A stretch of DNA of 41,288 bases, taken from NCBI GenBank assembly GCA_964201515.1, contig CAXNGL010000002.1, positions 1 to 41,288 of the forward strand. The letters run 5' to 3'. Made by a program: the position numbers and the translations under genes. The notes beneath the pieces were generated by a model. It had not been told where the DNA came from and ran no database searches. It saw only the letters and a list, made by a program, of their open reading frames with translations. The first letter of the stretch is position 1, and every line of letters begins with the position of its first letter. This DNA is from Burkholderiales bacterium. Its GTDB lineage: Bacteria > Pseudomonadota > Gammaproteobacteria > Burkholderiales > SG8-39. This document shows, in pieces, positions 1 through 41,288 of the stretch.

Positions 1-1
1 G

Positions 2-205
2 GGCAGCCGCAACCGGACCACCGAGCTCGAAGCGGGCACCGTGCTCGAAGCCCTCGCGCCGCGGCTGGAAGCCATGGGGCATCGCGTGCGCATCGATGAA
101 CAGACCAGTGGCGTGCATGCCATCGCGGTGACACGCAATGCGCGGGGCCAGGCGCTTGCCGGCGGCGCCGACCCGCGGCGCGAAGGCGTGGCGCTTGGGG
201 ATTGA
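2..205 (+). CDS. ggt: gamma-glutamyltranspeptidase, C-terminal fragment (5' end outside window)
   Basis: The frame is open from the window edge to TGA at 203-205. Translation ends ...VHAIAVTRNARGQALAGGADPRREGVALGD*, resembling the conserved GxxDPRxxG C-terminal tail of GGT small subunits. Confidence 0.6.
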   Translation, partial: GSRNRTTELEAGTVLEALAPRLEAMGHRVRIDEQTSGVHAIAVTRNARGQALAGGADPRREGVALGD

Positions 206-228
206 TCATTGATCATCCATAACCCGAC

Positions 229-1392
229 ATGCTGACCCGCAGCCAGATCGGCGCCCTGGGTTCGGGCAGCTTCGTGATGGCCACCAGCATGCTGGTGGTC
301 ACCGGCATGCTGGTCGAGATGGCCGAGGATCTCGGCCTGCCGGTGACGGTGGCCGGGCAGCTCGTCGCCGCGGCCCCGCTGATGCTGGCCATCGCGTCAC
401 CCACACTGGCGCTCACCACCAGCGCGTTTTCCCGGCGCACGTTGCTCATCTGGGGCGCCATCATCACGGCGGCCAGCCACTTTCTCGCCGCCGCCTCCGA
501 CTCCTTTGCGATGCTCCTCGTGGCGCGGGCGCTCACCGGCCTCGGCGCCGCCTGCTTCATGCCGCAGACAGCCGCGACGGCGGTGGTGCTGGCGCCGGCC
601 AACCAGGGTGGGCGCATGCTGGCACTGGTGTTCGTCGGCTACGGCGTGGCCAACTGCGTCGGCCTGCCGGTCGGCACCTGGCTCGGCGAGGCCATCGGGT
701 GGCGCGCAACGCTGGTCATCATCGGGATCATCTCGCTCGCTGTCGCTGTCTGGGTATGGCAGGCGCTGCCGGCCAAGATAGCGCAGGCGCCCCTGCGCAC
801 CGCCTCGATGTTCGATGTGGCGCGCGACCTGGCCATCGTCACCACCATCGGCGTGGGACTGCTGCAGAGCCTTGCACAGTTCACCGTATTCGCCTACATC
901 GCGCCCTCGATCAGGGAGTCCCTCGGCGGCGGCGCATCCACCACCGCAATCCTGCTCGCGGTGTATGGCATCAGCGGCATCGTCGGCAGCATCATCACCG
1001 CCCGCATCGCCGACCGACTGGGCCCGGTGCGCATGATTTTCATCGCCGTCGGCCTGATGACGGCGGCATTTTTCGCCTGGACACTGGGGCGCGGGTCCTA
1101 CCCGCTGACGCTGCTCGCCATGGTGCTCTGGGGCCTTGGCAACATGCCCATTCCCAGCGCCCTTCCGGTGCGCCTGATCACGCTGAACCCGTCGCTCGCC
1201 TCGGCCTCGATTTCCTTCAACAACACCGCATCCTTCGGCGGTGCCGCGATCGGCACCGTGATCGGCGCGCGCATGATCGACGCCTTTGGCTATACCAGCC
1301 TGGGCTGGGTGGGCATCGGGGTATTCGTCGTCTGTCTGGGCATGCTGACGCTAAGCCAGCGATTGTCGCGCGGACGGCCCGGCCGGCATTGA
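229..1392 (+). CDS. MFS transporter
   Basis: 387-aa ORF, hydrophobic throughout with about 12 predicted TM stretches. The loop motif LVARALTGLGAA is typical of MFS TM2-3. GC3-rich codon usage. Confidence 0.8.
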   Translation: MLTRSQIGALGSGSFVMATSMLVVTGMLVEMAEDLGLPVTVAGQLVAAAPLMLAIASPTLALTTSAFSRRTLLIWGAIITAASHFLAAASDSFAMLLVARALTGLGAACFMPQTAATAVVLAPANQGGRMLALVFVGYGVANCVGLPVGTWLGEAIGWRATLVIIGIISLAVAVWVWQALPAKIAQAPLRTASMFDVARDLAIVTTIGVGLLQSLAQFTVFAYIAPSIRESLGGGASTTAILLAVYGISGIVGSIITARIADRLGPVRMIFIAVGLMTAAFFAWTLGRGSYPLTLLAMVLWGLGNMPIPSALPVRLITLNPSLASASISFNNTASFGGAAIGTVIGARMIDAFGYTSLGWVGIGVFVVCLGMLTLSQRLSRGRPGRH

Positions 1393-1499
1393 GTTGTACC
1401 AGCGCACAACACCAAGGCCAGGGGCCGCCCCAGATACAATAAATCACCTTAAAAAAGATACACAAGTAACTAATTTTAAAGTACTATACGATCCATGAA

Positions 1500-2336
1500 T
1501 TGGATACAGAATCCAATACCCGGAGGATCGATTTGGGTGACGCGAGTCGACTGACGCGCTTCGACGAGCCAACATTCAGGGAACCTGTCCGCAGGCAACC
1601 CACGGGAAACTGCCTGCCACGATTCGCCGCCTCACTGTGCGCAATGCTGCTCCTGGCGAGTTTTTCATCCGCTCGCGCCGATACGCCCTCGATGGCCGGC
1701 TACATGGCCTGCGCGCGCAGCATCGGCGTGGCCATCCATGAGCGATTTGCCGTGATCCCCGGAGAGCGCTCCGGCGACCGGGGGCTGTATGTGTATACCG
1801 ATCGCAGCGCCTACTTCCTGCCGCTGGGCAATCCGCACACAGAGGATGGCGAGACGTACGAATACTTCCTGCGCACCACCGTCACCCCGGTCGGCGATAT
1901 CTACCTCGATTATCGCGACAAGAAACCGGGCAGCAGGTCGAATATCCTGCCCGGCATCGGTTACCAGATGACGGCACCGTCACAGCGAATGGCCGGCATG
2001 TATCGCGTCGCCCGCGCCAGTGATTCGCTGGATGAGCGCGCCATCGACGTGTTGCGACAACGGCTCAAGGAGCGACTCTCCGGCATCAAGGATTTCATCG
2101 ACAGCAAGAACAGCTACAGCACGCCGCTGGACGCCAAGTTGGCGTTCGAGAAGGACCGCGTCGTGTATCGCGACAAGATCGCGCGCTGCCGCATCGAGGG
2201 CGACCGCGAATTGAATGCCGCGGTGACAGAGGAAGCGCAAAAGCTCGATTACGGGTACCCGGGCCTCACCGTCTGGGAGAAGCAGATCGGCGCAAGGCCC
2301 GCCAACACGCCACAAGCGCCCGTCTCGGCGCGATAA
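1500..2336 (+). CDS. hypothetical secreted protein (start uncertain)
   Basis: ORF with an internal signal-peptide-like segment CAMLLLASFSSARA. An alternative TTG start at 1533 is preceded by GGAGGA at 5-nt spacing. No recognisable catalytic motif. An AT-rich putative promoter lies upstream (1440-1499). Confidence 0.5.
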   Translation: MDTESNTRRIDLGDASRLTRFDEPTFREPVRRQPTGNCLPRFAASLCAMLLLASFSSARADTPSMAGYMACARSIGVAIHERFAVIPGERSGDRGLYVYTDRSAYFLPLGNPHTEDGETYEYFLRTTVTPVGDIYLDYRDKKPGSRSNILPGIGYQMTAPSQRMAGMYRVARASDSLDERAIDVLRQRLKERLSGIKDFIDSKNSYSTPLDAKLAFEKDRVVYRDKIARCRIEGDRELNAAVTEEAQKLDYGYPGLTVWEKQIGARPANTPQAPVSAR

Positions 2337-2385
2337 CATTCAGCGCAAGGCCTGGTACTTCCTGCCAGCGCACTTTCCCCACGGC

Positions 2386-3570
2386 ATGAACATCCTTTAC
2401 AAGCTGGTCACATTGGTGTCGCTGTCGAGCACCGGCGCCACCGCCACCCGGTTCACGGTGTTCCTGTGCGCGGCGCAAAGCGGGGCGTCGCCAGCCACGG
2501 TCGGCCTGCTGGCGGCCCTGTTCGCCGGCGTCGGGGCATTCGCATCGGTGCCGGCCGGCCGCGCCATCGATCGCAGCGGCACCAAGAAGCCGCTGCTGCT
2601 GGGCACGTCCATGCTCGTGGTCGCAGTGTCGTTGGGCGTGTTCTGGCGCGAGCTGCCGATGCTGTTCGTCATCGTGGCCCTGGCGGGCCTCGCACACAAC
2701 ACCATGATCATCGCCTTCCAGCGCCTGGCCGGCGACCTCGCGGCGCCAAGCCAGCGTGCCCAGGCTTTCGGCATGCTCGGCTTCGGCTTATCGATCTCCA
2801 TTCGTGCCGCGCCAGTGATCGCCGGATTCGCCATCGATCACGTCGGCTTTGCCGGAACCTTCCTGCTGTTCACGCTGATTCCCGTTTGCTCCTTTGTGAT
2901 GGTGTGGATCGACCTGCTGCCATGGTCACCCGGGACGGGCGCGCGACCCGAACGCAGCGCCGGCGATGCACCCGCGCGCAGCGGCACGCTCGGCCTGCTG
3001 CGTGAGCCAGCTCTCAAGCCATTGTGGATCTGCGGTGCCATCTTCGAGTCGGGGTGGATGTGCTTCGGCTTCATGCTGCCGATCCTCGGCACCCAGCTGG
3101 GATTCAGCGCGTCGAAGATCGGATTGATTGCCGGCGCCGCCGGCCTGACGCTGTTTTTCACGCGCGGCAGCCTGACCCCGTTGCTGCGGCGCTTCACGCC
3201 CTGGCAGCTGATCCTCGCGGGCCTGGCCCTGAGCGGCATCGGTTTCACGGGCATGGCGTTGGCCCACGAGTTCCTGTGGATGGCCATCTGCGCCGGCCTC
3301 ATCGGCATCGGGCAGGGCGCCTCCAGCCCCATGATGAGCGCGCTGATCTATGAGCGCGCACCCGCGCATGAAACCGGGGAGGCCATGGCGGTGCGAACCC
3401 TGATCGCCAACGGATCGCAGGGCTCCATGCCACTCGTCGCCGGCGCCCTCAGTTCCGCAATCGGCCTTGCGCCGGTGTTCTGGATAGTGGCGGCCGGTCT
3501 TTTCGGCAGCGCATGGGTGTATCGCGCGCAATGGCGGCGCAGGCGGTTGCAACAACGCGACGGCGCCTGA
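2386..3570 (+). CDS. MFS transporter
   Basis: 394-aa hydrophobic ORF with the MFS-like motif GRAIDRSGTKKPLL between TM2 and TM3. Unrelated in sequence to the five-gene MFS array. Confidence 0.8.
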   Translation: MNILYKLVTLVSLSSTGATATRFTVFLCAAQSGASPATVGLLAALFAGVGAFASVPAGRAIDRSGTKKPLLLGTSMLVVAVSLGVFWRELPMLFVIVALAGLAHNTMIIAFQRLAGDLAAPSQRAQAFGMLGFGLSISIRAAPVIAGFAIDHVGFAGTFLLFTLIPVCSFVMVWIDLLPWSPGTGARPERSAGDAPARSGTLGLLREPALKPLWICGAIFESGWMCFGFMLPILGTQLGFSASKIGLIAGAAGLTLFFTRGSLTPLLRRFTPWQLILAGLALSGIGFTGMALAHEFLWMAICAGLIGIGQGASSPMMSALIYERAPAHETGEAMAVRTLIANGSQGSMPLVAGALSSAIGLAPVFWIVAAGLFGSAWVYRAQWRRRRLQQRDGA

Positions 3571-3596
3571 TCTCGAGAAGTCTGTCCGACCCCAGA

Positions 3597-3627
3597 AAAG
3601 AAAACGCCCCGCATGCGGGGCGTTTTC
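3597..3627. terminator. bidirectional rho-independent terminator between the MFS gene and groEL
   Basis: GC stem cgccccg (3605-3611) pairs with cggggcg (3616-3622) around loop catg. An A-run lies 5' (aaagaaaa) and a T-run 3' (tttt), so it reads as a terminator on both strands. Confidence 0.7.
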
Positions 3628-3647
3628 TGGTTGCTGCTGAACAAAAA

Positions 3648-5318
<1,671 letters not shown>

Positions 5319-5402
5319 CTAAATTGAGATGAGTCTTTCGTCGCTGTCGGTGTGTGCGAGGGGGCGCATCACGTCACGGCGCCCTCGCTGAGCAGGGGAC
5401 TC

Positions 5403-5690
5403 TTAGACGAAGGTGCCCATGATGTCCTCTTCACGCATGACGAGGTATTCGACGTTGTCGAGTCTTACCGTGGTACCGGAATACTTGCCGAACAGGATGC
5501 GGTCGCCGACCTTGACGTCGAGCGGGCGCACCTTGCCGTCTTCCAGGATCTTGCCGTTACCGACGGCGATCACCTTGCCCTGGTCGGGCTTCTCGGCTGC
5601 ATTGTCGGGAATGACGATGCCGCCGGCACTCTTGGTTTCTGCGTCGATGCGCTCGACGACAACGCGGTCATGCAAGGGACGAATCTTCAT
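5403..5690 (-). CDS. groS: co-chaperonin GroES (Cpn10)
   Basis: The canonical N-terminus [12 protein letters not shown] begins at the ATG at 5690. The ORF-track start at 5708 adds 6 non-conserved residues. The gene lies 96 nt upstream of groEL. Confidence 0.95.
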
Positions 5691-5816
5691 GAGATTGAAC
5701 ACTTTCATTGCAATGAAGCATTAGGACTTCTTGGGGATATCCTGAAAGGTGGAAGCGTCAGGATGTTCGAGGCCAGTCTCACCACCACAGGAGCCTGGGG
5801 AGGCACCCGAAGACCA

Positions 5817-5843
5817 TTAGCACTCGACATGGGAGAGTGCCAA
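5817..5843 (-). promoter_or_regulatory. CIRCE operator (HrcA binding site) upstream of groES
   Basis: ttagcactc-gacatggga-gagtgccaa equals the consensus TTAGCACTC-N9-GAGTGCTAA with one mismatch. It sits in the groES 5' leader. Confidence 0.8.
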
Positions 5844-5864
5844 TAGTAGGCCGATGTGCCCCGA

Positions 5865-5893
5865 ATAGCAATCGCGTTGGCCCGATAAATCAA
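5865..5893 (-). promoter_or_regulatory. candidate sigma70-type promoter of groESL
   Basis: On the minus strand, TTGATT (5893-5888), 17 nt, then TGCTAT (5870-5865). CIRCE begins about 22 nt downstream of the -10 box, the usual CIRCE/promoter arrangement. Confidence 0.35.
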
Positions 5894-6036
5894 AGTCGCT
5901 GCCCCAACCACCCCTGAAACACGTTCTGACGCATCTGCGACCGGCCGGCGACAGCCGAAGGATTGGATAGAATCCTCCCGGGCACCCGACAGTCCTGGGA
6001 CGCACATTGACATTGCGCGTGCAAATCTACGAGGTG

Positions 6037-7158
6037 ATGAGTCCGGCCAGCGACGGCCATGCCGCGCGGCGCGTGCGCGCGCTGGAGATCCTGCTGATCC
6101 TGGTCGGCATCATCACGGTCTCGGAAGGAACGGTTGATGGGCTGACGCCGACGGCGCGCGCGCTGCTCGCCATCGTGACCGGCCTGGTTTCCCTGGTGTT
6201 CCTGGTGGAGTATCTGGTGCGGCTGTGGATTGCGCCGGAAATCCCCCACCTGCGCTCCACGACGGCGACCAGTTCACGCATACGCTGGGCGTTATCCCCC
6301 GAGGGAATTATCGACTTGCTGGCAGTCATGCCGGCGCTGGCGGCCGCCTCGGGAGGTGCGAGGCTGGGTGCAGAGTCGGCATCCGTCTTCGTGTTGCTGT
6401 GGGTGCTCAAACTGGCCACGCATGCACCCGGGGTCGGGCTGATCGCGCGCGTGCTCCACAACGAGCGCTCGGCACTCGGGGCGGCGTTGGCGCTGTTCGT
6501 CATCGTGCTGTTCGCATCGGCAACGGTGGCACACTGGCTCGAGGGCGAAACCCAGCCCGAATTCTTTGGCAGCATTCCGGCGGCGCTGTGGTGGGCCACG
6601 GTCACCCTCACCACCACCGGCTATGGCGACGTGGTGCCGCACACTACGCTCGGGCGCATGCTGGGCGGGCTCCTCATGCTGTGCGGCATCTCGGTGCTGG
6701 CGCTGCTGGCCGGCATCCTCGCCACCGGGTTTGCCGAGGAGGTGCGCCGGCGCGAATTCGTGCGCATCTGGGACCTGGTCGCGCGCGTGCCGTTCTTCTC
6801 CGAAGTGGGTGCCATCGCCATCGCCGACATCGTCGCGCGGCTGCGCTCGCGCAGTTTCCCCGCCGGCGCAACCGTCATTCGCAAGGGGGCCGCCGGCGAG
6901 TCGATGTACTTCCTGGTCTCAGGCGAAGTGGCGGTGCACCTGGGCCCGCGCGTCAAGACGCTGCGCGACGGTGATTTCTTTGGCGAGATGGCGCTGCTCG
7001 ACCGCAAACCACGCTCGGCCGACGTCACCACGGTGACGCCCTGCACCATCCTCGAACTCAACGTGGCCGATTTCTATCAGCTGGCCGGGCAGCAGCCGAC
7101 GCTGATTGCAGCCATCGAAACCGAAGCCAAGCGGCGCCGCGCGACCGACGCGGATTAA
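6037..7158 (+). CDS. cyclic-nucleotide-gated potassium channel (MlotiK1-like)
   Basis: K+ selectivity filter TLTTTGYGD, six-TM-like N-terminal half and a C-terminal cNMP-binding domain (FFGEMALLDRKPRSADV). The ATG at 6037 is preceded by GAGG. The ORF-track TTG at 6007 is an alternative start. Confidence 0.85.
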   Translation: MSPASDGHAARRVRALEILLILVGIITVSEGTVDGLTPTARALLAIVTGLVSLVFLVEYLVRLWIAPEIPHLRSTTATSSRIRWALSPEGIIDLLAVMPALAAASGGARLGAESASVFVLLWVLKLATHAPGVGLIARVLHNERSALGAALALFVIVLFASATVAHWLEGETQPEFFGSIPAALWWATVTLTTTGYGDVVPHTTLGRMLGGLLMLCGISVLALLAGILATGFAEEVRRREFVRIWDLVARVPFFSEVGAIAIADIVARLRSRSFPAGATVIRKGAAGESMYFLVSGEVAVHLGPRVKTLRDGDFFGEMALLDRKPRSADVTTVTPCTILELNVADFYQLAGQQPTLIAAIETEAKRRRATDAD

Positions 7159-7255
7159 TCACCCTGGCAAGGAGACCGGCCTGAGCAGGGCGCGCTGAAT
7201 TTCCGGACGCGCATGACGCGCGTGGCGCGCGCTTCACGCGCTGTTGAATGCCCGG

Positions 7256-8398
7256 TCACCCAGGTTTCGCAGGCAACTTTTTCGCCCGTTCCGCCTTCGA
7301 CAATTCAGCCAGCGCGCGAATCTCGCGATAGAACGCCGGCAGGTCCCGCTGCTGCCTGTCCAGCACTCCGGACAGCGCCGGCACCAGCGCGTTGTAGGAT
7401 GCAACCGATGCCAGCAGCGCATTGTTGGTGCCCGCCATGACGCGATCGTAGCCGGAGAACCCGCCCCAAGATGCCTTGAGGCGCGCGTAGTCCCCGGCCA
7501 GCGCAACGTACAAGGCCGCCTTGCCGCTGCGCAGCGCATCATCCTCACCCGGCGCAGCGAACAGGGCCTTGAGGCGTGCCCGATAGCCCAGCAGCAGCTC
7601 GGTGAAGGTATCGCGCCGGGCGCGCGCGACTTCGTACTGCTGGAATGACGCCACTCCCTCGGCCCCCGCCGCGCCGACCGGCGGCGCGCCCGGCGCCTTG
7701 TCGCGCTGCGCCAGCCAGCGTCGCAGGCCCTCCTCCTCCACCACGCTGGCGAAGGATTCGTTGAACACCGAATCGCCGCGCGCATAGGCAACCTGGTGCG
7801 CCAGTTCATGGAAGATCAGCCGCGCCAGTTCCACTTCGGGCTGGAACACGAAGCTGCTCAGCAGCGGATCGTCGAACCAGCCCAGCGTCGAGTAGGCGGG
7901 AACGCCGCCAACGTAGGCATCGCGCCCCTGCGCCGCCTCGCGCGCGGCTTCGCGCCGCGCATCGGCCTCGGCGTAATAGCCGCGATAGACCACGCAACCG
8001 GCCACCGGAAAGCAGTGCTCGATCGGCTCGATCGAATAGGCCGGCGTGCTGAACACGTTCCACACCACGAAGGGGCGCCCGATGTCGGCATAGCGCCGGT
8101 AGCTGCCATTGTCCGGAAGCCCCAGCTCGCGACTGGCGAACTCACGAATCGCGCGCGCCAGCGCGAGGCGCTCCTTCAGGCGCTCCGGCGTCGCCGGGTC
8201 GCGCTCCACCGCATCGACGGGACGCGCCTGGCCGATCATCTCCAGGTGCCCGCTCACCGCCTGCGCGTAGTAGGCGATGCTGCTGCAGCCGGAAACAAGG
8301 CACAGGCCCATCAAGAACGCTGCAAGCGCCAACCGCCGGGACGCGCGCCGCATGGCGCGCGTCAAACGGCGCATCCCGAACGCGCGCATCCGATTCAT
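7256..8398 (-). CDS. predicted zinc aminopeptidase/metallopeptidase lipoprotein (HExxH)
   Basis: The start at ATG 8398 gives MNRMRAFGMRRL...AAFLMGLCLVSGC with a lipobox (LVSGC). An HExxH motif is present (FHELAHQV). The 583-aa ORF-track version is an upstream over-extension running through the neighbouring hydrolase gene. Confidence 0.7.
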   Translation of the reverse strand: MNRMRAFGMRRLTRAMRRASRRLALAAFLMGLCLVSGCSSIAYYAQAVSGHLEMIGQARPVDAVERDPATPERLKERLALARAIREFASRELGLPDNGSYRRYADIGRPFVVWNVFSTPAYSIEPIEHCFPVAGCVVYRGYYAEADARREAAREAAQGRDAYVGGVPAYSTLGWFDDPLLSSFVFQPEVELARLIFHELAHQVAYARGDSVFNESFASVVEEEGLRRWLAQRDKAPGAPPVGAAGAEGVASFQQYEVARARRDTFTELLLGYRARLKALFAAPGEDDALRSGKAALYVALAGDYARLKASWGGFSGYDRVMAGTNNALLASVASYNALVPALSGVLDRQQRDLPAFYREIRALAELSKAERAKKLPAKPG

Positions 8399-9054
8399 GG
8401 CTCGAATTTCCCATGGCGCAGGAACAGCGCGCATTGCCGCGCCACCTGCCGTGACAACAGCATGCCCGAATGGCTCACCGGCAGCACGCGGTGATCGGCG
8501 CGGCCGGGCAGTCGCGTCTCCTCCACGCGCACCACGCCATCGTTCGCCCCCTCCAATTGCACCACCATGCGCCCAAGCCCGACCTGACGCGTTCCGGCGA
8601 TCACACCGACCTGGCACCCGCTGGGCACAGCGAGGATTGGCGCGGCGTTCCACAACGGCGCCGTCTCGCCCAGCAGCCAGCGTCCGAGCATATGCCCGGA
8701 CAGGACGCGCCCAGCCTCGCAACCGGCCACCGGCGCGCCCAGCAGCACGGCGCGCCCCAGGCGAGGCCCCGCGCCTGCGTGCGCCGACTGCGACCGGCGT
8801 TGCAACAGCCCCAGCGCCAGCAAGCCGCCCAGGCTGTGGCCCACGAGATGAACGCGCCGCGCCGGCATCGCGGCCACCAGCGCCGCCACGCGATCGAGGT
8901 TTTCCTGCGGGGTTCCCAGCATGGAACGATAGTTCGGTGACGTCGTCACGAAGCCCTCTCGTTCGAGTGCATGCGCAAGCGGCCACATGGCCAGGTGGTT
9001 CATCCACAGGCCGTGCAGGAGCACCACCATTCCGCCTGCCTCGTCCGTGGCCAT
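8395..9054 (-). CDS. alpha/beta-fold hydrolase (esterase/lipase-like)
   Basis: 219 aa with an HG oxyanion motif (VVLLHGLWMN) and a nucleophile elbow GHSLGG. Its stop overlaps the next start in an ATGA (8395-8398). Confidence 0.75.
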   Translation of the reverse strand: MATDEAGGMVVLLHGLWMNHLAMWPLAHALEREGFVTTSPNYRSMLGTPQENLDRVAALVAAMPARRVHLVGHSLGGLLALGLLQRRSQSAHAGAGPRLGRAVLLGAPVAGCEAGRVLSGHMLGRWLLGETAPLWNAAPILAVPSGCQVGVIAGTRQVGLGRMVVQLEGANDGVVRVEETRLPGRADHRVLPVSHSGMLLSRQVARQCALFLRHGKFEP

Positions 9055-9100
9055 CAGAAAGCCGGCACCCCTTCAGCCATGGCGCGCAAGGCGTACACGG

Positions 9101-10327
9101 TCAGCGCGGTTGAACCGGCGGGCGGTGGCGCGCCGTCCACATCACCCACGCCGCAGGCAGGATGGCAAACGCAGCCAGGAAGAACGATGCCGCATACGTG
9201 CCGGTCAGTGAAACCCCGATCGCACCCATCGGCGGCCCCAGCAGCATGCCGGCGTAGCCAAACACATTGCTTGCCCCCATCATGGCGCCCGCCTCCCCCC
9301 TGGGCGACAGGCGCACCACTGCGCCGGCATACACGCCATTCCATGCCGTCAGCGTCGCACCCAGTGCTATGGCGACAATGCACACCAGCCACACCGGCCA
9401 GGCCGGCGTGAGCAAAGCAGTGGTCACACTCAACAGCGCGGATGCCACACCGAGCAGCGCCATGACCAGGAAAGCGTCGCCGCAGCGATCGGCCACCCAG
9501 CCCCATAACAGGCGCGCAAACAGCGCCGCGCCCTGCGACAAGGCCATGACGGCACCAGCGCTGGCAAGGCTGTAGCCCAGCTCGATATTGAGGTAGCTGA
9601 CAAGGAAGGCCATCAGGGACATTTGCGCGAAGGTGTAGCTGAACGAACAAATGCTGATGGCGCGCAGGCCCGGATTCGCCATGACGCTGCGCATCAGCGC
9701 CGGCAGGCGCGCCGCGGCTGTCCCCGCGGGCTGGTGGGGGCCGCCCTCGACGCGCGATTGCATCGGCGCCTCGGCGAGCACGGCCACCAGCAGCACGAGG
9801 GCGAACAGCACCAGGGCATAGTGCCAGTCGATGACCAGCAACAAGGCCGGCACGATCAGCCCCGCCATGCCCGCCCCCACGGGCATGCCGGCCTGGCGAA
9901 TCGACAACACCACCCCCAGCCGGTGCGCCGGCGTGACGCGCGCGAGAAGATGCGCTGCCGTCGGCATGGCCGTGGTCTGCCCGATCCCAAGCAATACTGC
10001 ACTGGCAAGCAACATGGGAATCCAGCCCAGCGCGCCCGCCAGCATCGACAGGGCGACCAGAGTCACGCCCGCCTGGTTGATGCGAAATGCACCGAAGCGA
10101 TGAATGCACCTGCCGATGAAAGGACTCGTCACCATCGCCGCAATACCGGTCAACAGCATGTACAGGCCGAGGGACTCGGGTGCGACGCCGATGTCGCCCG
10201 CCACCTGCGGCGCCATCACGGCAGGCACCGTGAAGGCGAAAGCAATGAGCACCTGCACCAGCAGCGTCACCACCAGCACGACCGCCAGGCCCGGCGGGTT
10301 GCCGGCCGTGTTCGCCGGGGCGCTCAC
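9101..10327 (-). CDS. MFS transporter, array member 1 (most divergent paralog)
   Basis: The GTG start at 10327 overlaps the stop of member 2 (GTGA). About 12 TM segments. It shares the motifs FLVSYLNIELG and LWGWVADR with members 2-5. The ORF-track 577-aa version is over-extended. Confidence 0.75.
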   Translation of the reverse strand: MSAPANTAGNPPGLAVVLVVTLLVQVLIAFAFTVPAVMAPQVAGDIGVAPESLGLYMLLTGIAAMVTSPFIGRCIHRFGAFRINQAGVTLVALSMLAGALGWIPMLLASAVLLGIGQTTAMPTAAHLLARVTPAHRLGVVLSIRQAGMPVGAGMAGLIVPALLLVIDWHYALVLFALVLLVAVLAEAPMQSRVEGGPHQPAGTAAARLPALMRSVMANPGLRAISICSFSYTFAQMSLMAFLVSYLNIELGYSLASAGAVMALSQGAALFARLLWGWVADRCGDAFLVMALLGVASALLSVTTALLTPAWPVWLVCIVAIALGATLTAWNGVYAGAVVRLSPRGEAGAMMGASNVFGYAGMLLGPPMGAIGVSLTGTYAASFFLAAFAILPAAWVMWTARHRPPVQPR

Positions 10328-11715
10328 GTGGCGGCAAACTTTCGCGGCAGCATCAGGCGCAACCCGACGTACAGGGCGGGCAGGGAGAACACGGCGAAGC
10401 CCACGCCATAAGTGCCGATGATGCCCACCAGCAGCGAGAAGAGAAGCGGGCCAAGCCCGCCGCCCACCGACATGTAGAACTGCAGGCCGCCGGTCAGGCG
10501 GCCGACCTGGTCGCGCGGGCACAGCCGCGCTATCTCGGCGAAGTAGACGCCGTTCCAGGATGCCGCGGTTGCGCCGTAGATCACGCTGATCACCGCCATG
10601 ATGGCCAGCGGCCAGGCCGTGGTGAACAGCGCCAACAACATGCCACAGGCACTGCCGACGACTCCCAACACGCCCAACTGCAGGCGCGGCGTCACCCAAC
10701 GGTCGGCGACGAAACCCCAGGTCAGCCGTCCGAGCATGCCGCCCACTTGCGATGCGGCGAACAGCGATCCGGCAAGCACCAGCGACATGCCGATCTCGAG
10801 GTTGAGATAGGACACCAGAAACGACAGGAAACACAGCTGGTTCACCGAGTAGGTCATCCCAACCCAGCCCAACTCGCGCAATGCCGGCGTATTCCAGACG
10901 ATCTTCGCCGGCGCGAGAAACTCGGAGAGCCTCCCGCCACCCGCTGCCCTCGCCATACCACCCCCTGTCACCTTTGCGTGTGCCTGCGCCGCCGCGTCCG
11001 CAGGTGCGTGCACCGCAGCCGAGGTCTCAAGCCGCATCCAGTTCATGGCCACGGTGTAGGCAAGGATCATCAGGCCGACGCCGAGCACCACGCTTTGCCA
11101 GCCGAAGAACAGCAACAGCGTGGGGATGATCAACCCGGCCAGCATCTGCCCGGCCGGCACTGCCGACTGCTTGATGGAAAACACGAACGAGCGGATTTCC
11201 GCAGGCGTGGCACGAAACAGGATCTGCGAGCCCACCGGATTGAGCATGCCGTAGCCCAGGCCCTGCGCAAGGCTGGCCGCGAAGAGCAGCGCGAACAGGC
11301 CGCCGGCCAGCAGCACCGGTCGTGCCAGCCCCGACGCCGTTTCCCCGGTGCTCGCCCCCGCGGCGCCCCAGCCCGCCAGCGCCGTCAGCACCATGCCCAG
11401 CGCGCACAGCCAGCCGGAGAGCTGGGCTGCGCGCAGGTCACCCATGCGCGCAAGCACCATGCCGCAGGCGAGGCTGGACAGGAAGATGCCCAGGTAGAAG
11501 ATCGCCACCACCACGCCAAGGCGCGACGGGTCTGCGCCGAAGTCAGCGGCCGCCACCGGCGCAAATAAGCCCGGCACCACCATCGCCACGGTGCACAGCG
11601 CATGCAGTCCCATGGTGATGGCGGTGGCCTTGACCGCCGTCGCGGTGGTTGGCGCGGGGGTCGGCGCGGAGGTCGACGCGGCGCCTGCTGCGACGGATTG
11701 CGCGGGCATGCTCAT
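10324..11715 (-). CDS. MFS transporter, array member 2
   Basis: Contains LHALC, FSIKQSAVPAG, FLVSYLNLEIGMSL and WGFVADRW. The start could be ATG 11715, 11709 or 11751. I prefer 11715 because the sequence upstream of 11751 is AT-rich with no SD. Confidence 0.75.
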   Translation of the reverse strand: MSMPAQSVAAGAASTSAPTPAPTTATAVKATAITMGLHALCTVAMVVPGLFAPVAAADFGADPSRLGVVVAIFYLGIFLSSLACGMVLARMGDLRAAQLSGWLCALGMVLTALAGWGAAGASTGETASGLARPVLLAGGLFALLFAASLAQGLGYGMLNPVGSQILFRATPAEIRSFVFSIKQSAVPAGQMLAGLIIPTLLLFFGWQSVVLGVGLMILAYTVAMNWMRLETSAAVHAPADAAAQAHAKVTGGGMARAAGGGRLSEFLAPAKIVWNTPALRELGWVGMTYSVNQLCFLSFLVSYLNLEIGMSLVLAGSLFAASQVGGMLGRLTWGFVADRWVTPRLQLGVLGVVGSACGMLLALFTTAWPLAIMAVISVIYGATAASWNGVYFAEIARLCPRDQVGRLTGGLQFYMSVGGGLGPLLFSLLVGIIGTYGVGFAVFSLPALYVGLRLMLPRKFAAT

Positions 11716-11824
11716 GGCGCGGCCGGCCCCCGAATGACCGCCAACGGCCATGGCGTATTTTTTTTAATATGATCAATTTCTGATCGAGTACTTTTACTAT
11801 CGGATATGCGCATTGAGAATGTGA

Positions 11825-13150
11825 TCATGCCTTTACCGACGATGGCATTCTGGTCAGGCTCATGCGGGTGCCCATGAGCAGCACCGGGATGGCGCCCACG
11901 ATGAAGCCCGCGGTGTAGTGGCCGCTGGCCGCCACCAGCGCCGAGAACACGATCGGGCCGACGATGGCACCCACGGACATGAAGGTCTGCACGCCACCGG
12001 TGGCGGTGCCGACCTGCCCGGGGCCGGCCAGCCGCGCCACCTCGGCGAGCAGCACGCCATTCCACGCCAGCGAGGTTGCGCCGAACAGCGCGCACAATGA
12101 CGCCAGTGAAATATAGGACCAGTGGGCATCGACCATGCCCAGCAGTATGGCACTGGCGCCGCCGATGACGCCAAGCAGGCCGAGTTGGCGGCGCGGCGAG
12201 AACACCCGCTCCGCAGTCAGCCCGAGCACCACCCTGCCGATGAGGCCGGCGAGCTGGGTCACGGCAAACAGGCTGCCCGCCGTCACCAGCGAATGGCCGA
12301 CCTCCAGCGTCAGGTAGGTGACGAGAAAGGCGCTCACGCTCATCTGGTTCATCGCCAGCAACGTCGACACCAGGGCCATTTCGCGCAGGTTCGCCGCGCG
12401 CCACATGATGCGCACCGGCTCGACGAAGGTGGACAGGCGAAGCCGTGCCGGCACGCCCGCCCCGCCGGCGGCAGTGCCGCCCTGCTCGTAGCGCGACATG
12501 TAGGCCGGCATGCGCGGCGCAAGCAGCACGAACAGCAGCGCCGGCACCGACACGACCAGCAGCGCAACCGGCCACGCCGTCATCAGCAACAAGGACGGAA
12601 TGAGCAGGCCCGCCACCGCCGTGCCGATGGGAGAACCCATCTGCTTGATGGAGAACACCAGGCTGCGATGGCGTGGCGGAACGGACACGAACAGCACCTG
12701 CGAGCTCACCGGATTGACCAGGCCCATGCCGAAGCCGAGCGCGGATACGCTGACGAACAACAGCGCCGCGAACACCACGGCCAGCACCGATCCGGGCATG
12801 GCCACGCCCCACCAGCGCGTGGCGGCAAGCACTCCCGCGCCGATCGCCGCGGCGGCGAGCAAGCCCAGCCCGCTCAGCGCCGCACTGCCCTGGCACACGC
12901 GCATGGTCCCGTAGCGCGCGATCAGCAGCCCGCAGGAAAGCCCCGCCAGCATGATGAAGAGGTAGTTCGTTGCCACCAGTATGCCCAGCCGCGAGGCATC
13001 GATGCCGATATCGCCCGCCACCACCGGCGCGATCACTGCCGGCACCGAGATGGCCATATAGCACAGGGCATGCAGCGCAAACATCACCGCAGTGGCGTGC
13101 GTGGCCGTGTGCAGGTTCGGTTCGTCGGCCGGCGCGGCCGCGCGGCTCAT
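11825..13150 (-). CDS. MFS transporter, array member 3
   Basis: ATG 13150 (MSRAAAPADEPNLH...) overlaps the stop of member 4 in an ATGA. It carries the same family motifs (LHALC, FSIKQMGSP, FLVTYLTLEVGHSL). The ORF-track 760-aa version is over-extended through member 4. Confidence 0.8.
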   Translation of the reverse strand: MSRAAAPADEPNLHTATHATAVMFALHALCYMAISVPAVIAPVVAGDIGIDASRLGILVATNYLFIMLAGLSCGLLIARYGTMRVCQGSAALSGLGLLAAAAIGAGVLAATRWWGVAMPGSVLAVVFAALLFVSVSALGFGMGLVNPVSSQVLFVSVPPRHRSLVFSIKQMGSPIGTAVAGLLIPSLLLMTAWPVALLVVSVPALLFVLLAPRMPAYMSRYEQGGTAAGGAGVPARLRLSTFVEPVRIMWRAANLREMALVSTLLAMNQMSVSAFLVTYLTLEVGHSLVTAGSLFAVTQLAGLIGRVVLGLTAERVFSPRRQLGLLGVIGGASAILLGMVDAHWSYISLASLCALFGATSLAWNGVLLAEVARLAGPGQVGTATGGVQTFMSVGAIVGPIVFSALVAASGHYTAGFIVGAIPVLLMGTRMSLTRMPSSVKA

Positions 13151-14430
13151 TCGGGCGACCGCGTCAGGACGAGGTAGGCGCCGAGGATGAGCGGCGCAAC
13201 GGCGAATACGGCGATACCCAACGCGTAAATGCCCGAGTAGGCCACCAGCAGCGAGCACAGCCCCGGCCCCGACAGCGCCCCCAGGTTGTTGTACACGCCG
13301 GTGCCCGCCATCATGGCGCCCATGTCGTCCCTGGCCGACAGGCGCGCCACTTCGGACAGGAAGATGCCGTTCCACGACACCGCCGTCAGGCCGAAACACA
13401 CGCACACCGCCAGCATCGCCGCCTGCGACCATGCCGGGGTGAACAGGGACACCGTCAGGCCGCACACGCCGCCGGCCGCGCCCAGAAGCCCGAGCTGCGT
13501 GCGCGGCTTCACCCACAGGTCCGCCGACAGGCCCCACACGATGCGGCCGAACATCCCGGTGAACTGCAGGGCCGCGAAGATGGCGCCCGACAGCACCAGG
13601 GAGAGCCCGATCTCCAGGTTCAGATAGGACACCAGGTAGGACGCCATCACCGTCTGGTTCATGGAATAGACCATCGACACCAGCGCCATTTCGCGCATGG
13701 CCCGCCGCTTCCACACCGTGCGGATCGGCTCGAGGAACGCCCGCATCCTGCCGGCGCGGGTGGCCGCCGGCGCGCCGCGCGCGGCTTCCGGCGAGACCTC
13801 GACATGCACCACCATGGTCAAGAGCAGCCAGGCGATGGCAGCCAGCCCCAGCGCCGCCAGCGCGGCCTGCCAGCTCATCACCAGCAACAGCGATGGCACG
13901 AGCAGGCCCGCGACCGCGTAGCCGCCGGGGACGGCGGTCTGCTTCACCGAAAAGAAGAACGCGCGCAGGTTCGCCGGCACGGCGCGAAACAGGATCATCG
14001 AGCTGATCGGATTGATCATGCCATTGGGCACGCCGAGCGCCAGCGCCGATACGAACAGCAAGGCGATGAATACCGGCGCGGGCATGGCGCCGGTGTCGCT
14101 GGCCCACTGCGCCCCGTAGCCCGCGGCCGCCATGGCGAAGAGGCCGATCGCCGATCCCGCCGCCACAGCCTGGCAGGCGCGCGCCGCGCCCCAGCGCGCC
14201 AGCACCCCGGGGGTCGCCAGGCTGGCGGCCATGGCAATGATGAAGGTGAGTGCCACCAGCACGCCCACGCGCCCGGGATGCACGCCGAAGGCCTTGGCCG
14301 CCACGGGGGCAAGCACGCCGGGAATGGCCGTCACCAGGGTGAGGGTCAGGTGCAGCAACTGGGTGAAGATGGCCGCGAAGGCTGCCGCGGCGATACTGCC
14401 GGGGACCAGGCGCTGGCCGAGCTTTCTCAT
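13147..14430 (-). CDS. MFS transporter, array member 4
   Basis: ATG 14430 (MRKLGQRLVPG...) overlaps the stop of member 5 in an ATGA. Motifs: FSVKQTAVPGG, YLVSYLNLEIGLSL, WGLSADLW. Confidence 0.8.
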   Translation of the reverse strand: MRKLGQRLVPGSIAAAAFAAIFTQLLHLTLTLVTAIPGVLAPVAAKAFGVHPGRVGVLVALTFIIAMAASLATPGVLARWGAARACQAVAAGSAIGLFAMAAAGYGAQWASDTGAMPAPVFIALLFVSALALGVPNGMINPISSMILFRAVPANLRAFFFSVKQTAVPGGYAVAGLLVPSLLLVMSWQAALAALGLAAIAWLLLTMVVHVEVSPEAARGAPAATRAGRMRAFLEPIRTVWKRRAMREMALVSMVYSMNQTVMASYLVSYLNLEIGLSLVLSGAIFAALQFTGMFGRIVWGLSADLWVKPRTQLGLLGAAGGVCGLTVSLFTPAWSQAAMLAVCVCFGLTAVSWNGIFLSEVARLSARDDMGAMMAGTGVYNNLGALSGPGLCSLLVAYSGIYALGIAVFAVAPLILGAYLVLTRSPE

Positions 14431-15719
14431 TGCGCCGCGCGCTGCACGATGCGCTCGTGTGCAGGCGCGAGGAACATGCAGCCCACCGCCAGGGTCGGCA
14501 GGGCCAGCACGAAGAAGGCCACTGCGAAGCTGTCCGTCAGCGCGAGGATGAGCGAGAACAGCGCCGGGCCGCCCATGGCCCCCGCCGAGACAAACACCTG
14601 CATGCCCCCGGTGACGCGGCCGATCTGGCCCGCTGGCGCGATGCTCGCAGTCTCGGCGTGGAACACGCCATTCCATGCAAAGGACAAGGTGCCGAACAGC
14701 ACGCACAGCGCCGTGATCGCCGCGGGCGGCCACTGCGGCGTGATGGCGATCATGGCCAGGCAACACACCGCCGTGGCAATGCCGGCTGCGGCCAGCTGGA
14801 TGCGCGGCTTCATCCACAGGTCGGCGGAAATGCCGAGCAGGATGCGGCTGGTCACACCGCCCGCCTGCGACATGGCCATCACCGAACCTGCGGCAAGCAG
14901 CGTCATGCCGATTTCAAGGTTGAGGAAGGTCACGAGATAAACGGTAACCGCGGTCTGGGTGGCGGAGTACGCCACCGCCATCATTGCGCGACGGCGCATC
15001 AGCGGATCGTGCATCACGTCGCGCACCGGACCGATGAAGTCGCCCCAGCGCAAGAGCCCGCCACCGGTCGTCGCAACGGGCGGCGTATAAAGACGCGCTC
15101 CGAACAGCAGCACTGCCGCCGCGACAAGGACGCACGCCAGAGTCACCGCCACCCACTGCCAGCGCATCTGCGTGAGCAGCAGCGGAATGACGAGGCCGGC
15201 AAGGCCAAAGCCCACCGGCACCGCCGTCTGCTTGATGGAGAACGCCGCCGAGCGCAGCTTCACCGGCGTGGCGTGGAACAGCACATTGGCGCTCACCGGG
15301 TTGATCAGGCCGTACCCGGTGCCGTACATCACGCCGGTTGCCAGCAGCCAGGCGGCGAAGATCCAGCCGGCCGTTGCAGGCAGGTCGGTGCCAATGGCAA
15401 GAAAGCCGGCCAGCGCGCAGGAGAGGATCGCCATGGCCACGCCGATGGCCGACATCTGCAGCACGCGCACCGCGCCGTAGCGCGCCTGCAATGCGGCGCT
15501 GGCCAGCCCCGAGGGCACGGTGGCGAAGTAATGCAGCGCGATCATCACGCCCACCTGCGACACCGGCAGGCCGAAATCGCGCGCCGCCACCGGCGCCAGC
15601 ACGCCCGGCGCGGCCGTGGTCATGGTGCACAGGGCGTGCAGGCCGGCGGTGACCCATACCGCCGAGGCGGCCGATCTCAGCGTCGCCGGTGGCGCCTTCG
15701 CTGCATGCGCCTCACTCAA
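14427..15719 (-). CDS. MFS transporter, array member 5
   Basis: TTG start at 15719 (MSEAHAAKAPP...). The N-terminal length matches the paralogs. It overlaps the 3' end of the SIMPL gene by 8 nt. Motifs: LHALC, FSIKQTAVPVG, YLVTFLNLEIGMTL, LGISADLW. Confidence 0.75.
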   Translation of the reverse strand: MSEAHAAKAPPATLRSAASAVWVTAGLHALCTMTTAAPGVLAPVAARDFGLPVSQVGVMIALHYFATVPSGLASAALQARYGAVRVLQMSAIGVAMAILSCALAGFLAIGTDLPATAGWIFAAWLLATGVMYGTGYGLINPVSANVLFHATPVKLRSAAFSIKQTAVPVGFGLAGLVIPLLLTQMRWQWVAVTLACVLVAAAVLLFGARLYTPPVATTGGGLLRWGDFIGPVRDVMHDPLMRRRAMMAVAYSATQTAVTVYLVTFLNLEIGMTLLAAGSVMAMSQAGGVTSRILLGISADLWMKPRIQLAAAGIATAVCCLAMIAITPQWPPAAITALCVLFGTLSFAWNGVFHAETASIAPAGQIGRVTGGMQVFVSAGAMGGPALFSLILALTDSFAVAFFVLALPTLAVGCMFLAPAHERIVQRAAQ

Positions 15720-16440
15720 TCTCGACCGTACCCGAGACCGTCACCGTCACCTGGCTCATGCCGCCCTCGAACTGCGGTGCCACCACCTCCGCCGACGCCG
15801 CGGCCAGCGCGCGCGCCATGATGGGGCGCGGCGCGACGAAGCCGCCGGTGTTGATGGCGAGGCGCTTGAGCCGATAGCTCTTTCCCGCCAGCGCCTGGCG
15901 CACGATGTCGGCGCGGGCACGAAATGCCCCGATGGCTTCGGTAACGAGCTCGTTCTCGACCGCCTTGCGCGCCTCGGTGGAGATGCTGAACTGCATGGAG
16001 GCCAGTTGCAGACTCGCCTGCAGGCGCCCCACCAGCGCGGGCGCAGCCTGGAAATCGCGGCTCTCGATGCGGATTTCGGCGCGCCCGCGCCAGCCGGTGA
16101 GTTTCTGCGCGCGGTCGTACACCGGATAGGTCTGGTTGTTGCCGGAGCGCGCCCGCACCGCCTTCACCTCGCCGGCGAGCCTGATGGCTTCGTTCAAGGC
16201 GCGGTTGAGTGTGGTGGCCACCTGCGCGGCGCTGGCGTCGCTGGCCTCGGCGTAGAGCGTGGCGGTCAACGTGTCGTTGGCGACTTCGCGCTGGGCCTCG
16301 GCCTGCAGCTCAACGGTGTTGTAGCGCTCCGGCGCGGGTTGAGCCTGCGCTGACACGGGCGATCCGATGAGAAGCGACAGGCAGCATACGGCTGCAGGCA
16401 ATACGCGTTGCAACAGGCAAAATTTCAATCTGATCTCCAT
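15712..16440 (-). CDS. SIMPL / DUF541 (YggE-like) periplasmic protein
   Basis: ATG 16440 gives MEIRLKFCLLQRVLPAAVCCLSLLIGSPVSAQA, a signal peptide. The body (VELQAEAQREVANDTLTATLYAE...QTYPVYD...MQFSIS...) fits the SIMPL-domain pattern as I remember it. Confidence 0.7.
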   Translation of the reverse strand: MEIRLKFCLLQRVLPAAVCCLSLLIGSPVSAQAQPAPERYNTVELQAEAQREVANDTLTATLYAEASDASAAQVATTLNRALNEAIRLAGEVKAVRARSGNNQTYPVYDRAQKLTGWRGRAEIRIESRDFQAAPALVGRLQASLQLASMQFSISTEARKAVENELVTEAIGAFRARADIVRQALAGKSYRLKRLAINTGGFVAPRPIMARALAAASAEVVAPQFEGGMSQVTVTVSGTVEIE

Positions 16441-16444
16441 CGTG

Positions 16445-16909
16445 TCAACTGCTGACGCGCGCAAATTCGAACGTCAGGGTCGCCGGGCGCTTGGCGGTAT
16501 TGGTCCATACCACGCAGTAGTCCTGCGCCACCTTGGGCTGGAAGGTGCCGGAGCCGATGGCAACCTTGTCCTTCTTGACGGGATAGAGCGTTTCCTTGCC
16601 CTCGACATACTGGATGTTGAAATCCACCGCGCCCTCGGCGCGATACCAGTAGCGCAGCTTCTGCTGCAGCGACAGGCTGAAGCATTCCTTGTAGGCACCG
16701 GAGCTGACCAGCGTGGTGGTCACCGATTTCACCGCGCTGCGCGACGGGGAACTGCCTTGCGCCGACGCCTGAACTGGCGTGAGGGACGCCAGCGCGGCGA
16801 TAACCAGCATTGCCGTGCTCGCGCAAGCAATGCCATAACGCGCTGTGCCCACCCGGGCTGATTGGGCCGATGCGGAATTGCGAGCGATCAATACCCGACG
16901 ATTGCGCAT
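16445..16909 (-). CDS. small secreted hypothetical protein (two-Cys beta-sandwich-like)
   Basis: 154 aa with an N-terminal signal-like segment AMLVIAALASLTPVQASA. The mature part is beta-rich with two Cys (KECFSL...DYCVVW). The stop lies 4 nt from the SIMPL start. Confidence 0.55.
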   Translation of the reverse strand: MRNRRVLIARNSASAQSARVGTARYGIACASTAMLVIAALASLTPVQASAQGSSPSRSAVKSVTTTLVSSGAYKECFSLSLQQKLRYWYRAEGAVDFNIQYVEGKETLYPVKKDKVAIGSGTFQPKVAQDYCVVWTNTAKRPATLTFEFARVSS

Positions 16910-16929
16910 GCGGTTCCCTGGATGTCCGA

Positions 16930-17334
16930 CTACTTCTTTGGCGTACGCTGGGCTTCGGCGCGGCGAAGTTGGTCGAAGGCCGCGGCTTCCCGCGCGTGGA
17001 CCTTCCTTGTTTCTGCAGCCTTGGCACGCGCTGCCTCAGCCTGCTTCCTGGCCTGATCGCGACGCGTACGCGCTGTCTCGGCCTCCTTTTGCAACGCCGT
17101 CAGCGCCACCTCGGCCTCGCGCAGGCTGCGCTCTGATTGCTGTACCTGCGCATCGGCGGCCTCGGCCTGCCGGCGTGCATATTCGACCCGCTGCTGGGCG
17201 TCTTCGAGCGGATCGGTGCGGTGGGAGCGCTCTTCGACCGGGGCTGCGGCCTGAGTGGGCATTCCCGTAGCGCACGCCAGCACCAACAAGACGGTACAAA
17301 GAAGGTGAAGACCAGGGGAAAACGGCAACGGCAT
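16930..17334 (-). CDS. secreted or lipo- coiled-coil protein (Ala/Glu/Arg/Gln-rich)
   Basis: The probable start at ATG 17334 gives MPLPFSPGLHLLCTVLLVLACATG, a signal peptide with a possible lipobox. The rest is a charged helical repeat region (RRQAEAADAQVQQSERSLREAEVALTALQKEAETARTRRDQARKQAEAARAKAAE). The frame stays open upstream through five more ATGs (see the repeat at 17352-17399). Confidence 0.5.
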   Translation of the reverse strand: MPLPFSPGLHLLCTVLLVLACATGMPTQAAAPVEERSHRTDPLEDAQQRVEYARRQAEAADAQVQQSERSLREAEVALTALQKEAETARTRRDQARKQAEAARAKAAETRKVHAREAAAFDQLRRAEAQRTPKK

Positions 17335-17351
17335 GAGGTCCAGGCGCACAA

Positions 17352-17399
17352 GGGACATCGAGAACATCGAGAACATCGGGGACATCGGGGACATCGGGA
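17352..17399. repeat. 9-bp tandem repeat x5 (ACATCGRGR)
   Basis: The hexamer acatcg recurs at 17355, 17364, 17373, 17382 and 17391. On the minus strand each unit carries an in-frame ATG (MSP MSP MFS MFS MS...). Confidence 0.85.
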
Positions 17400-17476
17400 A
17401 TTCCCAGATTCTACACCGGGGCTTTCAGCGCCCCTGCGCGGTCACGCGCGCAGCGTGACGAAGTGCCGATGCAATG

Positions 17477-17507
17477 AAAAAGCCCCGCGGGGTTGCCGCG
17501 GGGCTTT
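17477..17507 (-). terminator. rho-independent terminator of the giant gene
   Basis: The minus-strand RNA reads GCCCCGCGG-CAACC-CCGCGGGGC followed by UUUUU (plus-strand aaaaa at 17477-17481). It lies about 25 nt after the stop at 17530. Confidence 0.7.
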
Positions 17508-17529
17508 GATGGGGAAGAAGTGACCGGCA

Positions 17530-20500
17530 CTAGCGCTTGAACACCGCCACACCTGTGACCGTCTGGCCCACCGCGGTGATATTGCTGCCAGTGAAGGTCG
17601 ACGAGTTGAAGGTGTAAGCCATCCCCGCGCCCTGACCCGTGGTGCCAACGAAGCCGCCGGCAACTTTTCCGGACAGTGTTCCCGAGCAGGCACCGCCGGT
17701 ATTCGTGCAGGCCAGCCCGAGGGCGCCAGTACCTTTTTCGCGACTCACCTCGAAATACACGCCCTTCTGGATGGCAACCCCGGTAGCGGAGGCGGCCCAG
17801 GTATTGCCGTTCACGGTCGCATTCACGCCGACATCCACGGTCTTGGCAGTGAAGTTCGCCGCCAACGTGGCCGAGTTGAGCGTGCCCACGAAATTGCCGG
17901 AGGACGCGTTATCGGTCGGATTGGTGCCACCGACGAAACTGTAGGTCGCCGTCCCGCTCACCGGCAGCACCGTCGGCCCGGATTGCACGCCCGAGTAGAG
18001 GAAGTGACGGTTGTTGCCGGCGCTGAACTCAGCGCCGGCATTCAGGACGGTGCCGGTAATGCGGTCCACAACCACAAAGTTGCCGCCGGTGTAACGGCCC
18101 CAGCTGGCACCGGTCGTGGCGTCACGACCGAAATCGGCAATTGTCGCAGCGCTCGCTACGGCTGGCACGGCAAATCCAGCGGCCGTGGTGAGCGCCGAGG
18201 TACTGTAAGACACGTATGTTGGTATTTCATTCGTATAGCAGTTCGAACCGGCCGTCGAGCAACTGCTGCCCGACACCACCCTGCTGACCGCGTCAAAAGC
18301 GACCGGCTGGTTCGAACTGTTGTACTTGACGCTGCCCGGATCGATCACCTCGCCGTTTATCCCGACAAGGCTTGAGGTGTTGATGGCGAACGCGCGGTCG
18401 GAGATTGAGGTTGGAGCTGCCCGGACGATGCCGGTCGTCGCATCGAATCCCGCCGTGGTGCCTGAGGTGCCGAGGCGAATCTGGTAGGGCTGCGTTGCGA
18501 GTGCGGAGGTACCGCCGTAGCCGCCGTTACCTCCCGCATTGGCGGTGAAGGTCGGGCTGCCGAACGCCACCACGCCATTGACGTGCTCGTGGCTACCGCT
18601 GTTGTTCGCGTCACTGGCGCCAAAGGCATACGAGAGAAACGCACCGCTCGCGCTGGTGCCACTGCCGCCGCTCCCGCTCAAGGCGCCGCCAATCGATCCA
18701 AACGCAGACTGTGCCGTGGAAGTGGCGCCCGAGGTCGTGACGGTCACCGTCAGGCTGCGATCAGCCAGCGGGTTCGTCCCACTCGTATTCGACGCATTGA
18801 ACTGGCCGTCACCATTGAGAGCGATGTTATTTGCCGTGGCATTCCAAGTCCTTGCCATGCTGCCGGCACCGGCATTGGCCGGCACCTGGATGTTCGACAG
18901 ACCGATGCTAACCGATTGCTTGTCGAAGTTGATGCCAAAGGTTGCTGTACCGCCACCCAGCGCCGTGCCACTGGTAATCCCGTTCTGGTCTGTGGCCGGG
19001 GACGCGGCAATCATCGGATAAGAGGCAGTTCCCTGCAGGATGCTGCTCACATAGAAGGGCCACAGCTCCGGTCCGCGGATCCACTGCAAGGCGCCGACAA
19101 TGCTCTTGGCCAGCGTCGTGGGGCTGCTACTCGTCGTGCCGAACGATCCCAGTCCAGCGAGGTTTCCGTCGATGGTCAGCGGCGTTCCGGTTCCCGCCTG
19201 CCCTTGCGAGACAGTCTGCCCAGCGTAGCGGCCGAATACGATGCCGTTGCCAGTCGTCACCGGTGTTGCTGACACAGGCGTCGGCGTGCCATTGATTTTA
19301 ATGAAGTTAGGCGTCGTGTTGTTGGGGTCGTACTCGGTCACCGAAAGAAAGTTGCCCTGCGCGTCAACAGTACCCGTTCCCTGGGGCAGGGTATTCACCA
19401 CAAAGTTGTCATTGGTTCCAAAAGTGTAGGAAAGCGCCGTCGGCGTTGTGGTGGATGTTCCCGGCCAGGCGAAGAATGCAGTCGAGTACACCACGCCGGG
19501 CGTGGCTGCTGGTGCTGCCTCCGGCCCCTTGTTGAAGGCGACCATGCCGTTGATGAAGTTGTTGTTGATGGTGGTGGATGCCTGCGTGCCGGACGGAATT
19601 CCCCCCGTCGCACCGACAGCCATTCCGCTGGTGTAGTAGTTATTGAAGGTGTACCGGAAAAATGCGCCGTTCGCGGAATTGTCGCCTGCCAGCCCCCCCT
19701 GAATGCGACCGCCATACCCGTAAGTATTGGTAGAACCGACCGGGGGCGGCGCACAATTTGTTCCGACGCACGATACTTGCAACCCTCCGCCACCCACACC
19801 GGTTGCAACATTGAATCCAAAGTCGCTGCTGGTGATGGGCACGTTTGCCGCCCGTGCGCGCAAGACAAGCTGGCTGTTCATGGTGATGCTGACTTCAGGG
19901 TTGACTTGCTGCGTGGCAAAGTTAACGTCCAGCCGGGCGCGGTTCAACGACCCGACATTGCCAAGCGAATCCACAGGCGCTGTGCCGAAGGTCGGCAAAT
20001 AGTGGAACACGCCTACGATTGGTATCGCCGAAGGTACTTCACGGGTGTTCCAGATCACGCTGTTGCTACCCAGATTGGTCAACACATCCATGAAGGTGCC
20101 CGTCACCGTCGAGGCGTTCACCGCCCCGCCCAAGTAGCGTCCGAAGGAGATGCCGTTGGTCGTGTCGGCGTAGGTTTCAGTCAGGGTGGCCGTCGCCGCC
20201 TTGTCTCCATTGGCATTGAAGCCGACACCAAGGCTGGGCACCGTACCGCCGCCCATGGAGACAATGGCAGTGGTGCTGGCATTTGACGGTGTGCTGTTCA
20301 AGCACTGCGTAACCACACCGGTGCACTGCGTGGCCGCCCCTGCACTGCCGTTGAATATATTCCACGTGTCACCATTGACGCGAACAAGATTGCCGCTGGC
20401 ATCACGAATCAGCGCGGTATTTGCCACGGCGGTTCTGCCCGTCGATTCCAGGAAAACCTCGCCGTTCGATATGGATACCGGATATATGATTGAACTGCGG

Positions 20501-23500
20501 AAGCTGCCCGTGCTACCGACTGCAGTCGGATTACCACCGACAGTTGGCGCAGTCGCGCTCATTGCCGCGACGCCCTGGATATTGTCGCCATTGGGCGTAT
20601 TCGCCGGCACGGCGCCCAGGTTGGGTATGAAGTTGTAGCCCAGCGCACCGCCGTAGGCATTGGCAGCGCCAAAGCCGCCGGTGATGCCGCCATTCCACGT
20701 TCCCGCCGTGCTGCCACCAGCCGGGTTCGGAACCACGCAACCCGCCCCCGTACAAGTGATCGTTGGGGCCAAGGCACCTGAGAGCGAGTCTGAGAAAAAA
20801 CCATTATTGTTGATCGGTACGCTAGGCGTCTGCGCATTCAGCGTCAGCACTCGCGCCCCAGTGAACGACAGATTCACGTTCGCGCTCGCGGTCTGCGCGG
20901 AAAAATCTGCCGCAATCGACGCCGAATTGAGCGTGCCGACGTTGCCAAAGGAGTCGCTCGGTTTGGTTGCGGAGACCAATGCATAGTTGGTCGTGCCGAT
21001 GAGCTTCTGGACCAAATTCAGTGCCGGATACTGGAACACCATCCAGCTGGCACTCCGCGACCCGAGCGCAATGGACTCAAGCAGCGTATTGCCGCCCGAC
21101 GTGCCAGTGTCAGAGTAGATGTCCAGGGTACCGCCCTGCCAGCGACCGATGTAGATGCTGTTGTCGGCTGCCTTGAAGGTTTCATTGGCGGTGCCCCCGG
21201 CAAATTTCACGTAGCGGCTCGGAAACGGGGTGGTCTTGGTGTCGGTGGTGGTGTCGGTGAAGTTGAAGCCCTTGGCATCGATTTCTTCGGCGACGCGAAC
21301 ATTGACCAGGTTCTTGGCGCCGTCAAGCACAAGGTTGCTGCCGGCAACAGTATTCTTGTTGTTCACGAACACGTTTTCCACACCGGCACCGCTGGTCTTC
21401 CTGCCCGCGATGAAGAAGCCAAAACCATTGGGCGGCGCGGCCACTGCCGGGTTGCTGTATTGCGCAATCGGCGCCTGGGCGGCAACGATGGCCGCCTGTG
21501 TGTTGACCGCCGTGGTGTCCGTGGCGGCCGATGCAGCATAGGACTGCGCATCATTGGCGTAACCAAAAACGGTTTGGGAAGCCGTGGTGTCGGTCGAAAC
21601 GCCGGCACCCGCCTTGGCGGCCTGCGCGGAACCAATTCCGGAGATGATGGGGGCGGCGGCGGCAAGCGCATTCACCGCGATGGTCTGCTGCTGCTGGGCG
21701 ATGGTCAGTTGCGCCTGCGCGCTGGTGAAGTTGCCGGCGTCCTGGAATACCTTGGCCTGCGCTGCTGCAGTGGCCGCCGCCGTGGCAGCGTTTTGCGCCA
21801 TGGTGAGCAGGCCCTGCGCCGGGGTTGTCGTCGGGACGCCCAGCGCGGTCGCCAACGGCGTGTACGTTGTCAGCGCGGTATTCGCCGCGGTCATGGCGGA
21901 GTTGACTTGCGACAGCGTGCTGCCGCTCACTAGCTTGGCGACGCCCAGCGAGTTCGCCAGCGTGGTGATGGTGCTGGCCGCGGATTGCACCGCCGTGTTG
22001 GCGTTAATCACATTGTTCTTGGCCGGGGTTGCCAGCGTGGCATCGGCGAAAGCGCCGTTGGCGGCGAATGCAGCATTGGCCGCATTGGTCGTTGCCAGCG
22101 CGCTGGCCGCCGTCGTGTTCGGGGTAGCGGTATTGATCGTCAGCGCATTGGCGCTGTTGAATGCCGTTTGCGCCGCCGTCACCGCGGTCGAGGCTGCGGT
22201 GACTTCTGTCGGCAGATTCAACGATCCAAGTCCGCCCGAATTCGTCACCAGCGTGCTGAGGGAGGCTGCTGCAGCGGCAGCTGCCGCAGCGGCAGTGTCC
22301 GCCTGGCTGGCAAATGCGCCCTGGGAAATGGGCGCCGCGGTCCCTGTGGAGGTCACCACGGTGTTCGACGTCGTATTGACGGTCAATCCGGATGAGCTTG
22401 TCAGTACGATCGGCGTGGTGGTTGCCGTGGTGGTGCTGGTTGACGATGAAGAAGACGAACTGCCGCCACCGGCGGAGACCGGGGTGACCGTGACGACGGA
22501 AGTCGTGGCCATGGGGGAGGTGACCGACGACTGCGTTGCTGTCTGGGATGCGGTGGCAACCTGGGTCGGGCTGTCGACGACGGAGGCTCGGAGCGGTTCG
22601 GCCTGTTGCTGCGCTGGTGCTGCAGCCTGCTGCTGGGCAGGCGCGGCGGCCGTGGCCGTCGATTCGCCAGCCTGTGCGGGCGCAGCACCCTGTTGCTGTT
22701 GCTGCTGGCCTTGCGCTCCCCCTTGTTGCCCGCCTTGTTGCCCGCCTTGCTGCCCGCCCGCCCCCCCTGCTGGCGGGGCCGCTGGCTTCGACCCCGGCGG
22801 TGGTGTCGCCCGGACCAAGTTGGTCCCGACGCCTGGAGGAAGGATGCTTGGGGCCTGCCCAAGCCGCACGACACCGATCTGGTTCGGGCTAACGGGGAGA
22901 GGAACGCCGACGCCGACGCCCCCGACTCGTTGTTGGATCGTGGACTGACCCACGTTGTTCTTGACCAACGTGGTGTTGGCGAAACTCGACAGTCCGCCAC
23001 CCGATCCGCCACCCGGAGGACCCGCCTGCGCCAGCAGCATCGGCACCAGCGTTTCCTGCTGCCCGATGAACAGCGGCGCGACATCCAGCTGCAATCCGGC
23101 CTGCGCCAGCATTGCCGGCATGGGCGCCAGCGAAACCGTGCCGGGGGGAATGTAGATAATCTCGTGATCGGTGCCCCGAATGCCCACCGTCGCCGTTGGG
23201 GTGTTGATCTTGAAATTTCCCTTGTTGATGCGTCCAAGGGCGCCGGTAATGCTGCGGAATCCGCCGCGCACCAGCGACAACAGGCCGCGTTCGCTGCCGT
23301 CTTCCTTGCCCGCCCACTTGTACTCATCGAACTTCATCTGCGTGTCCGGACGCACCGCGAGGTACCCCCCGTCCACCATCTTGATCTGCGCCGAACCGCT
23401 GCCGACGATGAGCGTGTCACCCTCGTTCACCTGGTCGCCCTTGGCAATGACGCGCGTGCCCTGCGCCGTAGTCAATCGCACATCGCCAATGGCGAATTGC

Positions 23501-23580
23501 ACGGTGCCGATCTCCGCTCGCGCAGACACTGCCGCCAATGCGAATACGGCCACGGATAGAATTCTCAGGAATGTCGACAT
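17530..23580 (-). CDS. giant secreted protein: FecR-like N-domain, low-complexity spacer, four TbpB-like handle+barrel modules
   Basis: ATG 23580 is preceded by GGAG. The signal peptide MSTFLRILSVAVFALAAVSARA/EIG has no lipobox Cys. A FecR-type segment follows (GTVQFAIGDVRL...GDTLIVGSGSAQIKMVDGGYLAVRPDTQMKF...TPTATVGIRGTDHEI). Then comes a Q/G/A/S/T-rich region of about 530 aa. Four repeats each end in a pattern of the form G-T-A-x-Y...G-x-L-N-x-A-x-L-x-x-N-F...G-G-F-x-G...G-V-x-A-F. Confidence 0.85.
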   Translation of the reverse strand: MSTFLRILSVAVFALAAVSARAEIGTVQFAIGDVRLTTAQGTRVIAKGDQVNEGDTLIVGSGSAQIKMVDGGYLAVRPDTQMKFDEYKWAGKEDGSERGLLSLVRGGFRSITGALGRINKGNFKINTPTATVGIRGTDHEIIYIPPGTVSLAPMPAMLAQAGLQLDVAPLFIGQQETLVPMLLAQAGPPGGGSGGGLSSFANTTLVKNNVGQSTIQQRVGGVGVGVPLPVSPNQIGVVRLGQAPSILPPGVGTNLVRATPPPGSKPAAPPAGGAGGQQGGQQGGQQGGAQGQQQQQQGAAPAQAGESTATAAAPAQQQAAAPAQQQAEPLRASVVDSPTQVATASQTATQSSVTSPMATTSVVTVTPVSAGGGSSSSSSSTSTTTATTTPIVLTSSSGLTVNTTSNTVVTSTGTAAPISQGAFASQADTAAAAAAAAAASLSTLVTNSGGLGSLNLPTEVTAASTAVTAAQTAFNSANALTINTATPNTTAASALATTNAANAAFAANGAFADATLATPAKNNVINANTAVQSAASTITTLANSLGVAKLVSGSTLSQVNSAMTAANTALTTYTPLATALGVPTTTPAQGLLTMAQNAATAAATAAAQAKVFQDAGNFTSAQAQLTIAQQQQTIAVNALAAAAPIISGIGSAQAAKAGAGVSTDTTASQTVFGYANDAQSYAASAATDTTAVNTQAAIVAAQAPIAQYSNPAVAAPPNGFGFFIAGRKTSGAGVENVFVNNKNTVAGSNLVLDGAKNLVNVRVAEEIDAKGFNFTDTTTDTKTTPFPSRYVKFAGGTANETFKAADNSIYIGRWQGGTLDIYSDTGTSGGNTLLESIALGSRSASWMVFQYPALNLVQKLIGTTNYALVSATKPSDSFGNVGTLNSASIAADFSAQTASANVNLSFTGARVLTLNAQTPSVPINNNGFFSDSLSGALAPTITCTGAGCVVPNPAGGSTAGTWNGGITGGFGAANAYGGALGYNFIPNLGAVPANTPNGDNIQGVAAMSATAPTVGGNPTAVGSTGSFRSSIIYPVSISNGEVFLESTGRTAVANTALIRDASGNLVRVNGDTWNIFNGSAGAATQCTGVVTQCLNSTPSNASTTAIVSMGGGTVPSLGVGFNANGDKAATATLTETYADTTNGISFGRYLGGAVNASTVTGTFMDVLTNLGSNSVIWNTREVPSAIPIVGVFHYLPTFGTAPVDSLGNVGSLNRARLDVNFATQQVNPEVSITMNSQLVLRARAANVPITSSDFGFNVATGVGGGGLQVSCVGTNCAPPPVGSTNTYGYGGRIQGGLAGDNSANGAFFRYTFNNYYTSGMAVGATGGIPSGTQASTTINNNFINGMVAFNKGPEAAPAATPGVVYSTAFFAWPGTSTTTPTALSYTFGTNDNFVVNTLPQGTGTVDAQGNFLSVTEYDPNNTTPNFIKINGTPTPVSATPVTTGNGIVFGRYAGQTVSQGQAGTGTPLTIDGNLAGLGSFGTTSSSPTTLAKSIVGALQWIRGPELWPFYVSSILQGTASYPMIAASPATDQNGITSGTALGGGTATFGINFDKQSVSIGLSNIQVPANAGAGSMARTWNATANNIALNGDGQFNASNTSGTNPLADRSLTVTVTTSGATSTAQSAFGSIGGALSGSGGSGTSASGAFLSYAFGASDANNSGSHEHVNGVVAFGSPTFTANAGGNGGYGGTSALATQPYQIRLGTSGTTAGFDATTGIVRAAPTSISDRAFAINTSSLVGINGEVIDPGSVKYNSSNQPVAFDAVSRVVSGSSCSTAGSNCYTNEIPTYVSYSTSALTTAAGFAVPAVASAATIADFGRDATTGASWGRYTGGNFVVVDRITGTVLNAGAEFSAGNNRHFLYSGVQSGPTVLPVSGTATYSFVGGTNPTDNASSGNFVGTLNSATLAANFTAKTVDVGVNATVNGNTWAASATGVAIQKGVYFEVSREKGTGALGLACTNTGGACSGTLSGKVAGGFVGTTGQGAGMAYTFNSSTFTGSNITAVGQTVTGVAVFKR
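22721..22756. repeat. 12-bp in-frame tandem repeat x3 inside the giant gene (encodes GGQQ x3)
   Basis: Units ccttgttgcccg / ccttgttgcccg / ccttgctgcccg, followed by further CAG/CAA-rich sequence encoding poly-Q. Confidence 0.8.
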
Positions 23581-23730
23581 GGTGTCTCCGGCTTTCAAGG
23601 CGATACCCCGATCGGGGAATGGGTTTCTTTTTTCAGGCTAGACATTTCGCACCCTGGGGTCAATCGGTGCCATGCGCGGGAGCGGTCATAAGTCACGGCT
23701 CCGGATGATGGCGACCAAACGACTCGATGC

Positions 23731-25080
23731 CTACAAACTGAGGTCGCGGCGCAGGGTGAGCGAGATCTCGTTGCGCTCATAGGCGTAGATCGGGATGCTC
23801 GAGATGTTCTTCGAGTACGTCCACTGCGGCTTGAGCGTCCAGTCCTTCTCGAAGCGCCAATTCACCCCCAGCGAGAGGTCGCGCTGGTCGTCGCGCCGGA
23901 AGGCCAGGAACGCCGTGTTCTGCCGCTCGTAATGCGCGCGCTGGTTGGTCGCCACCGCAAACAGGTCCATGTCCTCGCGCAGCACCAGCTGCCCGCCAAT
24001 GCGGAATCCCTCCGAGCGCTTGGCGCCGTCGGCGCGGCCCGACGGGTCGCGCTCCTTGCCGAACAGGTAGTTGGCCAGCAGCACCGCCTGCCCGTCGCCC
24101 AGCACCCGCAGGTAGCCCAGGCCAGTGGTCGATGAATTGAAGTTGTTCACCATGTTGGCTGCGCTGGTAAAGCGGTTGCGCGAGAACTGGCTGAACGCAC
24201 TCAACTGGTTGGCCGGGTCGATGGTGTACTTCCACTCGCCCGACATGCCCTCGGAGCGCCGGCTCAGGTCATTGTCCAGCGTGTAGCGACCGCTTTGCCC
24301 GGCGATCTTCAACTGGTTGGTCGCCTCGCCCACAGACACCCCGCCGCGCATGTCCACGCTGCCGTTGTCGAACGTATCCTGGGTGAAGTTCATGCGCTGG
24401 CGAAAGTCACCGCCCACAAAGGCCCCCAGGCCCGGCGTGAACTGGTAGGTATATTCCGCGCCCGCACCCACCGCCTTGAAGCTGTCGCCGCGCTTCAGGT
24501 TGGTCGGGTTCAGCGTGAAGGTCAGTCCGCCCAGCGCCGGCACCGCGATGTTGGCCTGCGAGCCCGAGTTGTTCACGTTGGTATCGTTGCCGATCTGCAA
24601 CTCGACATAGCCGCGCAGCGTGCGCTTCTTGGCGCGCTCGATCTTGTCGATGGCATCCAGATAGGTCGTGATCACCGTCTGCGCCTGCTGTGGCGGGTTT
24701 TGTTCCCTTACGGCAAGGAATTCCGTCTTGGCCCGCTCGGCATCACCCAGCTGGAAGTAGGCGCGCGCCATGTCCAGGCGGGCACCGGCAAAGTTCGGGT
24801 TCACTGCCAGCACGCGCTCAAAAGCGAGCGTCGCCTTGTCGGACTTCCCGGAATCCAGCGCCGCCACTCCCAGCGCATAGTCGAACTCCACGTTGCCGGC
24901 GAACTTGTCCTCGAACGGCAGCAGGTAGTCGTAGGCTTGTGCAGGCTTGCCCTGGTTCAACAGCTCCTGGGCGCGCGCAACTTCAGCTTGCTGGGCCTGC
25001 GCAACATGGCCTGCCCCTAGCAATAGAAGAAGCGATACCGTCACTACTGCGCGAAAAATATTCACCCGCGTCGAATTCAT
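23731..25080 (-). CDS. TPR + beta-barrel outer-membrane protein, Slam/DUF560-like (putative type XI secretion translocator)
   Basis: ATG 25080 is preceded by GGAG. The signal peptide is MNSTRVNIFRAVVTVSLLLLLGAGHVAQA. About 150 aa of TPR-like repeats follow (AQELLNQGKPAQAYDYLL..., ATLAFERVLAVNPNFAGARLDMARAYFQLGDAERAKTEFLAV). The remaining roughly 290 aa show the alternating amphipathic strands typical of a barrel (YVELQIGNDTNVNN..., WRFEKDWTLKPQWTYS). The size and architecture match Slam as I recall it, and the gene sits directly upstream of a TbpB-barrel-like cargo gene. Confidence 0.6.
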   Translation of the reverse strand: MNSTRVNIFRAVVTVSLLLLLGAGHVAQAQQAEVARAQELLNQGKPAQAYDYLLPFEDKFAGNVEFDYALGVAALDSGKSDKATLAFERVLAVNPNFAGARLDMARAYFQLGDAERAKTEFLAVREQNPPQQAQTVITTYLDAIDKIERAKKRTLRGYVELQIGNDTNVNNSGSQANIAVPALGGLTFTLNPTNLKRGDSFKAVGAGAEYTYQFTPGLGAFVGGDFRQRMNFTQDTFDNGSVDMRGGVSVGEATNQLKIAGQSGRYTLDNDLSRRSEGMSGEWKYTIDPANQLSAFSQFSRNRFTSAANMVNNFNSSTTGLGYLRVLGDGQAVLLANYLFGKERDPSGRADGAKRSEGFRIGGQLVLREDMDLFAVATNQRAHYERQNTAFLAFRRDDQRDLSLGVNWRFEKDWTLKPQWTYSKNISSIPIYAYERNEISLTLRRDLSL

Positions 25081-25387
25081 GCAGTGCTCCATCCTCTGAA
25101 TTGTCGTTCTCGTTATTAGTCGAACCACCCAAGCATGGCAATCATGGTAGCTCCAGCATTCATTCTTGCCCATTCATTGCCTCCTTGCCGAGGAAGGCTG
25201 CACTTGAGTGTACGCCCCCCCCCTCCCGACACTCAATCAAAGCAGTCGCGTTATTCTCTATAATTTTGATGCTCGCAGTCTATGTTAAGTTTTGTTGTTT
25301 ATGTTGAATTTTAAAAAAGACCGGCTTCACGCCGCTACAATGATTCGCGCGGCCAGTTGGCCGGCCGCGAACAACTTCGCAAATTCC

Positions 25388-26266
25388 ATGAACAGCGGGT
25401 TATCCACAAGCAAGATCGTATTCATCGGTGCAGGTCGTCTCGCGACTGGCCTCTCGCTGGCGCTGCACGCCAACGGCATCGCTGTGCAGGCCATCACCAG
25501 CCGCAACCGTGACAAGTCACAGGCATTGGCATCCCGAATCCCGGGTTGCAGCACGATCGGAATGCAGGCAGCAGTCGATCTGGGCGATCTTGTGTTCATC
25601 GCAGTACCGGATGACGCCATTGCATCGGTGGCAGCGCAGCTGCGCTGGCGTCCGGGTCAATCTGCGGTGCATTGCAGCGGCGCCACGGAAATTGCGGTCC
25701 TGTCTCCCGCCCTCGAAGCCGGTGCTGCGATCGGCGGGTTCCACCCACTGCAGACATTCACCGACCCTGAAGTCGCGCTTGCGACACTTCCCGGATGCAC
25801 CGTTGCGCTGGAGGCGGAGCCTGAGCTGTTCTCGACACTGGAGCACCTGGCCAAGGCGATCGGCTGCCGCCCATTCGCCTTGCCCAAGGGCGCTCGCGCC
25901 CGCTATCACGCCACCGGCAGCTACGGCGCCCAGTTCATTAACGCGCTGCTGCTCGAGGCCAGCGCGGTGTGGGAATCCTTCGGCAAGGATCGGGAGGCCG
26001 CCGTGCGCGCCCTGCTGCCGCTGCTCAAAGGCACCATCGCCGCCATTGAGCACGATGGCCTGGCGCACGGGCTTGCCGGGCCGGTGTCGCGCGGCGACGC
26101 CGGCACCGTGCGCCGCCAGCTGGAGGGCATCGCGCAGGTGGGCGATGCGCAGGTCGCACTGTTTCGCCAACTAACGCGGCTGACGCTGCCACTGGCCATC
26201 GAACGCGGCTCACTTAGCGCGGTGCAGATTGAAGCGTTGCGGACGCTGCTTGAGGATAAGGACTAA
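25388..26266 (+). CDS. Rossmann-fold NAD(P) oxidoreductase (DUF2520-type)
   Basis: The ATG 25388 start gives MNSGLSTSKIVFIGAGRLATGLSLAL, a GxGxxA dinucleotide fold at the N-terminus. The C-terminal helical domain contains GPVSRGD. Earlier in-frame starts (25292, 25340) are possible. Confidence 0.6.
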   Translation: MNSGLSTSKIVFIGAGRLATGLSLALHANGIAVQAITSRNRDKSQALASRIPGCSTIGMQAAVDLGDLVFIAVPDDAIASVAAQLRWRPGQSAVHCSGATEIAVLSPALEAGAAIGGFHPLQTFTDPEVALATLPGCTVALEAEPELFSTLEHLAKAIGCRPFALPKGARARYHATGSYGAQFINALLLEASAVWESFGKDREAAVRALLPLLKGTIAAIEHDGLAHGLAGPVSRGDAGTVRRQLEGIAQVGDAQVALFRQLTRLTLPLAIERGSLSAVQIEALRTLLEDKD

Positions 26267-27602
26267 AGTCTTTTGGCAATTGAGGGCGCCGTGACAAGAC
26301 CACGCCCTTCAAACTCCCCCGCTTCAGGGGCCATTTCGGTAGTTCTGCTATGGCCGGTTGGAACGATTGCAATATTCCTTCTGCAACCGCAAACAGATCA
26401 ACCCTGCCCCACGCAATCTTCTTCGTCACCGCCGCGCCCTGCTCGTGGTTGTTCATGTAGCCACGCTGCCATGTCGTCGCAGGGTTTCCCGCAATCACAA
26501 TGCCAATCGACTCCGGCGTGTAGAAACAGGGCACCAGCCGGTCGGGGTCCTTCGAAGTCCCATAGGCCGCCGGGACGATGCCCTTTTCCAGCTGCGACGC
26601 AAGATCGATGTTCACGAAGCGACCGCGGAATTCGACGTCGCGGGCCAGAATCTTCGCCCGCTCGTAGAGGTAGTTGCGGATGTCGTTCTTGCTCCAGCCT
26701 TTGTCGGCGGCCAGCTTGGCGATCTGCGGGTTCATGATGATCAACGGGTCCCAGTGGGCAAACGCCACCGCCGTGTGCACCCAGTAGCCAAGAATGGCCT
26801 TGCCGAACACGTCGGCCATCGGGTCGAGGTAGCCCAGCAGGTCGTTGCCCTCCGAGCCGTGGCCGGCCATCGGCGCACTGGCGCCGATCATGCTTTGCAC
26901 CGTCACGCCGCTCTCGCCCTCCTTCAGTCCCCGCTCCATGCCGTAGGTGGGCCAGCCGATGGAGCGAACGAAATCCTCGGCTTCGGCGATGACGACATTG
27001 AATGGATTGCCGATGCCGGCGCGGTCCGTCTCGCCCGGCGGAATGCGCAGGCCGGCGATGTTGCGCGTGTACAAACGAAGGAAGCGGCCGATGGCGGTAT
27101 TGGCGCGACGCCCCGCGCGCATGACGCCGGTGCCGAAGTTGAAGTCGAGCGCCTGGGTCACCGGCCCGCTGATGACAATGAGCGGCTCCCATCCGGGCGT
27201 GCTGCCATGGTCCTCGATGCGGAATTCCGGATCGGCGACGGCATCGACCAGCGCCAGCAGCACCGGCATGTATTCGGGCAGGCAGCCCGACATCACGCCA
27301 TTCACCGCCACATTCCACACCGTGGCCTCGCGCCGCTCCGGCAACAGCACGCCGATGACTTCCTCCGGCTTGCGCCGGGTGTGCTGCATGAAGGCATCGA
27401 TACGCTCGAGCGTGGGCGGTATGACCGGCAGGCCTTCAGTCCACTGCTGATCGTAGAAATGCGCGTTGACTTCGTCAATGGATCCACGGAACACGACCTC
27501 GCGCGGCTTGTGCTCGCCGCCCCTGTGCGCGGGCGAGATCTTCACGTTGCCCAGCTCAGAGATGATCTGGTCGACGATGTCGTTGGCCACGCGCACAGAC
27601 AT
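26214..27602 (-). CDS. uncharacterised family protein, paralog A (462 aa)
   Basis: ATG 27602 (MSVRVANDIV...). It shares W-T-E/D-G-L-P-x-x-P-T-x-E-R-hydrophobic-D-x-F, AVNxVMxGCxPE and a C-terminal IxIhhAGxP block with the ORF at 28249..29277. It is transcribed divergently from the TGA-containing gene. Its 3' end overlaps the convergent oxidoreductase gene by 53 nt. Confidence 0.75.
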   Translation of the reverse strand: MSVRVANDIVDQIISELGNVKISPAHRGGEHKPREVVFRGSIDEVNAHFYDQQWTEGLPVIPPTLERIDAFMQHTRRKPEEVIGVLLPERREATVWNVAVNGVMSGCLPEYMPVLLALVDAVADPEFRIEDHGSTPGWEPLIVISGPVTQALDFNFGTGVMRAGRRANTAIGRFLRLYTRNIAGLRIPPGETDRAGIGNPFNVVIAEAEDFVRSIGWPTYGMERGLKEGESGVTVQSMIGASAPMAGHGSEGNDLLGYLDPMADVFGKAILGYWVHTAVAFAHWDPLIIMNPQIAKLAADKGWSKNDIRNYLYERAKILARDVEFRGRFVNIDLASQLEKGIVPAAYGTSKDPDRLVPCFYTPESIGIVIAGNPATTWQRGYMNNHEQGAAVTKKIAWGRVDLFAVAEGILQSFQPAIAELPKWPLKRGSLKGVVLSRRPQLPKDFSPYPQAASATLQSAPR

Positions 27603-27673
27603 TCGACAGGCATTCGTTGACGCGCCATCCCTGGCATGCAAACATCAATCCCATTCGGATGACCGGAGGTTGC

Positions 27674-28252
27674 ATGGCCAAAACCACGCTGTACTCGCCC
27701 ATCCCCGATGTATGGCTCGTCGATCCCGCGCTCGCCGCCAGGAAAAGCGAGGGAGTCAGGTTCCCCACCGGCAAGGTGATCGGCATTGTCGACAACGGCA
27801 AGCTGAAGAGATTCGGCGATGCGCTGGAGTGGCACCTGCGTGCGCGCGGCGCCCGCGACGTCATTCGCTGGAGCAAGCACTACCAGGATGGTGCCCCCGA
27901 CGACGCTCTGATCGCCGACATCGCCAGCAAGGTGGAGGCATCGGTGGTCGGCCTGGGCAATTGAGGAAGCTGCACGGCATGGAGTTGCCATGCCACCGCC
28001 AGGATCGACAACACCGGCATGCCCGTGGTCGTGCTCACCATTCCGCAATTCGAGACGGTGGCGAAGGTGTCCAACCGCGCCTACGGGGCGAAGCACGCCG
28101 GCCTGATGGTGGTGCGCGAGGATGTGGATGTGATCACGGGACCTGAACTGGATGCCGAAGCCGAGCGCGTGGCGCAACTGCTGCTGGGCGACGTCGAGAT
28201 GCAGTTCCCGCGCGGCGGTGCCGGCCTTATGTCCGGGGGCGCCAAACCATGA
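27674..28252 (+). CDS. probable selenoprotein with a U-G-S-C (UxxC) motif; TGA 27962-27964 read as selenocysteine
   Basis: ORF-track fragments 27617..27964 and 28019..28252 are in the same frame with only this TGA between them. GGAGG (27665-27669) precedes ATG 27674. Readthrough gives ...SVVGLGN-U-GSCTAWSCHATARIDNTGMPVVVLTIPQFE.... A hairpin starts 11 nt after the TGA. The terminal TGA overlaps the next start (ATGA, 28249-28252). Confidence 0.7.
27976..27994 (+). promoter_or_regulatory. SECIS-like stem-loop
   Basis: ggcatgg (27976-27982), loop agttg, then ccatgcc (27988-27994): a perfect 7-bp stem starting 11 nt 3' of the UGA. The loop G-U lies 20-21 nt after the UGA. Confidence 0.6.
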
Positions 28253-29277
28253 ATGCAAAGTCCCGAATGAAAACCATCGACATTGCGCACGAATCGCCCC
28301 GGGAACTGGAGCGCCTGCTGCGCGATCGCGGTTGGACGGACGGCCTGCCGATCCACCTCCCCACCAAGGAGCGCGTGGATGAGTTCATCGCCGCATCCGG
28401 CATGCGCCCAGACGAGATCATCGGCCATGTGGCGCCGCAGGGCGGCCTTGCCACCGTCGGCCTGATTGCGGTCAATGCCGTCATGGCGGGCTGCGAACCG
28501 GAGCACCTGCCGGTGGTTGTGGCCGCCGTGCGGGCGCTGCTGAAGGAGCCGTTCCGGCTGCACCTGGTGCAAGTCACTACCAATCCCCTCGCGCCGCTGG
28601 CCGTTGTCAACGGCCCGGCACGGCTGACCGCCAATGTGCGCTGGGGTCGCGAGGCCATGAGCCCGGGCCCGGGCGGCAACGGTCCGATCGGGCGCGCCAT
28701 CCGCTTCGTTCTAAGGAACATCGGCGGCATCGGCGAGGCCGACACGGCGACGTTCGGCAACCCGGCCAAGTACACCTTCGTGCTGGCCGAGGACGAAGCA
28801 GGCAGCCCCTGGGAACCCCTGCACGTGTGGCAGGGCTACCAGCGCGAAGACAGCGTCGTGACTGTGCTCGGCATCGAGGGATGCGTCGATGTGGTCCCCG
28901 AATCGGGAAGCACCACGGCCGAGAACCTGCTCAATCACCTGGGCCACGCCATGCAGACCATCAGCACCGGCGTCTGGTGGTCCAAGGGCAACCCGACCTT
29001 CGTCATCACGCCGCGCTATGCCGAATTGTTCGCCAACAAGGGCATGCGCCGCGCCGATGTGCAACTGGAATTGTGGGAGCGATCGAAAATCCCGGTGAAC
29101 TCGCTGCCGTTTTCGAACATCAACACCGGCGACTGGAAACTCGACGGCGATCGCATATTGGTGACCGCAGACCCGAAGGATATTTACATCATCGTTGCCG
29201 GATCGCCCGAGGGGCATCACGCGCTGTACATGCTGCCGTGCTGCCTGCCGATGGCGACGCATTCGAAAGTGAACTAG
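28249..29277 (+). CDS. uncharacterised family protein, paralog B (342 aa)
   Basis: MNAKSRMKTIDIAHESPRELERLLRDRGWTDGLPIHLPTKERVDEF...AVNAVMAGCEPEHLPVVVAAV... aligns by eye with paralog A. Its start is coupled to the stop of the TGA-containing gene. Confidence 0.8.
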   Translation: MNAKSRMKTIDIAHESPRELERLLRDRGWTDGLPIHLPTKERVDEFIAASGMRPDEIIGHVAPQGGLATVGLIAVNAVMAGCEPEHLPVVVAAVRALLKEPFRLHLVQVTTNPLAPLAVVNGPARLTANVRWGREAMSPGPGGNGPIGRAIRFVLRNIGGIGEADTATFGNPAKYTFVLAEDEAGSPWEPLHVWQGYQREDSVVTVLGIEGCVDVVPESGSTTAENLLNHLGHAMQTISTGVWWSKGNPTFVITPRYAELFANKGMRRADVQLELWERSKIPVNSLPFSNINTGDWKLDGDRILVTADPKDIYIIVAGSPEGHHALYMLPCCLPMATHSKVN

Positions 29278-29365
29278 TCGAGGCGCCTGACAGCAACATT
29301 GTCGGGCGCCCTGAGATTTCCCGCCATCGCGGCGCATTGATCGAATTTCCTGCGGAAGGAACACA

Positions 29366-30484
29366 ATGACGAAGAAAAGTTACTGCATCACGCTGCTGCC
29401 AGGCGATGGCGTCGGGCCGGAAATTACCGAGCAGGGCCGCAAGGCGCTGGCAGCGGCGGCGCAACGCTTCGGGTTCGACATCCGCTTCCAGCAGGGCTAC
29501 TTCGGCAACGCCGCCATTGAAAAATATGGCAGCAGCTTTCCCGCCGAGACGCTGGCGCTGTGCCAGGCATCCGACGCCATCCTGACCGGGGCGACCGGCG
29601 GGGTGACGGGCGCGACTGCCTACAAGCCCATGGACCCCAAGGGCGGCAAGCGCGGCCTGCACAAGGGGTTGGGGCTGACCGTCAACTTCCGGCCGGCGCG
29701 ATTGCTTCCGTCCTTGCATGCGTGTTCGGCGCTCAAGCCGGCGCTGGTCGCCTCGGGCGTGGACATGGTGGTCGTCAGGGACATTTCCGCCGGCCTTTGG
29801 ATGGGGACGCCACGCGGCTTGACCAAAACCGCCCGCGGTCGTTCGGCCGTCAATACGCTGAAATACAAGGAGTCCGAAGTCGCCCGCATCATGCGCGCCA
29901 GTTTCAGGCTTGCCGAGGGGCGCCGCAAGCGCCTGGACGTGGTCGCCCAGGACAACGTGCTGGAAACCTCGCAGTTATGGCGACAGGTGGCCATGGAAAT
30001 GGCCAGTGAATACCCGTCGGTGGAGGTCGAGCATCACTATCCGGATGCCTTTGGCCGGCTGCTGCTGATCAAGCCCGGCGATTTCGACGTCGTGGTCGTG
30101 GATCACATGTTCCTTGCCGGCGTATTCAACGACCAGTGCGGCCCCATCGTCGGCTCGCTCGGCATGATCCCGTCCGCCGACCTGCGCGTGAGCGCCAGCG
30201 GCAAGGCCAGCGGCTGCTTCGGGTTTTACGAGCCCGCGCACGGCAGCGTTCCGCACCGCGCGGGAAAAAACCAGGTCAACCCGCTGGCCACGGTACTCGC
30301 GGCAGCGCTGCTGTTGCGCTATTCCCTGCGCCAGGAAAGAGCCGCCAGCGCAGTCGAGCGCGCCGTGGATGCGGTAACGCTGCAATACCGCACCTACGAC
30401 ATCGCCGAACCCGGGACCACGCTGGTCGGCACCGCGGAAATGGGCGACGCCGTGGTCCGCGCCATCGCCGACATCAAGGCCTAG
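29366..30484 (+). CDS. isocitrate/isopropylmalate dehydrogenase family protein (LeuB/tartrate dehydrogenase-like)
   Basis: GGAAGGA SD before the ATG. The N-terminal ITLLPGDGVGPEIT is the hallmark of the beta-decarboxylating dehydrogenase family. Later motifs include VVRDISAGLW and YEPAHGSVPHRAGKNQVNPLA. Confidence 0.85.
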   Translation: MTKKSYCITLLPGDGVGPEITEQGRKALAAAAQRFGFDIRFQQGYFGNAAIEKYGSSFPAETLALCQASDAILTGATGGVTGATAYKPMDPKGGKRGLHKGLGLTVNFRPARLLPSLHACSALKPALVASGVDMVVVRDISAGLWMGTPRGLTKTARGRSAVNTLKYKESEVARIMRASFRLAEGRRKRLDVVAQDNVLETSQLWRQVAMEMASEYPSVEVEHHYPDAFGRLLLIKPGDFDVVVVDHMFLAGVFNDQCGPIVGSLGMIPSADLRVSASGKASGCFGFYEPAHGSVPHRAGKNQVNPLATVLAAALLLRYSLRQERAASAVERAVDAVTLQYRTYDIAEPGTTLVGTAEMGDAVVRAIADIKA

Positions 30485-30532
30485 TATCCGCCCCGACGCG
30501 CAGGGCAACCCTGATCGGGACAGCTTGCCCGA

Positions 30533-31150
30533 TCAGGCCTCGAGAACGCGCACCAGTTGCGCAAGCGAGGTGATCTCCAGCTTCATCATGATGCGGCTGC
30601 GATAGCCTTCCACGGTTCTTGCGCTCAGCGCGAGCTGCTCGGCAATGCCGCGCGTCGATCCGCCGTTGGCCAGCAGCTCGGCGATCTCCCGCTCGCGCCG
30701 CGTCAGGCGCGACACCAGGTCCATCGCCGAACGTTTCTGCGCCAGCGTTCGCCGACGCTCGTCGTCCACCGCCAACGCATCGAGGACACTGTCGATCAGT
30801 ACCTGGTCCTCGATGGGCTTCTCGAGGAAATCGAAAGCGCCCTGGCGCATGGCGCGTACCGCCATCCCCACGTCGCCATGACCGGTCATGAAAATCACCG
30901 GGATGCCGATTTCCTCTTCGGCGAGCCGCCGCTGCACTTCGATGCCGCTCATGCCAGGCATGCGCACATCGAGCAGGATGCAACCGGCGTGGTCCAACTC
31001 CGCCTTGAGGAAGGCCGCGGGGTTCTCAAACGCGACGGTCTCGAGGCCTACCGACTTGAGCAGCATGCCCACCGAACGGCGGATGCCCGCGTCGTCGTCG
31101 ACGATGAACACCGCGCGCACAGATTTTTCCGTCGCCACCGCTTCAGGCAT
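30533..31150 (-). CDS. response regulator, FixJ/LuxR (NarL) family
   Basis: ATG 31150 (MPEAVATEKSVRAVFIVDDDAGIRRS...). Receiver domain with DD...D...K, and a C-terminal LuxR HTH (LTRREREIAELLANGGSTRGIAEQLALSARTVEGYRSRIMMKL). It overlaps the kinase stop by 8 nt. Confidence 0.85.
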   Translation of the reverse strand: MPEAVATEKSVRAVFIVDDDAGIRRSVGMLLKSVGLETVAFENPAAFLKAELDHAGCILLDVRMPGMSGIEVQRRLAEEEIGIPVIFMTGHGDVGMAVRAMRQGAFDFLEKPIEDQVLIDSVLDALAVDDERRRTLAQKRSAMDLVSRLTRREREIAELLANGGSTRGIAEQLALSARTVEGYRSRIMMKLEITSLAQLVRVLEA

Positions 31151-33200
31151 GTGCGAGCTCGCGGCATTCAAGGGTGAACCAGAAGACGGCTCTCCCGTCG
31201 TCAGTGGTATCTGCATTGATTTCCTCCCCGTGCGCTTCGATGATGGACCTGCATACCGCCAGCCCCATTCCGACGCCATCCAGCTTGGTTGTAAAATACG
31301 GCTCGAACATCTGGGTTCGCGCCACTTCGTCGAGGCCGCTGCCGGTGTCGGTCACTTCGATTCTGGCCTTGCCTGAATCGCGCCTGAATGCCCGTACCGT
31401 GATTTCACGGATCCGAGAACGCGCCACCGCATCCATGGCGTTGTTCAGCAGGTTCAGCACCACCTGCACCAGCAGCGTAGCGTCTCCGGACACTTCGGGC
31501 AAGTCCGGATCGATGCTCACGTTGATGCGCGCCCTTTCCCGGCTCTTGCGCGTCGATGCGATGTCGATTGCGTGCTTGATCACATCATCGATGCGGATCC
31601 ACGAGCGCGCAATCCTGCGACCACCGACCAGGTCGCGGAACTTGCGCACGATGTCTGCCGCCAGGAGCGCGTGCGAGGCGGTGGCGCGCATCGCCTCACG
31701 GATGTCGGGGTCGATGCGCGTGTCCGCTTCCATCATGCGCAGGCACGCCTGGTTGTAGGTCACCACTGCGGCGAGCGGCTGGTTCAGTTCATGCGCGAGG
31801 CCCACCATGGCCTGGCCGACGCTCTCGGCCTGCGTCGCCCCGATCAGGCGGCTTTGCAGCAGGCGCAATTCTTCTTCCAGCGCGACGCGCCGCGACACGT
31901 CGCGGTCGAAGCCGCGCAGTCCTGCGCGCTCCCCGGCCAAGGAACGTATCGGCACCGAACTGCTCTCCAGGGTGATGCGCCGCCCCGACCGGTGCCGTGC
32001 CATACGCAACTGGACCCCTGCCGACACCTGCCCAGGAATGCCCGCCCCCCAGATCAGTTCCCCGCGCGTGCCGATCAGGTCTTCCGGGGCACAACCAAAC
32101 ATGGCGGCGCAGCTCGGGCTGCTGTAGGTATACACCCCGTTGGCGTCGGTTTCCCAGACCCAGTCTGGCGTTGTTTCCACCAGGTCGCGAAAGCGCTGCT
32201 CCCCGGCCAGCAGTGCGCCGGCCAGCCGCGATTGCGTTTCGCCGGCCTCGTGCCTGCGCCTGAGCAGGACGTGCGTACCCATGGTTACCAGCAGGATGAT
32301 GATTGTGCCGCCGACACCGAGCGCCACCGGCCATTCCGACTCGGCGGCGAACAGGCTTTCCTCATTGGCGGAGATCGACAGCTCCAGGGTCTCGCCCGCG
32401 AACTTGGTCAGCGTAGTCGAGTAGCGTGACTCCGGAACACCGGAGACCACTCTCGGGTTGCCCGGGCGCGCAACGGTTTGCCCTGCCCAACCACCCAGCG
32501 AAGCACCCAGCGCGGCATGCTTCACCGACACCGAATATCCCGGCGGGACCTGCAGCGTGCCCACGCGCTCGAGCATCCTTGTGAAGTCCAGCCACACGAC
32601 GATCCAGCAGCCCACCTGGTCGGCGGGCGCCAATACGGGAACAACCAGTGCGGGACCCGCTCCTGCCAGGCCATCGAATTCCTTCAGGCGTCGCAAGACG
32701 GGGGTTTGCTGCGCGGTGGACCGCCTTTCCAGCTCGGCGAATACGGCGCTGCCCCCCAGGTCGATCCTGGCCAACGAACCCTGCTCCGACTCGCCCATGC
32801 TGTACATCACCGAGTAGGGTCGTTCTGCCTCTCCCGGCTTCGGATGGTGCAACCCGCCCGGCAACGGTTTCGCCGGCACCGCCAGGATGGTCGCCCCGAT
32901 CCCGGCATACAGCTGCTTTTGCCGAGAACCCATGAACAGGCTGTCGAGCTGGGCCATGCTCAGCGTGGGCGACACCGCCAGCACATTGCGCCAGCGCTCC
33001 ACCAGTTCGAAATGGTCGGAAAGCGTCCCCCGAACGGCGTTGCCAATGCGCTCAACCGACAGTGCAAAGTTGAGCGCGCGTTCGCGCTCGGCCTCGGCCG
33101 ACGACAGCTGCACCGACACTGCAGTCAGAATGGTGAGCACCACGCCCACGCTGATGGTGATGAAGAGATCGCGCGGCGGAGTTCGGCTTGACGAAGTCAA
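31143..33200 (-). CDS. sensor histidine kinase, FixL-like (TM - extracytoplasmic domain - TM - PAS - HisKA - HATPase)
   Basis: H-box GLAHELNQPLAAV, PAS-like FRDLVETTPDWVWETDANGVYTYSSP, and G-boxes DTGSGL and GMGLAVCRSIIEAHGG. The start is uncertain. No ATG lies near the first TM, TTG 33200 is my best guess, and the frame stays open to 33311 inside a tandem repeat. Confidence 0.75.
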   Translation of the reverse strand: MTSSSRTPPRDLFITISVGVVLTILTAVSVQLSSAEAERERALNFALSVERIGNAVRGTLSDHFELVERWRNVLAVSPTLSMAQLDSLFMGSRQKQLYAGIGATILAVPAKPLPGGLHHPKPGEAERPYSVMYSMGESEQGSLARIDLGGSAVFAELERRSTAQQTPVLRRLKEFDGLAGAGPALVVPVLAPADQVGCWIVVWLDFTRMLERVGTLQVPPGYSVSVKHAALGASLGGWAGQTVARPGNPRVVSGVPESRYSTTLTKFAGETLELSISANEESLFAAESEWPVALGVGGTIIILLVTMGTHVLLRRRHEAGETQSRLAGALLAGEQRFRDLVETTPDWVWETDANGVYTYSSPSCAAMFGCAPEDLIGTRGELIWGAGIPGQVSAGVQLRMARHRSGRRITLESSSVPIRSLAGERAGLRGFDRDVSRRVALEEELRLLQSRLIGATQAESVGQAMVGLAHELNQPLAAVVTYNQACLRMMEADTRIDPDIREAMRATASHALLAADIVRKFRDLVGGRRIARSWIRIDDVIKHAIDIASTRKSRERARINVSIDPDLPEVSGDATLLVQVVLNLLNNAMDAVARSRIREITVRAFRRDSGKARIEVTDTGSGLDEVARTQMFEPYFTTKLDGVGMGLAVCRSIIEAHGEEINADTTDDGRAVFWFTLECRELAHA

Positions 33201-33270
33201 GGGGAATGATTCCTTCAGAACGAGAGGCAACCGGGATCGTAGCCGACGCCACGGGAACGGCAAGCCGGCA

Positions 33271-33330
33271 ACGCCGCGCAACGCCACGCAACACCACGCA
33301 ACACCACGCAACGCCGCGCAACGCCGCGAG
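33271..33330. repeat. 10-bp tandem repeat x6 (ACRCCRCGCA)
   Basis: Units acgccgcgca / acgccacgca / acaccacgca / acaccacgca / acgccgcgca / acgccgcgag sit directly upstream of the kinase gene. They are responsible for the odd MRGVAWCCV... ORFs in two frames. Confidence 0.85.
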
Positions 33331-33447
33331 CAGGCCTGCAGCTTTGGCGCAGATGATTGCTGCGCATTATCCCACCAGACGCGGCACCGTTACCCGGCGA
33401 ATCAATCCCTGGCGGACACCCCTGTATTGGCCCTGCTCAGCGGTGCG

Positions 33448-34062
33448 TCAAACCGCAGCCATGGCCAGCCACGTGCCAGCAAGGAGAAAAGGAACGCCGG
33501 CAAGTCGCAGCATGCCCAGGCGCGAGAGCGCGCTACCGATGGCCACGCCCGCTGCGTGCAACATCACCGTGGCCGCCGCGAACCCGGCCACGTATGGCCC
33601 AAGCGCAATGCCGGAGGGCAGTTCCGCGACATGCGCGGCGCCATGGAACAATGCGAACACCGCTGCGATGAGCACGCCTGCAGCCCGCGCGCGACTGCGA
33701 GCGACTATCAGAAGGCCGAGCACCAGCACCGATGCGGCAACCATGGGTTCGACCAGCGATTCAACCAACCATAGCGTCAACCCATCTGGCATCGCCATGC
33801 CGGCCAATACGCCCCCCACGCACATGGCCGATACAAAACCAAGGGGCAGCAGGTAGCGCCAGTGCCCGCCAAGCTGCACTGCCCACAGGCCCACTGCAAG
33901 CATGGCCAGCAGGTGATCAAGGCCAAGGAACGGGTGCGCAAATCCCCCCGGAAATCCCGCGCCGTGCAGAGGATGGGCCGAGGCGACGGAACTCGACATC
34001 ATTGCGCCGACCATCAAGACCATTTGAATAACCCGGCTGCCGGGAGTTGACTGCATTGTCAT
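33448..34062 (-). CDS. hupE: HupE/UreJ family nickel transporter
   Basis: AGGAG lies 7 nt before ATG 34062. A signal-like N-terminus ends in the mature HPLHGAGF...HPFLGLDHLLAMLAVGLW, the HupE/UreJ signature. It is the last gene of the urease cluster. Confidence 0.8.
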   Translation of the reverse strand: MTMQSTPGSRVIQMVLMVGAMMSSSVASAHPLHGAGFPGGFAHPFLGLDHLLAMLAVGLWAVQLGGHWRYLLPLGFVSAMCVGGVLAGMAMPDGLTLWLVESLVEPMVAASVLVLGLLIVARSRARAAGVLIAAVFALFHGAAHVAELPSGIALGPYVAGFAAATVMLHAAGVAIGSALSRLGMLRLAGVPFLLAGTWLAMAAV

Positions 34063-34109
34063 GACATCGCTCCTGTGAATGGTTGACACCTCGATAGACC
34101 GCCTTGCGC

Positions 34110-34736
34110 TCAGGCCTCGGTTTTGGTGCGCAGCATGCCCTGGGTCTCGATGAATTGCACGATGGTGGTGAGGCCGAGCCCGGTTTTCAGGTTCGAGAAC
34201 ACGAAGGGTTTGGCGCCGCGCATCTTGCGCGCGTCGCGGTCCATCACGTCGAGGGATGCACCCACCATGGGCGCGAGGTCGATCTTGTTGATCACCAGCA
34301 GGTCCGATTTCATGATGCCGGGCCCGCCCTTGCGCGGGATCTTGTCCCCCGCCGCAACGTCAATCACATACAGCGTAAGGTCGGACAACTCGGGGCTGAA
34401 GGTTGCAGCAAGGTTGTCGCCACCCGATTCGATGAAGATCACATCAAGATCGGTGAAGCTGCGATTGAGCCGCGCCACCGCCTCGAGGTTGATCGACGCA
34501 TCCTCGCGAATGGCGGTGTGGGGGCATCCGCCGGTCTCCACGCCGATGATGCGCTCGGGCGCCAGCGCCTGGTGGCGCACCAGGAACTGCGCATCCTCCT
34601 CGGTATAGATGTCATTGGTGACGACGCCGATGTTGTACCTGTCGCGCAGGGAGCGGCACAGCGCCAGGGTCAGCGCCGTCTTGCCGGATCCTACCGGGCC
34701 GCCAATGCCAACGCGCAAGGGTTGTACGGAACTCAT
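34110..34736 (-). CDS. ureG: urease accessory GTPase UreG
   Basis: The ATG 34736 start gives [23 protein letters not shown] (P-loop). Also present are [13 protein letters not shown] and the NKIDL motif. The ORF-track start at 34814 would overlap ureF. Confidence 0.95.
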
Positions 34737-34747
34737 TTCATGGTCCC

Positions 34748-35443
34748 TCAGGAGCGGAAAAGTCGTGAATACTGTGTTTCGTGGGTGCTGGATGCGATTG
34801 CAAGGCCGTGACAATAATTATTCATTTTATATATGTCAGTCGTGATTATGTCATCCAGATTGATCACAATTTCCGAACCCAGCCGGGACAGCAGGCGCTG
34901 CCCCTGGGTCTGCCCGAGCGGCACCGCCTTCAGCGCGGCCATGACCTGGTTCTCCAGCCACGACCACAGATAGGCGTTGAGGGCATTGCGCGCCGGAATG
35001 CGCCATTGCGCAGCGGCAAAGGTAAAGGCGGTGGGAAAGGCCGTTTCAGGGAGTGCCTGGAGCGACTTCAACGCACCCGCCTCCAGCCCATCCCCCTCGA
35101 CAGCCATGTCCCCGAGCAGGCGCGCCAGCGAGTAGCCCATCTGCAGGGTTTCAGCGCGCAGCTCCGCGGTTTCACGCGTGACGATGAAGCGCTCGTTCCA
35201 CTCGCTCACGCCGGCCATGTCGCCCCGCTCCCATGCCGCATACAGGTGCCACCAGACCGGTGCCTCGAGACGCACCATGCAATAGCGGAGCATGTCGCCG
35301 ATCCAGCGCTCGGCATCGTCTGCCGTCCTGACCACGCCCGATTCCACCGCCGCCTCGAGGCCCTGTGAATAGCTGTAGGCGCCGACCGGCAGCGCGGGAC
35401 TGGCCAGTTGCAGCAGGCGGATGAGTGCGAGGTCGTCGTTCAC
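34748..35443 (-). CDS. ureF: urease accessory protein UreF
   Basis: [30 protein letters not shown] is the typical UreF N-terminus, and the gene lies between ureE and ureG. Confidence 0.9.
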
Positions 35444-35470
35444 GATCAGTGGCCGATCACGCAGGTTGAA

Positions 35471-36202
35471 TCAGGGCTTGTGGCCGTGACCACAGTCCGG
35501 CCCATGCACATGACCATGTTCCTGCGCGGGGTCGTGCGCGGGGTCGTGCGCGTGGTCGTGATCGTGGGCGTGGTCGTGGTCGCGACTGGCCGCGCGCCCG
35601 TGATCATGCCCGCAATCGGGGCCGTGCACGTGGCCATGCGGCTGCGCCTGTTCGTGGCCATGTTCGTTATCGTTATCGTGGGCGTGATCATGGGCCTCGC
35701 CATAGTGATGGATCTTGCCCGGGCCGCTGCCCTCCTCGTGGTGACGATGCTCGGCGCCTTCTCCCGCGTGGCCGTACGCGCCCGCCTCCGGCTCGAAGGA
35801 CGCCTGCATCGGTGCGACGCTGGCGCCCAGCCCGGCCAGCATGTTTTCCAGCACATGGTCGGCCGCCAGGCGCAGGAATCCCTCGCCGACCTGCACCGCC
35901 ACGTGGCGGTTGCCCAGGTGGTAGGCCGCGCGCAACAGGTCTTCCGGCGTATCGCAGGTCACGTGCAGCACCGCCTCGGGTTCGGCGATCACTTCGATGA
36001 CGCGCCCGTCCGAGGCAACCACGAGGTCGCCGCCGCGCAACACGTCACCGCGCGGCAGCATCAGGCCGACCTCTTCACCGGAAGCCAGCCGCGCCAGCAG
36101 GCGCGTCTTCTGGCGTGCATCGAACGGCAGAGTCAGCTCCCCCTTGACCACGATGTTGTAGGCGCCGCGGGAGGCTTTCAGTTTCTTTCGAATCTCGATC
36201 AT
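35471..36202 (-). CDS. ureE: urease accessory (nickel chaperone) UreE with long His-rich tail
   Basis: UreE core ([17 protein letters not shown]...[10 protein letters not shown]) followed by a tail of about 99 aa rich in His, Asp and Gly. Confidence 0.9.
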
Positions 36203-36279
36203 GAAGGGGCTCTTTCCTGGTCAATGCCGCTCTTCTTCTTTCGCAGCGGAGTGACGCAGTCTACGTTTGAATCGATGGA

Positions 36280-37983
36280 TTAGAAAAGGAAGTAACGCTG
36301 GGCCATGGGCAGCACCTTGGCAGGCTCGCACACCAGGGCGTGGCCGTCGGCCTTGACCACGTAGGTTTCAGGATCCACCTCGATCTTCGGCTGCGCATCA
36401 TTGAGCAGCATGTCCTTCTTGCCGATGTTGCGGCAGTTCGATACCGCCAACAGCGGTTTCCTCAGGCCCAGGGCCGCCACGGCCGGATTTTCCAGCGCCG
36501 CCTGCGACACGAAGGTGACCGAGGTGGCCAGCGCACCACCGAAGGCACCGAACATCGGCCGATAGTGCACCGGCTGCGGCGTCGGGATGGAGGCGTTCGG
36601 GTCGCCCATGGCCGCCGCCGCGATCATGCCGCCCTTGAGGATCAGCGAGGGCTTGGCGCCGAAGAAGGCCGGCTTCCAGAACACCAGGTCGGCCAGCTTG
36701 CCCACCGTGATCGAGCCCACTTCGTGCGCCACGCCATGGGCGAGCGCCGGGTTGATGGTGTACTTGGCGATGTAGCGCTTGACCCGCGCGTTGTCGGCGC
36801 GCGCCGAGTCCCCCGGCAGCGCGCCGCGCTGCGTCTTCATCTTGTGCGCCGTCTGCCAGGTGCGGATGATGACCTCGCCCACGCGGCCCATGGCCTGGGA
36901 GTCCGAGGACAACATGGAGAAGGCCCCCAGGTCGTGGAGGATGTCCTCGGCGGCAATGGTTTCGCGGCGGATGCGCGACTCGGCAAATGCCACGTCTTCG
37001 GCGATCGACGGATCCAGGTGGTGGCATACCATGAGCATGTCGAGGTGCTCATCCAGCGTATTCACCGTGTAGGGTCGCGTCGGGTTGGTGGATGAGGGCA
37101 GCACATTGGGCAGGCCGCAGACGCGAATGATGTCAGGCGCATGGCCACCGCCGGCGCCCTCCGTGTGATAAGTGTGGATGGTGCGGCCTTTGAAGGCGGC
37201 GATCGACGCCTCCACGAAACCGGACTCGTTCAGCGTGTCGGTGTGGATGGCCACCTGCACGTCCATCTCGTCGGCGACACCCAGGCAGCAGTCGATGGCC
37301 GCCGGCGTGGTGCCCCAGTCCTCGTGCAGCTTCAGGCCCATGGCGCCGGCCGTGACCTGCTCGCGGAGGGCCTCGGGCAGGCTGGCGTTGCCCTTGCCGA
37401 GAAAGCCCAGGTTCATCGGAAAGGCCTCGGCCGCCTGCAACATGCTGGTGATGTGCCACGGGCCTGGCGTGCAGGTGGTGGCGAAAGTGCCGGTGGCGGG
37501 GCCCGTGCCGCCGCCGATCATGGTGGTAACGCCGGACATCAGCGCTTCCTCGATTTGCTGCGGACAGATGAAGTGGATGTGCGAGTCGATGCCGCCGGCA
37601 GTGACGATCATGCCTTCGCCGGCGATGATCTCGGTGCCCGGCCCGATGACGATGGTGATGGCCGGCTGGATATCCGGGTTGCCGGCCTTGCCGATGGCGG
37701 CGATGCGGCCGTCCTTGATGCCGATGTCGGCCTTGACGATGCCCCAATGGTCGATGATGAGCGCGTTCGTGATCACCGTGTCGGCGACGTATTTTGAGGC
37801 GCGCTGGCTCTGGCCCATGCCGTCGCGGATGACCTTGCCGCCACCGAACTTCACTTCCTCGCCGTAAGTGGTGAAATCCTTTTCGACCTCGACCCACAGG
37901 TCGGTATCGGCCAGGCGCACGCGGTCGCCCGTGGTGGGCCCGAACATTTCGGCATAGGCACGCCGGGAGATTTTCACACTCAT
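36280..37983 (-). CDS. ureC: urease alpha subunit UreC
   Basis: 567 aa. [29 protein letters not shown]..., active-site blocks [23 protein letters not shown] and MVCHHLD. Confidence 0.98.
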
Positions 37984-38312
37984 TTTTCCGCCCCCTTCCC
38001 GCCGGTCTTCAGCGCACCCATCACCTTACCCTGGAAGCCATAGACCTTGCGGTCGCCCGCCAGGGCCACCAGCTTCACGGTGCGCGACTGGCCCGGCTCG
38101 AAACGCACCGCGGTGCCGGCCGCGATGTCAAGGCGCATGCCGTAGGCCGCCTCGCGCTCGAACTTGAGCGCATCGTTGGTCTCGAAGAAGTGATAGTGGG
38201 AGCCGACCTGGATCGGCCGGTCTCCGGAATTGGCGACCTTCAGGGTTGCCGTCCGGCGGCCGACGTTGAGCTCGATGTCGCCGGCGACGGTTTCGATTTC
38301 TCCTGGAATCAT
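37980..38312 (-). CDS. ureB: urease beta subunit UreB
   Basis: MIPGEI...[19 protein letters not shown].... ATGA overlap with the ureC start. Confidence 0.95.
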
Positions 38313-38334
38313 GGCTGCGCTCCGTGCAAGGCGT

Positions 38335-38637
38335 TCATGGAATCGGATGATGGACGGTTACCAGCTTCGTCCCGTCGGGGAATGTTGCCTCTACCTGGAT
38401 GTCCGGAATCATCTCAGGCACCCCTTCCATGACGTCCTCGCGCGCAAGGAGCGTGGTGCCGTAACTCATCAGCTCGGCCACCGTGCGCCCGTCGCGCGCG
38501 CCCTCGAGGATGGCCGCGGTGATGAAGGCCACCGCCTCCGGGTAGTTGAGCTTCAAGCCGCGCGCGCGACGCCGTTCCGCGAGCAGACCGGCGGTAAAGA
38601 TCAGCAGCTTGTCCTTCTCGCGCGGCGTCAGTTCCAT
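38335..38637 (-). CDS. ureA: urease gamma subunit UreA
   Basis: [37 protein letters not shown]... is the canonical UreA sequence, 100 aa. Confidence 0.95.
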
Positions 38638-38716
38638 GTCGAATCCGTTCCGTAATTATTATCAATAACAGACATATACCAATGTCTACCCTGGATAGAT
38701 ACGGTAATTATATTCA

Positions 38717-39577
38717 TCATGTGGCCCAGATCCTGGGCGCTTCGGCCGGCCCGCCATGCAGCCCCGGCCGCATCAGCGCCCACAGCGCCGCGAACCAATG
38801 GCGCGCATCTTCCGATGAATCCCCCAGCCACCGCGCAATGCACATGCCGGGAAGGCGGGTCATTCCCGCCTTGGCGCCTTTGATGACCGGCACTGCACGG
38901 CAGGCCGCCACCACATCCGCCGACAAATCGCGTCCCGCGGCAATCAGCGTCCCGCACACAGTATGGCCGGCCAGCCCGACCGGCGAGGCGAACAACGGGT
39001 CGTCACCAACGAGCCTGCCCTGCTCCAGCCACAGCCGGCGACCGTCGCGCGAGACTTCGGTGCGCGTGCGAAGTTCCCCCTTTGCAAAACGCTCGCCGGA
39101 GGCCGTGCGGCCAAAGCAGACAATCTCCCAGCCCAGATAGACCGCATCCCCCTCAAGTCGCACCTCGGTTGTCATGTTCGCCATTGCCTGATTGAACACG
39201 ATGCTCTCCTGCGGTAGCCACTCCAGCGACGCACCCGCCTTCACCTCGAAGGCCAGCGACTGACTCGCCGCCGGCCCCGACGAGCGGTACCACTTGCCGG
39301 CGCCCGGCGTGGTCAGCAGCGCCGCGCTCGATTCGCCGAGCTTCACTGCGATCGCGAGCCTGTCCCCGCTGGCAATACCGCCCGGGGGATGCACCACGAT
39401 GGTGTGGCAGGTGCCCTCGCCCTCCGGGTAGAGGTTACGCTGCACGCGCAACGGTCCCAGGTGCTCGCGCCGGGTCAGGACGGTGCGGCCGCCAGTGCGC
39501 TCGTAACCCAGGGTCAGTCGCGCATCCCAGCAGGGCATGACTGCGGCAGAAGCGGGCGCAACATCGCTGAGGTCCAT
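38717..39577 (-). CDS. ureD: urease accessory protein UreD (UreH)
   Basis: 286 aa. Pattern ...LRVQRNLYPEG...CHTIVVHPPGGIASGDRL... typical of UreD, located upstream of ureABC. Confidence 0.85.
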   Translation of the reverse strand: MDLSDVAPASAAVMPCWDARLTLGYERTGGRTVLTRREHLGPLRVQRNLYPEGEGTCHTIVVHPPGGIASGDRLAIAVKLGESSAALLTTPGAGKWYRSSGPAASQSLAFEVKAGASLEWLPQESIVFNQAMANMTTEVRLEGDAVYLGWEIVCFGRTASGERFAKGELRTRTEVSRDGRRLWLEQGRLVGDDPLFASPVGLAGHTVCGTLIAAGRDLSADVVAACRAVPVIKGAKAGMTRLPGMCIARWLGDSSEDARHWFAALWALMRPGLHGGPAEAPRIWAT

Positions 39578-39663
39578 GAACGCAGCATTCCCCGAATGTT
39601 TTCAAGCCCGAATGTGTCAGGCGCGATCGGTAGCGTAGCACTCCGGCACCCATCCGACATTGG

Positions 39664-40356
39664 TCAGATGGCGAGCATGCCCTTGACGTTCTCGGCGTCC
39701 ATCTCGCTGCCCGGTCCGGCCTTGACCACTTCGCCGCGCGACATCACCACATAGTGGTCGGCCAGTTCGCGCGCGAAGTCGTAGTACTGCTCCACCAGCA
39801 GGATGGCCATCTCGCCACTCTGGGCCAGGGTCGAGATGACACGGCCGATATCCTTGATGATGGAGGGCTGGATGCCCTCGGTGGGCTCATCCAGGATGAG
39901 CAGCCGGGGGCCGGCCGCGAGCGCCCGGCCAATCGCCAATTGCTGCTGCTGGCCGCCAGAGAGGTCACCGCCACGCCGGTGCAGCATGTCCTTCAACACC
40001 GGGAACATGTCGAAGATCCGAGCCGGCACCTTGCCGCCACCCGGCTTGGAGGCCAGGCCCATGAGGAGATTTTCTTCGACAGTGAGTCGCGGGAAGATTT
40101 CCCGTCCCTGCGGCACGTAACCGATGCCCAGGCGCGCGCGTTCGTAAGGGGGAAGCGCGGCAATGTTCTTCCCCTCCAGCGTCAGTGATCCGGAACGGAT
40201 GGGCAACAGGCCCACCAGGCATTTCAGCAGCGTGGTCTTGCCTACGCCGTTGCGCCCGAGCACCGTGGTGCAGGCGCCCATGGGGATGTCGAAGGACACG
40301 TCGCGCAAGATATGACTGCCGCCATAGTACTGGTTGAGTCCGGAGATGCTCAGCAT
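39664..40356 (-). CDS. urtE: urea ABC transporter ATP-binding protein UrtE (LivF-like)
   Basis: Walker A GRNGVGKTT, signature LSGGQQQ, Walker B LLILDEP. About 230 aa, adjacent to the urease genes and downstream of a LivG-like ATPase. Confidence 0.8.
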   Translation of the reverse strand: MLSISGLNQYYGGSHILRDVSFDIPMGACTTVLGRNGVGKTTLLKCLVGLLPIRSGSLTLEGKNIAALPPYERARLGIGYVPQGREIFPRLTVEENLLMGLASKPGGGKVPARIFDMFPVLKDMLHRRGGDLSGGQQQQLAIGRALAAGPRLLILDEPTEGIQPSIIKDIGRVISTLAQSGEMAILLVEQYYDFARELADHYVVMSRGEVVKAGPGSEMDAENVKGMLAI

Positions 40357-40403
40357 TTCTTTCCTAGCGTTCGTTGCAACCGACGTGAATCCGGTTTGGC
40401 AGA

Positions 40404-40559
40404 GATCCTTGCTTGTATGCGAATGGCTTCATCATCCGTGTACAAGCAAGGATCCGCACGGACGGCCTCTTCGTCCGTGCAGGTTTTTCACAACACCTGC
40501 GCGCTGCGCGCGCCAACCCCGTTTTGTACGAATACACACCATTCGTACAAAACGGGGTT
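40404..40559. other. cluster of three strong hairpins in the urtD-urtE spacer
   Basis: Hairpin 1: 14-bp stem 40404-40417 / 40441-40454. Hairpin 2: 9-bp GC stem 40456-40464 / 40472-40480, followed on the plus strand by aggttttt. Hairpin 3: perfect 19-bp stem 40515-40533 / 40541-40559 with loop acacacc. Confidence 0.8.
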
Positions 40560-40636
40560 TCTGGTATCCGTTGCGGAACCACTAAAGTGGATTTTGGCAA
40601 GGGCCTACCCTCATTCTGTTGTCTCTCGAAGACAGC

Positions 40637-41288
40637 TCAACGCCCCAGATACACTTCAATCACGCGCTCATCGGCCTGCACCACGTCCATGGGCCCTTCG
40701 GCGAGCACGCTGCCTTCGTGCAGCACCGTGACCGTGCGCGCGATGCGCCCGACAAAATCCATGTCGTGCTCGACCACGATGAGCGAATGCTTGCCGGCCA
40801 GCGTGTTGAACAGCTCCGCAGTGCGCTCGGTCTCGGAGTCGGTCATGCCGGCCACCGGCTCATCGAGCAGGAGCAGCCTTGGCTCCTGCATCAGCAGCAT
40901 GCCGATTTCCAGCCACTGTTTCTGGCCATGCGAAAGGAGGCCCGCAGGACGCGAGGCCTCGTCGAGCAACCGGATCAGCGCCAGCGTGTCGGCGATGCGG
41001 TCGAGCGCCGCCGAGTCCAGCTGCGCGCGCCAGGTGGCCTTGACACGCTTGTCGGTCTTCATGGCCAGCTCGAGGTTCTCGAACACGCTGTGGTTCTCGA
41101 ATACCGTCGGCTTCTGGAACTTGCGGCCGATGCCGGCATGCGCGATCTGCGGTTCGGTCATACGCAGGAGGTCGATGGCCTGGCCGAAGAATGCGGTGCC
41201 TGAATCCGGCCGCGTCTTGCCGGTGATGACATCCATCATGGTGGTCTTGCCGGCGCCATTGGGACCGATGATGCAGCGCAGCTCTCCC
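40637..41288 (-). CDS. urtD: urea ABC transporter ATP-binding protein UrtD (LivG-like), 5' end outside window
   Basis: The frame is open to the window edge. The reverse translation of the last bases gives GELRCIIGPNGAGKTTMMDVITGKTRPDSG (Walker A). The signature LSHGQKQ and Walker B LLLLDEP are also present. Confidence 0.85.
   Translation of the reverse strand, partial: GELRCIIGPNGAGKTTMMDVITGKTRPDSGTAFFGQAIDLLRMTEPQIAHAGIGRKFQKPTVFENHSVFENLELAMKTDKRVKATWRAQLDSAALDRIADTLALIRLLDEASRPAGLLSHGQKQWLEIGMLLMQEPRLLLLDEPVAGMTDSETERTAELFNTLAGKHSLIVVEHDMDFVGRIARTVTVLHEGSVLAEGPMDVVQADERVIEVYLGR

What the first reader, a model, noticed from the sequence alone, without database searches (positions are those of the whole stretch)
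17530..25080. Putative Slam / type XI secretion pair with an atypical giant non-lipoprotein cargo
The upstream gene (25080..23731) encodes a signal peptide, about 150 aa of TPR repeats and a beta-barrel of about 290 aa. That matches the size and architecture of surface lipoprotein assembly modifiers (Slam, DUF560).

Directly downstream, after a 150-bp spacer, is a 2016-aa protein with its own terminator. Its C-terminal modules carry the sequence logic of the TbpB/fHbp/HphA 8-stranded barrel that known Slam substrates share: G-T-A-x-Y, then a G...L-N-x-A-x-L-x-x-N-F strand, then G-G-F-x-G and a terminal G-V-A-V-F-K-R.

This cargo differs from described cargos in four ways:
- It has no lipobox; the signal peptide ends AVSARA/EIG.
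- It has an N-terminal FecR-type domain.
- It has a low-complexity linker of about 530 aa.
- It has four barrel modules instead of one or two.

The pair is consistent with an undescribed class of Slam-dependent surface or secreted protein in what looks like a free-living beta-proteobacterium.
Basis: partly seen in the sequence, partly recalled or inferred. Interest (0 to 1): 0.8.

Follow-up and report, generated by a model that had tools for sequence, protein, structure and literature searches.

The report
Slam-type secretion pair, giant multi-barrel cargo
A two-gene operon in a freshwater Rhodoferax-like bacterium encodes a Slam (type XI secretion) outer-membrane protein and a 2016-residue partner, and this pairing recurs in well over 70 betaproteobacterial species but appears in none of the type XI papers I could search.

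Summary
The upstream gene (25080..23731, minus strand) encodes a signal peptide, TPR repeats and a DUF560/SlipAM barrel that scores above Pfam's cut-off. After a 150-nt spacer comes a 2016-aa secreted, non-lipidated protein followed by a strong terminator.

This cargo has four parts:
- a FecR-type N-domain;
- a low-complexity linker of about 465 aa;
- four handle-plus-barrel lobes;
- a ...GVAVFKR C-terminus.

The barrels do not match Pfam TbpB_B_D. AlphaFold models (pLDDT about 90) do resemble fHbp and NHBA, and the module profile's best PDB hit is a TbpB C-lobe barrel. All these matches are sub-threshold.

Synteny is the strongest evidence. In 71 of 77 informative loci from other species, a FecR-headed gene starts directly after the OMP gene.

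- The invariant partner is the N-domain, not the barrels. Barrel number ranges from 0 to 5 in these genomes and up to 8 in metagenomes, and 13 of 59 partners have none.
- The N-domain is significantly similar to the periplasmic retention "plug" of type I adhesins (MpIBP RIN, LapA).

I read this as a new variant of type XI secretion. Secretion itself is untested.

The parts
25260..25288 (-). Weak sigma-70-like promoter candidate (TTAACA-17-AATTAT) in the AT-rich divergent intergenic region upstream of the OMP gene
   Evidence: Consensus scan. One site was found against 1.5 expected by chance, so this is only a candidate. Sequence.
23731..25080 (-). Slam-family (type XI secretion) outer-membrane protein gene, 449 aa
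   Evidence: ORF and translation. PF04575 SlipAM scores 31.6 bits against a cut-off of 22. The homolog search found 1142 relatives; most of the 120 listed carry PF04575, and some are named 'surface lipoprotein assembly modifier' or 'DUF560 domain-containing protein' by NCBI.
24994..25080 (-). OMP signal peptide (residues 1-29, cleavage after AQA)
   Evidence: Read directly from the sequence. The position and the mature N-terminus QQAEV are conserved in homologs.
24607..24984 (-). Periplasmic TPR domain of the OMP (residues 33-158)
   Evidence: Pfam TPR_19, TPR_16 and TPR_2 match. TPR_Slam (PF24575) reaches only 22.9 bits against a cut-off of 35.2.
23746..24591 (-). DUF560/SlipAM beta-barrel (residues 164-445)
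   Evidence: The Pfam alignment covers profile positions 10-286 of 288.
23581..23730 (-). 150-nt intergenic spacer with the ribosome-binding site (GGAG) of the cargo gene
   Evidence: Sequence. No terminator and no unusual fold. No credible Rfam match. Orthologous loci have spacers of only about 10-70 nt.
17530..23580 (-). Cargo gene, 2016 aa
   Evidence: 45 homologs of 789-2296 aa were found.
23515..23580 (-). Cargo signal peptide (residues 1-22, A-R-A/E; signal peptidase I type, no lipobox)
   Evidence: Read directly from the sequence. Homologs likewise lack a lipobox Cys.
22816..23514 (-). FecR-type / retention-module-like N-domain (residues 23-255, with a window-specific insertion at about 150-203)
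   Evidence: Pfam FecR scores 28.6 bits. The alignment A5 has 40 invariant columns. The family profile's only PDB hit is 5IX9 (MpIBP RIN), E = 1.3e-4. NCBIfam retention_LapA gives E = 4.5e-4 for the window and 2.9e-9 for an ortholog. This is the most conserved part of the protein, at 54% identity.
21421..22815 (-). Low-complexity linker (residues 256-720): Gly/Gln/Pro-rich, then Ser/Thr-rich, then Ala/Thr/Asn/Gln-rich
   Evidence: Composition and entropy. It is the least conserved and most gap-rich region among homologs. Only short DNA tandem repeats are present.
20554..21420 (-). Lobe 1: handle (residues 721-846) plus barrel (847-1009)
   Evidence: Self-BLAST. Barrel HMM, E = 1.4e-23.
19591..20553 (-). 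Lobe 2: handle (residues 1010-1174) plus barrel (1175-1330)
   Evidence: E = 4e-23.
18556..19590 (-). Lobe 3: handle (residues 1331-1501) plus barrel (1502-1675), the most divergent lobe
   Evidence: E = 6e-10; conservation.
17533..18555 (-). Lobe 4: handle (residues 1676-1860) plus C-terminal barrel (1861-2016), ending GVAVFKR
   Evidence: AlphaFold models reach pLDDT 90.9 for residues 1737-2016 and 90.1 for residues 1861-2016. The most probable Foldseek matches are fHbp and the NHBA C-domain.
17474..17507 (-). Rho-independent terminator after the cargo gene
   Evidence: 12-bp stem, dG -25.3 kcal/mol, z = -4.45, followed by a U-tract.

Best explanation
This is a two-gene type XI secretion (Slam-family) operon.

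The first gene encodes an outer-membrane protein with a periplasmic TPR domain and a DUF560 barrel. The second encodes its dedicated partner. That protein is made with an ordinary cleavable signal peptide, so it is not a lipoprotein.

Proposed sequence of events:
1. The Sec system exports the partner to the periplasm.
2. The Slam-type OMP handles it there.
3. Its four TbpB-like handle-plus-barrel lobes reach the cell surface. The barrels serve as the conserved scaffold and export determinant. The more variable handles serve as ligand-binding faces.
4. The strongly conserved FecR-type N-domain, joined to the lobes by the roughly 465-residue flexible linker, is the part that co-occurs invariantly with the OMP. 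It most likely contacts the OMP.

What is shown: the domain anatomy, OMP family membership, the fold of the last lobe, and operon conservation.

What is inferred: translocation by the OMP, surface exposure, the role of each domain and the ligand. My best guess at the overall role is a large adhesin or ligand-capture protein of groundwater and freshwater Betaproteobacteria.
For: OMP identity:
- PF04575 scores above the gathering cut-off over nearly the whole profile, and TPRs are present.
- Most of the 120 listed homologs carry PF04575, and some are named Slam or DUF560 by NCBI.

Linkage:
- All 8 loci reached from cargo homologs have an orthologous OMP gene (42-48% identity where DNA was held) immediately upstream on the same strand. 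The flanking genes are otherwise unrelated.
- Starting from the OMP instead, 201 species genomes encode a relative. Of the 77 retrieved loci with at least 600 nt downstream, 71 have a FecR-headed ORF starting directly after the OMP gene.

Cargo barrels:
- Four repeats are present.
- The models are confident. The last lobe is all-beta. The barrel-only model has eight long strands and one short one.
- The highest-probability Foldseek hits are the Slam substrates fHbp (probability 0.96-0.97) and the NHBA C-domain (probability 1.00 and 0.99; TM 0.47-0.58).
- The best hit of the module profile in the whole PDB is the TbpB C-lobe barrel, aligned in register.
- Six family members carry an additional barrel of one conserved type in tandem with the family modules. 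In the two scanned (P0039, P0040) it passes PF01298, and the P0039 copy hits TbpB and hemophilin in the PDB.

Conservation pattern: barrels are 43-46% identical to homologs (34% for the third) and handles 24-33%, as in TbpB-like proteins.

Precedent for non-lipidated Slam cargo: hemophilins and the soluble cargos of the 2025 survey.
Against: - No experiment exists for any member of this OMP clade.
- The window cargo has no PF01298 or other barrel-family match.
- No structural or profile match to TbpB, fHbp or NHBA reaches conventional significance. Foldseek E is at least 0.02, the PDB profile E is 0.1, and hhalign probability is 9%. PsbO and avidin barrels appear in the same hit lists.
- 13 of 59 complete orthologous partners have no barrel at all. 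The C-terminal barrel therefore cannot be the universal recognition element for this OMP clade.
- The OMP is a divergent Slam. Its SlipAM score is only 31.6 bits and TPR_Slam is below threshold.
- No TonB-dependent receptor lies nearby, unlike the classical nutrient-uptake Slam loci.
Confidence: 0.68

Rival explanations
1. Retention-anchor variant, which refines rather than excludes the best explanation. The N-domain folds in the periplasm and cannot pass the OMP. The flexible linker threads the Slam pore and the lobes sit outside. The protein would then be tethered through its own secretion pore, as LapA and MpIBP are tethered in their TolC-like pores, and this would replace the lipid anchor of classical Slam cargo.
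For: - The N-domain profile's only PDB hit is MpIBP RIN (5IX9), E = 1.3e-4. RIN is the periplasmic plug of a giant adhesin and served as the template for the LapA retention module.
- NCBIfam retention_LapA matches orthologs at E = 2.9e-9 and 4.5e-8, and the window protein at 4.5e-4.
- The N-domain is the most conserved part of the protein and the invariant partner of the OMP.
- A Gly-rich low-complexity linker follows it, as in LapA.
Against: - The match covers only the first 65 or so residues of the retention module and stays below NCBI's cut-off of 50 bits.
- The window protein on its own gives only E = 0.23 against 5IX9.
- The same region also matches FecR and the Leptospira proteins named surface adhesin Lsa33 and lipoprotein LipL45, and a surface location of such a domain would not fit a periplasmic plug.
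- No LapG or LapD genes and no type I secretion genes are in the window.
- The direction of translocation through Slam is not known.
Confidence: 0.25
2. The FecR-headed protein is not cargo but a periplasmic partner, plug or regulator of the OMP. The true substrate would be encoded elsewhere, and the barrel lobes would stay in the periplasm or be irrelevant to export.
For: - Barrel-less partners of 226-306 aa occur in 13 species. They have a conserved N-domain and a conserved C-terminal hydrophobic-x-Phe ending, at the same position after the OMP gene.
- FecR-type domains are typically periplasmic. This rests on general knowledge of FecR/PupR anti-sigma factors.
- Marine cluster 3 type XI OMPs also co-occur with a non-barrel partner (DUF1194) of unclear role.
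Against: - 46 of 59 complete partners carry 1-5 lobes of the kind known only from Slam-exported proteins.
- A 2016-residue, low-charge, repeat-rich protein with a long disordered stalk looks like a surface protein.
- No other candidate cargo is conserved at these loci.
Confidence: 0.1
3. The adjacency reflects some other shared process, such as exopolysaccharide or biofilm-matrix export through a TPR-bearing barrel of the PgaA or BcsC kind, and not protein secretion by the OMP.
For: - Some PgaA homologs were once assigned to PF04575.
- There are weak NCBIfam TPR-region hits to BcsC and PrsT, and a weak barrel-region hit to EpsL.
Against: - The OMP is 449 aa with a short TPR domain, which is the Slam architecture.
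- The PF04575 match covers the whole barrel.
- The NCBIfam hits are far below their cut-offs and, apart from EpsL, confined to the TPRs.
- No glycosyltransferase or polysaccharide genes occur in the window or in the 8 loci reached from cargo homologs.
Confidence: 0.04

Closest known systems
Neisserial Slam1/Slam2 with TbpB, LbpB, fHbp, HpuA, NHBA (type XI secretion, SSN cluster 1)
   Same: - The OMP has a signal peptide, periplasmic TPRs and a DUF560 barrel.
- The cargo gene is adjacent.
- The cargo is built from handle plus eight-stranded barrel lobes.
- The C-terminal strand motif is similar: G-V-A-V-F-K-R here, against a TbpB C-terminus ending ...GAVFGAK.
   Different: - The cargo has no lipobox.
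- It is 2016 aa, with four lobes instead of one or two.
- The barrels are not recognised by PF01298.
- It adds a FecR-type N-domain and a linker of about 465 residues.
- No TonB-dependent receptor is nearby.
- The host is an environmental betaproteobacterium.
- The OMP is divergent (TPR_Slam below cut-off) and probably belongs to SSN cluster 2. That assignment is inferred from taxon matches in Table S1 of the 2021 paper.
HsmA-HphA (Slam-dependent hemophilin hemophores)
   Same: The cargo is cleaved by signal peptidase I and is not lipidated. [quoted passage not shown]
   Different: - Hemophilins are single-lobe proteins (the hemophilin chain matched here is 234 residues).
- They bind heme.
- They are encoded with a TonB-dependent receptor.
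- None of this applies here.
Multi-TbpBBD 'Sphingomonas' and 'Psychrobacter' surface proteins and 'disordered N-terminus' cargos of the 2025 T11SS cargo survey (PMC12282271)
   Same: Several barrel domains occur in one cargo, with long disordered or repeat regions N-terminal to the handle and barrel.
   Different: - Those belong to cluster 1 OMPs and carry Pfam-recognisable barrels.
- They are mostly lipoproteins.
- FecR is not mentioned anywhere in that paper.
LapA / MpIBP-type type I secretion adhesins with an N-terminal retention module (NF033682; PDB 5IX9)
   Same: These are giant modular surface proteins. The first 65 or so residues of the N-domain show significant sequence similarity, and a Gly-rich flexible segment follows the domain.
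   Different: - Here there is a Sec signal peptide.
- There are no RTX repeats and no C-terminal type I signal.
- No ABC transporter, fusion protein, TolC-like, LapG or LapD genes are in the window.
- The adjacent OMP is DUF560.
- The match is below the family cut-off and covers half of the module.
FecR/PupR anti-sigma factors and Leptospira FecR-domain proteins (Lsa33, LipL45)
   Same: PF04773 matches (28.6 bits), and there are NCBIfam hits to LipL45 and Lsa33 over about 115 residues.
   Different: - There is no cytoplasmic anti-sigma domain and no transmembrane helix.
- No ECF sigma factor or TonB-dependent transducer gene was found in the window.
- The NCBIfam scores are far below those families' cut-offs.
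Marine cluster 3 T11SS OMPs co-occurring with DUF1194 proteins
   Same: This is a non-cluster-1 Slam clade whose most constant neighbour is not the TbpB-type barrel.
   Different: The partner domain is different: an alpha/beta vWA-like fold there, against the all-beta FecR-type domain plus optional barrels here.

Membership tests
Slam / type XI secretion OMP (DUF560, PF04575) | N-terminal Sec signal peptide | tested here: met
   MNSTRVNIFRAVVTVSLLLLLGAGHVAQA/QQ. Homologs have equivalent signal peptides and a conserved mature N-terminus.
Slam / type XI secretion OMP (DUF560, PF04575) | Periplasmic N-terminal domain with tetratricopeptide repeats | tested here: met
   TPR_19, TPR_16 and TPR_2 pass their cut-offs over residues 68-134, and TPR matches as a whole span 33-158. 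The specialised TPR_Slam model (PF24575) is not met, at 22.9 bits against 35.2.
Slam / type XI secretion OMP (DUF560, PF04575) | DUF560/SlipAM barrel profile match above the curated cut-off | tested here: met
   31.6 bits against 22, covering residues 164-445 and profile positions 10-286 of 288. Most of the 120 listed homologs carry PF04575.
Slam / type XI secretion OMP (DUF560, PF04575) | 14-stranded barrel (16 strands would indicate PgaA) | tested here: inconclusive
A crude amphipathic-alternation scan on 116 homologs found only 10 segments. Near-full-length alignment to the Pfam profile suggests the Slam topology.
Slam / type XI secretion OMP (DUF560, PF04575) | Encoded next to its substrate gene | tested here: met
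   8 of 8 loci starting from cargo homologs, and 71 of 77 loci starting from the OMP.
Slam / type XI secretion OMP (DUF560, PF04575) | Necessary and sufficient for surface display or secretion of the neighbouring protein | not testable with these tools
   This needs co-expression and deletion experiments.
Type XI secretion cargo (TbpB-like fold) | Sec signal peptide (type I or type II) | tested here: met
   Type I site A-R-A/E after residue 22, with no Cys.
Type XI secretion cargo (TbpB-like fold) | [quoted passage not shown] | tested here: met
   This rests on a model only. The AlphaFold model of residues 1861-2016 has pLDDT 90.1, with eight long strands and one short one. The most probable Foldseek hits are the NHBA C-domain, at probability 1.00 and 0.99 and TM 0.47-0.58. 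E-values are weak, about 0.03.
Type XI secretion cargo (TbpB-like fold) | Handle domain of beta-strands preceding the barrel | tested here: met
   This rests on a model only. The model of residues 1737-2016 has pLDDT 90.9 and six strands N-terminal to the barrel. The top hits are two-domain fHbp, at probability 0.96-0.97.
Type XI secretion cargo (TbpB-like fold) | Sequence match to TbpB_B_D (PF01298) or the fHbp C-domain family | tested here: not met
   - No match in the window cargo at E up to 1, nor in the last 280 residues of 25 family members.
- 1 of 32 short family members matches.
- The module profile's best PDB hit is TbpB, but at E = 0.1.
- hhalign against the family's extra barrels (Pfam-confirmed in two of the six) gives P = 0.0035 and probability 9%.
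Type XI secretion cargo (TbpB-like fold) | Lipobox (classical surface lipoprotein cargo only; hemophilins lack it) | tested here: not met
   No Cys in or near the signal peptide. This is not disqualifying.
FecR family (PF04773) | Profile match above the curated cut-off | tested here: met
   28.6 bits against 24 for residues 1-260, but 23.3 bits on the full-length protein. Orthologs score 32.6-39.2 bits.
FecR family (PF04773) | Anti-sigma architecture and context (cytoplasmic domain, membrane helix, ECF sigma, TonB-dependent transducer) | tested here: not met
   The domain follows a cleavable signal peptide directly. No sigma factor or transducer gene was found in the window.
LapA-type retention module (NF033682; MpIBP RIN, PDB 5IX9) | Profile match above the curated cut-off over the whole module | tested here: not met
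   The window protein scores 20.4 bits (E = 4.5e-4). The best ortholog scores 37.3 bits (E = 2.9e-9). The cut-off is 50, and only profile positions 3-68 of 145 are covered.
LapA-type retention module (NF033682; MpIBP RIN, PDB 5IX9) | Similarity to the solved RIN domain | tested here: inconclusive
   The family profile hits 5IX9 alone in the whole PDB, E = 1.3e-4 over 66 residues. The window sequence alone gives E = 0.23. The N-domain was not modelled.
LapA-type retention module (NF033682; MpIBP RIN, PDB 5IX9) | Type I secretion context (ABC transporter, fusion protein, TolC-like OMP, RTX C-terminus, LapG/LapD) | tested here: not met
   None of these was found in the 41-kb window, and the cargo has no RTX match.

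The most novel reading that the evidence does not exclude
In this Slam clade the conserved OMP-interacting element is the N-terminal FecR/retention-module-like domain, not the C-terminal barrel. The domain would fold in the periplasm and lock the protein into its own secretion pore, with the flexible linker threading the barrel and 0 to 8 TbpB-like lobes displayed outside. That would be a Sec-dependent counterpart of LapA/MpIBP anchoring and a new, lipid-free way to tether type XI cargo. The barrel-less 226-306-aa versions would then be plug-only or minimal substrates. They would show that type XI OMPs can recognise something other than the eight-stranded barrel.
Probability: 0.25. Interest if true: 0.8.

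Novelty: new variant of a known kind. Interest (0 to 1): 0.66.

Why it matters
According to the 2025 cargo survey, type XI secretion has been verified experimentally only for seven OMPs, all from the animal-associated cluster 1. The published cargo surveys cover clusters 1 and 3 only. The water- and soil-associated clusters have no characterised member.

This locus supplies a clean and highly conserved OMP-partner pair for an environmental clade:
- 201 species genomes encode a relative of the OMP.
- The clade is dominated by Gallionella, Sideroxydans and Ferrigenium, with other groundwater Betaproteobacteria.
- The OMP probably belongs to SSN cluster 2.

Nature has also provided a deletion series of 0 to 8 barrel lobes behind an invariant N-domain. 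This makes an open question directly testable: what does a Slam actually recognise, and how is a non-lipidated cargo kept on the cell?

If the N-domain works as a retention plug, it would link the anchoring logic of type I adhesins to type XI secretion. The proteins may also be major, so far unannotated surface structures of iron-oxidising bacteria.

Tried and rejected
- Direct Pfam and NCBIfam scans of the cargo for TbpB_B_D gave nothing.
- Sequence and profile searches of the last 280 residues, and of residues 700-2016, against the PDB gave nothing.
- I first took the PF01298 hits in homologs P0039 and P0040 as direct proof for the family modules. I rejected this because the hit lies in an extra, separate penultimate barrel that the module HMM does not detect.
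- hhalign of the module profile against those extra barrels gave P = 0.0035 but probability only 9%. It is suggestive and not decisive.
- The third homolog search, using the P0039 extra barrel as query, returned nothing and was wasted.
- The search for related loci with the C-terminal alignment failed for lack of a conserved stretch. The OMP alignment was used instead.
- BLAST self-comparison with the whole protein returned only the identity hit. Sliding segments were needed.
- The strand count of the OMP barrel from hydrophobic alternation was too crude to use.
- Rfam over the region gave only chance hits, mir-542 and Leu leader, both far below gathering score.
- The consensus terminator scan missed the real terminator. 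Folding confirmed it.
- I looked for a TonB-dependent receptor, TonB, an ECF sigma factor, LapG/LapD, type I secretion genes and polysaccharide genes in the window. None was found.
- Literature searches for FecR together with Slam, and for the Sideroxydans locus tags, found no prior description.

Full report
**1. What is in the sequence**

On the minus strand an ORF runs from ATG 25080 to the stop at 23731-23733 and encodes 449 aa.
- Its N-terminus is a typical signal peptide...GHVAQA/QQAE. Homologs share the mature N-terminus QQAEVARAQ, which fixes the start at 25080 and not at the in-frame ATG 25173.
- Pfam finds TPR repeats between residues 33 and 158.
- Pfam also finds PF04575 (SlipAM/DUF560) over residues 164-445. 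This covers positions 10-286 of the 288-position profile, at 31.6 bits against a cut-off of 22.
- The specialised TPR_Slam model stays below its cut-off (22.9 against 35.2), so this is a divergent Slam.

Exactly 150 nt downstream, with GGAG 5 nt before the ATG, a second ORF runs from 23580 to 17530 and encodes 2016 aa. A 12-bp GC hairpin with a U-tract follows it, at dG -25.3 kcal/mol and z = -4.45.

The flanking genes are unrelated housekeeping genes: a divergent DUF2520 gene, SIMPL, MFS transporters, isocitrate dehydrogenase, GroEL, the urease operon and a two-component system. The 41-kb window contains no TonB-dependent receptor, TonB, ECF sigma factor, type I secretion gene or LapG.

A Rhodoferax sp. 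MAG contig is essentially identical over this pair.

**2. Anatomy of the large protein**

- The signal peptide ends A-R-A/E and has no lipobox Cys.
- Residues 23 to about 255 form a FecR-type domain. It scores 28.6 bits when scanned alone and 23.3 bits in the full-length protein, against a cut-off of 24. The window protein carries an insertion of about 54 residues in it.
- Low-complexity sequence runs from the end of that domain to about residue 720, in three zones: Gly/Gln/Ala/Pro-rich, Ser/Thr-rich and Ala/Thr/Asn/Gln-rich.
- The rest consists of four repeats, detected by segment-wise BLAST at E from 4e-17 to 2e-5.
- An HMM built from family C-termini places barrels at about 847-1009, 1175-1330, 1502-1675 and 1861-2016.

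**3. Are the modules TbpB-like?**

By direct sequence search they are not. There is no PF01298 match in the window protein, nor in the last module of 25 family members. The last 280 residues give no PDB hit even as a profile.

Several independent weak signals nevertheless point the same way:
- A profile of 43 diverse modules has as its best hit in the whole PDB the C-lobe barrel of a TbpB (4qq1), aligned in register, but at E = 0.1.
- An AlphaFold model of residues 1737-2016 (pLDDT 90.9) is all-beta. Its top Foldseek hits are fHbp, at probability 0.96-0.97, E about 0.03 and TM 0.33.
- The barrel-only model (pLDDT 90.1) has eight long strands and one short one. Its highest-probability hits are the NHBA C-domain, at probability 1.00 and 0.99 and TM 0.47-0.58.
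- fHbp and NHBA are listed with TbpB, LbpB and HpuA as Neisserial surface lipoproteins that share this barrel architecture, and the barrel is described as common to Slam-dependent lipoproteins.
- Six family members carry an additional barrel of one conserved type in tandem with the family modules. In the two scanned it passes PF01298 (35.5 and 37.8 bits against 26). The P0039 copy hits TbpB and hemophilin in the PDB.

I first took those PF01298 hits as direct proof. They lie in a separate domain that the module HMM does not detect, so they count only as association. hhalign between the two barrel types gives P = 0.0035 and probability 9%. PsbO and avidin barrels also appear in the Foldseek lists.

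My conclusion is that the fold assignment, handle plus eight-stranded barrel of the TbpB/fHbp kind, is well supported at the level of models. Homology is likely but unproven.

**4. Is the pairing real?**

This is the strongest evidence.
- Starting from eight cargo homologs on contigs of 18-828 kb, every locus has an OMP gene immediately upstream on the same strand. Identity to the window OMP is 42-48% where DNA was held. The surrounding genes differ from locus to locus.
- Starting from the OMP, 201 species genomes in the GTDB set encode a relative. The best 80 loci are dominated by Gallionella, Sideroxydans, Ferrigenium straubiae (a complete genome), Georgfuchsia, Burkholderiales and groundwater Betaproteobacteria MAGs.
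- Of 77 loci with at least 600 nt downstream of the OMP gene, 71 have an ORF with the FecR-type N-domain starting directly after it. One further locus (L009) was missed only because of how ORF starts were counted.
- The module profile finds 1353 representative proteins at E up to 1e-3 among 1.84 billion. These carry up to 8 modules and reach 3351 aa.

**5.

Among the 59 complete downstream ORFs the number of barrel modules is distributed as follows:

| Barrel modules | ORFs |
|---|---|
| 0 | 13 |
| 1 | 3 |
| 2 | 9 |
| 3 | 19 |
| 4 | 11 |
| 5 | 4 |

The 13 barrel-less proteins are 226-306 aa. They consist of a signal peptide, the full N-domain and a short low-complexity tail that ends in hydrophobic-x-Phe. 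They sit at the same position after the OMP gene. In L076 the next ORF is a 457-aa one on the opposite strand, the same layout and size as the purB-like gene that follows the giant cargo in related loci. Truncation by assembly is therefore unlikely.

The N-domain is also the most conserved part of the protein:

| Region | Identity to homologs |
|---|---|
| N-domain, first part | 54% |
| Barrels 1, 2, 4 | 43-46% |
| Barrel 3 | 34% |
| Handles | 24-33% |
| Linker | 19% |

The N-domain alignment has 40 invariant columns. The invariant partner of this Slam clade is therefore the N-domain, and the lobes are a variable payload.

**6. What the N-domain resembles**

- A profile of 12 N-domains has exactly one PDB hit: 5IX9, E = 1.3e-4 over 66 residues.
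- A barrel-less ortholog alone gives E = 7.9e-4. The window protein alone gives 0.23.
- 5IX9 is the NMR structure of RIN, the N-terminal periplasmic domain proposed to plug the TolC-like pore and anchor the 1.5-MDa adhesin MpIBP (PMC5550230). It was used as the template for the LapA retention module (bioRxiv 10.1101/198937).
- NCBIfam's retention_LapA model matches orthologs at E = 2.9e-9 and 4.5e-8, and the window protein at 4.5e-4. It covers only positions 3-68 of 145 and stays below the cut-off of 50 bits.
- The same region also matches the Leptospira proteins named surface adhesin Lsa33 and lipoprotein LipL45.

This does not make the protein a member of the LapA family. It has a Sec signal peptide, no RTX repeats and no type I secretion genes nearby. 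It does suggest how the protein could be held on the cell without a lipid anchor.

**7. Mechanism**

Shown:
- a Slam-family OMP and a Sec-exported, non-lipidated partner form a conserved operon;
- the partner has an N-domain, a linker and four lobes.

Inferred:
- the OMP moves the lobes across the outer membrane, as Slams do for TbpB-type cargo and hemophilins;
- the barrels are scaffold and export determinant, and the variable handles bind a ligand;
- the N-domain contacts the OMP.

I put 0.68 on this overall reading. Within it I put about 0.25 on the specific idea that the N-domain stays periplasmic as a plug with the linker threading the pore.

The main rival, at 0.1, is that the FecR-headed protein is a periplasmic partner or regulator and not cargo. 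The barrel-less versions fit this idea. The prevalence of export-type lobes speaks against it. A polysaccharide-export role for the OMP is unlikely (0.04).

**8. Comparison with what is known**

- Slams are defined as a TPR domain plus a 14-stranded DUF560 barrel. About half of 353 Slams examined in 2017 had an adjacent lipoprotein (PMC5449769).
- Hemophilins showed that signal-peptidase-I cargo exists.
- The 2021 network defined 10 clusters, of which only cluster 1 has characterised members (PMC8406197).
- The 2025 survey analysed cargo for clusters 1 and 3 only. It found about ten architectures, including soluble and multi-barrel ones. It never mentions FecR or cluster 2 (PMC12282271).
- In the 2021 Table S1 the Sideroxydans lithotrophicus ES-1 and Gallionellales DUF560 proteins are in cluster 2. 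The window OMP probably belongs there too. This is inferred from taxonomy and not verified by sequence.
- No paper in the library combines Slam with a FecR-type cargo.
- Public annotation calls these cargos 'FecR domain-containing', 'beta strand repeat-containing' or hypothetical.

**9. Verdict**

- lack of a lipobox and the presence of several barrels are not new in themselves;
- the PF01298 test fails;
- the FecR-type N-domain, not the barrel, is the constant partner of the OMP.

I classify it as a new variant of a known kind of system. It is of clear interest to the type XI secretion field, and entirely computational so far.

Noticed in passing
L076:11291-12115, L084:11323-12231 and 11 further loci (L051, L067, L068, L070, L072, L074, L077, L081, L083, L085, L088): In 13 Gallionellaceae and related genomes the gene after the Slam gene has no barrel lobes detected. 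In 12 of them it encodes only 226-306 aa: signal peptide, N-domain and a short tail ending in hydrophobic-x-Phe. L072 is 849 aa, and separate downstream ORFs there carry single barrel modules, so that gene may be split.
   Followed up: partly
P0039 residues 1697-1828, P0040 1679-1806; also P0200, P0203, P0167, P0224: A subset of family members carries one extra barrel of a single conserved type as the penultimate domain, distinct from the family's own barrel modules. In P0039 and P0040 it passes PF01298. The P0039 copy hits TbpB and hemophilin in the PDB.
   Followed up: partly
window 25173-25081 (minus strand): An in-frame ATG 93 nt upstream of the OMP start is preceded by a strong AAGGAGG. 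It would add a Cys/His-rich 31-residue extension (MGKNECWSYHDCHAW...EHC). Homologs start at the signal peptide, so it is probably not used. A G-run (GGGAGGGGGGGGCG) lies in the same leader.
   Followed up: partly
window cargo residues ~150-203 (nt ~22972-23133): The window protein has an insertion of about 54 residues (…VSLAPMPAMLAQAGLQLDVAPLFIGQQETLVPMLLAQAGPPGGGSGGG…) inside the otherwise highly conserved N-domain. It is absent from the 11 orthologs in alignment A5 (one has a short Pro-rich stretch there) and is gapped in 83% of 16 other homologs.
   Followed up: no
window cargo barrels 1, 2 and 4: Each of these barrels contains one short Cys pair with 4-6 residues between the Cys (CTGAGC, CVGTNC, CTNTGGAC) in the same loop, also visible in the family consensus (L.V.C.G.C). 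Barrel 3 has none. This may be a conserved disulfide loop.
   Followed up: no
window 17530-23580: The cargo gene has lower third-position GC (0.74) than the OMP gene and five of six other genes checked (0.82-0.88); DUF2520 has 0.74. Overall GC dips to about 0.60 in the lobe region. This could reflect weaker codon bias or a different history.
   Followed up: no
L027:6738-8261, L035:8519-9358, L080:7580-9184, L087:55-1782, L065:1434-2486; L051:9421-10326, L039:13730-14635: Some loci carry a second FecR-headed gene, either upstream of the OMP gene or further downstream. The system is therefore sometimes duplicated or rearranged.
   Followed up: no
L018, L029, L043, L044, L078 (record titles): A few OMP-cargo loci sit in MAGs labelled Rhodospirillaceae, Enterobacteriaceae or Desulfobacterales. 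Given the otherwise betaproteobacterial distribution, these may be binning or labelling errors, or horizontal transfers.
   Followed up: no
window 26214-27641 (-), 28147-29277 (+), 1470-2336 (+), 16425-17027 (-), 40389-41288 (+): Several sizeable ORFs near the pair have no Pfam match at E up to 1e-3. Some may not be genes, because ORFs overlap heavily at this GC content.
   Followed up: partly
window 223-3570 and 10324-15719: There are at least five MFS-transporter matches in two clusters, including overlapping alternative ORFs at 11825-15719 whose true gene boundaries I did not resolve.
   Followed up: no

What the first reader, a model, noticed from the sequence alone, without database searches (positions are those of the whole stretch)
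27674..28252. Hidden selenoprotein: one in-frame TGA followed by G-S-C and a SECIS-like hairpin merges two ORF fragments
Observed in the sequence:
- ORFs 27617..27964 and 28019..28252 are in the same frame, and the only stop between them is TGA 27962-27964.
- The next codons are GGA AGC TGC. Decoding the TGA as Sec gives ...EASVVGLGN-U-GSC-TAWSC..., a UxxC redox-type motif right after a hydrophobic beta-strand-like run. This is the usual setting for redox-active Cys/Sec.
- Eleven nt after the TGA, a perfect 7-bp stem (ggcatgg/ccatgcc) carries a 5-nt loop AGUUG.
- The downstream fragment has no Shine-Dalgarno before its ATG. It keeps the GC3-rich codon pattern of real genes here. It ends in an ATGA overlap with the next gene.
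- The upstream part has a strong GGAGG SD.

From memory, not verified:
- The loop G-U falls 20-21 nt after the UGA, the spacing I recall for the E. coli fdhF SECIS.
- RefSeq uses the name 'UGSC family (seleno)protein' for a poorly characterised family with exactly this motif.

The merged product would be 192 aa with Sec at residue 97, of unknown function.
Basis: partly seen in the sequence, partly recalled or inferred. Interest (0 to 1): 0.85.

Follow-up and report, generated by a model that had tools for sequence, protein, structure and literature searches.

The report
Split gene is a UGSC selenoprotein
Two short "genes" at 27674-28252 are really one 192-residue selenoprotein of the already catalogued, functionally unknown UGSC family, read through a UGA codon with the help of a conserved RNA hairpin and always paired with an uncharacterised partner gene.

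Summary

- The merged protein matches Pfam PF24696 (UGSC) across the TGA.
- Cysteine homologues carry CGSC at that column.
- About 100 relatives carry TGA there.
- Codon-level purifying selection continues downstream of the TGA.
- The hairpin covaries across 87 genes and places G23-U24 in its loop, as in E. coli fdhF.
- A covariance model trained on other subfamilies finds only this site in the window (32.6 bits).

The family has been known since 2005-2008, so this is a new, divergent member and not a new kind. It scores 60.9 bits against an NCBIfam cutoff of 125, and gene callers split it in every close relative.

- The next gene (28249-29277) belongs to a large orphan family that sits beside or is fused to a UGSC domain in about 90% of evaluable cases.
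- UGSC proteins show weak, recurrent similarity to the GrdB/PrdB selenoprotein B family.
- selA, selB and tRNA-Sec lie beside the module in two relatives.
- The 475-aa ORF on the opposite strand is a truncated second module.

The window itself holds no Sec-decoding genes, and the rest of its genome could not be examined.

The parts
27664..27668 (+). Shine-Dalgarno GGAGG of the selenoprotein gene, 5 nt before the ATG
   Evidence: Read directly from the sequence.
27674..28252 (+). Complete UGSC-family selenoprotein CDS: 192 aa, Sec at residue 97, motif GLGN-U-GSC-TAWSCHA. Gene callers split it into a 96-aa and a ~77-aa ORF.
   Evidence: Pfam PF24696 at 86.6 bits spans aa 29-168. NCBIfam NF041046 scores 60.9 bits, below its cutoff of 125. 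The two window fragments align on either side of the C/U column of the Cys homologues. Codon-level conservation continues past the TGA.
27962..27964 (+). In-frame UGA read as selenocysteine
   Evidence: TGA occupies the same column in 7 of 7 subfamily members. A motif scan found 90 TGA against 1 TGC among family genes. An HMM scan found 101 of the 105 partner-adjacent UGSC domains carrying an in-frame TGA. TGA is also the commonest true stop in the window, 9 of 17 genes, so decoding must be site-specific.
27976..27994 (+). SECIS hairpin: stem 27976-27982 pairs with 27988-27994, loop AGUUG 27983-27987. It starts 11 nt after the UGA, and loop G23-U24 match the fdhF numbering.
   Evidence: Across 87 genes, 86.2% of cells are paired against 73.1% in shuffles (0 of 500 shuffles reach it) and 21-48% when the partner column is slid. 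There are 69 cells with a change on both sides. Within the subfamily, A-U and G-C swap through synonymous changes. Columns 23-24 are GT in 72 of 87 genes, and the Ser codon there is AGT in 64 of 67 cases, against 0 of 87 for the Ser of GSC. Covariance model R1, built without this subfamily, scores 32.6 bits (E 1e-10) here and 10.4 bits at the next best site.
28249..29277 (+). Partner gene (342 aa) of an orphan family. Its start overlaps the selenoprotein stop (ATGA), which suggests translational coupling.
   Evidence: 105 of 128 partner genes have a UGSC domain within 800 nt on the same strand, or fused; 11 more are cut by contig ends. In-frame fusions of 530-580 aa exist. The family has 7390 representative clusters. 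It has no relative in Pfam, NCBIfam or the PDB. The AlphaFold2 model (pLDDT 89, pTM 0.91) has no Foldseek PDB match at E <= 1e-3.
26214..27641 (-). Orphan paralogue of the partner gene. It is the 3' two-thirds of what in relatives is a fused UGSC2::partner2 selenoprotein gene. Its Sec-bearing N-terminal domain has been deleted here.
   Evidence: It is 32% identical to the 342-aa partner. It aligns from residue 168 of the 578-aa L056 fusion, and with residues 166-248 of the L002 fusion at 74% identity. blastn shows the window lacks L002 1093-3912. No SD precedes its ATG.

Best explanation
Coordinates 27674-28252 are a single gene for a 192-residue selenoprotein of the UGSC family.

Decoding (shown by comparison; the mechanism follows from established knowledge of bacterial Sec insertion). 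The ribosome reaches UGA 27962-27964. The mRNA hairpin 27976-27994 lies 11 nt downstream and presents G23-U24 in its apical loop. It would recruit SelB-GTP-Sec-tRNA(Sec), so selenocysteine is inserted instead of terminating. This geometry matches the minimal E. coli fdhF SECIS.

Protein (modelled on a Cys homologue). The domain is a five-unit beta/alpha, flavodoxin- or Rossmann-like fold. Sec sits at the end of a beta-strand, on the N-terminal cap of the following helix. The resolving Cys lies three residues later (U-G-S-C), a setting suited to forming and breaking a selenenylsulfide.

Function (inferred). The selenoprotein works as the redox or nucleophilic subunit of a two-part enzyme with the product of the overlapping downstream gene 28249-29277. 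That product belongs to a large orphan family with a nearly invariant Cys (AVNAVMAGC). It is encoded next to, or fused to, a UGSC domain in most genomes sampled. The nearest characterised relatives of the UGSC domain, by weak sequence similarity around the Sec, are the selenoprotein B subunits of glycine, sarcosine, betaine and D-proline reductases (GrdB/GrdF/GrdH/PrdB). In those enzymes Sec attacks a substrate held by a second subunit, and the UxxC pair ends oxidised as Se-S. My working model is a similar reductive cleavage or reduction on a substrate bound by the partner. The substrate and the electron donor are unknown.
For: Single gene:
- The Pfam UGSC domain spans the TGA.
- The two window fragments flank the Cys column of the homologues.
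- Third-position substitutions dominate both upstream and downstream of the TGA in six relatives. For L002 the counts by codon position are 4/6/27 upstream and 1/2/11 downstream.
- No SD precedes the internal ATG.

Sec decoding:
- TGA is conserved in 7 of 7 subfamily members, and the motif scan found 90 TGA against 1 TGC.
- Hairpin covariation statistics support a real structure.
- AGU codon bias keeps G23-U24 in the loop.
- The fdhF geometry was confirmed.
- An independent covariance model hits only this site strongly.
- tRNA-Sec, SelA and SelB are encoded next to the module in L029 (Xenophilus azovorans). tRNA-Sec and SelB are next to it in L092.

Fold: AlphaFold2 model of Cys homologue P0122, pLDDT 88.7, with Cys105 between strand 97-103 and helix 106-121. 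Foldseek returns only generic flavodoxin-like, GTPase and lumazine-synthase folds, and no thioredoxin in the top 50.

Partner link:
- 105 of 128 partner genes are adjacent to or fused with a UGSC domain.
- Fusions exist with Sec and with Cys.
- The ATGA overlap is visible in the sequence.

GrdB/PrdB link: 28 of 56 UGSC proteins hit TIGR01917 (best E 6.6e-6), 20 hit GrdF, 18 GrdH, 17 TIGR01918 and 10 PrdB. No unrelated family is hit by more than 2. GrdB carries UxxCxxC (PMC13188914), and some UGSC members read UGSCTAC. The PrdA/PrdB mechanism is described in PMC11229817.
Against: - The window contains no selA, selB, selC or selD, and the source genome could not be searched.
- There is no protein-level evidence of Sec insertion.
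- Hairpin folding energy is not better than shuffled sequence.
- Part of the hairpin's conservation is confounded with conservation of the encoded peptide T-[SA]-W-S-x-H.
- The GrdB/PrdB similarity is far below every curated cutoff. It covers only about 65 residues, was obtained after writing U as C, and is not reproduced with Pfam (no GRDB hit in 56 proteins). The window's own protein does not show it.
- The partner has no detectable similarity to PrdA or GrdE, or to anything else.
- 12 partner genes with complete flanks lack a nearby UGSC domain.
- Neighbouring genes are heterogeneous and name no substrate.
Confidence: 0.9

Rival explanations
1. The TGA is a real stop. Two small independent genes (96 aa and 77 aa) happen to lie in one frame.
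For: This is how automatic gene callers treat it in every close relative: 96-aa (104 in L110) plus 54-81-aa ORFs. TGA is a normal stop elsewhere in the window.
Against: One Pfam domain spans both pieces. Cys homologues are continuous. The second piece has no SD, and its called start varies among relatives, giving 54-81 aa. Conservation is continuous through the 18 codons between the TGA and the internal ATG.
Confidence: 0.02
2. The gene is a pseudogene or assembly error: a Cys codon (TGC/TGT) mutated or misread to TGA in an otherwise ordinary CGSC protein.
For: A single base separates TGA from TGC/TGT, and Cys forms of the family exist.
Against: The same TGA occurs in 7 independent contigs of the subfamily and about 100 family genes from unrelated phyla. 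Purifying selection continues downstream. RNA-level constraints, namely compensatory pairs and the AGU codon, are kept.
Confidence: 0.02
3. The UGA is recoded, but not to Sec. Examples would be Cys inserted through a tRNA-Sec-like tRNA, or low-level near-cognate read-through.
For: Nothing here measures which amino acid is inserted. The source genome's Sec genes were not seen.
Against: The hairpin has the geometry of a SelB-binding SECIS. Canonical SelA, SelB and tRNA-Sec (anticodon tca) lie beside the module in relatives. The family is an accepted selenoprotein family (PMC2398784).
Confidence: 0.03
4. It is a genuine selenoprotein, but a free-standing thiol-disulfide oxidoreductase, as the literature's 'Trx-like' guess proposes. 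Its link to the neighbouring gene would be only regulatory or incidental.
For: The UxxC motif is typical of thiol oxidoreductases, and the GOS paper suggests a Trx-like fold (PMC2398784). 12 partner genes lack a UGSC neighbour. Some UGSC Cys forms are stand-alone proteins, although the one checked locus, L066, also has the partner gene.
Against: Adjacency holds in about 90% of evaluable cases across phyla, with repeated in-frame fusions and an ATGA overlap here. The predicted fold is flavodoxin-like, with no thioredoxin among the top Foldseek matches. The recurrent weak similarity is to GrdB/PrdB, which are subunits of multi-protein reductases.
Confidence: 0.15

Closest known systems
UGSC-containing (seleno)protein family (Pfam PF24696; NCBIfam NF041046; Zhang & Gladyshev, PMC2398784, PMC1976440)
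   Same: The domain matches across the Sec codon. The U-G-S-C motif follows a hydrophobic strand. Sec and Cys alternate at one column. The SECIS hairpin sits at the same position. A partner gene is adjacent; this may be the 'Unknown_1' domain of the fusion noted in PMC2398784, which I did not verify.
   Different: This is a divergent subfamily, with GLGN-U-GSCTAWSCHA in place of G(S/A)GD-U-GSCTSWSVHD. It scores 60.9 bits against the NCBIfam cutoff of 125, so the curated model would not name it. Its hairpin has a 5-nt loop (AGUUG) where the family usually has a 3-nt loop.
Selenoprotein B of glycine/sarcosine/betaine/D-proline reductases (GrdB, GrdF, GrdH, PrdB; TIGR01917, NF040794, NF040795, TIGR01918, TIGR04483)
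   Same: Both have a Sec-x-x-Cys motif and work, or are encoded, with a second subunit. There is weak, recurrent sequence similarity over about 65 residues centred on the Sec: 28 of 56 UGSC proteins, best E 6.6e-6.
   Different: The scores are far below the family cutoffs and no Pfam GRDB hit appears. The partner is unrelated by sequence to the pyruvoyl proproteins PrdA and GrdE. The hosts are largely aerobic or facultative lineages (Betaproteobacteria, Chloroflexi, Rokubacteria, Binatia, Bacillaceae), not Stickland fermenters. No grdA, grdC, prdC or similar genes appear nearby.
E. coli fdhF SECIS, the archetypal bacterial selenocysteine insertion element
   Same: The hairpin begins 11 nt after the UGA. 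G23 and U24, counted from the U of UGA, lie in the apical loop.
   Different: The window's stem is a perfect 7 bp with no bulged U17. The loop is 5 nt (AGUUG) against 6 nt in the literature structure (4 nt in the fold). There is no extended lower helix.

Membership tests
UGSC family (Pfam PF24696) | Domain match above Pfam's gathering score | tested here: met
   86.6 bits against a cutoff of 25, covering aa 29-168 of the merged protein and so spanning the TGA.
UGSC family (Pfam PF24696) | U/C-G-S-C motif at the conserved column, with Sec and Cys alternating among homologues | tested here: met
   The window has N-U-GSC. P0001, P0122 and P0334 have CGSC at the same column. The motif scan found 90 TGA against 1 TGC. 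Variants UGAC, UGGC, UGTC and UGQC also occur.
UGSC family (Pfam PF24696) | Conserved sequence continuing downstream of the Sec | tested here: met
   Alignment A3 and codon-position substitution counts.
NCBIfam NF041046 'UGSC family (seleno)protein' (equivalog) | Score at or above the curated cutoff of 125 bits | tested here: not met
   The window scores 60.9 bits. Subfamily relatives score 61.3 and 68.7. The two other Sec-type domains tested, from L013 and L073, also fall just short at 114-116, while the Cys form P0122 scores 147.6.
Bacterial SelB-dependent selenoprotein gene | In-frame UGA, in a genome that otherwise uses UGA as a stop | tested here: met
   9 of 17 checked genes end in TGA.
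Bacterial SelB-dependent selenoprotein gene | SECIS stem-loop shortly after the UGA, with G/U in the apical loop | tested here: met
   Geometry, covariation, codon bias, covariance model hit at 32.6 bits. No Rfam family matches the site.
Bacterial SelB-dependent selenoprotein gene | selA, selB, selC and selD present in the same genome | not testable with these tools
   None are in the 41-kb window. The source contig is 42,357 bp and its names are masked. In relatives, tRNA-Sec lies beside the module with SelA and SelB in L029 and with SelB in L092.
Bacterial SelB-dependent selenoprotein gene | Selenium actually incorporated at the UGA | not testable with these tools
   Needs 75Se labelling or mass spectrometry.
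GrdB/PrdB selenoprotein B family | Match to the family models at their cutoffs | tested here: not met
   Best E is 6.6e-6, with hits of about 12-15 bits where shown, against cutoffs of 300-800 bits. The hits recur in 28 of 56 UGSC proteins. The window protein itself gives no hit, and Pfam gives none.
GrdB/PrdB selenoprotein B family | Pyruvoyl-forming partner subunit (GrdE/PrdA) encoded alongside | tested here: not met
   The partner matches no Pfam or NCBIfam model, even at E 1-10.
Thioredoxin-fold oxidoreductases (the literature's suggestion for UGSC) | Thioredoxin-like fold around the redox motif | tested here: inconclusive
   The AlphaFold2 model of a Cys homologue is a 5x(beta-alpha) flavodoxin- or Rossmann-like domain. 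The top 50 Foldseek PDB matches include no thioredoxin. This rests on a model, not a solved structure, and the homologue is only about 18-27% identical to the two window fragments.

The most novel reading that the evidence does not exclude
The UGSC protein and its orphan partner may together form an uncharacterised, very widespread two-subunit (or fused) selenoenzyme. In this reading the UGSC domain is a distant, miniaturised relative of the Stickland-type selenoprotein B (GrdB/PrdB), and the partner is a substrate-holding subunit with a new fold and a nearly invariant Cys. In the most speculative version that Cys is a self-processing or catalytic site analogous to the one in PrdA. This would extend GrdB/PrdB-like selenium chemistry from strict anaerobes into Betaproteobacteria, Chloroflexi, Rokubacteria, Binatia, bacilli and some archaea.
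Probability: 0.3. Interest if true: 0.75.

Novelty: new member of a known kind. Interest (0 to 1): 0.4.

Why it matters
For this window, the result corrects an annotation: two hypothetical mini-ORFs are one selenoprotein. The same split appears in all close relatives examined, and the curated NCBIfam model would not rescue them.

More broadly, UGSC is among the most abundant prokaryotic selenoprotein families in aquatic metagenomes (PMC2398784), and its function has been unknown for about twenty years.
- An obligate partner gene family: 7390 clusters at 50% identity, with no database model and no structural relative.
- Natural fusions, which argue for a physical complex.
- A weak but recurrent link to GrdB/PrdB chemistry.
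- Cultured strains that carry the module, in one case directly beside selAB-selC: Xenophilus azovorans DSM 13620, Robertmurraya sp. 2P01SA and Bacillus dakarensis.

Tried and rejected
- The UGSC structure is therefore that of Cys homologue P0122, not of the window protein.
- **First homologue search.** The word-index search with the merged protein found only one hit, P0001. The subfamily had to be reached through the neighbouring gene instead.
- **Solved structures.** PDB sequence searches found nothing for the UGSC protein, the UGSC profile or the partner profile.
- **Partner fold.** Foldseek gave only sub-threshold hits to the cyclic amide hydrolase 'Toblerone' fold (E 0.017, TM about 0.2). 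I do not treat this as a match.
- **Rfam.** It has no model that matches the site.
- **Neighbouring genes.** A Pfam census of 146 ORFs found no consistent third component or substrate clue: TctC 9, luciferase-like 8, PrpD 4.
- **Metagenome scan.** The scan with the single partner protein returned only one additional close relative.
- **Organism identity.** It could not be obtained, because cluster names are masked and GroEL is a singleton cluster.
- **Genetic code.** A reassigned UGA was considered and rejected, because TGA terminates 9 of 17 checked genes.
Full report
**1. The observation**

The sequence, the ORF list and the translation confirm every structural statement in the finding.
- ORFs 27617..27964 and 28019..28252 are in one frame, separated by a single stop, TGA 27962-27964.
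- The next codons are GGA AGC TGC.
- From ATG 27674, which is preceded by GGAGG with a 5-nt spacer, the merged product is 192 aa with the TGA at codon 97.
- There is no Shine-Dalgarno sequence before ATG 28019.
- The terminal TGA overlaps the next gene's ATG as ATGA.
- The hairpin is ggcatgg / AGUUG / ccatgcc at 27976-27994, starting 11 nt after the TGA.

Folding energy does not show that this is more than chance: z = -0.29 over 66 nt and -0.60 over 42 nt. The authentic E. coli fdhF SECIS also scores only z = -0.91, so thermodynamics is the wrong test for elements of this size.

**2. What the protein is**

- With Sec written as Cys, the merged protein matches Pfam PF24696 'UGSC family' at 86.6 bits (cutoff 25) over residues 29-168, so the match crosses the TGA.
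- It matches NCBIfam NF041046 'UGSC family (seleno)protein' at only 60.9 bits, below the curated 125.
- Cys-containing homologues have CGSC at the same column: P0001 reads VAVVGLGNCGSCTSW.
- Haloarchaeal and proteobacterial proteins that NCBI names 'UGSC family (seleno)protein' also carry it.
- The two window fragments align immediately on either side of that Cys.

The family is in the literature as the 'UGSC-containing protein'. It is described as a selenoprotein of unknown function (PMC1976440). It is one of the most abundant selenoprotein families in the Global Ocean Sampling data, with 255 Sec forms against 21 Cys forms (PMC2398784). Current reviews still list it as uncharacterised (PMC9312934, PMC13188914).

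**3. The window's own subfamily**

The window protein itself recovered almost nothing in the word-indexed search, so I reached relatives through the downstream gene. Six contigs carry partner proteins 59-94% identical to the window's: L002, L108, L109, L110, L083 and L111.
- All six have the same arrangement, and gene callers split all of them into a 96-aa ORF (104 aa in L110; the first ORF is cut by the contig end in L108) plus a 54-81-aa ORF.
- All keep TGA at the same codon and the peptide (V/L)VGLGN-U-GSCTAWSCHA.
- Substitutions relative to the window fall mainly at third codon positions both before and after the TGA. For L002 the counts by position are 4/6/27 upstream and 1/2/11 downstream; for L108 they are 11/10/29 and 7/5/18. 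The segment after the TGA is therefore translated in this frame and under purifying selection.
- TGA is also the most frequent ordinary stop codon in the window, used by 9 of 17 checked genes. Its decoding here must be local, not a reassigned code.

**4. The SECIS**

I aligned, in codon register, the TGA and the next 45 nt (48 nt in all) of 87 distinct UGSC genes.
- They share a hairpin at columns 15-22/26-33, starting 11 nt after the UGA.
- 86.2% of cells are paired, against 73.1% in column shuffles (0 of 500 shuffles reach the observed value) and 21-48% when the 3' partner is slid by 1-3 columns.
- There are 69 cells with changes on both sides, and the covariation score is 0.320 against 0.134.
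- Pair 21-27 alternates between G-C (56 genes) and C-G (28 genes).
- The window differs from the family consensus at two pairs by compensatory changes, U-A to G-C and G-C to A-U.
- Within its subfamily, the fourth stem pair (nt 18 with nt 30 from the U of UGA) is A-U in three members and G-C in four. Both versions arise through synonymous third-position changes: GCA/GCG for Ala and CAU/CAC for His.

The loop carries G23-U24, counted from the U of UGA, in 72 of 87 genes. The Ser codon supplying them is AGU in 64 of 67 cases. The Ser of the G-S-C motif, nine nucleotides after the UGA, is never AGU (0 of 87). That bias is hard to explain except by an RNA-level constraint.

I recalled the fdhF SECIS from memory and confirmed it against 5419 E. 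coli genomes, where it lies in fdhF. Its loop has G23-U24 at the same numbering.

A covariance model built from 66 genes, excluding the window's subfamily, finds 27962-28009 at 32.6 bits (E about 1e-10) in a full unfiltered scan of both strands. The next best site scores 10.4 bits. Part of this signal comes from the conserved coding sequence, so the model is not a pure test of structure.

**5. Sec machinery**

The window has no tRNA gene, and the ORFs scanned against Pfam include no sel genes. The source contig is only 42,357 bp, and its protein names are masked.

Indirect support comes from relatives. ARAGORN over all about 110 fetched loci found four tRNAs, and two of them are tRNA-Sec lying beside the UGSC/partner module.
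- In L029 (Xenophilus azovorans DSM 13620), SelA and SelB genes are adjacent to the tRNA-Sec.
- In L092, SelB and a thioredoxin-reductase-like flavoprotein are adjacent.

**6. The partner gene**

The gene overlapping the selenoprotein's stop (28249-29277, 342 aa) has no Pfam or NCBIfam match, even at permissive thresholds, and no PDB relative by sequence. Yet the family is large.
- More than 5600 clusters at 90% identity appear in the word-indexed search.
- 7390 representatives at 50% identity reach E <= 1e-3.

I sampled 80 GTDB genomes, 25 metagenome contigs and the close relatives. Among 128 partner genes:
- 105 have a UGSC domain within 800 nt on the same strand, or overlapping it, and 101 of those carry an in-frame TGA;
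- 11 are cut by contig ends;
- 12 have no UGSC domain nearby.

The UGSC gene lies upstream in 72 cases and downstream in 25. In-frame UGSC::partner fusions of 530-580 aa occur with Sec (L013, L014, L015, L020, L023, L035, L056, L058, L074, L078) and with Cys (P0298, P0308, P0326, P0334). P0334 reads GLGNCGSCTAWS, like the window subfamily. This may be the 'UGSC/Unknown_1 fusion' mentioned in a supplementary figure of PMC2398784. I did not check that sequence, and I found no later discussion of it.

The AlphaFold2 model of the window's partner is confident (pLDDT 89.2, pTM 0.91). It has no Foldseek PDB match at E <= 1e-3. The best hits, to cyclic amide hydrolases, have TM about 0.2. Conserved positions include a nearly invariant Cys82 in AVNAVMAGC and a TTNP motif.

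A census of neighbouring genes is heterogeneous: TctC, luciferase-like monooxygenases, PrpD and hydrolases. The conserved unit is therefore the pair of genes.

**7. Fold and nearest characterised relatives of the UGSC domain**

An AlphaFold2 model of the Cys homologue P0122 (pLDDT 88.7, pTM 0.83) is a five-fold beta/alpha domain. The Cys/Sec sits between strand 97-103 and helix 106-121. Foldseek finds only generic flavodoxin-like, P-loop GTPase and lumazine-synthase folds (TM 0.3-0.46), with no thioredoxin in the top 50. The published 'Trx-like' suggestion is therefore not supported by this model.

I scanned 56 diverse UGSC proteins individually against NCBIfam.
- 28 hit GrdB (TIGR01917, best E 6.6e-6), 20 hit GrdF, 18 GrdH, 17 the generic selenoprotein B model and 10 PrdB.
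- No unrelated family is hit by more than two proteins.
- In the three cases shown in detail, the matched stretch is the 45-85 residues around the Sec.

This is recurrent but weak. It lies far below the curated cutoffs and is absent with Pfam and for the window protein itself. It was obtained with Sec written as Cys. I treat it as the best lead to mechanism, not as family membership. In PrdA/PrdB and in glycine reductase, Sec attacks a substrate held on the partner subunit, and a UxxC(xxC) motif is involved (PMC11229817, PMC13188914).

**8. Local history**

The 475-aa ORF on the opposite strand (26214-27641) is a paralogue of the partner, 32% identical.
- It aligns from residue 168 of a 578-aa UGSC::partner fusion (L056).
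- It aligns at 74% identity with residues 166-248 of the L002 fusion.
- DNA comparison shows the window lacks L002 positions 1093-3912, which hold the Sec-bearing N-terminal domain, a P450 gene and an SDR gene.
- It also lacks L002 positions 5568-7918, which hold a solute-binding protein gene and an amidohydrolase gene (gene content).

The window therefore holds one intact module and one decapitated module. No SD precedes the ATG of the truncated ORF.

**9. Verdict**

It is a hidden selenoprotein gene with a functional-looking SECIS. It belongs to a known family, as a divergent subfamily that the curated NCBIfam model would not name and that gene callers split.

The parts of wider interest are the near-obligatory partner of unknown fold, the natural fusions, the weak GrdB/PrdB link, and sel genes beside the module in two relatives, one a cultured strain. 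Together these make the long-open question of UGSC function experimentally approachable.

My confidence in identity and decoding is about 0.9. My confidence in the two-subunit working model is about 0.6, and in PrdB-like chemistry about 0.3.

Noticed in passing
window 26214-27641 (-): The 475-aa ORF is the 3' part of a gene that in relatives is a fused UGSC::partner selenoprotein of about 570-616 aa. Here the Sec-bearing N-terminal domain, together with neighbouring P450 and SDR genes (about 2.8 kb relative to L002), is missing, and no SD precedes its ATG. It may be a recent pseudogene, or a partner that now depends on the remaining UGSC protein in trans.
   Followed up: yes
window 29278-29365, compared with L002 5568-7918: Between the partner gene and the Iso_dh-family dehydrogenase gene (29366-30484), the window lacks about 2.35 kb that L002 has (a solute-binding protein and an Amidohydro_2 gene). 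Other relatives carry TctC, TauD or further amidohydrolases there. The spot is an indel hotspot flanked by conserved genes.
   Followed up: partly
L029 1305-4891 with tRNA at 4710-4803; L092 4130-7151: In Xenophilus azovorans DSM 13620 and in one metagenome contig, the UGSC/partner module lies directly beside tRNA-Sec and SelB. L029 also has SelA there, and L092 has a thioredoxin-reductase-like gene. UGSC may be a principal client of the Sec machinery in these genomes.
   Followed up: partly
alignment A2, columns 22-24 (window 27983-27985): The Ser codon in the SECIS loop is AGT in 64 of 67 cases, mostly in GC-rich genomes. The Ser of the GSC motif nearby is never AGT (0 of 87). This is a clean example of an RNA constraint overriding codon preference.
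   Followed up: yes
loci L003, L004, L007, L012, L039, L043, L046, L053, L070, L077, L095, L096: Motif variants occur at the Sec site: UGAC, UGGC, UGTC, UGQC, and also UGTS and UGSS, which lack the resolving Cys. A few domains have neither Sec nor Cys (L012 3042-3572, L101).
   Followed up: no
window 37545-37831 (+): The Rfam 5_ureB_sRNA match (140 bits) lies antisense inside the urease alpha-subunit gene (36280-37983, minus strand). It most likely reflects conservation of the urease coding sequence, not an sRNA in this organism.
   Followed up: no
window 9101-15719 (-): A run of overlapping long ORFs that all match MFS_1, amounting to about five tandem major-facilitator transporter genes. The exact gene boundaries were not resolved.
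   Followed up: no
window 17530-23598 (-) and 23731-25173 (-): A 2022-codon ORF has only a weak FecR-domain match, just below Pfam's cutoff. It lies immediately downstream of a gene with TPR and SlipAM (surface lipoprotein assembly modifier) domains. This could be a Slam-dependent giant surface protein.
   Followed up: no
window 3648-5306 (-): The GroEL encoded here is the sole member of its 90%-identity cluster in a 15-billion-protein collection. The source organism is therefore poorly sampled. The nearest module relatives come from unnamed metagenome contigs and from an Acidimicrobiales-labelled MAG.
   Followed up: no
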